Made by a program: the position numbers and the translations under genes
Notes under the pieces: model-generated
What the model was told of the DNA's origin: nothing
The model's database searches: none
The model's input: the letters and a program-made list of their open reading frames with translations, nothing else
Virus record (IMG/VR): IMGVR_UViG_2645727555_000005
Location: 1 to 19,035 of that record
Length of the DNA stretch: 19,035 bases
Direction: 5' to 3' (one strand)
DNA from: a virus
Lineage: Duplodnaviria; Heunggongvirae; Uroviricota; Caudoviricetes
In this document: positions 1 to 19,035 of the stretch, in pieces
Layout: each line of letters begins with the position of its first letter
How positions within the stretch are numbered: the first letter of the stretch is position 1

Positions 1-319
1 GTTCCGTTCATATGAGCAAAAGTGGTGTTGAAGAAACATCCGTTTTGTGATGTTTTTTTAATCTTTTTGGGGTTTTAATTCCTATCGATCAAGTGTGCGG
101 GCACCCAGCAATTACGAGAAAGAATTAGCCGTGTTTTGGGCGACGTTATTACGCCAGATCATCATAAACAAGCCGAGAAAAGTGGCTTGGAAAGGTGTCA
201 CCTTGAGGCGGCATTAAACATTAAGCCGGGGCATACGCTTGGCATTATTGATGCACTATTGGTTCATAAGATGGCCAGGGCTTTATTGCCGCTGGTGGCT
301 GAAAAGCATGAGGCGGACC

Positions 320-604
320 ATGCCAACGAAAGCTGAGTTACAGGCGCGCATAGAGATTCTTGAAAAAGAGAATGCGAGTCTAAAAGGAATGCTGGCGCGG
401 GCGGAAAGGGAATTATCAGGCAAATTATTGCCAGAAGAGCTGCCACCAGCAGATATACCTGATCGAGTGTCCTGGTGGATGAAGTATTTCCGTGCACCGT
501 GGGAGGCGTTTTGGTGCTACGACCATCGCAGATGGTGTGATGAGCTTGATAGCAGTTTCCCCTATTTTGCGGAAGGGAACTCTTGCCCTGAATGTAGGAG
601 TTAA
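320..604 (+). CDS. hypothetical protein, coiled-coil N-terminus with C-terminal Cys/His cluster
   Basis: Same frame as track ORF 239..604. GAGG 6 nt upstream of ATG at 320; ATG at 308 is an alternative start. Heptad-like N-terminus (ELQARIEILEKENASLKGMLARAERE) and C-terminal CYDHRRWC...CPEC cluster. Function not recognised. Confidence 0.4.
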   Translation: MPTKAELQARIEILEKENASLKGMLARAERELSGKLLPEELPPADIPDRVSWWMKYFRAPWEAFWCYDHRRWCDELDSSFPYFAEGNSCPECRS

Positions 605-834
605 TGATGACCGGCGAGCTTTATTTTAAAATGTTTCTCGTTAGGAGTGCAGTCAAAATTTTTGGGCAATACAGGATCGAGAGGAATGCGATTAGGCATA
701 GCTAATTCCTTATTAACTGATTGGCAACGAGGTTACGCTGATCCGTTGGTGATGAATAGTAGCAAAGCGCACAAAATCATCTGCGGTGGTTGATGTACAT
801 AACGCGTTTGCACCAAAGGTGTCTCTTTAATGTA

Positions 835-854
835 TACTGTATAAATGAACAGTA
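835..854 (+). promoter_or_regulatory. LexA (SOS) box upstream of humD
   Basis: TACTGTATAAATGAACAGTA fits CTGT-N8-ACAG exactly; ends 20 bp upstream of the humD ATG and overlaps a TATACT -10-like hexamer. Confidence 0.6.
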
Positions 855-873
855 TTGTTGAGGTTAAAACGCT

Positions 874-1263
874 ATGGGCTTCCCTTCTCCTGCGGCGGAT
901 TATGTTGAAAGCAGAATTTCTCTTGATCAGCAACTAATCAGGCATCCATCAGCGACATACTTCATGCGGGCGGCAGACAGCCATCACCGTGAAGGAATAT
1001 TGCAGGGTGCTTTGCTGGTGGTCGATTCCTCACTTACTCCGGTTGATGGTTCGCTACTTGTCTGCGCTATGGAGGGTGAATATCGCATAAAGAGATACAG
1101 GAAGTATCCGCGCCAGCACCTGGAGGATTTAAGCACCGGGAAGAAAGAGGCGTTACCAGTAGATGACGATGGATGCACGGGCAGTAATGCTGTTTTTGGT
1201 GTGATCACTCATGTCATCAATGATGCCCGAAGTGGGGAGTTTGATGATTGTCCGGTTATTTAA
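874..1263 (+). CDS. humD: UmuD'-like translesion-synthesis accessory protein (HumD-like)
   Basis: 129 aa. Begins GFPSPAADYVE, the position of the processed UmuD' N-terminus, and continues with the S24-peptidase-fold core (SATYF...LLVVD...FGVITHV). P1 HumD has the same pre-truncated architecture (from memory). Confidence 0.85.
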   Translation: MGFPSPAADYVESRISLDQQLIRHPSATYFMRAADSHHREGILQGALLVVDSSLTPVDGSLLVCAMEGEYRIKRYRKYPRQHLEDLSTGKKEALPVDDDGCTGSNAVFGVITHVINDARSGEFDDCPVI

Positions 1264-1298
1264 GCTGCAAAGAGCTGGTGCTTTATGCCTGTGAAGTT

Positions 1299-1330
1299 TA
1301 TAATTGTGTACACATAACGAGTACACGAGG
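1299..1330 (+). promoter_or_regulatory. phd-doc promoter/operator
   Basis: TATAAT at 1299-1304, then palindrome GTGTACAC (1306-1313) and half-palindrome GAGTACAC (1319-1326), then GAGG RBS (1327-1330). Matches the autoregulated Phd operator arrangement. Confidence 0.6.
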
Positions 1331-1335
1331 TGTTT

Positions 1336-1557
1336 ATGCGATCCATTAACTTCCGTACCGCGCGCGGCAACCTTTCTGAAGTGCTCAACAATGTTGAAGC
1401 CGGGGAAGAGGTTGAAATCACCCGCAGAGGCCGTGAGCCAGCAGTAATTGTCAGTAAGGCTACTTTCGAAGCCTACAAAAAAGCGGCGCTGGATGCTGAA
1501 TTTGCATCCCTGTTTGACACCCTGGACTCCACCAACAAGGAACTGGTTAACCGATAA
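1336..1557 (+). CDS. phd: Phd antitoxin (prevent-host-death)
   Basis: 73 aa, [39 protein letters not shown]..., essentially the P1 Phd sequence as recalled. ATG at 1336 preferred over the track GTG at 1330 because of RBS spacing. Stop overlaps doc start (TAATG). Confidence 0.9.
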
Positions 1558-1937
1558 TGAGGCATATATCACCGGAAGAACTTATTGCGCTTCATGATGC
1601 GAATATAAACCGCTACGGCGGCCTGCCGGGAATGTCAGATCCGGGTAGGGCAGAGGCCATTATCGGGAGAGTTCAGGCCAGAGTTGCCTACGAAGAGATC
1701 ACCGACCTTTTCGAAGTCTCCGCCACCTACCTGGTGGCTACAGCGAGAGGGCATATATTCAATGATGCCAATAAGCGTACCGCGCTAAACAGTGCGCTGT
1801 TATTTCTACGCCGTAACGGGGTGCAGGTATTTGATTCACCTGAACTGGCAGACCTTACTGTAGGCGCTGCGACTGGCGAGATATCTGTATCTTCTGTCGC
1901 CGACACGTTACGTAGATTGTATGGTTCTGCGGAGTAG
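1557..1937 (+). CDS. doc: Doc toxin (Fic-fold kinase, death-on-curing)
   Basis: 126 aa with Fic-type motif HIFNDANKR; near-identical to P1 Doc as recalled; translationally coupled to phd. Confidence 0.9.
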
Positions 1938-1941
1938 ATTA

Positions 1942-2139
1942 ATGGCACGTAAATACAACAAGTTGTCCCGTGAAGCGTTAAAGATGCTTCTTGATGGCGT
2001 GAGTCGCCGCGAGGTAAAGCAATACCTGGTTGGTAAGCAAATTGGTGCCAGGACCGCTATTGCTGTGTTATGCCGTCAGGAAATGGTTGTGCTTAAACAG
2101 AGAATGCTTGGTAGCAGACAAAGTGCTTCCAGTATTTGA
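1942..2139 (+). CDS. hypothetical small basic protein (65 aa), possible DNA-binding
   Basis: ATG at 1942 with GGAG 7 nt upstream, directly after the doc stop. Basic, helix-rich sequence (LSREALKMLLDGVSRREV...). Followed by terminator hairpin. Confidence 0.45.
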   Translation: MARKYNKLSREALKMLLDGVSRREVKQYLVGKQIGARTAIAVLCRQEMVVLKQRMLGSRQSASSI

Positions 2140-2142
2140 AAA

Positions 2143-2171
2143 GAAGCCCGCCATACCAAGCGGGCTTTTTG
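2143..2171. terminator. bidirectional intrinsic terminator between convergent operons
   Basis: AGCCCGC (2145-2151) / GCGGGCT (2160-2166) stem, 8-nt loop, T5 run on the plus strand and A/T-rich run on the other. Lies between the stop at 2139 (plus) and the stop at 2172 (minus). Confidence 0.6.
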
Positions 2172-2948
2172 TTATTTCACCTCTTCTGCCGCTGTATCAT
2201 TGGACTGTTCTTCTTTGGCCCGTTCTGCAATCGCCGCACGGCATTTCGCCCTGGCTATAGCGATTGCTTCAGCTCGCACATCGTCTGGAATCGTTGACGT
2301 GATATACATATCCAGTTCTTCGGCACGGAATACTGTTTGGTCCAGATATTCGCGTAGCATCCAGGTAAATTCGAAATCACACGCGATAATCTCTGCGCTA
2401 CCTTCTGCACCATTTGGGAAATGAATAAATGCCTGTTTAGCCAAACCGATAACACGACATGCGGTTGCCAAAACAGCGACAACCAGGTTTACATTTTCAC
2501 ACGCTACGGGCTGATTAACGCCGGAGATTACTCCATTTAACTGTCGGTTATATGGAAGGTAGTTTGAGATGCGTTCTACGCGCCATGTGCCAGTCAGGCT
2601 GCCATTTTTAAAGATAATTGGTGTAACGGATAGCCCAAGCTCGCGTATAAGTCGTTGCGCTATAGCAGGATCATTAAACAGGTCTAATGCTACACATTCG
2701 AAAGACTGCGCAAGGGCAAACAGTTCTTCCAGAGAGTAGTCTTTGCCCCTGGCGGTGATGTAACGACGAACGCCGCTGTCTGCATCACTCCATATAGCTA
2801 CGCCATGCTCTTCATTCAGCTCTTCATTAAAGCCGAGATACGTCATGATAGTGCGTTCAATCGTGTCAAACGGCAGTGACATGTCGGCGTTAACAGCCAC
2901 CAGCAGGCCATTACGCAAGCGGTATTGAATTGTTTTGGTGCTTTCCAT
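2172..2948 (-). CDS. hypothetical protein (258 aa), last gene of the dre-downstream operon
   Basis: Long ORF with GAGTGA RBS-like sequence 6 nt upstream; 6-nt gap from the preceding gene; acidic Ala/Glu-rich C-terminal tail. No motif recognised. Confidence 0.7.
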   Translation of the reverse strand: MESTKTIQYRLRNGLLVAVNADMSLPFDTIERTIMTYLGFNEELNEEHGVAIWSDADSGVRRYITARGKDYSLEELFALAQSFECVALDLFNDPAIAQRLIRELGLSVTPIIFKNGSLTGTWRVERISNYLPYNRQLNGVISGVNQPVACENVNLVVAVLATACRVIGLAKQAFIHFPNGAEGSAEIIACDFEFTWMLREYLDQTVFRAEELDMYITSTIPDDVRAEAIAIARAKCRAAIAERAKEEQSNDTAAEEVK

Positions 2949-2954
2949 GTCAAA

Positions 2955-3605
2955 TCACTCCACTACAAACCAGTCACAAGCCAGTAAATCATCAACAGAC
3001 GGCAACCAAACGCTGTCCATATTTTGTGCATCTTTCAATACGAAATGGTCACCATAAGGAACCTGAATGTCGTGTAAATTGACGCTCCCAGCGAGAACTA
3101 ACCAGCAGAATTGCTTTTCGCCTTTCCACTCGCGTCGAGCTACATTTTTTCCTTCTTTCAGCCACATTAGCGCATCAGAAAAGTCGGCTGCTTCAAGGTC
3201 GATTTCCTCTTGCTGGGTAGTGGTACCACCAGCAGAAATAGTTACGCTCCCGGTAATATTAATCATCACGCCGTTGTCATCCGTAATGATGACCGTGGTT
3301 CCATTTTCGGAGGCGTCGTTAACCAGGCCATAGCATTCCTCAAATGGTTTCTCCGGGGCATAGAACAGATAACCGTTTTCATAAACGATCAGATACCCGC
3401 CAGTTTTTGGTCGGTGTTTTTGTAAAAACATTGCGTCAACACAAACTGTTGCCCCTTTTGGTTCAACGAGTTCAATGCAGCCCCAAAGTGGGGCATCAGT
3501 TACTCCGAAAATAACAACATTTTTGATTTTCGATGCACTAACGTTTTTGTGAGCTTTGTATTTGGGAAGGAACTTAAAAAGCTCTTTCGTTGCCATGTAA
3601 TTCAT
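2955..3605 (-). CDS. hypothetical protein with C-terminal DUF2829-like domain
   Basis: 216 aa. C-terminal ~75 aa (FSDALMWLKEGKNVARREW...LLACDWFVVE) matches the DUF2829 pattern (A..W.K.GK.V.R..W ... DW.hhE). AGGAAAGG RBS directly upstream. Confidence 0.7.
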   Translation of the reverse strand: MNYMATKELFKFLPKYKAHKNVSASKIKNVVIFGVTDAPLWGCIELVEPKGATVCVDAMFLQKHRPKTGGYLIVYENGYLFYAPEKPFEECYGLVNDASENGTTVIITDDNGVMINITGSVTISAGGTTTQQEEIDLEAADFSDALMWLKEGKNVARREWKGEKQFCWLVLAGSVNLHDIQVPYGDHFVLKDAQNMDSVWLPSVDDLLACDWFVVE

Positions 3606-3619
3606 AGCCTTTCCTCTGC

Positions 3620-4114
3620 TTAAAACTTTGCGTACTGAAGCGGTGTGCGCTTGATTTCAAAGTGGTCTTCCGATGTGCTACCAAAGCCACCAGTACCACG
3701 TTCCGTTTCGTTGAGTTCCTCAACCTCGACTAGTGAGACTTGTTCAACACGCTCAAAAATGCCTTGCATGACAGCCATTCCAGGCTTGAGACGAACGACT
3801 TCCCCGCCTGGATCAGTAATCAGTTTTGCCATGATTTCACCGCGATAATCAGAGTCGATAATTCCTACGCAGTTAGCCAGGCGAGTATGTTTTTTGCAGC
3901 CCAATCCGGAGCGCGGATAGAGTTTCAGACACCAGCCGGGCGGGATCTCCATAGCCAGTCCGGTGTACACCCACCAGCTTGAGGAAATTGCACCATTGCT
4001 ATCGACGCATGGTTTTATTTCAACAGCCTCAAAATCCATCGCCGCCGATCCGGAGGTGGCATAAGCTGGAAGTTTTGCTGCCGGATGTAGGCGTTTCACT
4101 TTTACGTAAATCAT
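3620..4114 (-). CDS. dut: dUTP diphosphatase (trimeric dUTPase family)
   Basis: 164 aa with all dUTPase motifs in order: YATSGSAAMD, PRSGLG, GIIDSDYRGEI, MQGIF, RGTGGFGSTS. Start overlaps upstream stop (ATGA). About 15-aa C-terminal extension beyond motif V. Confidence 0.85.
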   Translation of the reverse strand: MIYVKVKRLHPAAKLPAYATSGSAAMDFEAVEIKPCVDSNGAISSSWWVYTGLAMEIPPGWCLKLYPRSGLGCKKHTRLANCVGIIDSDYRGEIMAKLITDPGGEVVRLKPGMAVMQGIFERVEQVSLVEVEELNETERGTGGFGSTSEDHFEIKRTPLQYAKF

Positions 4115-4587
4115 TGTTTTTTAGCTCTCTGCGTGAAGGTGTAAACCCGACGTTTGATATGTGGAACGGTGGGAACAGGAAGACAGGAACTTTCAATAAC
4201 TCCTTGCTCCTCCAGCGATCGCACCGCCCGCAAGAACTGCGACGTGTCGCCGCCAAACTGGCGGGCATAGGTGCTGCCGTTATGAAGTATTTGAGCTATT
4301 ACCCGAGCTTTTGTCTGGCTGTCACGATATGCGAATAGCCGCACGGCCTCTTCTGGCGCAATCGCTAACTGATAGCCTTTCCCGGCACGGTGTCGAATGA
4401 ATCCATGCGCCAGTAGGTTTTTGAGTTCGTTACGAGTGCGAACAGTTCCGTAATCCAGGAAGTGTGGATTGATAACGACTGGCTTAAACCATTCCGTAGG
4501 TGCTTTAGCTAATAGAGTTAACAGATTCCCGGATAATTCTGGATAGGAAGATGGGTAACAATTCAGAGATGGGTAATAAGTTTTCAC
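4111..4587 (-). CDS. hypothetical protein with winged-helix-like segments (possible transcription regulator)
   Basis: 158 aa. C-terminal FLRAVRSLEEQGVIES...KRRVYTFT resembles a MarR/PadR-type recognition helix plus wing; a second similar segment (LKNLLAHGFIRHRAGKGYQL) lies upstream. ATGA overlap with both neighbours. Confidence 0.6.
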   Translation of the reverse strand: MKTYYPSLNCYPSSYPELSGNLLTLLAKAPTEWFKPVVINPHFLDYGTVRTRNELKNLLAHGFIRHRAGKGYQLAIAPEEAVRLFAYRDSQTKARVIAQILHNGSTYARQFGGDTSQFLRAVRSLEEQGVIESSCLPVPTVPHIKRRVYTFTQRAKKQ

Positions 4588-4928
4588 CGACGCCCCCTTG
4601 CAGGATATCGACCTGCATTAGTATCCGGTGCAATAAAGCCGGTAGTGGGGCGAGTGAAAGCAAGATTAATCTTCTCGACCATAGTGCGATAATTTTCCTG
4701 ATAGTGGGCCAGGAGTTTTTCGGCGGCAATGATGGTTACTTTCCGGACGTAGCTTTCTGCTTCCGCCAGATTTCGCCAGTTTTTTTCGAGGGTAAACACA
4801 GGGACGGCCTCAAGCCCGGTCATGATGCCGAACACAACGACAGCATGACTGTTCTTAACACCAGCGGCGAAGGTTACGGTGTAACCATCCACCTTGAAGC
4901 GTCTTGATTCCGTGATTTGACTCTGCAA
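4584..4928 (-). CDS. hypothetical protein (114 aa), first gene of the dre-downstream operon
   Basis: TTG start at 4928 preceded by a strong AGGAGG 5 nt upstream; ATGA overlap with the next gene. Confidence 0.55.
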   Translation of the reverse strand: MQSQITESRRFKVDGYTVTFAAGVKNSHAVVVFGIMTGLEAVPVFTLEKNWRNLAEAESYVRKVTIIAAEKLLAHYQENYRTMVEKINLAFTRPTTGFIAPDTNAGRYPARGRR

Positions 4929-5001
4929 AGCACCCTCCTAAATAGGCGAGGGTACTTTACAGCAAAGGCGTTAATCTAAAAAGATGTGTTAGAAATTTAA
5001 T

Positions 5002-6030
5002 TTAAGAATCCATCAGGCGGCTATTAGCCCCCACAGACACGCCGCCACGGCGAAGATACCGCATAAGTGTTTCCGGTTTCTTCCAGGTTCCTTCCTGCAT
5101 GATCTCCACCATAGACACCTGCTTTTCAGCCATATCAATAGCGGCCCCGACGCGTGCACTATGCCCGGTCCACGTCCGGTATCTTCCTTTGTTTGGCGTA
5201 GCATCTCTTTTATTCAGCAACACCCAGGCGTCGCTGAATATTTTCTCCATTGCAGGTGCAGTAAGGGGCGTTGTCGTGAGCCTGGCCTTATTGCTACGGT
5301 GTATCGGCGGGAACAGCACTGCGTCAGGATGTTCGCGAAGCCCGGAAACATCCAGCCAGTCATTCAGCACAGCGGTAGTGCGACGGGAAAGCACCTTATC
5401 AAGCCCGGCGGCGGTCGTTATTGTCTTCGTGTGTGAAATATGTAGCGTGACAGTGTCACCTGTTTGGTCCAGATCTCCTACACGAATACGCGATATTTCC
5501 GACATACGCATCAGCGTATTGTATGCAACAAAGAGAAAAGCCCGGTTGCGCAGGTCCACCAGCCGTTCTGACCTGGACAGCAGGACGTCGAGCAGTTTCA
5601 GATCGTCCCACCGCAGCGGTATAGCCTGGCCTGTTCGTTCGCCTTTTTCAGTTGCCGCTTCGCGCCGGATGCGCCGCATAGCCAGAGAAACACTTTTATC
5701 ATCCGAAAGTGGTGGAAGGCCACAATGCGAAAGCAGCATGTTCAGCATGGCGTAGTGCTTATCAATGGTGGTCGAAGCCAGATCGGCATCATGCAGCTGA
5801 AGAAAATACTCGCGGGCCATTTCTGGTGAGATCGGAAACCAGGCAAGCTGGCGAGCGTGACACCAGCGCGCCCAGGAATGAAACACCAACCGGAGGTCGC
5901 GCAGAGTATTCGGCGCATAAGCCCCCTGGTCATTCATGAACCGCATAAAGTTTTCTGCGGCTTCCTGGTACTCTTTGCCAATGTTGCGCAGAAAACCACC
6001 GGAACTGCCAGAGATAATTAATTCACTCAT
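5002..6030 (-). CDS. dre: Cre-family tyrosine site-specific recombinase (Dre-like)
   Basis: 342 aa, collinear with P1 Cre. Catalytic positions conserved: Arg in AYNTLMRMSEISRIRVGD (Cre R173 region), H-x-x-R (GHSARVGAA), Trp (EGTW), Tyr nucleophile (MRYLRRG). Arm-binding regions diverge from Cre, consistent with altered site specificity. Confidence 0.92.
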   Translation of the reverse strand: MSELIISGSSGGFLRNIGKEYQEAAENFMRFMNDQGAYAPNTLRDLRLVFHSWARWCHARQLAWFPISPEMAREYFLQLHDADLASTTIDKHYAMLNMLLSHCGLPPLSDDKSVSLAMRRIRREAATEKGERTGQAIPLRWDDLKLLDVLLSRSERLVDLRNRAFLFVAYNTLMRMSEISRIRVGDLDQTGDTVTLHISHTKTITTAAGLDKVLSRRTTAVLNDWLDVSGLREHPDAVLFPPIHRSNKARLTTTPLTAPAMEKIFSDAWVLLNKRDATPNKGRYRTWTGHSARVGAAIDMAEKQVSMVEIMQEGTWKKPETLMRYLRRGGVSVGANSRLMDS

Positions 6031-6182
6031 GAAACTATTTCACCTCTATATACAGATGACGCTACGCGAAAAATATAAAAATGACAGGGTAGCTATAAGT
6101 TAATTTTCAAAATACAAGCCTTTGATTCGAGGCACGTATTTTCAGTGATGTCAACACTGTTCATCTACACATGATTATAGCC

Positions 6183-6214
6183 TAACTTTAAATAATGCCA
6201 ATTATTTAAAGTTA
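6183..6214. other. rox: rox-type recombination target site
   Basis: TAACTTTAAATAAT-GCCA-ATTATTTAAAGTTA: two perfect 14-bp inverted arms around an asymmetric 4-bp spacer. Outer arm bases resemble loxP (ATAACTT...AAGTTAT). Lies 152 bp upstream of the recombinase start. Matches the 32-bp rox site of Dre as I recall it. Confidence 0.85.
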
Positions 6215-6370
6215 TAAAATGGCGATTTTTTTTAATCCATCACAGATTGATTCTGACCAGTAACACGTTGCCTTCATGGTCTTTAATTTGCGAAGTGTGG
6301 TTTATACAGTTGGTTTTCTAAAATTGATGACAAAAAATCACAGTTCGATCCTTTACTCACTCTGTTATTC

Positions 6371-6384
6371 GACATAAATTTGTC
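6371..6384. promoter_or_regulatory. dyad element GACA-N6-TGTC in promoter region of the 345-aa gene
   Basis: GACATAAATTTGTC with AAATTT core, 40 bp upstream of the ATG at 6425 and overlapping a TTGTCA -35-like hexamer. Operator candidate only. Confidence 0.3.
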
Positions 6385-6424
6385 ATAGTAATTTTATGTT
6401 AGAAAACTAAATCGAGTAGGAATA

Positions 6425-7462
6425 ATGAGTAAGAAGTCGATCGAGAAAGAGTACAAACGGTTCCTGCAAACCGCTGAACGGTGGAAAGAGCTGGTGGTCG
6501 CAAACTCTGTTTTCCATGATACCAGTTATGCTGGCGAGGAATTCCGCCATGTTGCATTAACGCATGACCAAAACATATTAGAAGAAGCTGAAAAATGTCT
6601 TGCTGAATGGAAAGCCTTCGTTGACATGTGTCGCGATGCCGACGGCAAAGCGTCGAACATTGTTGAGTCTGTATATTCTCCGATCCCATTCATCATTGAG
6701 GACACCAATCAAAGCACGCATGTTGTTGTGCAAAGCGCTACAACAACACGTACATTTACACGTGAACAATTGCTCAAAAAATACGACAAAATCATAAAGA
6801 AAAGCCTGAAAAATAGGGTTTTTTCTCAAATCGTAGGTGCTCTTGAAGAAGAACAGCGCTTCTTTGAAGCTGAGCCTGAAGGCGAGATCTACCGGGCGCG
6901 TAAAGAGGCATATACAGATGTTGTGCTGACAACAAACATCGAAGGCAGCAATGCCCTTTCTCGCTTTAGAGTTGGCGCACATGGCGCATTGGTTTTCGCA
7001 AGACTACCGAAGACAACGATCCCCGTTGTCAATAATGTTGGTGAACGCCGGAGCATTACAATTTATTCTGGCGTCGAATCGGTACCTTGCAGCCTTCTCG
7101 GCGATTTTAACTTATATCGTGTTCGTGACCTGGAAAAACACCAGCCAAGCTACGTTGCGAAGTCGTACATCTTAAGGAACATCGATATTCGCAATGAAAG
7201 CCTTAAGCAGAAATCCGCTAAGATGCTGGAGGATGCCGATCCGGCTATTCGCCATATCATTGAGCGTAAGATACGTACATCACGTGAAGCAATGGCAAGG
7301 CTGGATAAAATGGATCTGGAATTGTTAGACGTAATGATGGCCTCTGGAGACGACCTGACCGGCATTAAACTAAATGAAGCTCGTAAAAAATACGGCAAAG
7401 CAATCGAAGAACGTTACGGATACACATTCCCCCAAACGCAGTACGCCGCGAAGCTCTGGTAA
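6425..7462 (+). CDS. hypothetical protein (345 aa) in the immunity-region slot
   Basis: ATG with AGGA RBS 6 nt upstream; own promoter region and own terminator. Lys/Asn/Ile-rich, lower GC than neighbours. No HTH or catalytic motif recognised. Convergent with pacB, divergent from dre across rox, which is the P1 c1 position by synteny. Confidence 0.8.
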   Translation: MSKKSIEKEYKRFLQTAERWKELVVANSVFHDTSYAGEEFRHVALTHDQNILEEAEKCLAEWKAFVDMCRDADGKASNIVESVYSPIPFIIEDTNQSTHVVVQSATTTRTFTREQLLKKYDKIIKKSLKNRVFSQIVGALEEEQRFFEAEPEGEIYRARKEAYTDVVLTTNIEGSNALSRFRVGAHGALVFARLPKTTIPVVNNVGERRSITIYSGVESVPCSLLGDFNLYRVRDLEKHQPSYVAKSYILRNIDIRNESLKQKSAKMLEDADPAIRHIIERKIRTSREAMARLDKMDLELLDVMMASGDDLTGIKLNEARKKYGKAIEERYGYTFPQTQYAAKLW

Positions 7463-7471
7463 TCACAACTG

Positions 7472-7497
7472 GCCCCGCATCGCGGGGCTTTATATAT
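7472..7497 (+). terminator. intrinsic terminator after the 345-aa gene
   Basis: GCCCCGC (7472-7478) / GCGGGGC (7482-7488) stem with 3-nt loop, followed by TTTATATAT. Overlaps the pacB stop codon on the opposite strand. Confidence 0.6.
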
Positions 7498-8998
7498 CCA
7501 GATCTGGCATTTCGATATCCGCCAGAACCTGATCTCGGAAAGTTGCCATTTCGGCACCAATATCTTCATTAGCAGGCACATAGTCCACCAGCATAGTGAA
7601 GCAGTAGGTATCCCATCGGTCAGGCGATTTGATGTTTAGCTTTTGCCGCATGTGCTCTTTGCGCATCATCGCCATTTTCCCTTCCTCATTCAGTAAAAAG
7701 GGGATTTTTGACGCTTGCTCTGCCGTTTTAGGGTCACTGTCTATCCGCATACGCCCTGACTTTATGGCATCACGCGCCATAATATTTGCGTAGGCACGCT
7801 GATTAACAAATCGCTCCCTGTCTTTGTTCGCAAACATGGGTTTTCCCCACCGAATACGTACCGGGTTCGCACCACGACGCACCAACTGCGCACACGCATC
7901 AGAACCAAAACCATCGGCATCAACCGCGATTGTTATATTCGGGTATTTTTCCGGCGTACATTCGTTATATATGAAGTCAGCAAAGGCCAATGGGTCCATA
8001 GTGCCAGGCATCTCCATTACCTTAAAGTTAACAACGCGCCGCTTATCCCTGTGACCAGATACCTTGCAGATGTTGAGGACCGACTTATCTCGCCCATTAC
8101 CAACGTCAGCCGTTGCCACCCATCCCCAGTTTTTCTCCAACAACACCTTGCGGCGAGCTGCGCGATCGCATTCATCACGACCAAGCAAATAGCCGTTAAT
8201 TTCTCGTGGGAACTGACCAAGCACCTTGACCATGTACTCAATAGAATCGCGCCCGCCATATTCCAGAAGCTTCTGCTTGATGAATTGTGGTGTGACGAAC
8301 GGTGATTCTTCCGAGTTAAGAACAATTGCTGTCCAGATCCCTTTCGGGTTGTCTGGGGTTTTTGCTTGAGAATGGTGCGAATCGTAGAAATAACCACTTG
8401 GCCTTGTTGGCTGGGATAGCATCAACATCCGGTTATCTTCTTCAGTAAGAGCACCGGTCATTACGCCGATCGCCTTATCAGATATACCAGATGCTTCATC
8501 CAGAATTAGAAGCAAATGTGCCGCATGTTCCCCCGCCAGCGCTTCTTCGTTGCCGAGTCGATAACCTTTGCAGAGAACTTCCCAAATCCCCTTACGGGAG
8601 CGCTCATAAAACATGGTGTCAGAGAGGACAAAATAGGTCTGCAACCACCCATGACGCTTAACTGCATTCGCCCAATACTGTTTAACGTATTTGAATACGC
8701 CTGTTTTTACCTGGCCTATCTTGTTAGCAACAATGATGACACGGGCATCGGGGAACAGGATCATAAAAATCAACAGCAACATCGCGGTAAGGGACGACTT
8801 CCCCGTTCCGTGTCCGGACGTGACGGTCGTCCTACTCCCCGTTTCCTGCACTGACTGAATGATCTGCTGCTGCTGGTGGGAGGGGAACATCCCAAAAATA
8901 TCGACAACAGCCTGGGTAAAGTTGTAGCGGTATTTGATTACCATATCGCGCCAGCGTGGATCGCTGGTGACGCATTTAATCTTGCGCCCGCCAGCCAT
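7490..8998 (-). CDS. pacB: terminase large subunit (PacB-like)
   Basis: 502 aa with Walker A GHGTGKS near the N-terminus and an acidic nuclease-type C-terminal half. Start overlaps pacA stop by 1 nt. P1-type order lpa-pacA-pacB. Confidence 0.9.
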   Translation of the reverse strand: MAGGRKIKCVTSDPRWRDMVIKYRYNFTQAVVDIFGMFPSHQQQQIIQSVQETGSRTTVTSGHGTGKSSLTAMLLLIFMILFPDARVIIVANKIGQVKTGVFKYVKQYWANAVKRHGWLQTYFVLSDTMFYERSRKGIWEVLCKGYRLGNEEALAGEHAAHLLLILDEASGISDKAIGVMTGALTEEDNRMLMLSQPTRPSGYFYDSHHSQAKTPDNPKGIWTAIVLNSEESPFVTPQFIKQKLLEYGGRDSIEYMVKVLGQFPREINGYLLGRDECDRAARRKVLLEKNWGWVATADVGNGRDKSVLNICKVSGHRDKRRVVNFKVMEMPGTMDPLAFADFIYNECTPEKYPNITIAVDADGFGSDACAQLVRRGANPVRIRWGKPMFANKDRERFVNQRAYANIMARDAIKSGRMRIDSDPKTAEQASKIPFLLNEEGKMAMMRKEHMRQKLNIKSPDRWDTYCFTMLVDYVPANEDIGAEMATFRDQVLADIEMPDLDI

Positions 8999-10362
8999 TA
9001 ATCATCCTCCGGCGGTTCTATCGCGATATCATCATCTCCGGCGTCATACCCTGCATCAGATGCATCATAATCACCGTAAATTTCAGCCGTTGCCGAAGGG
9101 TCAATATCCAGCTCTTCGTCGTTGGCCTCGAATTCTCCAGCTTTACGCTCGCCATTGCGGTCGTAATCTCCGCACCCCAATTCTTCAACAATGGTTGCCA
9201 CATCCGCCCGGCGCTCTGCCAGCCATTGCGGATGGTTAGCCTGAAGCGTTGCAAACTCCCTTGCCTCTTTGTCCAGCTGTTCATCATCAACATCATTGAC
9301 GTCAGAAACAGGTGGTTCGAGAAGAGTGATAGCTTTCGCCGCGCGCGCCGCGAGGATAGCCGGGACGCTGACCCCCTGGCGCTCGATGTATTCAGCAACA
9401 CCGATATCATCCAGTTCCTCGCGCTCACGCATACGTATAGCGGCGGCGATAACTCTGGCAGCGCGTGCGTCAGCGCCAATGCGATATTCAATCTCTTTGC
9501 CACGCTGTTCGGCCTGTAGGCGTGCTAATTCGAGTTTTTCTCTGGCCTCAGCCTCTTTGAATGCTTGCTGGCGAGCGCTCTGACGAAGCTTTTCATCCCC
9601 CTGTCGCAGCTTTTGTTCGGACTGATATATAGCTGCCAACCTACTGATAAAATCATTCATGTAGTAGGCCGCGTCACTGATTAGACCGAGAAGGCGCTGC
9701 CCAGGGTGCATTCCTTCTGGCTCTTTATCGCCCAAGGCGTCTATTTCCGCCTGTAGACGTTCGGCCTCCTGATCAACAATGCTTTGATACTGAAGTGCGC
9801 GCTCTTGCGCCATTTGAATTGCTAACCGCAGGTGTTCTTCTGCGCCGTTCTTCATCATATCGCGAGCCACATTCGTAGTGGGCAATGTGGCACGCTGCAC
9901 AGCACCGCCAGGGATCATTGCTGAAGATCCCTCAATTTTTGGGGCGCTTTTATCTTCTTCGGGGATCATTTTCGCCATTTTTTCGCGCAATGGTCTCCTG
10001 ACAGATTCTTTTATCTCATTGTTATTATTTGCATTATTTTCATGATCCGAAGTTTTCTTTCTCGGCATACTTCGGAAAGAACCTGCGCCCTGCGAATTGT
10101 CAATTTCTGTAAATTTTGTTTTTTCTGCACCCTCTTCCAGCTTTTTTGTTGCTCTTCCCGCCCGTTTTTTTTCAGGTGATTTGGTGCTTTTTTTTGTTGT
10201 CTTTACCTGCGACCGCACCTCATTTTTTTTCATATTGAGATGCTTTCTGGCTGTATTGAAGCTAAGGCCATGCTCCTCACAGTATTCCTTTACAGTGATC
10301 CCTTTTTCTTCACGCAACGCTATAAAGCGGGCGCGGTGCTCCTCCCAATTAACCAGACTCAT
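8998..10362 (-). CDS. pacA: terminase small / pac-recognition subunit (PacA-like)
   Basis: 454 aa. N-terminal HTH-like segment (WEEHRARFIALREEKGITVKEYCEEHGLSFNTARKHL) resembling the P1 PacA N-terminus; Lys-rich linker; central coiled coil; acidic C-terminus. ATGA overlap with lpa. Confidence 0.8.
   Translation of the reverse strand: MSLVNWEEHRARFIALREEKGITVKEYCEEHGLSFNTARKHLNMKKNEVRSQVKTTKKSTKSPEKKRAGRATKKLEEGAEKTKFTEIDNSQGAGSFRSMPRKKTSDHENNANNNNEIKESVRRPLREKMAKMIPEEDKSAPKIEGSSAMIPGGAVQRATLPTTNVARDMMKNGAEEHLRLAIQMAQERALQYQSIVDQEAERLQAEIDALGDKEPEGMHPGQRLLGLISDAAYYMNDFISRLAAIYQSEQKLRQGDEKLRQSARQQAFKEAEAREKLELARLQAEQRGKEIEYRIGADARAARVIAAAIRMREREELDDIGVAEYIERQGVSVPAILAARAAKAITLLEPPVSDVNDVDDEQLDKEAREFATLQANHPQWLAERRADVATIVEELGCGDYDRNGERKAGEFEANDEELDIDPSATAEIYGDYDASDAGYDAGDDDIAIEPPEDD
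9900..10050. other. candidate pac cleavage region (GATC hexamer cluster inside pacA)
   Basis: TGATCC-type hexamers on opposite strands at 9913-9916, 9964-9967 and 10044-10047, plus GATC at 9926, TGATCA at 9770 and TGATCC at 10297, flanking an A/T-rich core (10000-10040). P1 pac is a cluster of Dam-methylatable TGATCA/G hexamers inside pacA. Confidence 0.3.
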
Positions 10363-10751
10363 AAAGCAACACCACGCTTTTTAACGGCGGCATTCCACAG
10401 CTTATTCGCCATGTCCACCAGCTCTCGTTGCTCTTTTCGCGCCTGTTCGACTGATTTCCTGCTACAGTTTTTAACCAGTAAGCTACCGTATTCAGGCGTG
10501 CGCCCGCGCACCTTGAACTGATATCCGTTCAGACCATGTAGCCAGTATTTTCGTGGATACACACGATCATCCAGCTCACAGATTGCCCTGCTTGAACGAA
10601 CAAAATGACGAATGATGTTAGTTACACTTACTCGTGAAACATGGAGATGAGGGTATTTTTCTTTGGCGAGAGTGGTAATTTCAGTGACTGTCAGATAGCA
10701 GTCAGCCCTGATCATGATATCCGCAATTTCTGCGCTGCTGATTTGTTCCAT
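10359..10751 (-). CDS. lpa: late-promoter-activator-like protein (Lpa position)
   Basis: 130-aa ORF immediately upstream of and overlapping pacA, as lpa is in P1. TATAAT-containing promoter region upstream. Assignment is by synteny only. Confidence 0.5.
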   Translation of the reverse strand: MEQISSAEIADIMIRADCYLTVTEITTLAKEKYPHLHVSRVSVTNIIRHFVRSSRAICELDDRVYPRKYWLHGLNGYQFKVRGRTPEYGSLLVKNCSRKSVEQARKEQRELVDMANKLWNAAVKKRGVAL

Positions 10752-10859
10752 TAATCCCCCGGGCAGGAAATGACCGAGGGGATGATAATGAGAATGTTAA
10801 AACTGTATAGACTGGTAAAAAGATGATTATATTAGAAAATTAATATTAAATACCTAACA

Positions 10860-11252
10860 CTACCAGCGAGACAAACGAACAACATGTTTCACTTTTGCGA
10901 TCCACTTTCCGCGATAACTATTGATTACGGCCTGTGCCAGCTTCAAATTGGCTTCAAAATCAGCCTTACTACCATCAGACTCCACCAGCATTCCTCCATC
11001 TATTTCTGGTAAACATAGATAATCCTGCTCAACCTGCAGCGGCATTGATGGCTCTCTGAATGGCGTTACTTGCTCTGCTTTCCAGCGAAATCTAACCCTC
11101 ATCCCCCTGGTGGTCATTACTAGATAGCCTGTTATAGTGCTTTTATGGCCCACATCAGTACGCGTGGCATTGCATGACACGATCTTACAGTTAGCGATAG
11201 ACCACTCCATATTGGTGGCCTGTTGAGTGCTTAATTTGGTAGTCCCGTACAT
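10860..11252 (-). CDS. hypothetical protein (130 aa)
   Basis: ORF whose start overlaps the stop of the upstream DUF2829-like gene by 1 nt; no motif recognised. Confidence 0.55.
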   Translation of the reverse strand: MYGTTKLSTQQATNMEWSIANCKIVSCNATRTDVGHKSTITGYLVMTTRGMRVRFRWKAEQVTPFREPSMPLQVEQDYLCLPEIDGGMLVESDGSKADFEANLKLAQAVINSYRGKWIAKVKHVVRLSRW

Positions 11253-11827
11253 CAGAAAGCCTCCCAGTCAGTCGCGATAATATCCACACCAGTTGCAAAC
11301 CAGTCTGTCTGCGCCTGTAAATCCCCATTCATCATTACCAAGCGAGGCATCACCATCACATCGCACCCTTCCACAATATCGAATGCCTCTTCCGGTAAGA
11401 ATTCGAAGAGCTTTTCTTTGCTGCCAATGCTGCCACGGAACATCGATATATAGCTCCCTTTAGGCCATGATGTCCGCCGGGCATCAAGCCCTTTCATCAT
11501 CCAGTAAAAAGCCGAGGAAAAAGGGATATTCTTTTTGCCAATGATTACATTATTCGCTTCTGTGTACTTCAGGAACTTAACTAACCTTACCATTGACTCG
11601 GATAACGCAACGTATGGCTCATGATTGATTGCTGACACGCTTACACCGTGCAATCCAACGCTTACCACTGTCATATCGCCGCTCTGTGCGGTTTCGATAT
11701 TGACGCCTTTGCGAACTAATGAGGCGTAAAGTTCCTCTCGCTTTTGGGTCCAGCGTTCCCGCTTCCCTATGAAGTCACTCAAAATGAGATCTTCTTCTGC
11801 ATGTGCGTTATCGTTCGCCATTAACAT
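11252..11827 (-). CDS. hypothetical protein with C-terminal DUF2829-like domain
   Basis: 191 aa. C-terminal FSSAFYWMMKGLDARRTSWPKGSYI...DIIATDWEAF fits the same DUF2829 pattern as the 216-aa protein at 2955-3605. Near-palindrome CATCTCTCGG...CCGATAGAGATG at 11861-11890 just upstream. Confidence 0.65.
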   Translation of the reverse strand: MLMANDNAHAEEDLILSDFIGKRERWTQKREELYASLVRKGVNIETAQSGDMTVVSVGLHGVSVSAINHEPYVALSESMVRLVKFLKYTEANNVIIGKKNIPFSSAFYWMMKGLDARRTSWPKGSYISMFRGSIGSKEKLFEFLPEEAFDIVEGCDVMVMPRLVMMNGDLQAQTDWFATGVDIIATDWEAF

Positions 11828-12282
11828 AACGTCTCCTTTTTACACGCGCGACCATCTCTCGGTTAAACCGATAGAGATGTCGAAACTTCGTATTAATTAA
11901 GGGTTACAGCCTGAGCGGCTATATGATGAATTGAAAGGAGTTGTGGCGGTGGTGCCTCCACCTGCCAGGTCAGCCACGCCCGGCGACGACACTTATCAGA
12001 ACCTCAATGAATGAAAATGGCTTCGTCACGAGCGCATAGCCGCAATTACCACAACGGAAACGGCGCTCGCGTTAATTAAACGCCTTTTCCTGTTGTGCGC
12101 CGTACTCTTCCGGCTGTCACACCGAATCGCCAGGATGGTGAGTCCTCGGTCCGACGATATGAACGGGGCTTGCACATTCCGGCTACCTGGTTTGTTGCCT
12201 GAGCTAGGGGCAAGGTTCCCCCCTTTTAACGTCACCAGACCGCTAACGACGCATGTGCCAGACGCCGTGTTACAACCAAATG

Positions 12283-12358
12283 TGGTGGCCCCTACCGGAC
12301 TTGAACCGGTGACCGTGCGATTATGAGTCGCCAGCTCTAACCACTGAGCTAAAGGGCC
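12283..12358 (-). tRNA. tRNA with CAT anticodon, most like tRNA-Ile2 (lysidine, AUA decoder); elongator Met not excluded
   Basis: 76 nt incl. encoded CCA: GGCCCTT TA GCTC AGTGGTTA GAGC T GGCGA CTCATAA TCGCA CGGTC ACCGG TTCAAGT CCGGT AGGGGCC A CCA. G1-C72 pair, so not initiator. Closely resembles E. coli ileX as recalled. Confidence 0.85.
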
Positions 12359-12495
12359 AGATTACTGTTAATTCCGCTTACGCTTTTTGCCAGAACCGCG
12401 TAAGGCTTTTGCCGCTTGCTCGACCCCATATGCAACCACCAGCAAAAATAAAAATGTCCAACCAGGGTTCTTATCGGCAAACGCCCAAAAATTCA

Positions 12496-12819
12496 TCACT
12501 TACAGCCACCTTGCATTTCCTTGGATAATTCATTGATTTTAGTGCTCAATAAGTAATCAAAATAAAGATAAAACACAAAAGTAACGATAGTGCTTAAAGT
12601 GTCTGAAATTGCGTATTTCAGCTCAGGAAGCATGACAAAGCAGACAAATAGCGGAAGAAATAACTGCACTATGCACAGGCTCTTCTTCCACAACCATCTA
12701 TATCTGAAGTCTGACAACAAAAACTCCATTGCTTGAAACTTTATTAGATTGCGGTGCCTGGTGCCTCCAGGTGACGTTAACCAGTTAACAATTAACGTCG
12801 GGATGTTTGACTTAACCAC
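12496..12819 (-). CDS. possible small hydrophobic membrane protein (start uncertain, GTG 12819 or ATG 12729)
   Basis: Track ORF; the portion from the internal Met (MEFLLSDF...) is strongly hydrophobic. No convincing RBS. Located between tRNA genes. Confidence 0.3.
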   Translation of the reverse strand: MVKSNIPTLIVNWLTSPGGTRHRNLIKFQAMEFLLSDFRYRWLWKKSLCIVQLFLPLFVCFVMLPELKYAISDTLSTIVTFVFYLYFDYLLSTKINELSKEMQGGCK

Positions 12820-12979
12820 TAAGGAGGATTGTTTTAACTGTTCCGCGTGCGCTTAGCCGCATTCACCGCAATGGTAAGAGCACTTGGCTGGCTGGGCGGC
12901 GATGACGCCTGTACGCATTTGGTGATCCGGTTCTGCTTCCGGCATTCGCTTAATTAGCCAAATACTCTTAACGTTGCGA

Positions 12980-13066
12980 TGGCGGAGAGTAATGGAATCG
13001 AACCATCATCGCTTGCGCAATGGGACGGTTTTCAAGACCGCTTGAGCACCATGCTCCCTACTCTCC
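12980..13066 (-). tRNA. type-II (long variable arm) tRNA-like gene, anticodon TGA (Ser)
   Basis: 87 nt incl. CCA. 7-bp acceptor GGAGAGT/ACTCTCC, anticodon arm GCGGT CTTGAAA ACCGT, T-arm GATGG TTCGATT CCATT, discriminator G. D-arm is atypical (GAGC/GCTC stem, 5-nt loop, 3-nt linker), so needs a tRNA scan. Confidence 0.55.
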
Positions 13067-13261
13067 AGTGATTGTGGTGGTCGGTGCTGATCTCCGACAC
13101 AGGGTTGTAGCAAGCCCCGCAAAGCGCGCACTACTGTAGTTGCGGCACATCAGCCTGTGCATTCACCACAATGTTGAGAACACTGGTTGTCACGCGGCAA
13201 CGCAACATTTATTCATAGATTGGGATATGACCCCGTTACGCCAATGTTCTCAATATTATGT

Positions 13262-13337
13262 TGGTGCCGGTTAACGGACTTGAACCGCTGGCCATTCGCT
13301 TACAAAGCGACTGCTCTACCAACTGAGCTAAACCGGC
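13262..13337 (-). tRNA. tRNA-Thr (anticodon TGT)
   Basis: 76 nt incl. CCA: GCCGGTT TA GCTC AGTTGGTA GAGC A GTCGC TTTGTAA GCGAA TGGCC AGCGG TTCAAGT CCGTT AACCGGC A CCA. Canonical cloverleaf. Confidence 0.9.
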
Positions 13338-13341
13338 AATT

Positions 13342-13428
13342 TGGTGGGGAGTGATGGAGTCGAACCACCCGAGTCGCAATGACAGTAGATTTACAGTCTA
13401 CCCCGCTACCCCTACGGACTAACTCCCC
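13342..13428 (-). tRNA. type-II tRNA-Tyr (anticodon GTA)
   Basis: 87 nt incl. CCA. Acceptor GGGGAGT/ACTCCCC, anticodon arm GTAGA CTGTAAA TCTAC (same loop as E. coli tRNA-Tyr), long variable arm, T-arm GGTGG TTCGACT CCATC. D-arm spacing off by 1 nt from canonical. Confidence 0.75.
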
Positions 13429-13433
13429 TAAAT

Positions 13434-13510
13434 TGGCGATGGTGGGCGGATTCGAACCACCGACCGACAGCTTAGAAGGCTGCTGCTCTATCCTACTGAG
13501 CTACACCATC
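13434..13510 (-). tRNA. tRNA-Arg (anticodon TCT, AGA decoder)
   Basis: 77 nt incl. CCA: GATGGTG TA GCTC AGTAGGATA GAGC A GCAGC CTTCTAA GCTGT CGGTC GGTGG TTCGAAT CCGCC CACCATC G CCA. Canonical cloverleaf. Confidence 0.85.
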
Positions 13511-13964
13511 ACTTGCCGGGTACGTCTCCGGCGAGGGCTTCCACCTCCGTATGCTTTTCGGCGCACCGCGCCCTGGCTGCAATTCGGTAACAGGGGATGC
13601 ACAACCCTGGCTTCCAGCGTGATTAGCGCCTTCAGCATGACGGGATATACCCGTTACAAGACATTATCCCAGAAAGCCATTAACCAATGGCTGTTACGCG
13701 GGAGGGACGTAACAGGTAAGGGCGCTGACCAGAAAGACCTGACCCTTCTCATTCATCTGGTTAATCACACCAGCGCCCTTGCCTGTTATGCCTCCCCGTT
13801 CCCTAATACACAGACGGGGACACTCTGCGGTCGATTTTTTGACGGGGGACGACTCATACCCCGTGGCGTCTGGCTTCTTAGGCCGCTACCATCATCAGAT
13901 CATCGTTTGCATTTACTTTAATGGTCGGTTTCTAAACCGCCGCAAAGTCGCTAACCATGACGAA

Positions 13965-13994
13965 AACCCTAAAAAAGCCCACCCGAAGATGGGC
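13965..13994 (-). terminator. candidate intrinsic terminator inside the ORF-free segment (minus-strand sense)
   Basis: On the minus strand, hairpin GCCCA-TCTTCGGG-TGGGC followed by TTTTTTAGGGTTTTCG. Short 5-bp stem, so moderate confidence. Confidence 0.4.
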
Positions 13995-14013
13995 AAATAC
14001 GCTACATCTCACA

Positions 14014-14092
14014 CAAGAAAGAAGCCGACTGCCTGAGCTGGATTCACTTTCAAATGCCCGCTGAAAGGGATCACAAGTCGGCTTCTTTCTTG
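14014..14092. repeat. 17-bp perfect inverted repeat flanking a 45-bp spacer
   Basis: CAAGAAAGAAGCCGACT (14014-14030) and its exact reverse complement AGTCGGCTTCTTTCTTG (14076-14092). Confidence 0.85.
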
Positions 14093-14308
14093 ATGCGGCA
14101 CTCTCTCCGCCCGTCACCGCTCTGTCTCGGTTGTCGCGTTTGCCACGCCAGCCGTAACGAGGTTTAAAGTCTTTGCACGTTTCCATCACTCGACTGCCGT
14201 CTGTGGCTGTTCGTTGCAGCGGGGGTGCCTCCCCCTGGGGATATCCCCGGCCTTACCCCATTCTTTCAAGACACAATGCAAGGCCACATCCGCATAGGTG
14301 CATTACTG

Positions 14309-14373
14309 CAACATTAAGGAGACTCAGGGCAAAAGGTAACCGCCACAAAAATCCCTATGCCTCCTTAATGTTG
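14309..14373. repeat. 13-bp perfect inverted repeat flanking a 39-bp spacer
   Basis: CAACATTAAGGAG (14309-14321) and CTCCTTAATGTTG (14361-14373). Nearby GC palindromes GGGGGTGCCTCCCCC (14221-14235) and GGGGATATCCCC (14237-14248). Confidence 0.85.
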
Positions 14374-14684
14374 AAGATGTGCATTGATGATTAGATGCAG
14401 CATGTACCGTTACTCTCTGCCGGACCATCATCAATGAACACCTTAAAAAGACCTTCCGTGGCTCAACATGTATTGTCGTTTACTCCGCAAAGTGCTCTCT
14501 CTGAAACCACTTTCCGCACTAAACCTACTGAACTTTGGCCTGCACGGTGCCAAAGCGTGCTCTTGCGTTACTATACTTTTCTAACACTTTAATTTGTTAA
14601 ATGCTGGTGGGTGAACAATAACCAATAAGTGACTATCAAGCCCAGCAAGCGAAACGTGGGTACCGCCCACCAGCAAGGAAAATT

Positions 14685-15953
14685 CTATGTTAAGTTACCT
14701 TCACAATCAATACATTCGAATTGTGATTTTAGATTTCTAACACATTGTTTCCCGTAAAGATCTTCTACACCCCCATTCTTCTTATCCCATTCGTTCGCCC
14801 ATACCCGGCAAGCGTCAATGATTTCCTGACGACGATCTCCTTGCATGAACGGAATGCTTTCATGGAAACAGCTTGGAATGCAGGCCACACTGAATACAGT
14901 ATCAAACTCCGTCTGCTTGATTGCCTCCAGCGTCTCCGGACGCATTTTTAATTCATCGATTGGCGCATCCTTAGAGTCCATAATCCGGCGATATAAGCGC
15001 GGAAAATCCGTCTCCAGGTACGCCATAATTTTATCTGCGAGACATTCGTCTATGTCGGTATTCCAGTCCTTTTCGAAGCCCGGCAGGCGATAGTAAAGCG
15101 GCGTTCCCCATACCGATGGGATCACATCCATCGTTAACAGGCGATTGGTTCTGATTTGTTGATGGTAATTAGCCGTCAGCAGTGCTTCGCCACGCTGCCC
15201 AGTTTCCGCAACCAGGCCGTGCGGATACTCATGGATGTAGGCAATGGCATCCCTTCCGTCATACATAAGTGGAAATGTCTCTGGTCTTTGTCCCATGCCA
15301 CAAGCACGGTTCAGATCGTGACCAAGCTGTGAGCACTCTCGCTTTAATGTTTCGATAATGCTCTGCGCTGTAGCCAACTTTTTACGCAGTGTGACGCCTT
15401 CGCCTTGATAATCAATGCATTGCTGATTGAGCTTGGTTAAACGCTCTTTTAGTTCCCGGCGCTCTCTTTTCAGCGTGCGGTTATCCTTCTCCGCAACATC
15501 CAGCCGCTTTGTCAGGCTGGGCGGATAGTCTTTTTTGTAACGGTTCAAATCAGCTTCGGCAGATTTACGCAGTGTATTTGCCTGTTCAAGACGCGCTTCC
15601 AGATTGCCGATCTCATTACGCATATTCGCGGCAAATTGATTAACTGCATCGCCCAGGCTTTCAACTGTCGCTGATACGCCTGTGACTTGTGAAAAACGGA
15701 TCAAGCCATCATTAACGGCTTGTTGGTATTCCTCAAACTGATCCACCAGCTTATTGTAATCAACTGCCCCATCATCAAGCAGCTTGTTGATTTCCGCCAC
15801 CAGGTTATCTGTAGTGGCAATGACACTCTCGTGCAGTCGCTTTGACAGGTCATCACCCGGATTCCGTTTCTGTATAAGAGCGATTTGTGTGCGCAGCGTT
15901 TCAATTGCTGTCGAGATAATTTCCAGATTAGAAGTATCAGTGTGTTGACTCAT
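14685..15953 (-). CDS. hypothetical protein, N-terminal coiled coil plus C-terminal Cys-rich globular domain
   Basis: Track ORF 14685..15968 (GTG start); ATG at 15953 (MSQHTDT...) is more likely. About 200 aa of heptad-rich sequence, then a domain with clustered Cys/His (CIPSCFHE...CRVWANEW...CVRN...CIDCEGN). Own A/T-rich promoter region; terminators on both sides. Confidence 0.75.
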   Translation of the reverse strand: MSQHTDTSNLEIISTAIETLRTQIALIQKRNPGDDLSKRLHESVIATTDNLVAEINKLLDDGAVDYNKLVDQFEEYQQAVNDGLIRFSQVTGVSATVESLGDAVNQFAANMRNEIGNLEARLEQANTLRKSAEADLNRYKKDYPPSLTKRLDVAEKDNRTLKRERRELKERLTKLNQQCIDYQGEGVTLRKKLATAQSIIETLKRECSQLGHDLNRACGMGQRPETFPLMYDGRDAIAYIHEYPHGLVAETGQRGEALLTANYHQQIRTNRLLTMDVIPSVWGTPLYYRLPGFEKDWNTDIDECLADKIMAYLETDFPRLYRRIMDSKDAPIDELKMRPETLEAIKQTEFDTVFSVACIPSCFHESIPFMQGDRRQEIIDACRVWANEWDKKNGGVEDLYGKQCVRNLKSQFECIDCEGNLT

Positions 15954-16032
15954 TGCTGTTCCCGTCACTTTGTTAAATTAGTTTTCTAATATATTTTATT
16001 AGTTTGATGACGGTATCGGAAGATGCAATAAA

Positions 16033-16060
16033 CAAAAAACCCGCTAATTGGCGGGTTTTT
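16033..16060 (-). terminator. intrinsic terminator (bidirectional hairpin)
   Basis: AAAAAACCCGC TAATTG GCGGGTTTTT: 6-bp GC stem with A-run and T-run flanks, immediately downstream (minus sense) of the stop at 16059. Confidence 0.7.
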
Positions 16061-16385
16061 ATGCAATTACTGTGTTGCAGCCTGATAAATAAGATACGCG
16101 ATAAATACAGGTACGATGGCCCATTGCAGCAATGAAAGTAGCCTCATTCATTACTGTTATTGGGGTAACTCCATTCACGTATTGCTTCTCTGACATTTTC
16201 CCTAACCAACTAACCGACAACAGTGCCGAGTTTTCCCCCAATTCCAGCTCTCTGAGAGCTTCACGGATTAACGGCGCTGTCACAGCCTTAACCGGTGTGC
16301 TCAACGTGATACTCCGCGTCCTCCCCGCATCGTCAGCGAACGCCAGACTCACATAATATTTTTTGCTCAATGTACAAACTCCCAA
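16059..16385 (-). CDS. hypothetical protein (about 97-108 aa, start uncertain)
   Basis: Track ORF with TTG start at 16385, overlapping the upstream ORF by 19 nt; GTG at 16352 is an alternative start. Ends at the strong terminator. Confidence 0.45.
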   Translation of the reverse strand: MGVCTLSKKYYVSLAFADDAGRTRSITLSTPVKAVTAPLIREALRELELGENSALLSVSWLGKMSEKQYVNGVTPITVMNEATFIAAMGHRTCIYRVSYLSGCNTVIA

Positions 16386-16567
16386 TCATCAGCGCTTGCA
16401 CTTTCCGGGGTTATGTGAACCTTATCGCCAGTAACAATATTGCGAGCTTCAAAACTTCCATTGATACGTTTCGAGATCTCAATACATAGAGCCTGCTGCC
16501 ATGAGCGACGACGAGCGATAGCATTAGTTCCTGCAGGGATAAGTTCTGCCACGTTAAGTAAACGCAA
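16367..16567 (-). CDS. hypothetical small protein (66 aa)
   Basis: TTG start with GGAG 8 nt upstream, 14 nt after the VRR-NUC stop; no motif recognised. Confidence 0.4.
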   Translation of the reverse strand: MRLLNVAELIPAGTNAIARRRSWQQALCIEISKRINGSFEARNIVTGDKVHITPESASADDWEFVH

Positions 16568-16581
16568 AACGATTTCTCCGT

Positions 16582-17073
16582 TTAATCAAGACAAACATAT
16601 TCCGTGATAGCTTTTATGGCTTCAGCGGCACTGCGCGCCTCAAAGCAGTAGTAACCTGCTTCAGTGAGGCGAGTCATCCAGACGAGTTGTTCGGGAGTCA
16701 GGCGATTTCTCCCATGTTTCATCTCAATGCGCATTCCGTGGTATCCCCCGCAAGCAAGGTCTATAGAAAGATCGGGATATCCCTTCTTTTGGCCTTCTGC
16801 CACCATCTTTATTGCCGTCCTTATGCCTCGCAGACCGCCGTTTGGAGTGGCGTGAGTATGCTCATACACATAGCGCATATTGCGATACAACCAATCCAGG
16901 ACGCGAACCTGTTCGTAATGCTCATGGTTCCTTTTGATTAGATCTGGGTTTTTCTCCAGTTCTCTGAGAGCTGCGGCATGTGGGGATGTTTCAGAATATT
17001 CACTGCGACGCCTTCTTTTTCGCGCTATTTTTCTAACACACCCATTGATAGTAAATAAGCGAAATAATAACAA
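16582..17073 (-). CDS. VRR-NUC domain nuclease (PD-(D/E)xK superfamily)
   Basis: C-terminal ~100 aa fit the VRR-NUC pattern: EQVRVLDWL...HTPNGG...GYPDLSID...YHGMRIEMKHGRNRLTPEQLVWMTRLTEAGYYCFEARSAAEAIKAI. The only in-frame start is TTG at 17073, with no clear RBS. Confidence 0.7.
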   Translation of the reverse strand: MLLFRLFTINGCVRKIARKRRRRSEYSETSPHAAALRELEKNPDLIKRNHEHYEQVRVLDWLYRNMRYVYEHTHATPNGGLRGIRTAIKMVAEGQKKGYPDLSIDLACGGYHGMRIEMKHGRNRLTPEQLVWMTRLTEAGYYCFEARSAAEAIKAITEYVCLD

Positions 17074-17212
17074 CTACGTTAGATTTGTAAAACAAGAGAG
17101 ATACTACTCAAGGATGGGCTATATGCAACAGGTCGGATTTGCTTTTAGAGTAAAAAGTGACCTTAATCAACAAGGAGGGTAAATCGCATGGCATTTACCC
17201 AACTTGTTATTT

Positions 17213-17473
17213 TTAAAGGTTTATTTTATCCTGTTCGGATATTTCTGTGATTGTCTTGTCGATTGCGATCAACCACCCTTCATAGGTTAAATCATCAACA
17301 AGCTCTACCAGTTTGTCTTCTGTATGAGGGAAGTATACCCAGCTCCAGCTCGCTGGGTTTTCTGCTTTTCGCAGCGTAAAAACCTTCTTGTAACGGTGGA
17401 ACTCAAGGACATACCCCTTCGATATGGAATATTCCTTTAGGTCTTCGACCGTAAACCTACGATTCTTTCGCAT
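17213..17473 (-). CDS. hypothetical protein (86 aa)
   Basis: ATG start 2 nt after the upstream gene stop; no motif recognised. Confidence 0.5.
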   Translation of the reverse strand: MRKNRRFTVEDLKEYSISKGYVLEFHRYKKVFTLRKAENPASWSWVYFPHTEDKLVELVDDLTYEGWLIAIDKTITEISEQDKINL

Positions 17474-17475
17474 GG

Positions 17476-17910
17476 CTACCCCATGATTCGATATTTCTCT
17501 ATAGACTCGTCGTAACTTGTGTACACGTATGGCTCTGTATCATCAGCATAAGGTGCGACTTCCAGAGCATGAACGGGATTGTATACCGCGTCATTTTCCA
17601 GGCGATCGCTCGAATACAGATGCCCAGCCAAAACCGTAAGCGCCGGGCGACTCATTTTGTAGATCTCTGCCACATCACTATCTACAACTTGTCCAAATGA
17701 TATGTCGCCGCGCTCCAGCAATAACGTTTTAAGCGCAGGCCACCACGGCCCATAAAGGTGATAAAGCTGTGGATCTCGTTTCAGCCTTTCCACCATGCCA
17801 TTCAGATATGCATCCAGAAACGCCTCTTCACTCCTGCCATTGAGCGCCTGCGGCAAAATGTCCTCAAGGTAGGATTCCGTCGGTTTTACAGTGTCAATTA
17901 ATGTCGTCAT
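17476..17910 (-). CDS. hypothetical protein (144 aa)
   Basis: ATG start preceded by a GC hairpin and an upstream AAGGAG; acidic protein, no motif recognised. Confidence 0.6.
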   Translation of the reverse strand: MTTLIDTVKPTESYLEDILPQALNGRSEEAFLDAYLNGMVERLKRDPQLYHLYGPWWPALKTLLLERGDISFGQVVDSDVAEIYKMSRPALTVLAGHLYSSDRLENDAVYNPVHALEVAPYADDTEPYVYTSYDESIEKYRIMG

Positions 17911-17946
17911 TCAAATTCGGCCCCGGTTGGGGCCGCTCCTTATCTG

Positions 17947-18975
17947 TTAGGCCGCATCGGCGATTATTTTACGCAGTTCATCTACCGAGTAACGCGTAGA
18001 TACCATCCATGCAGGACGGTCAAAGTTCACATCAGCAACCGGGTTTGCTTCAAAATTCCAGAAACGCCCGCCAATCTTCTTAATCGCGTCTTTGGCGTTC
18101 CGTATTGTCGAGGAACCTGGTTGGTCGGCAATGAGATAAACCGCGCCAACGTCCTCGCTGACGCTCCACCAGCGCCCGCGAACACGCGCCTTAGCGCGAA
18201 TCGGCTTATCATTAACCACAATGATATAGTCATCATTCGCCGCTTCATCAGCTCTGGCTTCAGCCACTGCCGCCTGCTCTTCTCTTTTGCTTTCAGCCTG
18301 CTCAAGCCTTTCCGCGATCTCTGATTCAGTGGCCCCGCCGTTTTTCAGCGATACATAATCCTGCCACGTTGCCGATTTGAGCGTATCCGGCAACTCATTC
18401 ACATAGTCGCCGTCTTTCAACTCACGGGCGCGGCGGGTAGCCATTTCTACCAGGCGATTAACAGAAACAGCATCAGCAAAATCGTCCTTACTAATGTATT
18501 TTTCATCAAATGCATTGATGACAGCCCCCACCTTAATCCACTGTGCTGCCGGTGATTCCAGGGGGTTATCAGCCTGAACAATGGCGAGTTTCGCTCCATC
18601 TACCCCATTATTCGCCAGCTGTTCCAATGCCGCCCATCCATCTGCATCACTGAGTGATTTATATTGCTCAAACAATGCATCGCGCCAGGCCACCAGCGCA
18701 GAACGTGTTTTTTCGATCTTCGTCTTAATTTTCGCTATCTTGACCTGATTAAACATCCGTTCAATATCATCGATATTGCTAAAGGCTTTCATCCTGCCCT
18801 GGAATAAACGGTATGCCAGCACGGTCCTCCAGAATGATTCCAGACCTTCTCCGGACGGTTTGCGGAACAAGCTAAGAATATCTTCAGAAGTGACTTTATT
18901 AAGCGAACGACCTGACAGACCACGCCCAGCCATCCAGTTTTCCGAGTAGGCAGCCTGACGGCTGCGGCTTGTCAT
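17947..18975 (-). CDS. hypothetical protein (about 342 aa)
   Basis: Track ORF 17947..18984 starts with TTG; ATG at 18975 (MTSRS...) is preferred. Central Ala/Glu-rich helical region; no catalytic motif recognised. Confidence 0.65.
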   Translation of the reverse strand: MTSRSRQAAYSENWMAGRGLSGRSLNKVTSEDILSLFRKPSGEGLESFWRTVLAYRLFQGRMKAFSNIDDIERMFNQVKIAKIKTKIEKTRSALVAWRDALFEQYKSLSDADGWAALEQLANNGVDGAKLAIVQADNPLESPAAQWIKVGAVINAFDEKYISKDDFADAVSVNRLVEMATRRARELKDGDYVNELPDTLKSATWQDYVSLKNGGATESEIAERLEQAESKREEQAAVAEARADEAANDDYIIVVNDKPIRAKARVRGRWWSVSEDVGAVYLIADQPGSSTIRNAKDAIKKIGGRFWNFEANPVADVNFDRPAWMVSTRYSVDELRKIIADAA

Positions 18976-19035
18976 GGTCTGCAATTACCGTTATAAAAAC
19001 AGGCAATGTCATTGTCTTTCAGGTGGTTATATGGC

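Follow-up and report, generated by a model that had tools for sequence, protein, structure and literature searches.

Positions 874 to 2171 of the viral record IMGVR_UViG_2645727555_000005 (the window, by which we mean the whole stretch of 19,035 nucleotides that was analysed) carry humD, the phd-doc pair and, directly behind doc, a small open reading frame followed by a terminator. The phd-doc pair belongs to the textbook examples of plasmid addiction, and the locus raises the question whether the small frame is a gene and whether it adds a further regulator to the pair, as had been proposed in a first-pass annotation. All features listed in that annotation were found in place when the sequence was checked (Table 1). 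Judged by its sequence, the segment is the already described humD/phd-doc/pdcA block of P1-family phage-plasmids and as such ordinary, and, taken in full, the window represents a phage-plasmid of the D6 type. We consider it very probable that the segment is a standard P1-family accessory block with four working parts, located on a D6-type element.

Relatives of the block in P1, D6 and IncF plasmids

Window positions 625 to 2123 are 97.07% identical to P1 at the DNA level. With 97% identity to a phage segment that has been studied in detail, the block has features far beyond what chance would produce. P1 has the same genes in the same order (P1_gp103 to gp106; NC_005856, 87584-88831), and shares the LexA box, the phd promoter with its operator and the TAATG overlap. 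The products differ from those of P1 by two residues in HumD (127 of 129 identical), one in Phd (72 of 73; Q2R), one in Doc (125 of 126; S18N) and two in the PdcA core (residues 1 to 59). However, P1 runs on into pdcB, lpa and pacAB, whereas the homology of the window to P1 stops at 2123, and P1 has no terminator after pdcA, while the window has one. In P1, pdcB is annotated as an HNH endonuclease and starts 27 nt after pdcA. On the upstream side, only the first 25 codons of the divergent P1 gene lxr are left here.

The same 65-aa PdcA and the same terminator hairpin sequence are found in D6 (orf108 to orf113; MF356679) and in the plasmid pVP441 (NZ_CP121358), the latter being 98.9% identical to window positions 700 to 2300. 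Both also have the convergent string of isaA-like, Tad2-like/DUF2829, dut and dre genes that is present here. In difference to the window, D6 carries an extra orf109 of 423 nt between humD and phd, has nothing in common with the window upstream of about position 826, and encodes an orf114 product of 146 aa, compared to 216 aa in the window.

A phd-doc island of IncF plasmids (e.g., NZ_OX637960 and NZ_LC520272) consists of Pphd, phd, doc and pdcA, is 97.8% identical to P1 and adjoins a type I restriction-modification locus. It has no humD, its pdcB breaks off after 278 nt, where IS5 follows, and the island lies on a conjugative plasmid backbone, unlike the phage-plasmid analysed here. The block is present in 1233 of 5426 complete E. 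coli genomes (about 23%), including IncF plasmids of clinical lineages. A search of Rfam gave no RNA family in 874-2171 and only tRNA genes elsewhere in the window.

Table 1. Features in and around the humD/phd-doc/pdcA block (positions refer to the window)
Feature	Position	Strand	Size	Remarks
LexA (SOS) box TACTGTATAAATGAACAGTA	835..854	.		20 nt 5' of the humD start
humD, UmuD'-like putative accessory subunit for SOS translesion synthesis	874..1263	+	129 aa	
phd promoter, -10 hexamer TATAAT	1299..1304	+		mapped from the P1 Pphd annotation
Two neighbouring Phd operator sites	1305..1326	.		repeat search; centres 13 bp apart
phd, antitoxin	1336..1557	+	73 aa	
doc, toxin, Fic-fold kinase	1557..1937	+	126 aa	
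Shine-Dalgarno GGAG for pdcA	1931..1934	+		7 nt 5' of the ATG, within the last doc codons
pdcA ("post-doc" gene A)	1942..2139	+	65 aa	P1 gp106, P7 fdc, D6 orf112
Two-way intrinsic terminator hairpin	2141..2170	.		terminator scan of both strands and folding
isaA-like gene, last of the convergent string	2172..2948	-	258 aa	phrog_2326; D6 orf113

Signals and products of humD, phd-doc and the shared terminator

HumD matches the NCBIfam equivalog NF051876 over all of its residues 1 to 129 (219.3 bits, cut-off 120) and also PF00717 (Peptidase_S24). The LexA box in front of the gene (CTG-N10-CAG) has the same sequence as the annotated LexA site of P1 (NC_005856). It is the sole match to the consensus in the window at up to three mismatches, and 0 of 200 shuffles contained a match. 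With this box ahead of it, humD would be expressed upon DNA damage, and HumD would then serve as the UmuD'-like partner in translesion synthesis. The earlier identification of humD as an intact gene with an SOS box is correct, and SOS control itself is likely.

The phd-doc pair has its own promoter, whose -10 hexamer is identical to the one annotated for P1 Pphd (3600-3605 of the P1 locus, at an offset of 2301) and abuts the two Phd operator sites. The first of these is a perfect 10-bp palindrome, TGTGTACACA, at 1305-1314, immediately 3' of TATAAT; the second is the GTAC-centred GAGTACAC at 1319-1326. Over 1264-1335 the window shows a single difference from P1, at position 1273, and 1274-1335 is identical; the Phd operator palindromes that had been recognised in the first pass are those of P1. 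The operator sequence is exact in 61 of 79 related loci and carries one or two base changes in 17. A dual-operator mode has been described for Phd-Doc of P1 (PMC13034048, PMC4803016), and the operon here would likewise be autoregulated by Phd, with Doc acting as co-repressor or derepressor depending on the ratio of the two (PMC4803016, PMC13034048).

Both proteins score above the curated cut-offs of their families: Phd with PF02604 (50.0 bits, cut-off 29.8) and TIGR01552 (48.1, cut-off 20.8), Doc with TIGR01550 DOC_P1 (133.1, cut-off 38.65) and PF02661 (38.6, cut-off 24). The Fic-type motif of Doc, HIFNDANKR, comprises residues 66 to 74 (1752-1778), fits the Doc-type motif HxFx(D/N)(A/G)NKR and is invariant in all 79 related loci. 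Base 1557 belongs to both the phd stop and the doc start (TAATG at 1555-1559, in the context cgaTAATGagg). When the exact sequences of phd and doc were checked for frameshifts and internal stops none were found, and the reading of an intact pair with Fic motif and phd/doc coupling holds. The pN/pS ratios, which were obtained from non-independent pairs of haplotypes that are closely related, are 0.058 for phd and 0.063 for doc.

The exchange Q2R in Phd was considered as a private, possibly damaging change, as it is absent from the 79 viral loci. This was rejected: the exact Phd sequence including Q2R occurs on at least 1000 public contigs, and Q2R is therefore a common allele. The same S18N form of Doc is found in 26 of the 79 related loci.

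In P1, Doc phosphorylates EF-Tu and arrests translation (PMC4803016). From its identity to P1 Phd we infer that Phd here both neutralises Doc and acts as repressor of the phd promoter (PMC4803016). Once the supply of labile Phd ceases, Doc would phosphorylate EF-Tu and translation would stop (PMC4803016, PMC13034048), with the expected outcome that cells losing the plasmid prophage are killed or arrested. For humD, phd and doc nothing new emerges from the window.

The hairpin behind pdcA occupies the 32 nt that separate the stop of pdcA (2137-2139) from the convergent stop of the isaA-like frame (2172-2174), the counterpart of which in D6, orf113, is annotated as similar to P1 isaA. On the plus strand it folds with -17.8 kcal/mol (z -4.9) into an 11-pair stem followed by UUUUUGUUAUUU, on the minus strand with -16.6 kcal/mol (z -4.5) into a 9-pair stem followed by UUCUUUUC. 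Both tails are U-rich, and none of 200 shuffles reached this stability on either strand. The convergent minus-strand string begins with dre (5002-6030), has no intergenic gap longer than 73 nt and is preceded by a promoter-like site that matches 11 of 12 positions (6201-6174). Folding of both strands thus bears out the bidirectional terminator shared with the convergent dre operon, and in D6-type genomes, which lack the pdcB of P1, the transcript would end at this two-way hairpin, which would also end the dre string.

pdcA is a gene under purifying selection

The frame behind doc had been described as a 65-aa basic ORF with a good ribosome binding site, and this was found to be correct. It starts with ATG 1942 only 4 nt after the doc stop, has its Shine-Dalgarno sequence inside doc and encodes a product with a pI of 11.0 (14 K+R versus 4 D+E). 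Comparison with the products of the pdcA/pdcB region of P1, which had been suggested as a check, identified it as PdcA of P1. The protein matches phrog_3345 with an E-value of 1.2e-42 over all profile positions (1-59/59), and 98 near-identical proteins were found, many of them named PdcA, with 92-98% identity to those so named. After the core of residues 1 to 59 follows the six-residue D6-type tail QSASSI.

For P1 an upstream start is annotated, which corresponds to ATG 1921 and would yield a 72-aa form. This start was rejected: no Shine-Dalgarno sequence precedes it, and the PHROG profile, the PGAP calls and the Yersinia homologues described below all begin at the position of ATG 1942.

A short frame of this kind might also be no gene but an open stretch within the 3' untranslated region of the doc mRNA. 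Besides its length, its family annotation is limited to a single PHROG of unknown function, pdcA was not testable in a CRISPRi screen, and in an RNA-seq table of P1vir lytic growth its signal is non-significant (log2FC 3.6-4.3, padj 0.27-0.50). However, pN/pS, calculated from pairs of closely related haplotypes that are not independent, is 0.16 in frame compared to 0.94 and 1.62 in the other two frames, and because of this ratio a spurious ORF was rejected. The polymorphic sites are distributed 7/5/14 over the three codon positions. The ATG is conserved in 79 of 79 loci and GGAG in 76 of 79; none of the 82 loci in the alignment has an indel in the shared core, and the 79 that extend across it are free of premature stops. 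A Yersinia homologue with 42% identity aligns over the full length, and AlphaFold gives a confident helical model. Together these observations make the reading as an accidental frame extremely unlikely. Conservation of the small ORF, on which the first-pass annotation had made its proposal depend, is thereby established, and pdcA is a real gene under purifying selection.

When 1.84 billion representatives were scanned exhaustively with HMMER, 15 matches to PdcA were returned. These were near-identical PdcA fragments, apart from one true distant homologue and two chance matches to repeat proteins, and searching again with the distant homologue added only one further protein. Neither of these two Yersinia-type homologues adjoins doc. 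That of Yersinia mollaretii stands alone, with an acetyltransferase gene on one side and umuDC on the other, and has its own upstream region; one distant homologue precedes a prlF-yhaV toxin-antitoxin pair at a distance of 99 nt. An operator-like palindrome 5' of the Yersinia homologue was discarded as a candidate, since its conservation did not extend to the second homologue.

Linkage of pdcA to doc and possible roles of its product

In the IMG/VR loci with enough flank, doc is located upstream of pdcA in every case. Among plasmid records, 1138 have pdcA and 1240 have phd-doc, and about 100 carry phd-doc without a match to pdcA; on conjugative plasmids the numbers are 294 and 310. A lineage of about 90% identity, found both on plasmids and in a tRNA-Phe island of the chromosome, has an intact phd-doc pair with pdcA reduced to 25-34 codons. 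The expectation for a three-component type II toxin-antitoxin system that the third gene is kept wherever the pair is kept therefore failed.

Co-transcription of pdcA with doc is plausible because of the 4-nt gap, the Shine-Dalgarno sequence inside doc, the conserved ATG and the lack of a convincing terminator at the doc-pdcA junction in the terminator scan. A simple promoter scan gave no sites in 600-2400; as it also missed the known phd promoter, it is silent on an internal pdcA promoter. Most likely pdcA is translated from the phd-doc mRNA, coupled to the doc stop.

PdcA has been named, yet it was never given a function and is uncharacterised. In the literature that mentions pdcA and pdcB both are termed unknown and non-essential. 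The single-sequence AlphaFold model (pLDDT 86) predicts helices at residues 2-17, 22-31 and 36-55, and PdcA would accordingly form a basic three-helix bundle. In Pfam, with E-values up to 10, the 65-aa form had no match and the 72-aa frame one chance-level hydrolase; NCBIfam gave just a match of 0.05 to a transposase N-terminal domain, and PADLOC no family. A sequence-profile search of the PDB yielded chance matches only, and a structure search found no significant neighbour among solved folds. There was also no significant match to helix-turn-helix families by sequence or fold, while nucleic-acid binding would be compatible with the protein. The proposal that the small ORF is a further regulator finds no support in these searches, and it is weakened by the lineage that keeps phd-doc with a truncated pdcA and by the position of the distant homologues away from doc.

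Small extra genes are known from three-gene toxin-antitoxin systems such as pasABC, paaR-paaA-parE and omega-epsilon-zeta, in some of which, e.g., pasC of pasABC, the third gene lies downstream. The likeness would lie in a small additional gene within the transcription unit of a type II toxin-antitoxin pair. To these systems pdcA shows no relationship in sequence or fold, and one phd-doc lineage persists without an intact pdcA. That the third gene here regulates or neutralises anything is unsupported.

PdcA could still be a third component of phd-doc, a small protein that binds DNA or another protein and modulates either the repression by Phd/Doc or the activity of Doc. The anatomy of translational coupling with doc points in this direction, as do the purifying selection on pdcA, the invariable position of doc upstream of it in viral contigs, the co-occurrence of about 92% with phd-doc on plasmids and the distant homologue beside prlF-yhaV. 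Moreover, two independent rearrangements spared pdcA, one with its junction 16 nt before the P1-type pdcA stop (D6) and one with its junction within pdcB (IncF). However, linkage over 200 bp of 97%-identical DNA may be hitch-hiking, the lineage with truncated pdcA retains an intact pair, the Y. mollaretii homologue stands alone, and PdcA resembles no known family of antitoxins, chaperones or regulators. In the classical addiction experiments phd and doc alone are reported to have sufficed. We therefore regard a role as third component as unlikely. It is equally doubtful that PdcA is made in step with Doc, binds the operator, the mRNA, Phd or Doc, and so tunes the release of Doc. If true, such a partnership would explain why pdcA stays with phd-doc whether the setting is P1-type, D6-type or IncF, and also why a homologue is found beside another toxin-antitoxin pair.

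Our best guess is that PdcA (59-65 aa, very basic, probably three-helix) binds nucleic acids as an accessory, non-essential protein, at a level that would follow the phd promoter. PdcA appears not to be required: P1 pdcA is listed as non-essential in a deletion survey, according to the part of PMC10695390 that cites it, and the lineage with truncated pdcA is consistent with this. It would then be dispensable for the addiction function itself. A demonstration that PdcA modulates Doc release or control of the phd promoter would extend a model system by one component, while a demonstration that it has no such role would close a small annotation gap; either outcome would be modest and of interest to specialists.

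Alternatively, PdcA and the product of P1 pdcB could form a two-gene unit, of which recombination left the D6-type pdcA as an orphan. In its favour are the 27 nt between the two genes in P1 and the full-length pdcB that follows pdcA in 70 of 79 related loci. Against it, D6-type elements (7 of the 79 viral loci, D6 and plasmids such as pVP441) keep an open and conserved pdcA without pdcB. We regard the two-gene unit as very unlikely. IncF plasmids likewise retain pdcA next to the shortened pdcB, and the exact 65-aa D6-type protein occurs on at least 1000 contigs.

An intact humD and phd-doc pair

The first-pass annotation had described an intact, SOS-controlled humD followed by an intact phd-doc pair, a basic 65-aa ORF and a terminator, and this observation was confirmed. 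HumD differs from P1 HumD at two residues, has no frameshift or internal stop and occurs as the exact sequence on at least 1000 public contigs. The LexA box is the same as the LexA site annotated in P1, which is consistent with SOS control of humD. In P1 the LexA-regulated gene lxr lies divergent from humD. The window, where P1 homology begins at 625, keeps only the first 25 codons of lxr, as a 32-aa ORF (601-699, minus strand), so that the shared LexA box would now serve humD alone.

Coordinates of the features of the block
Feature	Position	Strand	Evidence
LexA box	835-854		sole consensus match in the window; 0/200 shuffles yielded one
humD	874-1263	+	NF051876 HumD equivalog, 219 vs cut-off 120
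phd promoter, -10 TATAAT	1299-1304		directly before the operator sites
Phd operator, perfect palindrome TGTGTACACA	1305-1314		identical to P1
Phd operator, second site GAGTACAC	1319-1326		identical to P1
phd	1336-1557	+	PF02604, 50 vs cut-off 29.8; also TIGR01552
doc	1557-1937	+	TIGR01550, 133 vs cut-off 38.65; also PF02661
pdcA (small ORF)	1921/1942-2139	+	two candidate ATGs
Terminator hairpin	2141-2170	both	-17.8 kcal/mol (+), z -4.9; -16.6 kcal/mol (-), z -4.5

Phd and Doc each differ from the P1 proteins at one position (Q2R and S18N, respectively), and an exact sequence check for inactivation of the pair found no frameshift or internal stop in either. The Q2R allele occurs in none of 79 viral loci; the exact Phd protein is present on at least 1000 public contigs. 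The operator palindromes, Fic motif and stop-start overlap were all found in place: the motif HIFNDANKR is invariant in all 79 related loci, as is the TAATG overlap of phd stop and doc start. In P1, Phd-Doc binds a pair of neighbouring palindromes, co-repression depends on the Phd:Doc ratio, and Doc is an EF-Tu kinase (PMC4803016, PMC13034048).

Upstream of the block, a 94-aa ORF (320-604, plus strand) has a coiled-coil N-terminus and a Cys-rich C-terminus. Its copy on plasmid pVP441 is named "antitoxin PHD" in RefSeq, and the Pfam search gave no PhdYeFM match, only chance coiled-coil matches; the name was probably carried over during annotation.

Identity, ends and constraint of pdcA

Comparison with products of the P1 pdcA/pdcB region, as had been suggested, identified the small ORF as PdcA (P1 gp106). 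In the P1 record the gene directly follows doc and is listed as "unknown protein function"; it is called fdc in P7 and orf112, "similar to P1 gene pdcA", in D6. The protein encoded in the window covers the whole profile of phrog_3345 (unknown function; E 1e-42). It also matches 98 database proteins of Escherichia and Salmonella, all with at least 75% identity over the aligned part and many bearing the name PdcA; at least 1000 public contigs carry its exact sequence. In a 90%-identity protein collection the PdcA cluster has a 126-aa representative and also holds 126-aa Doc proteins, which looks like a clustering artefact.

The two ends of the gene vary between records. P1 homology ends at 2123, 16 nt before the window pdcA stop, so that, counted from the second ATG, the P1 form has 59 aa and ends in ...RMPGSR; the D6 form has 65 aa and ends in ...RMLGSRQSASSI. 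Of 79 viral loci, 72 have the 59-aa form, with its stop at the P1 position (71 ending in ...PGSR or ...SGSR, one in ...LGSR), and seven have the D6 form. In the P1 record pdcA begins at the first of the two ATGs, window 1921, and overlaps doc. ATG 1942 is favoured over it by the GGAG 7 nt upstream, the PHROG profile, PGAP-style 59-aa calls and the alignment with Yersinia homologues.

We aligned 80 IMG/VR loci with P1 and D6 and projected their phd-doc-pdcA core onto the window; 79 of these 82 span phd to the pdcA core. The shared core is free of indels in the 82 loci and of premature stops in the 79. Across the three codon positions, polymorphic sites number 7/2/27 in phd, 9/7/38 in doc and 7/5/14 in pdcA. 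Mean pairwise pN/pS, descriptive because the pairs are non-independent, is 0.058, 0.063 and 0.161, respectively; read in its two other frames, the pdcA stretch has values of 0.94 and 1.62. This clear frame contrast marks pdcA as coding and moderately constrained.

The block has been described before and is very common: 1233 of 5426 complete E. coli genomes have it, in most cases on a plasmid. In all viral loci with enough upstream flank doc precedes pdcA. PLSDB holds 1240 records with phd-doc and 1138 with pdcA, including 310 and 294 conjugative and 221 and 215 mobilizable plasmids. On the IncF plasmids NZ_OX637960 and NZ_LC520272 a P1-like segment (locus 4323-5489) begins with the phd promoter and stops 278 nt into pdcB, between a type I restriction-modification locus (hsdMSR) and IS5; carriers of this fragment include a plasmid from an ST131 isolate.

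Role of PdcA beside phd-doc

The small ORF had also been proposed as a further regulator co-transcribed with doc. The gene identities held and co-transcription is plausible; a regulatory role is unsupported. PdcA has no match in Pfam, NCBIfam, PADLOC or PDB sequences. It is basic (14 K+R vs 4 D+E, pI 11.0), and its single-sequence AlphaFold model (pLDDT 86) has helices at 2-17, 22-31 and 36-55 and a disordered tail that fits the variable C-terminus. Foldseek of the model against PDB and BFVD gave nothing at E below 0.25; the neighbours are mainly nucleic-acid-binding helical modules, which is not discriminating for a 55-residue three-helix bundle.

That PdcA is a true third component of the phd-doc system seems quite improbable. 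In a lineage of about 90% identity (154 records in the 90-95% band) phd and doc are intact and pdcA is a pseudogene of 25-34 codons, as seen in the two members inspected, a plasmid and a tRNA-Phe chromosomal island. Several database entries join an N-terminal piece of PdcA to unrelated sequence. P1 pdcA is listed as non-essential on the basis of a deletion survey and, having no PAM, was not targetable in the CRISPRi screen (PMC10695390).

An exhaustive HMMER scan yielded a single true distant homologue: P0100 from Yersinia mollaretii, of 61 aa and 42% identity. Searching with P0100 added its relative P0103; identities of the two are 36-42%. Conserved positions include L13, M15, L16, G19, R22, V25, K26, R37, A39 and the run LC-QEMV. 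P0100 (locus L003, 6001-6186) lies in prophage-associated cargo, flanked by an acetyltransferase gene and LexA-boxed umuDC, and has its own 150-nt upstream region; the nearby LexA box is that of the downstream umuD. P0103 (locus L007, 284-472) lies 99 nt upstream of prlF-yhaV. Members of the PdcA family thus also occur apart from doc. Of the three contexts, two adjoin a toxin-antitoxin pair and two are near a umuD-type gene, which with only three contexts is no more than an anecdote. An inverted repeat, TTATTGTCATCGACAATAA, lies upstream of the homologue in L003 and is not kept in L007.

Sequence type of the element and the convergent gene string

Searched by megablast against phage records, 700-2300 matched P1, P7, SJ46 and RCS47 with 97% identity over 700-2123 (query 1-1424) and D6 over 826-2300. 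Identity to P1 over 625-2123 is 97.07%, and the humD-to-pdcA block belongs to the P1 sequence type. Phage D6 is 98.4% identical over 6199-18942 in the whole-window comparison, and a D6 dre/c1/pac record 98.7% over 3806-11122. The closest plasmid, pVP441 (94 kb, non-mobilizable, from E. coli of pig faeces), shares the gene order of this region. These D6 matches and the shared gene order place the window among the P1-family phage-plasmids, as a D6-type element. Unlike the window and P1, D6 (MF356679) carries an additional 423-nt ORF, orf109 (3573-3995), between humD and phd.

The hairpin has U-rich tails on both strands and spans the entire gap between the convergent stops. Calling it shared with the convergent dre operon was fair, given the tight packing of the minus-strand genes from dre (5002-6030; PF00589) to 2172 and a promoter-like site. 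This strong sigma-70-like site, TTGGCA-16-TATAAT (6201-6174, minus strand, 11/12 positions), lies upstream of dre and is likely the promoter of the gene string ending at the shared terminator.

Within this string, a 216-aa protein (2955-3605, minus strand) carries at its C-terminus a domain like that of the Thoeris anti-defence protein Tad2 (PF11195, E 1.2e-17, residues 141-215) and is a candidate anti-defence gene product. Its pVP441 copy is a DUF2829 protein in RefSeq, whereas the D6 counterpart, orf114, has only 146 aa. Five tRNA genes lie at 12283-13510 on the minus strand (Met-CAT, Ser-TGA, Thr-TGT, Tyr-GTA and Arg-TCT), four of them confirmed by Rfam at gathering score.

Follow-up and report, generated by a model that had tools for sequence, protein, structure and literature searches.

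The probable Dre/rox recombination system of phage D6 on a D6-like phage-plasmid

Phage D6 encodes a system of site-specific recombination, Dre/rox, reportedly first described by Sauer and McDermott in 2004. Known since that year, and a standard tool of genome engineering, the pair carries little weight as a discovery when it is met again. In E. coli, D6 Dre carries out both excision and integration at rox, and is inactive on loxP and vox (PMC3553980, PMC4957104, PMC4777119); in particular, Dre/rox and the Cre/loxP pair of phage P1 are heterospecific (PMC3553980). Cre/loxP shares with the locus described here the fold family, the catalytic residues, a minimal inverted repeat placed beside the recombinase gene and the immC/pac neighbourhood. 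Panto/pox, Vika/vox, Nigri/nox and VCre/VloxP also combine a Cre-like recombinase with a lox-like site beside its gene, but their proteins and sites are different ones, while the locus analyzed here has the D6 pair itself. Panto, from Pantoea sp. aB, shows 52% identity to Dre and is able to recombine rox (PMC4957104).

The window, i.e. the whole stretch of 19,035 nucleotides that was analyzed, contains a locus which may be identified, with a probability of about 95%, as the D6 system of site-specific recombination, Dre/rox, residing on a D6-like phage-plasmid. The original prediction had placed a Dre-like recombinase and a rox-type site at 5002-6214, had matched them to the D6 pair and had judged them probably not novel. 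All this proved right: the interval spans exactly the dre gene and rox, the pair is the one described from D6, and the observation is correct but ordinary, Dre/rox being already known. With respect to D6 (AY753669; MF356679), 341 of the 342 residues of Dre are the same, as are all 32 positions of rox, the 152-bp spacing and the complete C1 sequence (100%); the neighbours also coincide, with dut, orf3 and orf2 on one side and c1, pacB, pacA and lpa on the other. The differences consist of the I251L change, of 28 nucleotide differences in dre, of 10 substitutions in the intergenic region and of the segment with tRNA genes and tciA/tciB; the window segment is, in addition, bracketed by IS91-family ends. 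The features of the locus and of its surroundings are collected in Table 1.

Table 1. Position of the described features within the window.
Feature	Position	Strand	Remarks
dut, orf3, orf2	3620..4928	-	downstream of dre, same strand; collinear with AY753669 and MF356679 orf115-117
dre, Cre-like tyrosine recombinase, 342 aa	5002..6030	-	stop codon included, at 5002-5004
likely ribosome-binding site GAGGTG	6041..6046	-	10 nt upstream of dre ATG; read from sequence
predicted sigma-70 promoter toward dre	6174..6201	-	-35 TTGGCA 6201..6196, 16-nt spacer, -10 TATAAT 6179..6174
rox	6183..6214	.	left arm 6183-6196, asymmetric core GCCA 6197-6200, right arm 6201-6214
c1, prophage repressor	6425..7462	+	100% identical to D6 C1; annotated in AY753669, MF356679; next to rox, in divergent orientation
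pacB, pacA (terminase subunits), lpa (late promoter activator)	7490..10751	-	collinear D6 annotation; 98% DNA identity

The recombinase aligns without gaps to D6 Dre (AAV84949), I251L being the sole change, and is 100% identical to the corresponding protein of plasmid pVP441 (WP_054192291.1). The nucleotide differences from D6 dre hit 27 codons: because 26 of the 27 changes are synonymous, the gene is, as judged from codon comparison, under purifying selection. When positions 4900..6400 were compared by megablast to a phage collection, phage D6 was the only match (97% identity); the D6 features lying beneath it are annotated as "dre: tyrosine recombinase" and "region of crossover (rox) site for Dre recombinase". 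The Pfam domain PF00589 (Phage_integrase) is recognized at residues 157-327, with a score of 62.6 bits against a cut-off of 27.1; PF02899, taken by itself, falls just under its cut-off (21.6 vs 22.3 bits). In a PDB search, nothing but Cre and Cre derivatives matched (E = 5e-69, residues 22-341), and the alignment to the Cre structure chains indicates that the two-domain architecture of Cre, N-terminal DNA-binding domain included, is present.

Retention of the Cre catalytic residues, part of the same prediction, is borne out by the alignment: R173, E176, K201, H289, R292, W315 and Y324 of Cre are aligned to R175, E178, K202, H290, R293, W316 and Y325 of Dre, and all seven are identical. Comparison with the two proteins by which the prediction could be checked thus gives 341/342 identical residues for Dre and about 40% for Cre (40.5% global identity to the P1 protein). 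The Cre/loxP system of P1, considered as a candidate for the same pair, is ruled out by the latter figure and by the window, where no match to loxP is found within 3 mismatches. The residues at positions relevant to rox specificity are of the Dre type: R44, P259 and K263, corresponding to Cre positions 43, 259 and 263. In Cre, the changes K43R, R259P and G263K gave activity on rox (PMC4957104). The GAGGTG hexamer upstream of dre, kept across the aligned loci, is likely its ribosome-binding site.

The site, TAACTTTAAATAATGCCAATTATTTAAAGTTA, is present once in the window. It is a perfect inverted repeat, where two 14-nt arms, 100% complementary, flank a 4-nt spacer; it lies between dre and c1, 152 bp from the start codon of the former and 210 bp from that of the latter, an arrangement shared with D6 and pVP441. 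Database comparison of the 32-mer, also proposed as a check, finds it equal, at 32 of 32 positions, to the rox annotated in AY753669 (as a misc_recomb feature) and in MF356679; the same 32-bp sequence is printed in PMC4777119. The 394-bp intergenic region between dre and c1 is 99% identical to that of D6, and none of its 10 substitutions falls within rox. A second rox was searched for, allowing up to 3 mismatches: no other match is found in the window, and none in 200 shuffles. The 14-nt half-site, searched over the whole window with up to 2 mismatches, matches its own two arms only.

The 14-4-14 organization of rox, as opposed to the 13-8-13 organization of loxP, had also been predicted. As a description of the symmetry of the palindromes the statement is valid; it does not extend to the crossover, for which the published data favour a length close to that of loxP. 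In fact, compatibility is only mildly affected by mutations in the central 4 bp of rox, but is lost when the first base of each arm is mutated, and the crossover region was concluded by the authors to be probably about as long as in loxP (PMC4777119). Elsewhere, rox is handled as a site with an 8-position spacer (PMC4957104). In the loxP register, rox may be written as TAACTTTAAATA-ATGCCAAT-TATTTAAAGTTA, i.e. 12-8-12, and the 13th arm position varies among rox loci; of the 12 arm positions shared in this register with loxP of P1, 3 differ (read from the sequence; PMC4957104). The two loci differ in layout too: rox and dre are separated by 152 bp, without a cra gene between them, while for lox in P1 the distance is 435 bp.

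Twenty IMG/VR contigs contain the exact rox 32-mer. In all those whose fetched sequence extends as far as the dre homologue, rox is 152 nt away from it; the encoded proteins are 93.9-100% identical to Dre, and a c1 gene adjoins. The I251L change co-occurs with exact rox in pVP441 and in one IMG/VR contig. In plasmids where dre DNA is only 79-87% identical (89-94% for Dre), rox is still conserved at 32 of 32 positions, and divergence begins at the first base outside the site, on both sides. As rox is invariant while both flanks and dre diverge, these comparisons support the 32 bp as the selected unit.

Natural variants of rox are also found in IMG/VR, at 150-153 nt from the recombinase start codon (L056, L058, L057, L061, L063 and L064). 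Described on the recombinase-sense strand, they include a single arm change, A to G, beside a Dre 89% identical; a core changed from TGGC to TGGA, with the first arm base also altered, again beside a Dre 89% identical; and a core changed from TGGC to TAGC, where identity of the recombinase is 70%. In L063 and L064, whose recombinases are 55-56% identical, a rox-like 34-bp site, ATAACTTTATATAATGTCAGTTATATAAAGTTAT, with one arm difference, is located at the same distance from the gene. These comparative data, i.e. an invariant and sharply bordered 32-bp unit together with natural variant sites, may be of use to engineers of rox variants.

The c1 genes found beside exact rox are of two or more types; their identity to the c1 of the window is about 100% or about 79-82%, and in one case 90% (loci L006, L012, L013, L014, L016, L019 and L023, compared to positions 6425-7462). 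Since differing c1 types adjoin the same exact rox, the immunity type varies, on this sequence comparison, independently of Dre/rox.

Positions 86..18942 of the window run collinearly with both ends of the circular D6 record; the alignment blocks are mostly 84-98% identical, with one block of 113 nt, in the tRNA cluster, at 80%. The genes follow each other in the order humD, phd, doc, pdcA, isaA-like, DUF2829, dut, orf3, orf2, dre and rox, and then c1, pacB, pacA, lpa, two ORFs, tRNAs, pmgS, pmgR, pmgM, ulx and the 3' end of darB; the order pacB-pacA-lpa is the same as in D6 and P1. In PLSDB, 88 E. coli and Salmonella plasmids, about 90 kb in size, match the window over 80% or more of its length, and a complete plasmid, pVP441 (NZ_CP121358), is 100% identical over 5002..6214. 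The region is found in 124 of the 5,426 complete E. coli genomes (about 2%); the occurrence of Dre/rox in E. coli genome sequences had already been noted by Karimova et al. (PMC4957104). Contrary to what was originally predicted, Dre/rox by itself does not fix the element type, because close relatives, with near-identical rox and 89-90% identical Dre, are carried by an IncY plasmid and an IncFIB/IncN plasmid. What fixes it, as far as gene order and identity can tell, is the 18.9-kb synteny with D6. As an anchor, Dre/rox marks the window as part of a D6-like phage-plasmid, whose replicon, partition genes and full set of virion genes would fall beyond the window.

At both extremities, positions 1..89 and 18943..19035 are not D6-like; they correspond, in the same orientation, to the two ends of an IS91-family element, which is labelled "IS91-like element ISEc37 family" in the annotation of pF8704-2_3. 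The left junction, ...TTCCTATCGAT/CAAG, falls within a pmgU-like gene; at the right junction, the IS starts exactly where darB of D6 goes on with GAAC. Both CAAG and GAAC are target tetranucleotides of IS91. The 30-mers across the junctions are not found in the genome, viral and metagenome contigs searched, and among the PLSDB plasmids and complete RefSeq E. coli genomes there is none that reads across either junction. In its entirety, the window probably corresponds to one short-read contig ending in repeated IS copies, and the simplest reading is that of two simple IS91-family insertions, disrupting darB and pmgU. Because of the location of these ends inside the pmgU-like and darB genes, the host element may no longer be an infectious phage; if so, only a role in plasmid maintenance would apply to Dre/rox.

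By analogy with Cre, each rox arm would bind one Dre protomer, and two rox sites and four protomers would join in a synapse. Tyr325 would make the 3'-phosphotyrosyl link, and strand exchange would proceed in two steps, via a Holliday junction, without any accessory protein or cofactors; the direction of rox would be set by its asymmetric core. Recombination of rox is published for D6 Dre, from which the window protein differs only by I251L, and may be expected of the latter too. As for the natural role, Cre/lox of P1 offers two models for the action of Dre at a single rox: it might circularise the terminally redundant phage DNA after infection, or it might resolve plasmid multimers to monomers, leading to a faithful partition of the low-copy prophage. 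On this analogy, cyclization of infecting DNA and dimer resolution, the role put forward in the original prediction, would be equally likely.

Multimer resolution is said to have been connected with the stable inheritance of the P1 plasmid by Austin, Ziese and Sternberg in 1981. The infecting P1 genome is cyclized by Cre-lox (PMC4330346), and in the D6-like pYU39_89 the recombinase and its site are listed, by homology, as a multimer-resolution function (PMC6799933). A P1-like geometry of pac and rox, suited to cyclization, is not supported, because pacA lacks the P1-type cluster of TGATCA/G pac hexamers; 13 such hexamers, unclustered, are present in the window, versus 22 expected. A P1-type C1 operator, ATTGCTCTAATAAATTT, has no match in the window within 3 mismatches.

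It is very improbable that the recombinase is an integrase, and the 32-mer an attP-like site for insertion into the chromosome. Dre does catalyse integration between rox sites, besides excision (PMC3553980), and 3 of the 126 places where the region is found in E. coli are chromosomal. The other 123, however, are on plasmids of about 90 kb; rox, moreover, is minimal, symmetric and lox-type, with no extra half-sites nearby, and a search of 185,579 representative genomes of bacteria and archaea returns no copy of the exact 32-mer, no chromosomal partner site being seen. The IS91-family ends, which interrupt the pmgU-like and darB genes bordering the D6-like segment, might be seen as an indication of a decaying remnant, i.e. 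an IS-broken prophage in which dre/rox is no longer functional. This too can hardly be credited: the dre ORF is intact, with its changed codons synonymous in all but one case, rox carries no change, and over this region the complete plasmid pVP441 is 100% identical. The Dre/rox system of a D6-like phage-plasmid is the preferred identification of the locus.

To this identification a further reading may be added, which complements it: rox may also be an operator, its core providing the -35 hexamer of the dre promoter, so that bound Dre would repress its own synthesis. The odds are somewhat against it. The predicted -35 hexamer consists of the rox core plus one base from each arm, and the -10 hexamer is located 3 nt outside rox; with 11 of 12 consensus matches, this is the best sigma-70-like site of the whole window, where equally good sites would be expected 0.33 times in 19 kb and 0.034 times in a 394-nt intergenic region with this composition. 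The position of the -10 hexamer (TATAAT or TATGAT) is fixed in every locus examined, down to the 70% relative L061, despite differences in the adjacent bases. In the 55-56% relatives, a different promoter, also with 11 of 12 matches, overlaps the 34-bp rox-like site in another register, with its -10 hexamer inside the site. In P1, where the annotated promoter P4cre is located 14 nt upstream of lox, transcription reads through lox toward cre; in the window, in contrast, the predicted dre promoter overlaps rox.

Against an operator function, the predicted promoter is a match to the consensus, the 89% relative L057 carries TTGGAG, a weakened hexamer, at the -35 position, and no report of an overlap between promoter and rox was found in the literature searched, which covered papers later than the original 2004 description of Dre. 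That rox combines the functions of recombination site and operator, with Dre occupancy actually shutting off dre transcription, is a tentative proposal, rather unlikely on the whole. As the overlap recurs, in another register, in relatives only 55% identical, an overlap between site and promoter is suggested as a general autoregulatory design of this branch of Cre-like systems. Should the overlap prove real, rox cassettes may be active as promoters in bacterial hosts.

Some variable features of the window were also observed. Five tRNA genes, Met(cat), Ser(tga), Thr(tgt), Tyr(gta) and Arg(tct), are found at 12283-13510 on the minus strand, where D6 has Ser, Thr and Asn: tRNA cargo thus differs, by predicted gene content, between D6-like elements. 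An Rfam scan of the window detects tRNAs only. Beside them, a stretch of about 250 nt (12498-12750) matches neither D6 nor pVP441, and replaces tciB/tciA of D6 (about 620 bp) and an SPFH-domain gene of pVP441 (about 1.1 kb); it looks like a variable cargo spot adjoining the tRNA cluster. On the other side of the locus, a DUF2829 ORF (2955-3605, minus strand) encodes 216 aa, while its D6 counterpart, orf114, annotated as resembling the C-terminal half of a protein of phage SJ46, has only 146; the alignment to D6 is interrupted within this ORF, at 3307-3544. Finally, the phd/doc toxin-antitoxin pair (1330-1937) is about 97% identical to those of P1 and P7, versus about 94% to that of D6, a similarity which points to a mosaic exchange with P1-type plasmids.

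Follow-up and report, generated by a model that had tools for sequence, protein, structure and literature searches.

The single 345-aa gene between rox and pacB in the window (the whole 19,035-nucleotide stretch of viral DNA analysed here) is the c1 of phage D6, already annotated in a 2004 deposit and again in the complete-genome record MF356679, and not new cargo. It very probably encodes the master repressor of a D6-type, P1-like phage-plasmid, which maintains lysogeny of the plasmid prophage and makes its host immune to superinfection. Over all 345 residues the protein shows 100% identity to D6 C1 (AAV84948.1 in AY753669; ASR76322.1 in MF356679), which entered the databases in 2004 and 2017 under the name "c1, phage repressor" and is also annotated as prophage repressor; in these deposits the function of c1 was annotated by homology only. 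A sequence-only reading of this DNA had proposed either a highly diverged C1-type repressor or acquired exclusion or defence cargo, and had named high identity to an already characterised D6 protein as one result that would overturn it. The complete match to the annotated D6 C1 is that result.

The window derives from a D6-type phage-plasmid. Its DNA is 98.6-99.1% identical to that of Escherichia phage D6, and the closest plasmid is NZ_CP121358 (98.7% identity, 97% of the window covered). Because the tRNA region is unlike that of the D6 record, the window at this level of identity represents a D6-like plasmid prophage and not necessarily D6 itself. The genes and sites around c1 and those referred to below are as follows:

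4584-4928, minus strand: orf117-like gene
5002-6030, minus strand: dre
6184-6215, no strand: rox, the target of Dre, from the AY753669 and MF356679 annotation and the sequence; upstream edge of the c1 slot
6425..7462, plus strand: c1 coding sequence, 345 aa plus stop, a single ATG-started ORF; gene of the D6-type C1, very probably the master repressor
7490-8998, minus strand: pacB, convergent with c1
14685-15968, minus strand: pmgS

The placement described by the sequence-only reading, one 345-aa ORF in the slot between rox and pacB and convergent with pacB like P1 c1, is borne out, and the flanks are as in D6, with dre-rox on one side and pacB-pacA-lpa on the other. The order recombinase, c1, pacB also holds in elements with C1 homologues of only 30-51% identity, and the D6-type repressor gene is fixed at the c1 position in the ~149 plasmids of PLSDB that carry it. 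D6-type phage-plasmids are widespread in E. coli and Salmonella, and some of them carry resistance genes. Only 209 bp lie between rox and the c1 ATG, which leaves no room for coi, imcB and imcA, and tblastn with P1 Coi, ImcA and ImcB found no homologue in D6 or the window (nothing below E 1). These three genes are a trait of the P1 immC region and not of the C1 protein family. The short ORFs between rox and c1 are not conserved; one of them, at 6276-6377 (33 aa), was considered as a coi substitute and rejected, its region not being conserved in related elements.

By sequence comparison, D6 C1 is genuinely, if distantly, homologous to P1/P7 C1 across residues 7-241. BLASTP against P1 C1 gave 21% identity over 240 aa (E 2e-8), and hhalign of the D6-type against the P1-type subfamily gave a probability of 97% (E 1e-10) over 230 columns spanning residues 7-241. 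In precomputed annotations, Pfam PF27008 (Phage_P7_repressor_C1) is assigned to D6-like and P1-like proteins alike. The first of the two proposals above, a highly diverged C1-type repressor, was thus the correct one. A single HMM, used in a whole-library search, recovered a small continuous family of 134 clusters with both P1-like and D6-like forms, and a word-indexed search with the merged alignment returned no further members. The protein also matches NCBIfam phage_rep_C1 (NF041318) at 25.4 bits (E 8.9e-6). This is far below the equivalog cut-off of 500 bits, so that D6 C1 is a member of the family and not an equivalog of P1 C1, and a different specificity is to be expected. By tblastn, the D6 genome holds a single C1-like locus. 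The group of D6 C1 in PHROG, 1678, is labelled "unknown function", and a Pfam-A copy evidently without PF27008 gave no match to the full protein or to its C-terminal 108 aa; in that search the earlier statement that the protein shows no HTH, nuclease or NTPase motif stands.

Two parts can be distinguished in the protein:

6425..7147, plus strand: residues 1-241, the core common to P1 C1, with a predicted Tus-like alpha+beta fold
7148..7459, plus strand: residues 242-345, a C-terminal extension made up entirely of helices and restricted to the D6 clade, bearing a conserved MD-EL...SGD-L motif

Seven residues of the core (R41, P88, A105, R157, R159, G187 and Y231) are conserved across the whole C1 family. 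The extension has no counterpart in P1 C1, and the hhalign coverage stops at residue 241; it occurs in 23 of 128 family sequences, and in the D6 C1 model it comprises helices at 233-269 and 276-307 and three short ones. C1 repressors of the P1/P7/D6 family have long been noted for their absent helix-turn-helix and asymmetric operators. The sole PDB fold match to the AlphaFold models of D6 C1 and P1 C1 is E. coli Tus (PDB 1ECR, 4XR0-2), with low TM-scores of 0.33-0.45 from predicted models that share one 19-sequence alignment. At the sequence level, hhalign of the C1 profile against Tus and against a Tus profile was collinear and not significant (probability 9.8% and 8.7%), Pfam Ter did not match D6 C1 at E <= 1, and a sequence search of the PDB gave no match for either C1. 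A Tus-like fold would fit the absence of a helix-turn-helix in C1. We consider the chances about even that the whole P1/P7/D6 C1 family is structurally related to Tus, in which case a monomeric beta-strand DNA-binding fold would have been reused as a phage master repressor, with the D6 members adding a helical C-terminus and a shifted operator (TTTTCTAACA versus GCTCTAATAAA).

An asymmetric motif of ~20 bp, AwwTTArTTTTCTAACAyAww, is strongly over-represented in D6 and nearly confined to non-coding DNA. Its core TTTTCTAACA occurs in 12 copies in D6, with ~0.9 expected. For TTTCTAACA, the D6 count is 12 where chance would give about 0.9, and none of 100 shuffles reached the count in either half; the window has five copies where 0.20 would be expected, a number that none of 200 shuffles reached. 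TGTTAGAAAA is the commonest 10-mer in D6. Apart from the Chi-like GCTGGTGG words, k-mer counts in D6 showed no other repeat of comparable strength. Matrix matches in D6 fall inside the 10.2% non-coding fraction in 17 of 19 cases and stand upstream of c1, lpa, repL, ref, both icd-antirepressor operons, hrdC, pdcB and others. The operator matrix was trained on the D6 genome itself, which makes the counts of matrix matches partly circular, but this does not affect the counts of the exact core or the conservation across elements. The individual sites in the window are the following:

4979..5004, minus strand: operator-like site, score 28.7, exact core; just past the dre 3' end, upstream of the orf117-like gene
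6306..6331, plus strand: distal operator-like site, core TTTTCTAAAA (one mismatch), overlapping TTGATGACA
6389..6414, minus strand: proximal candidate C1 operator CGATTTAGTTTTCTAACATAAAATTA, matrix score 27.2, ending 10 nt before the c1 ATG
10822..10867, no strand: overlapping inverted ("bivalent") operator-like pair ~83 bp upstream of the lpa start codon, made up of 10822-10847 (minus, score 25.1) and 10842-10867 (plus, score 12.8)
14569-14594 and 14725-14750, plus strand: two operator-like sites downstream of pmgS
15974..15999, plus strand: operator-like site, score 27.5, immediately upstream of pmgS; the D6 equivalent is 10314-10339

The proximal site has its exact core at 6397-6405 and is inverted relative to the distal site, ~83 bp away. 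It is kept at the same place in pK91 (C1 68% identical) and L009 (51%), and in L010 (44%) a TGTTAGAAAA core precedes c1, recognized by eye and under the matrix threshold. A block equivalent to the distal site and the site at 4979-5004 are conserved in all three relatives, while the DNA around the proximal site diverges in each of them. Beside C1 variants of 68%, 51% and 44% identity, sites persist although the DNA around them has diverged. The motif was not found in the examined part of a Leclercia element with a C1 homologue of just 30% identity, which is what one would expect if the repressor determines the specificity. The P1 operator consensus matched D6 and the window only with four mismatches, and never within three, which indicates that D6 does not use P1 operators. 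Several copies lie at gene 3' ends or without an obvious promoter, and no evident target gene accompanies the sites at 14569-14750 or a further one inside pmgM. As a set of in silico candidates, the sites have the features of C1-family operators, being dispersed and asymmetric, standing before c1, lpa and repL, and including inverted pairs.

These sequence comparisons support the asymmetric TTTTCTAACA motif as the candidate C1 operator, and not the dyad that the sequence-only reading had picked out. The expression signals around c1 are:

6371..6384, no strand: dyad GACA-N6-TGTC, GACATAAATTTGTC, at chance level and not conserved
6418..6421, plus strand: Shine-Dalgarno-like AGGA, read from the sequence, 3 nt before the ATG
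7471..7497, plus strand: intrinsic-terminator-like hairpin 3' of c1, overlapping the pacB stop codon

The dyad is present, but its single match compares with 0.25 expected, 44 of 200 shuffles gave at least one, and its arms are not conserved in relatives; it is probably not an operator. The proposal of an own promoter with a -35-like hexamer fared likewise: TTGTCA is there, but no acceptable -10 follows at 16-18 bp and the hexamer is not conserved. A promoter scan upstream of c1 on the plus strand found no sigma-70-like promoter, and neither TTGTCA nor TCGACA nor TTGATGACA could be paired by hand with a -10 at a distance of 16-18 bp. The proposed ribosome-binding site and terminator hold, with AGGA 3 nt upstream of the ATG and a stem at 7471-7489 of eight pairs (seven G-C) followed by TTATATAT. 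The gene had also been called visibly A/T- and Lys/Asn-rich, which is marginal. Its GC content (45.6%) is below that of dre (53.6%), pacB (49.2%) and the window (48.0%) but near that of lpa, orf5 and orf6 (46.3-46.9%), and Lys plus Asn make up 11.9% of C1 versus 10.8-11.6% in neighbouring genes, with Asn at an ordinary 3.8%. The truly AT-rich stretch is the 394-bp intergenic region (31.5% GC).

These results bear on three other explanations. The replacement of the immunity region by acquired cargo, such as a single-gene exclusion or anti-phage defence determinant, could draw on the missing coi, imcA and imcB, the empty Pfam-A result and the PHROG label, and a GC content slightly under that of dre and pacB. 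However, the protein has significant, collinear homology with P1 C1 and shares its Pfam family, a search of PADLOC-DB 2.0 gave 0 families at E <= 1, the GC and Lys plus Asn contents resemble those of lpa, orf5 and orf6, the position is fixed in ~149 plasmids and in elements with as little as 30% identity, and a matching candidate operator set is present. We regard cargo, the second proposal of the sequence-only reading, as extremely improbable; the PADLOC result, the ordinary composition and the fixed position all go against it.

A C1 homologue with a changed role would act mainly as a DNA roadblock (a polar fork or transcription barrier) or as a regulator of plasmid maintenance or replication, with immunity arising from, for example, c4-type RNAs and antirepressor circuits. 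The predicted fold that matches Tus only, the 104-residue domain not present in P1 C1, the motif copies at gene 3' ends or without an obvious promoter, and the lack of Coi and reportedly of Lxc in D6 (PMC6799933) would agree with this. We nevertheless judge it unlikely, as sites occupy the positions of P1 C1 operators ahead of c1, lpa and repL, nothing besides the one C1-like locus emerged as a repressor candidate, and roadblock activity would be compatible with repressor function. In a third alternative, the TTTTCTAACA motif would be a genuine binding site, but for a host protein, Lpa or some other regulator of the phage, while D6 C1 recognizes a different sequence; the assignment of the motif to C1 is drawn from position and from resemblance to P1 operators. 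That the motif is asymmetric and contains TCTAA like the operator of P1 C1, stands before c1 itself and before lpa at the position of P1 Olpa, and differs from the LPpac -22 region (the only late-promoter box of P1 compared) makes this very unlikely, and its absence from the examined part of the Leclercia element and the lack of a comparably strong repeat besides GCTGGTGG point the same way.

As the master repressor of the D6-type prophage, C1 would bind TTTTCTAACA-type sites, probably as a monomer like P1 C1. In the modelled Tus-like two-domain alpha+beta fold, conserved arginines on beta-strands (R41, R157, R159) would touch the DNA, with no helix-turn-helix involved. Binding would block the early promoters for Lpa (the late-gene activator), RepL (lytic replication) and the antirepressors, and C1 may regulate its own synthesis through the two inverted sites that flank its promoter region. 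Since Coi, ImcA and ImcB are missing from D6, and reportedly Lxc as well, repression would have to be lifted through the two immI-like antirepressor operons, with D6 orf18 and orf82 as the antirepressors. The helical domain found in D6-type members only (242-345) might, more speculatively, serve as an interaction or oligomerization module.

The predicted Tus-like fold and the candidate operator set are the only points that are possibly new. No paper on a C1-Tus link was found in the literature searched; the main D6/P1 papers and the Pfam entry text lay outside that search, so the link may already be recorded. A literature search with operator words returned only unrelated primer sequences. An operator set for D6-type phage-plasmids provides a means to predict their immunity groups and C1-controlled genes. 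If true, the Tus-like fold would explain an old oddity of P1, a master repressor without a helix-turn-helix acting on asymmetric sites, and would tie a phage repressor to a replication-terminator fold.

P1 C1 is reported to bind operator DNA as a monomer. The D6 protein resembles P1/P7 C1 in its homology over ~240 residues, in its slot convergent with pacB beside the lox/rox recombinase, and in the lack of a helix-turn-helix. In P1, C1 has 22 operators, which are asymmetric, 17 bp long and scattered over the genome, and repL and lpa are under its control (PMC8546580). The D6-type sites are likewise asymmetric and genome-dispersed, with a TCTAA core and both single and overlapping inverted ("bivalent") forms, before c1, lpa and repL. 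The site at lpa (~83 bp upstream) matches P1 Olpa (~79 bp upstream) in distance and orientation. In contrast, identity to P1 C1 is ~21%, and P1 C1 has 283 aa and ends in a short basic tail, whereas D6 C1 has 345 aa and ends in a helical C-terminal domain. The candidate operator of D6 is of the TTTTCTAACA type, versus ATTGCTCTAATAAATTT in P1. Upstream of c1, P1 has coi, imcA and imcB and D6 has none of them; in addition, Lxc has been reported absent from a D6-like plasmid (PMC6799933). Compared with Tus, for which the biology is fork arrest, C1 stands for transcriptional repression, and its structures are predictions.

Because megablast aligns positions 5000-9000 to two records of Escherichia phage D6, AY753669 (98.6% identity, full coverage) and the complete genome MF356679 (99.1%), and ~90-kb Escherichia coli and Salmonella plasmids match the whole window (97.5-98.7% identity over 96-97% of its length), the window is, by sequence, a D6-type P1-like phage-plasmid. 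Its 345-aa protein is 100% identical to D6 AAV84948.1 (labelled c1, phage repressor protein, similar to P1 C1) and ASR76322.1 (prophage repressor), and a study of D6-like Salmonella plasmids (PMC6799933) likewise treats the gene as homologous to the C1 master lytic repressor. High identity to a D6 protein already described was the result named beforehand as refuting the sequence-only reading, and it is what the comparison gave; on these matches the gene is the D6 c1 repressor, already known and rightly labelled as such. A search turned up no experiments on the D6 C1 protein.

Features of the c1 slot
5002-6030, minus strand: dre (D6 record annotation)
6184-6215: rox (D6 record annotation)
3 nt 5' of the c1 ATG, plus strand: AGGA (sequence)
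6425-7462, plus strand: c1 ORF, ATG start, 345 aa (ORF call)
7471-7489: terminator-like hairpin, then TTATATAT (sequence)
7490-8998, minus strand: pacB (D6 record annotation)

As the sequence-only reading had it, this is a real standalone ORF between rox/dre and pacB, with a Shine-Dalgarno-like AGGA and a terminator-like hairpin of its own. It converges on pacB across a 27-bp gap, as P1 c1 does across 24 bp. The promoter ascribed to it was not recovered, as a plus-strand scan upstream of c1 found no sigma-70-like promoter. The dyad GACATAAATTTGTC noted at 6371-6384 is present, but as an operator it stands at chance level (1 match vs 0.25 expected; at least one in 44 of 200 shuffles), and its arms diverge in related elements. 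The description of the gene as AT- and Lys/Asn-rich is weak: GC is 45.6% in c1, 48.0% in the window and 46.3-46.9% in lpa, orf5 and orf6, and Lys plus Asn make up 11.9% of the protein vs 10.8-11.6% in neighbouring genes. Only the c1 intergenic region is strikingly AT-rich (31.5% GC). A near-consensus sigma-70 promoter (TTGGCA, 16-nt spacer, TATAAT; 11/12 matches) lies at 6174-6201 on the minus strand, directed towards dre with its -35 inside the rox spacer, an arrangement that could make expression of Dre depend on whether rox is occupied.

Elsewhere in the window, five minus-strand tRNA genes (Met-CAT, Ser-TGA, Thr-TGT, Tyr-GTA, Arg-TCT) occupy 12283-13510, whereas the equivalent region of the D6 record carries plus-strand Ser, Thr and Asn tRNAs together with tciA and tciB; the tRNA/moron segment from orf6 to pmgS is therefore variable in this element. 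Two proteins carry a C-terminal Tad2-like domain (Thoeris anti-defence 2, PF11195):

2955-3605, minus strand: Tad2-like protein, 216 aa (E 1.2e-17)
11252-11827, minus strand: Tad2-like protein, 191 aa (E 1.1e-9)

Their D6 counterparts, orf114 and orf6, are labelled hypothetical proteins, and Tad2-like proteins are also present in L009 and L010, two related elements. By domain match, they may be anti-Thoeris sponges aboard the phage-plasmid.

The proposal of a highly diverged C1-type repressor proved right, and the C1 annotation of the D6 protein is justified by several sequence comparisons. P1 C1 and D6 C1 share 21% identity over 240 collinear residues (BLASTP, E 2e-8), and residues 7-240 match positions 8-245 of NCBIfam phage_rep_C1 at E 8.9e-6, with a score (25 bits) far below the equivalog cut-off of 500. 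An alignment of nine D6-type proteins (43-100% identical) matched one of 11 P1-type proteins with 97% probability (hhalign, E 1e-10, 230 columns; D6 7-241 to P1 8-246). Precomputed annotation gives both sets PF27008 (Phage_P7_repressor_C1); a search of a Pfam copy without that model accordingly gave no match. The recombinase, C1-like and terminase order is retained with homologues 51%, 44% and even 30% identical. The family is small, with only 134 clusters of 250-400 aa found by an HMM of both sets among 1.84 billion representative proteins, and PHROG 1678, labelled 'unknown function', spans the full length of C1. The alternative of an acquired exclusion or defence determinant drew no match to the protein from PADLOC defence-system models, and is unsupported, like the dyad operator and the composition argument. 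By tblastn, D6 holds one C1-like locus and no homologues of Coi, ImcA or ImcB.

Neither D6 C1 nor P1 C1 has sequence relatives in the PDB. When an AlphaFold2 model of D6 C1 from a 19-sequence alignment (mean pLDDT 84.9) was searched with Foldseek, only Tus-Ter complexes passed E <= 1e-3: four entries, with E from 3e-8 to 1e-6 and probability 1.00, the next match having E 0.13. A P1 C1 model (pLDDT 79.0), built on the same sequences, returned the identical four entries, at E between 1.5e-8 and 5.9e-8, with no other match under 0.1. TM-scores of the C1 models against Tus were only 0.33-0.45, and two hhalign runs of the C1 profile against Tus were not significant (probability 9.8% and 8.7%), their alignments being collinear and in the same register. 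Family-wide conserved residues are R41, P88, A105, R157, R159, G187 and Y231, with R41, R157 and R159 on predicted beta-strands of the D6 model. Tus is a monomer that contacts its asymmetric site via inter-domain beta-strands, and monomeric binding is reported for P1 C1 too. The P1 C1 operator is likewise asymmetric (PMC8546580). The predicted C1 fold is possibly Tus-like, which, if right, would explain the missing HTH of the sequence-only reading. Among the openly readable papers searched, none linking C1 and Tus was found.

Residues 242-345 (long helices plus three short ones in the model) have no counterpart in P1 C1 by hhalign and no Pfam match. M296, D297, L300, S307, G308, D309 and L311 are invariant there in the D6 clade, and this domain occurs in about a fifth of full-length family sequences. 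Because of the extra domain, the lack of Coi and the absence of Lxc reported for D6-like Salmonella plasmids (PMC6799933), we speculate that the D6 repressor may be modulated unlike that of P1.

The P1 operator consensus ATTGCTCTAATAAATTT (PMC8546580) has no match in D6 at up to three mismatches. The commonest 10-mer of the 91-kb D6 genome by k-mer count is TGTTAGAAAA, one copy of which ends 10 nt 5' of the c1 start codon; Chi-like words (GCTGGTGG and variants) are also among the commonest 9- and 10-mers of D6 and related loci. The 9-mer TTTCTAACA occurs 12 times in D6 (~0.9 expected; count reached in 0/100 shuffles of either half) and five times in the window (0.20 expected; 0/200 shuffles). 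A position matrix seeded with exact sites converged on 19 D6 sites (consensus AwwTTArTTTTCTAACAyAww), 17 of them in non-coding DNA, which makes up 10.2% of the genome. The D6 motif AGTTTTCTAACACAAAT aligns with ATTGCTCTAATAAATTT on TCTAA and bears no resemblance to the one P1 late-promoter box compared. We infer that this asymmetric motif is a candidate C1 operator. Candidate sites lie 5' of c1, lpa, repL, ref, pdcB, pmgS, simB, orf52, orf117, hrdC-dcm-dmt, the c4/icd-antirepressor operon and a second icd-antirepressor operon. Both this candidate regulon and the Tus-like fold prediction may be new, and each is directly testable. At c1, the two sites are mutually inverted:

6306-6331, plus strand: distal candidate operator
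6389-6414, minus strand: proximal candidate operator

Both blocks are retained in Salmonella Typhi plasmid pK91 (C1 68% identical) and L009 (51%), while L010 (44%) retains the distal block and has a TGTTAGAAAA core before c1; the remaining intergenic DNA has diverged in all three. The part examined of Leclercia adecarboxylata pE1_003 (30% identical homologue) holds no D6-type motif, as expected for changed specificity. Repeated TGATCAC-containing inverted repeats in the region 5' of its C1-like gene (region 9132-9528) are possibly operators of a different immunity type. pK91 (NZ_CP029871; c1 allele at 10001-11038), a mosaic plasmid typed as conjugative, keeps c1, candidate operators and dre, with pacB truncated by IS26 and followed by qnrS1 and Tn3-family elements; it looks like a degraded D6-like prophage retaining its repressor.

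C1 of P1 binds 22 asymmetric operators dispersed over the genome, with repL and lpa under its control (PMC8546580). Operators annotated in the P1 record stand at c1 and coi, towards cre and cra, and 79 bp 5' of lpa. The candidate site before lpa in the window lies 83 bp upstream in the same orientation. Further, overlapping inverted pairs with ~6 bp in common occur at three loci:

D6 64108-64153: overlapping inverted pair
D6 80701-80746: overlapping inverted pair
Window 10822-10867: overlapping inverted pair

Their geometry is that of P1 bivalent operators such as Oc1ab.

Follow-up and report, generated by a model that had tools for sequence, protein, structure and literature searches.

Two genes of a P1-family phage-plasmid encode proteins of 191 and 216 residues with similar C-terminal modules and dissimilar N-terminal halves, which raises the question of what the shared module is and what it does at two separate sites of the same element. 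The window, meaning the whole stretch of 19,035 nucleotides that was analysed, is D6-like, with about 97-99% identity to Escherichia phage D6 over most of its length. An earlier note on this DNA had placed the genes at 11252-11827 (191 residues) and 2955-3605 (216 residues) without giving their strand; both sets of coordinates are correct, and both ORFs lie on the minus strand.

The resemblance of the two C-termini, judged by profile comparison, is real and well above chance. Both modules had been described as DUF2829-like, and both proteins do match the corresponding Pfam family PF11195, now named 'Tad2-like, Thoeris anti-defense 2-like domain'. Against a curated gathering score of 25 bits, the 191-residue protein scores 39.1 bits (E 1.1e-9) over residues 103-190, and the 216-residue protein 64.6 bits (E 1.2e-17) over residues 141-215. 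The motif that had drawn attention, FS.A..W...G...ARR.W followed by DW, consists of helix α1 and the C-terminal hallmark of Tad2; as had been noticed, the modules stop close to the C-terminus, the domains ending 1-4 residues before the stop codon (DW-EAF-stop and DW-FVVE-stop). The earlier note would have abandoned the idea had the two segments failed to align above chance, and here the outcome depends on the method. Pairwise BLASTP returns an E of 0.19-0.30, so that a pairwise alignment alone fails this test, whereas a profile built solely from proteins with the two-domain architecture of the 191-residue protein (exhaustive HMMER scan of 1.84 billion representatives) matches the C-terminus of the 216-residue protein with an hhalign probability of 95% and an E of 5e-8 over 80 columns. 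The same profile matches solved Tad2 structures with E of 3.6e-7 to 8e-6. A chance match, for which the BLASTP value speaks, is refuted by the PF11195 matches of both proteins, the fold search and the hhalign comparison, and its likelihood is close to nil. Membership of both proteins in the Tad2 family is established, and the module belongs to an anti-defence family, as had been suspected.

The 191-residue protein is 99.5% identical to D6 orf6, and its gene (11252-11827, minus strand) begins with an ATG that has the ribosome-binding site AAGGAG 6 nt in front of it. Its Tad2-like domain (residues 103-190; 11258-11521, minus strand) carries a long β2-β3 insertion of ~37 residues and is preceded by an α-α-β3-α, dsRBD-like domain (residues ~9-91; 11555-11803, minus strand). 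The AlphaFold2 model has a mean pLDDT of 88 when computed from a 28-sequence alignment, which resolved the C-terminal domain that had remained at a pLDDT of ~30 with five close sequences. In this model, the C-terminal domain has the Tad2 fold, in which an antiparallel sheet bearing the β2-β3 insertion comes after an N-terminal helix, and the N-terminal domain has a dsRBD-like α-β3-α fold, to which no sequence family was matched. Double-stranded RNA-binding domains have a conserved basic KKxAK-type motif where the last helix begins; the helix found here, PYVALSESMVRLVKFLKY, is without a basic motif, and the domain has no Pfam dsrm match. Matches of the full protein to malate dehydrogenase (phmmer, PDB sequences) were spurious, and a PDB match of the N-terminal-domain profile to designed ankyrin repeats reflects a short 'LL..G.DV' motif summed over repeats, not homology. 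The family is rare: about a dozen of the 1.84 billion representatives have its two-domain architecture. The gene itself occurs in 125 PLSDB plasmids; among 5,426 complete E. coli genomes, 98 have it, in every case on a plasmid.

The 216-residue protein (2955-3605, minus strand) has copies of 100% identity on E. coli plasmids, where it is annotated 'DUF2829 domain-containing protein'. Its Tad2-like domain (residues 141-215; 2961-3185, minus strand) is a short-core allele, in which W-K-G replaces W-N-G. Searched with phmmer, the protein matches the structures of ModTad2 (9eib, E 1e-9) and SPO1 Tad2 (8sme, E 1e-5), and it also matches SptTad2 and HgmTad2/AcrIIA7 by sequence. The N-terminal module (residues ~14-98; 3312-3566, minus strand) belongs to no Pfam family. 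Compared with the decoration protein Dec of phage L (PDB 6E3C), it gives an E of 0.03 as a single sequence and 9e-5 as a family profile (positions 20-108 against Dec 22-107); the match covers nearly the whole OB domain, which assigns a Dec-like OB fold to the module on sequence-profile grounds. As in Dec, the OB domain is followed by a Gly/Thr-rich β segment, here a linker (residues 99-134; 3204-3311, minus strand) ending in the near-invariant junction IDLEAADFSDALMWLKEGK (residues 135-153; 3146-3202). Unlike Dec, which decorates the capsid, the module is fused to a sponge domain and is encoded outside the morphogenesis genes. It also occurs as a stand-alone protein in phages of Klebsiella, Ralstonia, Pseudomonas and Burkholderia. 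In addition, it is homologous to the N-terminal module of Clostridium proteins fused to Acb4 (hhalign probability 90%, E 1.6e-6); these OB-PF13876 fusions are entries A0A0E2HC24 and A0A0F2QC79 of the Acb4 Table S3. The N-terminal halves of the two window proteins had been called unrelated, and they are: no alignment between them was found, and their folds differ, α-β3-α in one and Dec-like OB in the other.

The family of the 216-residue protein is much commoner than that of the 191-residue protein and strongly mosaic. Its relatives are fused to Sequestin (PF21825), to a dUTPase (PF00692) or to a tail-fibre repeat (PF03406), and the junction stays near-invariant across proteins that differ in their N-termini and Tad2 cores; it has the look of a joint at which modules are shuffled by recombination. 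The D6 counterpart, orf114 (L002; 146 residues), has no OB module, window positions 3307-3544 being missing from D6. It carries an alternative Tad2 allele, with W-N-G and a 48-residue core, on an otherwise ~97% identical backbone; other P1-like elements, D6 included, have at this locus the canonical W-N-G with a core of 48 or 56 residues. This pattern points to allele replacement at the locus. The analogy to polymorphic effectors drawn in the earlier note is apt in a loose sense, as regards the mosaic locus with its alternative Tad2 alleles and N-terminal modules, but the fusion of one sponge to another, as in Acb4-Tad2 and Sequestin-Tad2, is the better documented precedent. In a P1-like contig (L004), a dUTPase-Tad2 fusion of 304 residues (8334-9023) takes the place of two genes, dut (3620-4114) and Tad2, that are separate in the window, and a diverged P1-like element (L005) holds a third Tad2-like gene (2413-2931; 172 residues).

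Both genes had been said to sit where gene order departs from P1, and a comparison of the two loci with P1 bears this out. One minus-strand string reads dre-orf117-orf116-dut-216-residue gene-isaA (~6030 down to 2172), dre being a Cre homologue; in P1, c8-ref-mat stands after cre, and in the window orf117-orf116-dut-Tad2-isaA stands after dre. The other minus-strand string consists of a tRNA cluster, the 191-residue gene, orf5, lpa, pacA and pacB (~13510 down to 7490); in P1, pdcB precedes Olpa-lpa, a position taken in the window by the Tad2-like gene and orf5. Relatives of the 191-residue protein are encoded immediately upstream of lpa in all three longer contigs of P1-like elements that were examined (L003, L004 and L005). 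The window contains five tRNA genes on the minus strand (12283-13510: Met-CAT, Ser-TGA, Thr-TGT, Tyr-GTA and Arg-TCT), and the D6 set (L001 6084-7850) comprises Met, Ser, Thr and Asn. The RefSeq feature table of D6 puts its tRNAs on the plus strand and omits tRNA-Met; ARAGORN finds all of them on the minus strand.

Downstream of the 191-residue gene lies orf5 (D6 orf5; 10860-11252, minus strand), which encodes 130 residues and whose ATG overlaps the TGA of the Tad2-like gene by one base (TGATG). An overlapping gene of ~130-139 residues also follows the Tad2-like gene in the P1-like contigs L004 and L005 and in the short contig L006. Identity to orf5 is 35% for the L004 partner and ~22-25% for that of L005; the L006 partner (139 residues) aligns poorly. 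Judged by this recurring arrangement, orf5 is a conserved downstream partner of the Tad2-like gene. It has no match in Pfam, NCBIfam, PADLOC or the PDB, nor in PHROGs by function.

Biochemical work on Tad2 gives the module a chemical context. Tad2 was described as a phage protein of ~90 residues whose homotetramer sequesters the Thoeris signal 1''-3' gcADPR (10.1101/2023.05.01.538930). In SPO1 Tad2 the ligand residues are W25, N26, W73 and D79, and T78, S76, I63 and T65 make additional contacts (10.1101/2023.05.01.538930); in HgmTad2 the ligand residues are W21, N22, G23, W87, S90, T92 and D93 (PMC10680739). The Asn after the first Trp contacts the diphosphate in both proteins (10.1101/2023.05.01.538930; PMC10680739), and HgmTad2 no longer binds when W21A and N22A are combined (PMC10680739). 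A long β2-β5 insertion gives HgmTad2 a second pocket, which accommodates cyclic dinucleotides (PMC10680739). ModTad2 sequesters His-ADPR from type II Thoeris (10.1101/2024.01.03.573942) and also cUMP/cCMP, and other Tad2 homologues bind N7-cADPR (10.1101/2025.08.24.671296). Altogether, the ligands of characterised Tad2 proteins comprise 3'cADPR/gcADPR, His-ADPR, N7-cADPR, cyclic dinucleotides and cUMP/cCMP, held in pockets between the protomers of the homotetramer. The suggestion that the two window proteins have a common partner or target needs correction as to the nature of that partner: what characterised Tad2 proteins bind are small nucleotide immune signals, not a protein of the kind that pull-downs or two-hybrid assays detect.

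The window proteins retain the aromatic frame of this pocket and have an altered loop next to it. W121, W176 and D182 of the 191-residue protein correspond to W25, W73 and D79 of SPO1 Tad2, as do, in the 216-residue protein, W160 together with the Trp and the second Asp of the stretch WLPSVDD; W121 and W176 are invariant across the 191-residue family, whose members have diverged to ~20% identity. The phosphate-binding Asn, on the other hand, is replaced in both, by Pro in the 191-residue protein and by Lys in the 216-residue protein, which leaves the ligand uncertain. The 191-residue family reads W-P-K-G, one residue shorter than W-N-G-K-G, and the position after the first Trp varies among its members (P/R/D/N/G/H); in the 216-residue protein, W-K-G goes together with a short core of 39 residues. 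The position of T78/T92, which hydrogen-bonds the adenine, is occupied by Val in the 191-residue protein and by Asp in the 216-residue protein. The cyclic-dinucleotide contacts of HgmTad2 are not obviously conserved when a profile alignment is read by eye.

Sequence, profile and fold all show the domain to be that of the single-domain Tad2 proteins (SPO1 gp34.65, ModTad2, HgmTad2/AcrIIA7 and SptTad2). Common to all are the helix F..A...L..G..V.R..W, the C-terminal W..S..D.LA.DW, and the two pocket Trp residues with the Asp; all are encoded by phages, in variable accessory regions. The differences lie in architecture and in the loop. Known Tad2 proteins are ~90-105 residues long and have a single domain, whereas the window proteins carry ~100-135 extra N-terminal residues; the known loop is W-N-G, whereas the 191-residue protein has W-P-(deletion)-K-G and the 216-residue protein W-K-G.

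The extra N-terminal residues have precedents among documented, functional sponge fusions. Fusions between Tad2 and Acb4 are frequent, one from Pasteurella phage Pm86 (Acb4-Tad2) blocks both Thoeris and CBASS, and Sequestin (PF21825) was discovered through its fusion to both Tad2 and Acb4 (10.1101/2025.07.12.664507). A protein of 185 residues annotated as hypothetical in Pasteurella phage Pmp13 (L009 907-1464) combines Acb4 (PF13876, E 4e-29) with Tad2 (E 2e-25) and is of the class of the published Pm86 double sponge. The 191-residue protein has the same size and domain order as these two, but its N-terminal domain is without a PF13876 match. Some relatives of the 216-residue protein have the identical junction IDLEAADFSDALMWLKEGK and Tad2 domain together with a C-terminal PF21825, which indicates that Tad2 is routinely combined with other sponge modules in this lineage. 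The 216-residue protein itself is without PF21825; its extra module is N-terminal and Dec/OB-like. The screen of Hadary et al., the largest so far, deliberately left out Tad2 proteins with 6E3C-like or PF21825 domains, so the OB-Tad2 architecture was already known to exist. The exact sequences of the two window proteins were not found in the supplements of the sponge papers.

Whether the N-terminal domain of the 191-residue protein is an Acb4 was judged by the S-A-C..P.NFD..IG hallmark and by eleven residues (K36, F48, E49, V56, Y57, F62, N63, I66, T70, K81 and L89), and this identity was not accepted. The domain has no PF13876 match in Pfam at E up to 10, a family-against-family hhalign comparison gives a probability of 0.8% (E 0.07), and there is no alignment to the Acb4 half of the Pmp13 fusion. 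An 11-residue segment (V56-N63, with the NFD..G hallmark) is absent, and in the best alignment 1 of the 11 ligand residues (K81) is kept. The dsRBD-like α-β3-α fold does agree with Acb4, and the parallel in architecture stands. There is a weak similarity to SPO1-type Acb4, with a BLASTP E of 0.001 over 16 residues; in the same comparison hhalign gives a probability of 26% and an E of 7e-4, a score reached by 0 of 400 shuffles under a null that is lenient toward helix and strand periodicity. That both N-terminal modules are themselves signal-binding domains, which would make each protein a dual sponge, is a tentative possibility to which we give rather low odds. It is suggested by the 191-residue protein, which matches the proven Acb4-Tad2 double sponges in size, domain order and class of fold, and by the OB module, which stands alone and is fused to both Tad2 and Acb4, as Sequestin was. 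In such a case the N-terminal domain of the 191-residue protein may have diverged beyond sequence recognition.

Taken together with the chemistry of the family, both proteins are probably Tad2-family sponges that sequester TIR-derived or cyclic-nucleotide immune signals; the family assignment is firm, and sponge function is likely by analogy. By the precedent of the solved Tad2 proteins, the C-terminal domain of ~85 residues would assemble into a homotetramer, and the pockets between its protomers would bind the nucleotide alarm signals that TIR (Thoeris) or cyclase (CBASS/Pycsar) systems of the host produce. With the signal sequestered, the defence effector would never be switched on, and we infer an anti-defence phenotype on this basis. 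Two divergent paralogues, each bearing a different N-terminal add-on domain, are kept at two variable loci, where they would presumably cover different signals. The genomic setting fits such a role, because the 191-residue family keeps its position upstream of lpa in diverged P1-like elements, because alleles at the locus of the 216-residue gene have been swapped on a ~97% identical backbone, and because related elements hold up to three Tad2-like genes.

Other readings of the same proteins fare less well. The Tad2-like domains could have lost signal binding and serve as a tetramerisation scaffold for the N-terminal domains, the 216-residue protein acting, for example, as a Dec-like capsid decoration. 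The loss of the phosphate-binding Asn from both proteins, the shortened loop of the 191-residue family and the match of the OB module to Dec at E 9e-5 all lend themselves to this explanation; the pocket Trp residues, however, are invariant across very divergent relatives, and the neighbours of the 216-residue gene (dre, dut and isaA) are early or accessory genes, not a morphogenesis block. D6 has kept the Tad2 domain with the OB module deleted, which suggests that the Tad2 part is the selected function, and the OB module recurs in fusion with a different sponge, Acb4. We therefore regard a scaffold as unlikely.

Database names raise two further alternatives. Older records of the 191-residue gene and its homologues read 'hypothetical protein' or 'MW1434 family type I TA system toxin', the latter name being attached to some RefSeq homologues, but current RefSeq labels the same gene on E. 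coli plasmids 'Thoeris anti-defense Tad2 family protein'. The window proteins, of 191 and 216 residues, look soluble, unlike type I toxins, which are small hydrophobic peptides. The toxin name is rejected because neither protein has an NCBIfam match (E up to 0.1) and because both have the Tad2 fold; as an explanation it merits next to no credence. An anti-CRISPR role of the AcrIIA7 type is suggested by AcrIIA7 itself, a DUF2829 protein that is among both the structural and the sequence matches. Li et al., however, could not reproduce its effect, observing no detectable inhibition of Cas9 by HgmTad2/AcrIIA7, which they characterised as a sponge for gcADPR and cyclic dinucleotides (PMC10680739), and this role too is very improbable.

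Upstream of the 191-residue gene and co-directional with it lies a tRNA-Met(CAT)/trnI-like gene (12283-12358, minus strand), and no promoter-like site was found between the two. In P1 the equivalent tRNA is followed by ban, inside the C1-controlled ban operon; by synteny with this operon, an early transcript under repressor control may include the Tad2-like/orf5 pair. The window contains no copy of the P1 C1 operator consensus; instead, the motif TTTTCTAATATAAT, or one closely similar to it, is found before lpa (10826-10839), before c1 (6393-6406) and before a pmgS-like gene (15982-15995), and the first copy stands 75-88 nt before the lpa start, the spacing of the P1 Olpa operator. The motif is a candidate D6-type repressor operator, and its position suggests that lpa probably has its own repressor-controlled promoter downstream of orf5. 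Early expression, if true, would suit a sponge that must build up ahead of the alarm signal.

Identifying the genes is not in itself new, since they already carry the labels Tad2 family or DUF2829 in RefSeq; the residual novelty lies in the N-terminal modules fused ahead of Tad2. The practical value is modest: the two Tad2 variants, with their altered pocket loops, could widen the range of known ligands, and the two N-terminal modules deserve consideration as new sponge or accessory domains. E. coli, Salmonella and Shigella commonly carry P1/D6-like phage-plasmids, which also spread resistance genes. The presence of two divergent Tad2 sponges in one such element, and of three in relatives, suggests that nucleotide-signalling defences are a major barrier to these elements.

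Follow-up and report, generated by a model that had tools for sequence, protein, structure and literature searches.

We find that a five-gene tRNA array carried by a D6-like phage-plasmid (a D6/P1-like plasmid prophage of E. coli) is probably a functional tRNA cluster, which chiefly supplies decoders for the codons that the element over-uses. The array lies in a window of 19,035 nucleotides, by which we mean the whole stretch of DNA analysed, and the evidence comes from the integrity of its genes and from the match between its anticodons and the codon usage of the element.

The five-gene array and its relatives

ARAGORN calls five tRNA genes on the minus strand of the window, at the same coordinates at which a previous sequence-only reading had placed them:

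13434-13510, minus strand: tRNA-Arg(UCU), called by ARAGORN (tct) and RF00005 (69.2 bits), 77 nt including CCA
13342-13428, minus strand: tRNA-Tyr(GUA), called by ARAGORN and RF00005 (41.9 bits), class II, 87 nt, A73, CCA
13262-13337, minus strand: tRNA-Thr(UGU), called by ARAGORN and RF00005 (69.0 bits), 76 nt
12980-13066, minus strand: tRNA-Ser(UGA) of predicted (8/4) type, from ARAGORN (tga) and covariation, 87 nt
12283-12358, minus strand: CAU gene, predicted tRNA-Ile2, called by ARAGORN and RF00005 (64.7 bits), 76 nt

The 3' CCA is encoded in all five genes. The Arg, Tyr and Thr genes had been described as packed on the minus strand with spacers of 4-5 nt, and the measured spacers are indeed 5 nt (Arg-Tyr, ATTTA) and 4 nt (Tyr-Thr, AATT). 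The same reading had allowed that the loci might go uncalled by tRNA finders; ARAGORN reports all five, and four of the five pass the Rfam model RF00005 with E-values of 1e-13 to 5e-6, at a gathering threshold of 29 bits and with a full-length cloverleaf required. The Ser gene misses RF00005, yet it is not decayed, as shown below.

Arrays of this kind are already known: the PGAP annotations of two close relatives, pKOr024_2 and pVP441, list the same set (Ile, Ser, Thr, Tyr, Arg), and the Arg allele is carried by 83 PLSDB plasmids, none of which (0/83) has a copy 100% identical to that of the window. This Arg-Tyr-Thr-Ser-Ile2 version is annotated in database records only, while published descriptions of D6 and D6-like plasmid prophages list four tRNAs, namely Asn, Thr, Ser and 'Met' (PMC6799933). 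Related arrays are modular: the first slot is occupied by either Asn or Arg, Tyr and Ser may be present or absent, and Thr and Ile2 are almost always there, in a survey whose loci were recruited by sequence patterns and whose counts of array types are not frequencies. The annotation of the same five-gene set in relatives, the remoulded tRNA-Asn origin proposed below for the Arg gene and the 8/4 fold of the Ser gene had all been missed by the sequence-only reading.

An Arg(UCU) gene allelic to tRNA-Asn

Judged by its sequence, the Arg gene is an allele of the slot-1 tRNA-Asn(GUU). Its flanks, acceptor, D-stem and T-arm are of Asn type, and only its D-loop, which gains A20, and its anticodon arm are of Arg type. 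The 5' flank is identical to that of Ro157c2YLVW, which carries Asn, and the 3' flank to that of all arrays; over the 1190 nt before the gene, the window matches D6 at 99% identity as far as the first tRNA base, where the Asn gene of D6 begins. The two outer segments of the gene are identical to Asn genes at 15/15 and 28-31/33 positions, with 30-31/33 for the Asn alleles of the slot, as against 8-10/15 and 17-21/33 for Arg genes, and the inner 29 nt match Asn genes at 16/29 positions and the tRNA-Arg of a crAss-like phage at 27/29.

Database searches give the same division. Among 50,697 phage genomes, the best matches of the full-length gene are tRNA-Asn genes and those of its central 44 nt are tRNA-Arg genes, and the closest phage-database match to the Arg patch is a crAss-like phage (95% over 42 nt). 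The other IMG/VR genes with the slot-1 scaffold, scanned with long internal gaps allowed (>36 nt, admitting 77-nt genes), are all Asn (19 variants, 138 instances), and the sole non-Asn gene is a single Arg sequence. The window's own copy carries a private A63 to G change, which gives U51-G63 in the T-stem.

These comparisons make it highly probable that the Arg gene is chimeric, consisting of an Asn scaffold with an Arg-type D-loop and anticodon arm. It would have arisen in place from a resident tRNA-Asn gene, by the exchange of an internal tract of ~29 nt (D-loop and anticodon arm) for the equivalent tract of a tRNA-Arg(UCU), and such a contiguous replacement looks like gene conversion from a tRNA-Arg donor. 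A donor of the patch was not found in 5,426 E. coli genomes (chromosomes and prophages), where nothing exceeded 89% identity. We rejected an origin of the gene in the rV5-like phages, whose Arg gene matches it at only 68% over the full length and resembles it in the anticodon arm alone.

The main identity elements for ArgRS are A20, C35 and U36. In the Arg gene the D-loop reads AGUAGGAUA and contains A20, the corresponding loop of the Asn alleles being AGCGGUA; its anticodon is UCU, with G73 as discriminator. The swapped tract would bring A20 and C35/U36 onto an unchanged Asn scaffold, and the chimeric tRNA appears to have acquired the ArgRS identity set, with which it would be aminoacylated as Arg. 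Considering this chimera together with the Thr alleles described below, it is possible, although on balance doubtful, that such arrays evolve by recurrent and selected exchange of anticodon-arm modules on constant scaffolds. If true, the drivers would be a retargeting of codon supply (AAY to AGR) and/or escape from anticodon-arm nucleases (PARIS AriB).

The (8/4) fold of the Ser gene and the identity of the CAU gene

The Ser gene folds with an 8-bp acceptor stem, a 4-bp T-stem and a 4-bp D-stem closing a 5-nt loop; its variable stem has 6 bp with a GCAA loop, all 6 pairs of which covary, and it has G73, CCA and the anticodon UGA. Across 37 distinct homologues, 98.5% of the cells are paired and compensatory changes occur in 19 of the 27 pairs. 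Pair 8-83 is AU in 33 of these homologues, GC in 3 and other in 1, and pair 47-67 is CG in 33 and UA in 4. A 7/5 fold was discarded, its competing pair 67-83 being GU in 32 and unpaired in 3, without compensatory change.

As judged from this predicted fold, which is rare, the gene belongs to the (8/4) tRNA-Ser class. It is not reported by RF00005, and the Rfam model that fits it best is tRNA-Sec, whose cut-off of 47 bits it does not reach (44.6 bits); the failure is due to a non-canonical fold and not to decay. What had been read as a 'Ser(TGA)-like' gene is thus an intact Ser(UGA) tRNA, the 8/4 class of which had gone unnoticed. Its long variable arm and G73 would let SerRS recognise it, and charging by this enzyme would be expected.

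The (8/4) tRNA-Ser / allo-tRNA class was described by Mukai et al. 2017 (PMC5389517), who also report that related allo-tRNAs work in E. coli. The window's gene shares with that class the 8-bp acceptor and 4-bp T-stem, the long variable arm, the Ser anticodon, its phage-borne location, G73 (U73 in some homologues) and a short D-loop, and members of the class likewise first surfaced as false positives for tRNA-Sec. It differs in being found in E. coli/Salmonella phage-plasmids and rV5-like coliphages, and in having a D-stem of 4(-5) bp with a loop of 4-5 nt.

The CAU gene is identical to P1 trnI (76/76), 89.5% identical to E. coli ileX and 71.4% identical to metT, and its anticodon stem-loop (positions 27-43) is identical to that of E. 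coli ileX. Its acceptor stem, GGCCCUU/AGGGGCC, contains C4-G69 and C5-G68, where metT has U4/A5; these are the two pairs by which TilS reportedly separates Ile2 from Met, as Ikeuchi et al. are said to have found in 2005. PGAP names the gene tRNA-Ile in relatives. On these features the CAU gene is a tRNA-Ile2, in agreement with the Ile2-like character first attributed to it, and its C34 is expected to be modified by host TilS to give lysidine-AU.

Codon usage of the element

We compared the codon usage of pVP441 (98.7% identical to the window; 108 CDS, 24,785 codons) with that of MG1655. Relative to E. coli, the strongest enrichment is that of AGG, AUA, AGA, ACA and UCA, which take ranks 1-5 of 61, and these ranks are unchanged against a larger reference (130 ORFs, 43,055 codons). 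The larger reference gives ratios of 4.4 for AGG, 3.4 for AGA, 3.9 for AUA, 2.8 for ACA and 2.1 for UCA, the ratios resting on a close relative and 150 kb of K-12 rather than on whole genomes. The window's own ORFs contain the five codons at the same densities as pVP441.

These five codons are the cognate codons of four array tRNAs (Arg, Ile2, Thr and Ser), and the chance of four out of five random codons landing in the top five is ~5e-5. The Tyr codons are not enriched (UAU x1.25 and UAC x1.10, ranks 24 and 33 with the larger reference). The earlier proposal that Arg and Ile2 decode the host-rare codons AGA and AUA therefore holds better than it was claimed, both being within the top five ranks. 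The main job of the array would be to provide more decoders for A/U-rich codons that are overused with respect to the E. coli or Salmonella host: Arg(UCU) would read AGA/AGG, Ile2 AUA, Thr(UGU) ACA and Ser(UGA) UCA, with a presumed benefit to fitness. Relatives with the Asn allele use AGA as often as those with the Arg allele (6.6 vs 6.5 per 1000), indicating that the switch to Arg serves a demand that was already present.

The sequence-only reading had linked the array to the support of late gene expression. The bias towards late genes is weak: the morphogenesis genes use ACA and UCA slightly more often, and AGA and AGG less often. As the enrichment is modest, and reversed for AGA/AGG, the benefit would not be specifically for late genes. 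Of the interpretation as a whole, the reality of the tRNAs, the Ile2 assignment, the difference from P1 and the rare-codon argument stand; the late-gene link is weak, and the Tyr gene is left unexplained by codon usage.

Proposed operon, leader and cargo

The array is interleaved with repeats and small ORFs, and is preceded by a leader with operator-like sites:

14573-14588 and 14729-14744, minus strand: two operator-like 16-mers, motif TGTGTTAGAAAANTAA, overlapping -10-like hexamers
13977-13994, minus strand: terminator-like hairpin with T-run, within the leader, where the stretch of homology with the P1 leader starts
13071-13184, minus strand: STnc100/PasD-like repeat, copy 1, from repeat family D2 and alignment, not scored by Rfam
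12748-12884, minus strand: STnc100/PasD-like repeat, copy 2, downstream of Ser, RF02076
11940-12067, minus strand: STnc100/PasD-like repeat, copy 3, downstream of Ile2, repeat families D2 and D5
12368-12729, minus strand: two small overlapping ORFs inside the array, between Ser and Ile2
12496-12729, minus strand: orf77, predicted membrane protein, no family match
12368-12496, minus strand: TciC-like ORF of 42 aa, TciC similarity 39% over 33 aa, E = 5e-8

The operator-like motif TGTGTTAGAAAANTAA has 8 sites in the window, where 0.64 are expected, among them sites upstream of the c1-like repressor gene (6425-7462) and of lpa; in pVP441 the motif is likewise found upstream of ref and icd. For the P1 C1 operator consensus ATTGCTCTAATAAATTT, the window has 0 matches at up to 3 mismatches. 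For its likeness to P1 LPpac, the 16-mer was also considered as an Lpa-type late promoter; this reading was dropped because the sites lie upstream of homologues of the repressor gene, lpa, ref and icd, which make up the P1 C1 regulon. The 16-mers at 14573-14744 likely mark the putative repressor-controlled promoter region of the array's operon, and their position upstream suggests repressor-controlled early expression as in the P1 ban operon; in P1 itself, the C1 operator Obanab and the Pban promoters lie upstream of the phage's own tRNAs. The sequence immediately upstream of the array yielded no strong sigma-70 promoter, and the terminator-like hairpin sits between the putative promoter and the tRNAs.

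The five tRNAs would most likely be transcribed within a long early operon, which the prophage repressor would keep silent until lytic induction. Processing of the precursor by host RNase P and 3' trimming enzymes would then release the mature tRNAs, in which CCA is already encoded.

The upstream end of the P1-homologous leader stretch overlaps the annotated 'dicF-like region' of P1. A DicF-like sRNA in the leader was discarded, as no Rfam match appears even at E = 5 and only the hairpin region is homologous to this region of P1. Copy 1 of the STnc100/PasD-like repeat lies between Thr and Ser, with 4 nt separating its end from the 5' end of Ser, and copy 2 scores 38.4 bits against RF02076 (below the cut-off of 47; E = 2e-6). 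Thermodynamic support for the three copies is not significant (z = 0.0, -1.5 and -0.25). The Ser-Ile2 interval is a variable cargo slot, which holds tciA/tciB in D6 and an SPFH gene in pVP441.

Alternative functions of the array

A different role, which we consider rather unlikely as the chief one, is counter-defence: the array would replace host tRNAs cleaved or depleted by tRNA-targeting immunity or by colicins, either by the mere quantity of tRNA supplied or by means of altered anticodon stems that resist the nuclease. Such a role is compatible with codon supplementation, and published nuclease targets do coincide with members of the array, the candidates being PARIS AriB (Lys, Thr-UGU, Asn-GUU), the retron-Eco7 PtuAB (Tyr), colicin E5 (Tyr/His/Asn/Asp) and colicin D (Arg). 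Codon usage leaves Tyr alone unexplained, and retron-Eco7 depletes tRNA-Tyr, with a phage tRNA-Tyr rescuing infection (PMC11555353). T5 tRNAs that neutralise PARIS and retron-Eco7 (PMC11464382, PMC12409363, PMC11555353) offer a parallel in that phage-encoded Thr(UGU), Asn(GUU) and Tyr occur among T5 and related arrays.

The Thr gene, 72% identical to E. coli thrU, is a 'type B' anticodon-stem allele (U36 A A G39 C40 G41), and the Thr alleles of related arrays are dimorphic almost solely in the anticodon stem. The window's G39 and G41 replace U39 and A41 of host thrU, which are the AriB-critical positions, although some difference in the anticodon stem is to be expected in any tRNA that has diverged. 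The gene next downstream encodes a Tad2-like anti-Thoeris domain (39.1 bits vs a cut-off of 25). Against counter-defence, Arg, Tyr, Ser and Ile2 have the same anticodon loops as their host counterparts (the Tyr stem differs by one pair, and the whole Ile2 stem-loop is that of ileX), so loop-reading nucleases would cut the array tRNAs too. The array also lacks tRNA-Lys, the primary target of PARIS and PrrC, which separates it from the T5 anti-defence tRNAs, and P1-type Asn retains the optimal U-A-A-U-C-A site. Anti-defence is plausible as a secondary function, mainly of Tyr and Thr.

It is very improbable that the tRNAs have little role in translation and act as RNA-processing punctuation or stabilisers of the early transcript, or are hitch-hikers of recombination or integration. 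The interleaving of tRNAs with protein genes and with three repeated structured elements, all transcribed in one direction, and the gain and loss of slots among relatives, would agree with it; yet in all five genes the cloverleaf, the identity elements and CCA are intact, their stems contain compensatory changes, and over dozens of contigs the Ile2 and Tyr alleles hardly vary. Every gene is full length and none is truncated, unlike an attachment-site remnant, which is ruled out, and the anticodons fit the top-ranked codon demand. Supply of decoders for over-used codons remains the reading that we favour for the array.

Comparison with known tRNA loci

The ban operon of P1 (NC_005856) carries tRNA-Asn, tRNA-Thr, tciABC and tRNA-Ile2 in a locus of the same type and orientation; the set given for P1 by the sequence-only reading (Asn, Thr, Ile), and its being smaller than and different from that of the window, were correct. 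Besides the identical Ile2, the two loci share a homologous Thr (66/77), a homologous slot-1 scaffold, a tciC-like ORF directly upstream of Ile2, and ~490 nt of leader at 91% identity; upstream lie repressor operators in P1 and putative ones in the window. They differ in that the window has five tRNAs and P1 three, with Arg replacing Asn and with Tyr and Ser added, in the operator-like motif, which departs from the P1 C1 consensus, and in the genes downstream, which are Tad2-like, lpa and pacAB (the D6 arrangement) in the window and ban in P1. D6 (NC_050154) has the same backbone, a leader 99% identical and the same 8/4 Ser and Ile2 genes; unlike the window, its slot 1 holds a P1-type Asn and it has no Tyr.

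The rV5-like coliphages (e.g. phita32) carry Arg-Tyr-Ser-odd-Thr-Met(cat)-Pro, nearly the same specificities as the window. The Tyr and Ser genes of phita32 are 93% and 90% identical to those of the window, while for the rV5-like Arg, Thr and CAU genes identity falls to 68-71%; the genes are also arranged in another order, and the phages are virulent. The Arg gene further resembles the alloacceptor remoulding of mitochondrial and eukaryotic nuclear tRNAs (PMC4783518, PMC3923123), in that a syntenic tRNA is closer to another acceptor family, here Asn. Classical remoulding proceeds by anticodon point mutations in a duplicate gene (PMC4783518, PMC3923123), whereas here a contiguous tract of ~29 nt, comprising the D-loop and the whole anticodon arm, appears replaced, and in a phage-plasmid array.

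Discussion

Phage tRNAs are debated as compensators of codon usage or as counter-measures to tRNA-cleaving immunity, and the array is a clean natural test of both. Compensation is strongly supported, as four members map onto the top five overused codons, a match which is ordinary for phages. Tyr lies off this match, and Thr varies almost solely where a known immune nuclease cuts.

The Asn-to-Arg allele would represent a one-step reassignment of a tRNA scaffold by means of an anticodon-arm and D-loop cassette; chimeric tRNAs of this swapped-cassette type are built deliberately by synthetic biologists. The element also places an (8/4) tRNA-Ser in the genetically tractable E. coli system. Finally, E. 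coli and Salmonella of clinical and livestock origin commonly harbour D6/P1-like phage-plasmids, which can carry resistance genes, and the tuning of their lytic fitness is therefore of practical interest.

The array and its relatives

The window belongs to a phage-plasmid of the D6-like kind, related to phage P1: it matches the E. coli plasmid pVP441 with 98.7% identity across 97% of its length, ~80 further complete plasmids are similar to it, and phages D6, P7 and P1 are matched as well. Within these 19 kb ARAGORN calls five tRNA genes and no more, all on the minus strand, which bears out the five-gene array proposed at these coordinates by the sequence-only reading.

12283-12358, minus strand, tRNA-Ile2 (CAU)
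12980-13066, minus strand, tRNA-Ser(UGA)
13262-13337, minus strand, tRNA-Thr(UGU)
13342-13428, minus strand, tRNA-Tyr(GUA)
13434-13510, minus strand, tRNA-Arg(UCU)

The proposed packing at 4-5 nt is likewise present, with spacers of 5 nt (ATTTA) between Arg and Tyr and 4 nt (AATT) between Tyr and Thr. All five genes encode the 3' CCA, and the relatives pKOr024_2 and pVP441 carry PGAP annotations for an identical set of specificities (Ile, Ser, Thr, Tyr, Arg). Along the minus strand the order is a pmgS-like gene, a 1.2-kb leader, Arg-Tyr-Thr, a repeat, Ser, a repeat, orf77 with a tciC-like ORF, Ile2, a repeat, a Tad2-like gene with orf130, lpa, pacA and pacB.

Related arrays differ in composition. 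P1 has three tRNAs to the window's five (Asn-Thr...tciABC-Ile2), D6 has Asn-Thr...Ser...Ile2, which agrees with the published number of four in D6-like plasmids (PMC6799933), and Ro157c2YLVW has Asn-Tyr-Thr...Ile2. In IMG/VR contigs with the scaffold of slot 1 (the position of Arg in the window or Asn in relatives), the slots occur in free combination, in the order slot 1 (Asn or Arg), Tyr (optional), Thr, Ser (optional), Ile2; these loci were pulled by sequence pattern, so that counting them gives no frequencies. Between Ser and Ile2 lies a slot for variable cargo, tciA/tciB in D6 and an SPFH-domain gene in pVP441.

12368-12729, minus strand, 77-aa predicted membrane protein (no family match) and 42-aa TciC-like ORF, the two overlapping at TGATG

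The virulent rV5-like coliphage phita32 carries a cluster of nearly the same specificities (Arg-Tyr-Ser-odd-Thr-CAU-Pro), its Tyr and Ser copies being 93% and 90% identical to the window genes. Inside this cluster (PQ758395.1, locus L020, 2387-2483, minus strand) is an irregular 97-nt tRNA-like gene whose 6-bp D-stem closes a loop of 4 nt, whose variable arm is long and whose anticodon loop is U-rich (UUUUUAA); it scores 35.5 bits with RF00005, and ARAGORN cannot assign its amino acid.

A chimeric tRNA-Arg on an Asn scaffold

The most unusual array member is the Arg gene. Over the 90 nt preceding it there is no difference from the sequence that precedes tRNA-Asn in Ro157c2YLVW, and its 1190-nt leader shares 99% identity with D6, right up to the Asn gene of D6. 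At its two ends (first 15 and last 33 nt) the gene matches Asn alleles, the differences being confined to the D-loop (AGC--GGTA to AGTAGGATA) and the anticodon arm. When compared with the Asn genes of P1, N4, SSU5, CMS-2020a and Ro157, the outer segments match at 15/15 and 28-31/33 positions and the inner 29 nt at 16-17/29; these inner 29 nt match a crAss-like phage tRNA-Arg at 27/29, the phita32 Arg at 25/29 and E. coli argU at 23/29. Against 50,697 phage genomes, the top matches of the whole gene are tRNA-Asn genes (at most 81.8%) and those of its central 44 nt are tRNA-Arg genes (90-95%). As a possible patch donor, chromosomal E. coli tRNA-Arg comes no closer than 89% among 5,426 complete genomes.

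Scaffold-sharing genes of the shorter spacing in IMG/VR are all Asn (19 variants, 138 instances), and the longer spacing is represented by one sequence only, the Arg allele. This distribution indicates one recent origin of the Arg allele, out of an Asn gene. The swapped tract brings in A20 and C35/U36, the ArgRS identity elements, and removes the GUU anticodon required by AsnRS, so that the chimeric product is predicted to be an arginine acceptor. The allele is found in 83 PLSDB plasmids (75 Escherichia, 8 Salmonella) and in ~68 of 5,426 complete E. coli genomes, on plasmids in every case; a single T-stem change, from U51-A63 to U51-G63, is private to the window copy.

In P1/D6-like arrays the Thr(UGU) alleles (loci L001-L230 set against window 13262-13337) are of two types, distinguished near-exclusively by the anticodon stem, CCUGC/GCAGG (as P1) and GUCGC/GCGAA (as the window), the remaining gene sequence being identical. 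The Arg/Asn pair shows this pattern of a 'module on a constant scaffold' too.

Identity of the Ser and CAU tRNAs

The Rfam general tRNA model scores four of the five genes above its cut-off of 29 (69.2, 69.0, 64.7 and 41.9 bits) and makes no call on the Ser gene, whose top Rfam match is tRNA-Sec at 44.6 bits, slightly below that family's cut-off of 47; according to the D6 GenBank note, tRNAscan-SE called no amino acid for the D6 copy. Both misses are explained by its membership, as judged by covariation, in the (8/4) tRNA-Ser class from 'certain bacteria and their phages' (Mukai et al., PMC5389517). In an alignment of 37 distinct homologues from an IMG/VR pattern scan, with the anticodon arm invariant by construction of the search, the cloverleaf of 8-bp acceptor and 4-bp T-stem is paired in 98.5% of cells and has compensatory changes at 19 of 27 pairs. 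The diagnostic pairs covary (8-83, AU in 33 and GC in 3; 47-67, CG in 33 and UA in 4). A 7/5 fold was rejected, as the pair it needs, 67-83, is G-U in 32, broken in 3 and never compensatory.

The CAU tRNA, read beforehand as Ile2-like, is identical to P1 trnI (76/76) and shares 89.5% identity with E. coli ileX and 71% with metT. With the anticodon stem-loop of ileX and the C4-G69 and C5-G68 pairs, it is by these features a tRNA-Ile2.

Codon demand and anti-defence

The sequence-only reading took the array as rare-codon support of late genes; its observation of the array stands, and its interpretation is supported in part. Across the 61 sense codons, the five most enriched in the 108 annotated CDS of pVP441 relative to MG1655 genes are AGG, AGA, AUA, ACA and UCA, which keep the top five ranks when a larger set of E. 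coli genes is the reference (130 ORFs; ratios 4.4 to 2.1). Arg(UCU) (AGG/AGA), Ile2, Thr(UGU) and Ser(UGA) are cognate to them; for five codons drawn at random, four would rank in the top five with a probability of ~5e-5. Codon densities are the same in the 17 ORFs of the window itself. Restriction to late genes proves too narrow, since morphogenesis genes are only slightly richer in ACA/UCA and poorer in AGA/AGG. Asn codons are only mildly enriched (AAU x1.7, AAC x0.95) and relatives with the Asn allele use AGA as highly as those with the Arg allele, which suggests that the Asn-to-Arg swap serves the largest unmet demand. Outside the window, pVP441 glnS (glutaminyl-tRNA synthetase; 14088-15749 of that plasmid's locus, L022) has host-like codon usage: the five codons preferred by the phage make up ~2 per 1000 in it and ~50 per 1000 plasmid-wide, which fits a recent host origin.

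The Tyr codons, at ranks 24 and 33, show no enrichment, and codon usage thus leaves this tRNA unexplained. Anti-defence is a plausible but rather unlikely secondary role, mainly of Tyr and Thr. Depletion of tRNA-Tyr by retron-Eco7 is countered by phage tRNA-Tyr, which rescues infection (PMC11555353). T5 variants with changes at 39 and 41 escape AriB, the PARIS nuclease (PMC12409363); the window Thr carries G39 and G41, and it is the anticodon stem that distinguishes the two Thr types. However, four of the five window tRNAs have the same anticodon loops as the host's, the array has no tRNA-Lys, and P1-type Asn retains the optimal AriB site. A further point in favour is the Tad2-like anti-Thoeris domain in the next gene downstream of the array.

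11252-11827, minus strand, Tad2-like gene (PF11195, formerly DUF2829; Pfam 39.1 bits), directly downstream of the array
2955-3605, minus strand, second Tad2-like gene (DUF2829 by pVP441 annotation only)

Leader, operators and repeats

In the P1 annotation, the tRNAs are preceded by the C1 operator Obanab and the Pban promoters. The P1 C1 operator consensus is absent from the window, in which an operator-like 16-mer, TGTGTTAGAAAANTAA, occurs at 8 sites (0.64 expected), some as inverted pairs.

4985-5000, 6395-6410, 10828-10843, plus strand, 16-mer
14573-14588, 14729-14744, 15978-15993, 17025-17040, 17079-17094, minus strand, 16-mer

Sites precede a c1-like repressor gene (directly), lpa, the pmgS-like gene and, in two cases, the tRNA array; in pVP441 the 16-mer also precedes ref and icd homologues. 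They are probably D6-type C1 operators, and we infer early, repressor-controlled expression of the array. A terminator-like hairpin (13977-13994) stands between the putative operators and the array, as in P1's homologous leader.

13511-14684, minus strand, non-coding 1.2-kb leader (no Rfam family match)
13701-13797, minus strand, hairpin with 27-nt arms
14014-14092, minus strand, hairpin with a perfect 17-bp stem
14299-14383, minus strand, hairpin with 31-nt arms

The P1 leader is 91% identical to the proximal 490 nt of the window leader, and in P1 its upstream end overlaps an annotated 'dicF-like region'.

Three copies of a repeat of ~115-135 nt each lie directly downstream of a tRNA module.

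13071-13184, minus strand, copy 1
12748-12884, minus strand, copy 2
11940-12067, minus strand, copy 3

Each has a closing helix, AUUGYGGUG...CACCRCAAU, with covariation between copies 1 and 2; folding energies of the copies are unremarkable. Copy 2 scores 38.4 bits, below the cut-off of 47, against the prophage sRNA family STnc100 (RF02076), which a 2026 preprint ties to the PasD sRNAs of Stx prophages.

The array, annotated in databases but not otherwise described, belongs to the known P1/D6 tRNA cluster, itself one case of the general phenomenon of phage tRNA arrays. What is new here is the chimeric Asn-to-Arg allele, the placement of the Ser gene in the 8/4 class, the near-perfect match between anticodons and codon demand, and the combinatorial slot structure of the array.

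Follow-up and report, generated by a model that had tools for sequence, protein, structure and literature searches.

A conserved phage RNA resembling a permuted tmRNA without its tRNA-like domain in the candidate leader of a phage tRNA operon

What occupies the 1.2-kb segment (positions 13511-14684) that lies next to the tRNA array of this phage and contains no credible ORF? The window, by which we mean the whole stretch of 19,035 nucleotides that was analysed, is by sequence comparison a P1-type plasmid prophage of the phage D6 kind, with D6 itself sharing 99% identity with it. All five tRNAs of the window are carried by the minus strand, which places the segment upstream of tRNA-Arg(UCU) (13434-13510, minus strand), the nearest tRNA and the first of the array, as a preliminary description of this DNA had proposed. 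That description also called the segment GC-rich, and its GC content (0.52-0.56) is indeed raised over that of the flanks (0.41-0.50), though the rise is modest. The part adjoining the tRNAs, 13511-13997, shares about 91% identity with the P1 stretch between Pban/Op72, a C1-controlled promoter, and tRNA-Asn. It is the direct homologue of the leader of the P1 ban operon, which comprises the Pban/Op72 C1 operator, a 'dicF-like region', tRNA-Asn and tRNA-Thr, and it occupies an equal position in both phages, ahead of the first tRNA. Further upstream the two differ, with the D6 lineage carrying about 690 nt of unrelated leader where P1 has roughly 165 nt. The sole annotation at this place in the P1 record is the 'dicF-like region', which overlaps a terminator hairpin together with 18 nt at the start of the conserved core RNA described below; a search of 13400-14800 against all Rfam families with e-values up to 10 returned no match to DicF.

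The structural elements listed in the preliminary description could all be recognized. These include a 17-nt perfect inverted repeat (14014-14030/14076-14092, arms separated by 45 nt), a 13-bp repeat (14309-14373) that forms the core of a 31-nt, 77% complementary repeat (14299-14329/14353-14383), the GC palindromes at 14221-14248, and two terminator-like hairpins of the minus strand, one at 13994-13977 with 7 pairs and a T run and a weak one of 5 pairs at 14670-14656. The unusual structure content claimed for the segment was likewise confirmed, as the predicted folding of the minus strand, which is the strand of the tRNAs, far exceeds that of shuffled sequence: the RNA 13511-13976 has an MFE of -178.5 kcal/mol where shuffles average -159.0 (z = -3.46, with none of 100 shuffles as good), and the corresponding values for the RNA 13971-14676 are -266.9 and -227.0 (z = -6.84, none of 20 shuffles). 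However, the segment does not behave as the single object that had been described, but resolves into two modules of different origins, of which the proximal one bears a tmRNA-type tag frame that had been overlooked.

The proximal module opens with a conserved, tmRNA-like core RNA (13976-13765, minus strand), which is the only match in the window (E = 5e-36) to an HMM built from family members other than those of the P1/D6 type. This core of about 210 nt was detected in 858 phage records from many genera and is annotated in none of them, its carriers including P1, lambdoid prophages, Felix O1-like phages, Kuttervirus and Akira, among others. Many members of the family are closely related, and the counts given here therefore reflect shared descent in part; copies from different phage groups are only about 72-80% identical. 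Membership of the window sequence in the family is established by the presence, in order, of the 5' motif GUUUUCG, a conserved block ahead of the tag, a 10-codon frame of the form AND...A and two pseudoknots (a and b), and every stem of the family can be drawn in it. The association of the core with tRNA arrays is equally evident from comparisons of gene order, in which it usually lies inside or beside such arrays. In Shigella phage Sf15 (Ounavirinae, the subfamily of Felix O1) it has its own promoter and takes up the 248 nt that separate tRNA-Ile from tRNA-Arg(UCU), and in several virulent phages it is similarly predicted to be under a strong promoter of its own. As in Sf15 and the window, tRNA-Arg(UCU) adjoins the element in L231, L061, L298 and L300. 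In the lambdoid prophages of E. coli chromosomes it lies in the interval between Q and the lysis genes, with the gene of the antiterminator Q on one side and that of the holin on the other, and in lambdoid phages it is flanked by long hairpin modules with variable inserts. No Rfam family covers the core, the literature that we searched describes neither the element nor its tag peptides, and the RNA is apparently undescribed so far. It provides an explanation for a long stretch left without annotation in hundreds of phage and phage-plasmid genomes, and would merit an RNA family model of its own.

The core contains a tag-like frame, GCA AAC GAU GAU CUG AUG AUG GUA GCG GCC UAA (13910-13878, minus strand), which reads ANDDLMMVAA followed by a stop. 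It has no start codon and no Shine-Dalgarno sequence, and is preceded by UAAAU, as at the resume sites of tmRNAs; as in these RNAs, a startless frame running from a resume codon specifies a tag with a hydrophobic-Ala-Ala end ahead of the stop codon. The frame spans 10 codons plus the stop in all 128 hits to a pattern, and a frame-independent anchor recovered the same length in 91 of 92 hits. Among the 92 anchor hits, 17 nucleotide variants of the frame specify just 9 peptides, and variable positions fall on the third codon position in 9 of the 10 codons as against 5 of 10 for the first plus second positions. Pairwise synonymous and non-synonymous codon differences stand at 264:443 in the tag frame versus 39:764 and 82:719 in the other frames, and the initial Ala-Asn-Asp is retained through changes of GCA to GCU and AAC to AAU. 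These synonymous-biased substitutions demonstrate that the frame is constrained at the amino-acid level.

Downstream of the tag there are two H-type pseudoknots on the minus strand, namely pseudoknot a (13864-13830; stem 1 13864-13859/13847-13842, stem 2 13853-13850/13833-13830) and pseudoknot b (13828-13793; stem 1 13828-13824/13814-13810, stem 2 13820-13815/13798-13793). Taking the family as a whole, both pseudoknots and one helix ahead of the tag have 89% of their cells paired, as against at most 54% with slid partners, and their covariation score was reached by none of 500 shuffles, which establishes covariation in the pseudoknots. Standard tmRNAs have three pseudoknots after the tag, whereas the core has two; a PK1-type pseudoknot upstream of the tag could not be established. 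The pseudoknots are followed by a long hairpin of the predicted fold (13797-13701, minus strand; 27-nt arms, 81% complementary), which on alignment with the lambdoid relatives proved homologous to their CACAACAGGUAAGAGCA...UGCUCUUAUCGUUGUG hairpin modules. The remainder of the module (13700-13511, minus strand) is a 3' extension confined to P1/D6-type phages, which is about 91% identical to P1, contains a hairpin at 13531-13516 and runs up to where the tRNA begins. Within it GGUGGAAGCCCU (13545-13534) is predicted to pair with AGGGUUUUCGUC (13970-13959), as seen in the centroid fold.

A scan against Rfam, suggested in the preliminary description, was uninformative at gathering thresholds, where it detected only tRNAs in the window, and at a permissive level returned noise along with sub-threshold matches to tmRNAs. 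The best of these were to tmRNA_permuted (RF04321; 24.1 bits with E = 0.014 in the window and 26.3 bits in L004, against a threshold of 47) and beta_tmRNA (RF01850; 11.8 bits against 84), and genuine permuted tmRNAs score 124-153 and 88-149 bits with the two models, respectively. Direct comparison with the permuted two-piece tmRNAs of beta-proteobacteria that these models describe revealed several shared features. Genuine permuted tmRNAs of viral contigs have the form ...CCAGGUUUCGAC...UAAAUGCAAACGAU... and tags such as ANDNAFLMAA and ANDERFLMAA; in the window GGGUUUUCGUC is found at 13969-13959 and UAAAUGCAAACGAU at 13915-13902, corresponding to the D-loop analogue and the resume context. The resume context UAAAU-GCA-AAC-GAU is common to both, as is a tag of 10 residues that starts with AND and ends in AA or VA. 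The 5' motif of the core, GUUUUCGUC (13967-13959, minus strand), is the putative equivalent of the D-loop analogue GGUUUCGAC, and is preceded by CCAG in many members. In three phages in which the core has its own promoter the predicted transcript start coincides with the initial G of this motif, and its final bases vary (UC, UA, UG, UU or AC). By analogy the motif would map onto tmRNA either as the 3' strand of P2 of the alpha type or as the beta-type D-loop analogue, of which the latter is preferred. The order of pieces in a permuted tmRNA gene also bears on the terminator-like hairpin GCCCAUC-UUCG-GGGUGGGC followed by U6 (13994-13971, minus strand), which abuts the conserved RNA directly and is kept in P1. 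In P1 and D6 this hairpin takes the place that, in the permuted gene, belongs to the 3' and 5' strands of the acceptor with the loop between them, and from this comparison with the beta-type permuted tmRNA it may represent a relic of the permuted acceptor stem (3' strand, loop, 5' strand).

Beyond these similarities the core departs from permuted tmRNAs in its two H-type pseudoknots after the tag, where the Rfam beta_tmRNA consensus marks nested hairpins only, and in lacking a T arm, a CCA end, a separate acceptor piece and the G3:U70 pair. Its carriers are phages of Enterobacterales, bacteria in which tmRNA is of the one-piece type. E. coli ssrA (RF00023) and the core are alike in their tags (ANDENYALAA and ANDDLMMVAA, respectively), in having U-A at positions -5/-4 of the resume codon and in the pseudoknots downstream, but the sequence similarity is not significant past short words, and the core is without the tRNA-like domain. 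RF00023 did not match the window even with e-values up to 10, and recent descent from an enterobacterial ssrA was rejected, only short words being shared.

Several searches agree that the tRNA-like domain is missing. ARAGORN with default settings detected no tmRNA in the window; with its threshold lowered to 80% it called a 'permuted tmRNA' with the ANDDLMMVAA tag, which was discounted given the spurious calls alongside it. Between the tag and tRNA-Arg in the window, a regular expression for T arms combined with a search for acceptor complements found nothing, and all that precedes the core is the above hairpin, which has no T loop and hence does not qualify as the acceptor piece of a permuted tmRNA. 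The 7-bp acceptor stem, T arm and 3' CCA that make up the tRNA-like domain of one-piece tmRNAs are accordingly absent, and with no acceptor stem the window has no G3:U70 pair, the alanine identity element that alanyl-tRNA synthetase needs. An acceptor-like complement of 7 nt in L257 is ascribed to chance, as it is absent from its close relative L260. About half of the relatives examined have no tRNA-like domain within 520 nt, and the tRNA-like partners that follow the element in some phages, among them Akira, Kuttervirus and lambdoid prophages, have U3-A70, G3-C70 or a G3/A70 mismatch, never G3:U70. For the Akira element, the intron mode of ARAGORN returned a tRNA with the entire message as its 'intron'; given that the 5' acceptor strand of this tRNA lies within the promoter spacer, the tRNA-like reading is probably a relic.

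Transfer-messenger RNA is regarded as one molecule with both halves acting jointly. The natural half-molecules in the literature searched, namely a TLD-only tmRNA in mycobacteriophage DS6A together with tmRNAs lacking a reading frame in jakobid mitochondria and some plastids, keep the tRNA half (PMC4131195, PMC11915505). In these forms the message is lost, whereas the core has kept the message and pseudoknots and lost the tRNA-like half, and no message-only form of tmRNA was found in the same literature. The core and the DS6A tmRNA are nevertheless both phage-borne, each with one functional half. Species 1 and 2 of the phage T4 tRNA cluster are small stable RNAs of unknown function that are co-transcribed with the tRNAs and processed out. 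By description the core may be likened to them as a small stable RNA of a tRNA cluster, although no tag frame is known in the T4 species.

The distal module (14684-13995) is confined to D6-like plasmids, and consists of a promoter-like site placed between repeated operator-like motifs, about 700 nt of hairpins and the terminator-like hairpin 13994-13971. The predicted promoter is a sigma-70-like TTGATT-17 nt-TAGAAT (14710-14682, minus strand) with a predicted start at about 14675, and it overlaps the stop-codon end of the pmgS-like ORF 14685-15968. It is the sole promoter-like site within 12000-16200, and both hexamers are kept in four D6-like relatives. An operator-like motif, GTGTTAGAAA (14743-14734, minus strand), lies immediately upstream of the -35 hexamer and is directly repeated about 90 nt inside the leader (14587-14578, minus strand); the form RTGTTAGAAA occurs 5 times in the window versus 0.07 expected, and in the relatives L240 and L241 the motif is an inverted repeat abutting the -35 hexamer. 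By analogy with Op72/Pban of P1, these motifs are putative repressor-binding sites. The preliminary description had also entertained a role of the segment as DNA, in protein binding or recombination, which on the present evidence could at most concern these operator-like repeats flanking the promoter at the far end and is unsupported for the bulk of the segment.

The hairpins of the distal module begin with a stem-loop (14675-14602, minus strand) in which a 10-bp perfect stem, UGCUGGUGGG/CCCACCAGCA, surrounds the small hairpin 14670-14656; its arms are invariant in 5 relatives, its interior is variable, and it is seen in both the MFE and the centroid folds. A hairpin of the MFE fold with 21-nt arms that are 86% complementary (14447-14371, minus strand) is lengthened by an indel in L240/L241. 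Repeat searches and the alignment of relatives delineated a further long hairpin around the 13-bp perfect repeat (14383-14299, minus strand), for which compensatory changes in L240/L241, from A-U to G-C and from GGG/CCC to GAG/CUC, could be read from the alignment. The region 14310-14100 of the minus strand, with the GC palindromes, is near-invariant among D6-like plasmids with flanks that are only about 80% identical, and it was found in 99 of 5426 E. coli genomes, always in plasmids and never in chromosomes. The last of these elements, the 17-bp perfect hairpin (14092-14014, minus strand), is retained with changes in L240/L241.

Taken together, we judge it on balance probable that the segment is a folded, untranslated, minus-strand leader of a phage tRNA operon, the proximal core of which derives from a permuted tmRNA through loss of the tRNA-like domain. 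This agrees with one of the candidates of the preliminary description, a structured ncRNA or a leader that is transcribed together with the tRNAs and processed, for which the covarying pseudoknots and hairpins, the conservation across unrelated phages and the position at the tRNA array provide comparative support; its interpretation was thus upheld in this part, and fell in another, that of a decayed gene. The operon is probably repressor-controlled, and its leader would correspond in the D6 lineage to that of the ban operon in P1. Module 1 (~14675 to 13971) would form a lineage-specific folded leader of about 700 nt, which starts at the sigma-70-like promoter and ends with the terminator-like hairpin, and the latter would restrict read-through to module 2. 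Module 2 (13976 to 13511) would be a stable RNA, with its first 210 nt belonging to the family that is widespread in enterobacterial phages, and may best be seen as a permuted tmRNA of the beta-proteobacterial type minus the tRNA-like domain that retains the putative D-loop analogue, the resume-site context, a 10-codon degradation-tag frame (ANDDLMMVAA) and two pseudoknots. Leader and tRNAs share the strand, and no terminator-like sites were found between the conserved RNA and the tRNAs. Cleavage by RNase P at the 5' end of tRNA-Arg(UCU) would free the upstream RNA and set its 3' end; these transcript ends, the processing and the strand transcribed in vivo are all predictions of the model. In P1 and D6, where the terminator-like hairpin lies directly ahead and a promoter proper to the core is absent, the level of the RNA may be low. 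We infer that the RNA is made and processed along these lines and that its action is on ribosome rescue by trans-translation.

Conservation of the frame as a peptide leads us to favor for it the role of an alternative tag template for rescued ribosomes. Lacking a tRNA-like domain, the RNA would be unable to start trans-translation alone, and the template role would depend on a partner of tRNA-like nature acting in trans, which could be the odd tRNA-like RNAs found after the element in some phages or the host tmRNA-SmpB machinery; we know of no mechanism that loads a message-only RNA onto a stalled ribosome. That trans-translation is split in this manner, with a message-only phage tmRNA, either of these partners in trans and a phage-specified tag, is a proposal that we put forward only tentatively. 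Under it rescued proteins would be tagged with …LMAA, …MVAA or …LAVA, replacing the …ALAA of the host. If true, it would amount to a new topology of trans-translation and a phage route to reprogramme proteolytic quality control. More generally, a widely conserved message-half RNA under selection at the peptide level would mean either that trans-translation accepts a separate template, or that a phage mimic of tmRNA manipulates rescue. The element is found in model systems, namely P1, the late leaders of lambdoid phages just past the Q gene and relatives of Felix O1, and, as it is small and its tag is a built-in reporter, standard genetics and mass spectrometry can address the question directly.

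The second of these possibilities, that the RNA acts as decoy or inhibitor and not as template, is likewise conceivable rather than probable. Here the RNA, as a mimic of the message-and-pseudoknot part of tmRNA, would bind the host factors by which this part is recognized (S1 of the ribosome, RNase R, and the tail of SmpB at the resume site), or it would absorb nucleases that cut tmRNA, and in both cases it would modulate or protect ribosome rescue during infection. The many lineages that are without the tRNA-like domain yet retain the rest fit a molecule that needs binding only, and cleavage of tmRNA by a HigB toxin is reported in the title of PMC3912914. DS6A offers the mirror case, a molecule with little beyond the tRNA-like domain that inhibits tmRNA (PMC4131195, PMC11915505). 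However, selection at the RNA level leaves the synonymous-biased substitutions, the fixed length of 10 codons and the kept stop unexplained.

It appears rather doubtful that the whole segment is just a processing or regulatory leader, with nuclease sites, stabilisers or an attenuator, in which the tmRNA-like part is an inactive relic that moved with tRNA modules. Such a view draws on the travelling of the element with tRNA arrays and its location in leaders, on the long hairpin modules with variable inserts that flank it in lambdoid phages, on the terminator-like hairpin ahead of the core and on the lineage-specific nature of the distal 700 nt. A relic would nonetheless be expected to lose a synonymous-biased 10-codon frame across groups that are only about 72-80% identical; nor are compensatory changes in the four pseudoknot stems, or the strong promoters proper to the element in several virulent phages, to be expected of it.

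We also consider it very unlikely that the 5' end of the RNA is an antisense to host tmRNA, with the pairing blocking or redirecting tagging by the host. This notion stems from UAGUUUUCGUC, the exact reverse complement of tag codons 3-6 of E. coli ssrA (GACGAAAACUA), and was evaluated through exact-complement matches to the verified E. coli ssrA sequence in comparison with shuffles. The longest complementary match between the family and ssrA is the 5' motif, with 9-11 nt and always at ssrA positions 96-106, but shuffles give matches of at least 11 nt in 1.1% of cases and of at least 10 nt in 4.5%. Furthermore, the last bases of the motif are variable, the window allows only 9 Watson-Crick pairs and one G-U pair, and descent from the D-loop analogue of permuted tmRNA accounts for the motif. 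Among the duplexes obtained by folding whole molecules against E. coli ssrA, the long-range ones were no better than those of shuffles.

As to coding potential, the lack of a credible ORF was borne out, the longest in the segment being 85 aa save for one plus-strand ORF of 180 aa that begins antisense to the tRNAs. The coding potential of the distal leader, inclusive of a 37-codon AUG frame, was rejected, this frame being lost in L240. P1, though about 91% identical at the DNA level, has the 180-aa frame interrupted; in the relative L241 the minus-strand frame of 85 aa is closed by a stop at its fourth codon, and relatives carry indels of 1, 4 and 7 nt. That a protein-coding gene has decayed here, or that one for a small protein is concealed in the segment, as ORFs of 65-85 aa and the 'hypothetical protein' annotated over parts of it in some database records might suggest, is hardly credible, since none of its 7 ORFs matched Pfam, the frames are cut in close relatives and in P1, and the alignment to related plasmid prophages, which had been proposed for distinguishing covariation from pseudogene decay, revealed compensatory changes in the hairpins.

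The segment at 13511-14684 carries on its minus strand, at 13976-13765, the 210-nt core of a conserved, structured, phage-borne RNA element, which is linked to tRNA arrays, contains a tag reading frame constrained at the level of its peptide and has no tRNA-like domain. In the proximal module of the segment (13976-13511), a permissive Rfam scan pointed weakly to tmRNA_permuted (24.1 bits, E = 0.014), and the aligned part of this match reads GCA AAC GAU GAU CUG AUG AUG GUA GCG GCC UAA, that is, ANDDLMMVAA and a stop codon (13910-13878, minus strand), as compared with ANDENYALAA for the E. coli ssrA tag. A sensitive genome search found the same 100 nt on E. coli chromosomes within lambdoid prophages, flanked by the genes for the Q antiterminator and the holin and directly after a promoter-terminator pair, with the tags ANDDLMLMAA and ANDDVVLMAA. 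Using a lambdoid copy as the query against phage genomes we recovered 858 records, in none of which the element is annotated, including Akira, 46-kb Klebsiella phages, 72-kb phages, Kuttervirus, Felixounavirus, Erwinia/Pantoea phages and P1; many sequences of the family are closely related and such counts do not represent independent events. Within a tRNA array of Shigella phage Sf15, the 248 nt that separate tRNA-Ile from tRNA-Arg(UCU) are occupied by the element, which there has a promoter of its own (TTGACA-17-TAAGAT); in Akira it is accompanied by a promoter and adjoins tRNA-Met, and the FEC14 copy is situated in the tRNA region. When one genome per species was scanned, the element was detected in Escherichia, Erwinia, Pantoea, Rosenbergiella, Rouxiella and Pseudocitrobacter, with a few matches outside the order of these genera, the sole identified one being a genuine permuted tmRNA. 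An HMM built without P1/D6-type sequences matched the window once, at 13976-13765 (E = 5e-36). On one viral contig, a Sib antitoxin RNA (RF00113, 98.6 bits; L095 1709-1862, minus strand) is situated about 170 nt downstream of the element.

The tag frame comprises 10 codons and a stop in all 128 hits of a pattern search across viral contigs and the loci from the preceding searches. As this pattern contained the first three codons, the retrieval was repeated with an anchor confined to the pseudoknot region, and the 11-codon frame was present in 91 of 92 hits. The frame occurs in this latter set as 17 nucleotide variants, which encode only 9 peptides. Third positions vary in 9 of the 10 codons, and first and second positions in 5 of the 10, with Ala-Asn-Asp being preserved by variants such as GCU AAU GAU. 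Pairwise synonymous to non-synonymous differences number 264:443 in the tag frame; the corresponding figures for the two alternative frames are 39:764 and 82:719. The overlapping AUG frame, followed by hand through the sequences, is of variable length (5-9 codons). The tag frame possesses neither a start codon nor a Shine-Dalgarno sequence, and the context preceding it, U-A-A-A-U or close variants thereof, is the same as that of the resume codons of two-piece tmRNAs.

Two H-type pseudoknots lie 3' of the stop codon, and both nested stems were recovered by RNAalifold with compensatory changes. We counted pairs for the four pseudoknot stems and one pre-tag helix in a 42-sequence MAFFT alignment, in which the P1/D6 subtype is off by one column in pseudoknot a: 89% of the cells were paired, versus at most 54% when partners were slid by 1-3 columns, 92 cells had double changes versus 24 in shuffles, and the covariation score was reached by none of 500 shuffles. 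Pairs checked by hand indicate that the window sequence can form all four pseudoknot stems. Inspection further suggests a pre-tag fold and a putative long-range helix of 13970-13959 with 13545-13534. Lambdoid late leaders also contain repeated long hairpin modules (CACAACAGGUAAGAGCAUU...GUGCUCUUAUCGUUGUGG; L004 2919-2988 and 3169-3248, L003 ~3160-3390 and 3478-3577, and also L231) with variable inserts of up to ~200 nt, and the upstream and downstream copies could pair with each other to close the tmRNA-like domain. One such insert, CCCUUAUGGGGCUUGGCUUAAAUGCA, is common to a lambdoid prophage and the viral contig L231, the element of which is close to that of Sf15.

Genuine beta-type permuted tmRNAs (88-153 bits in Rfam) are among the viral contigs in which the 14-mer around the resume codon recurs, and their tags ANDNAFLMAA, ANDERFLMAA and ANDNVWALAA are close to those of the phage elements. 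Their coding piece has the form GGGGGUG-ACCAG-GUUUCGAC...UAAAUGCAAACGAU, the same region of the phage elements reads ...CCAG-UUUUCGUC...UAAAUGCAAACGAU, and the corresponding stretch of P1 and D6 is GGGUGGGC-UUUUUUAG-GGUUUUCGUC, its first part being the 3' arm of the 'terminator' hairpin GCCCAUC-UUCG-GGGUGGGC. From these sequence correspondences we infer that the 5' motif of the family may be a D-loop analogue, that the P1/D6 hairpin may be a remnant of the acceptor stem of the permuted gene, and that the phage family would have descended from a two-piece tmRNA. Complete beta-type permuted tmRNA genes above Rfam thresholds are present in many viral contigs (from IMG/VR: L104, L045, L122, L042, L009, L071, L101, L033, L053 and L075), with tags such as ANDNAFLMAA and ANDERFLMAA, in what may be either phage DNA or flanking host DNA.

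No T arm and no CCA end precede tRNA-Arg in the window, and seven lambdoid loci gave no tRNA or tmRNA signal at E-values up to 0.5. For three phages, transcription is predicted to start at the G of GUUUUCG itself, so that an acceptor strand would have no space. In some phage groups the element is followed 3' by an unannotated tRNA-like RNA that has a large insert in place of an anticodon arm (L004 3240-3375, L006 1745-1870, L007 1710-1790, and in L153 and L257). These RNAs display an acceptor stem and a T arm, with a D arm recognizable in some (e.g. the lambdoid L004 and L153) and an ACCA or CCA end encoded in some. The form in L153 is UGUGGUG...CGCCACA-ACCA; in L004 and Akira-type loci the acceptor 3' strand is identical or nearly so, with no encoded CCA. 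The Kuttervirus form ends in ...CUCCAAU-C-CCA, that of L257 is GGGUGAU...GUCACUC-U-CCCA, and L260 contains the body of an L257-type domain, the contig stopping before its 3' end. A G3:U70 pair is found in none of the tRNA-like RNAs of these lineages, and ARAGORN called none of them as a tRNA.

Given that selection acts on the encoded peptide, we favor the proposal that ribosomes would read the element as a tag template in ribosome rescue. This role would require a tRNA-like partner acting in trans, for which we know of no mechanism. In the window the element would be transcribed from the upstream leader promoter through read-through of the hairpin at 13994-13971, and its 3' end would be released by RNase P cutting at tRNA-Arg; no promoter-like site was found between the leader promoter and this hairpin. 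The main alternative, that the element is a decoy for factors recognizing the message-and-pseudoknot part of tmRNA, would explain why the tRNA-like half was lost, though not the codon pattern. The weakly supported idea of an antisense to host tmRNA draws on an 11-nt complement to codons 3-6 of E. coli ssrA, which however is matched in 1.1% of shuffles and is better explained by descent. The complementary stretch (289-299 of L239, the ssrA locus) faces the family 5' motif, UAGUUUUCGUC in the lambdoid copies and GGGUUUUCGUC at 13967-13959 of the window, and this complementarity is probably due to chance or shared ancestry.

Rfam 15 has no family for the element. In the portions available of two tmRNA censuses, both covering RefSeq viruses, the phage tmRNAs named in that of 2014 are those of mycobacteriophages and Bacillus phage G alone (PMC4131195), that of 2025 mentions the TLD-only DS6A as the sole phage form (PMC11915505), and the search tools of both rely on the tRNA-like domain. 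None of six tag peptides was found in the library of papers searched, and an earlier mention elsewhere is possible. The only label beside the element in the P1 record is 'dicF-like region'.

Escherichia phage D6 and about 100 plasmids of E. coli and Salmonella (~90 kb), which are P1-type plasmid prophages, match the segment at 99% identity. The segment consists of two modules of different origins. Only 13511-13997 is common to P1, P7, SJ46 and their relatives (~91% identity), and its P1 homologue, between the C1-controlled Pban (operator Op72) and tRNA-Asn, is located in the ban operon leader. The distal part, 13995-14684, occurs in D6 and D6-like plasmids only and never on chromosomes; a pmgS-like ORF (14685-15968) bounds its far side. 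The preliminary description had presented the segment as GC-rich, full of repeats and hairpins, and lacking a credible ORF. All the listed repeats and hairpins are indeed found, and GC content is raised, though only slightly. The lack of a credible ORF is borne out, with 0 of 7 candidates having a Pfam match; a 180-aa plus-strand frame is broken in P1, codon 4 of an 85-aa minus-strand frame is a stop in the D6-like L241, and relatives with 83-93% identity show indels of 1, 4 and 7 nt. The suspected structure likewise held up against dinucleotide shuffles, which fold far less well than the minus-strand RNAs of both 13511-13976 (z = -3.46) and 13971-14676 (z = -6.84).

The sole promoter-like site in 4 kb, TTGATT-17-TAGAAT at 14710-14682 (minus strand), is conserved in relatives and flanked by the motif RTGTTAGAAA at 14743-14734 and 14587-14578. 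This motif has five copies in the window versus 0.07 expected, the others being at 4986-4995(+), 6396-6405(+) and 17030-17039(-); at least four of the five are situated between larger ORFs. In the D6-like L240 and L241, the motif is arranged as an inverted repeat immediately next to the -35 hexamer of the leader promoter. By analogy with the C1 operators of P1, including Op72, it is a candidate operator of a D6-type immunity repressor. The leader transcript would start with a 10-bp stem (14675-14666 with 14611-14602), pass the hairpins 14447-14371, 14383-14299 and 14092-14014, and end at the hairpin-plus-U6 at 13994-13971. Hairpin 14383-14299 shows compensatory changes in L240 and L241, and the distal module had no Rfam match in the permissive scan. 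A 210-nt block at 14310-14100 is almost invariant among D6-like plasmids, whereas the flanking leader is just ~80% identical, which may reflect strong constraint or recent exchange. This block is confined to plasmids and contains GC palindromes.

The window's five tRNA genes, for Met (12283-12358), Ser (12980-13066), Thr (13262-13337), Tyr (13342-13428) and Arg(UCU) (13434-13510), all lie on the minus strand, and the segment thus lies transcriptionally upstream of the array. Next to the RNA, the window has tRNA-Arg(UCU) where P1 and D6 have tRNA-Asn(GUU) (L001 and L002, 3925-4000 in each); the acceptor 3' strand and end, CACCAUC-G-CCA, are common to the two forms, both of which are found among P1-type viral contigs. 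The tRNA-Tyr is absent from D6. In the D6 record (MF356679; L002 3295-4000) the GenBank tRNA strand is opposite to that called by ARAGORN, probably an annotation error. The window tRNA-Met(CAU) at 12283-12358 is probably a lysidine-dependent isoleucine tRNA, because its P1 counterpart is annotated as tRNA-Ile2 (ileX-like, CAT anticodon).
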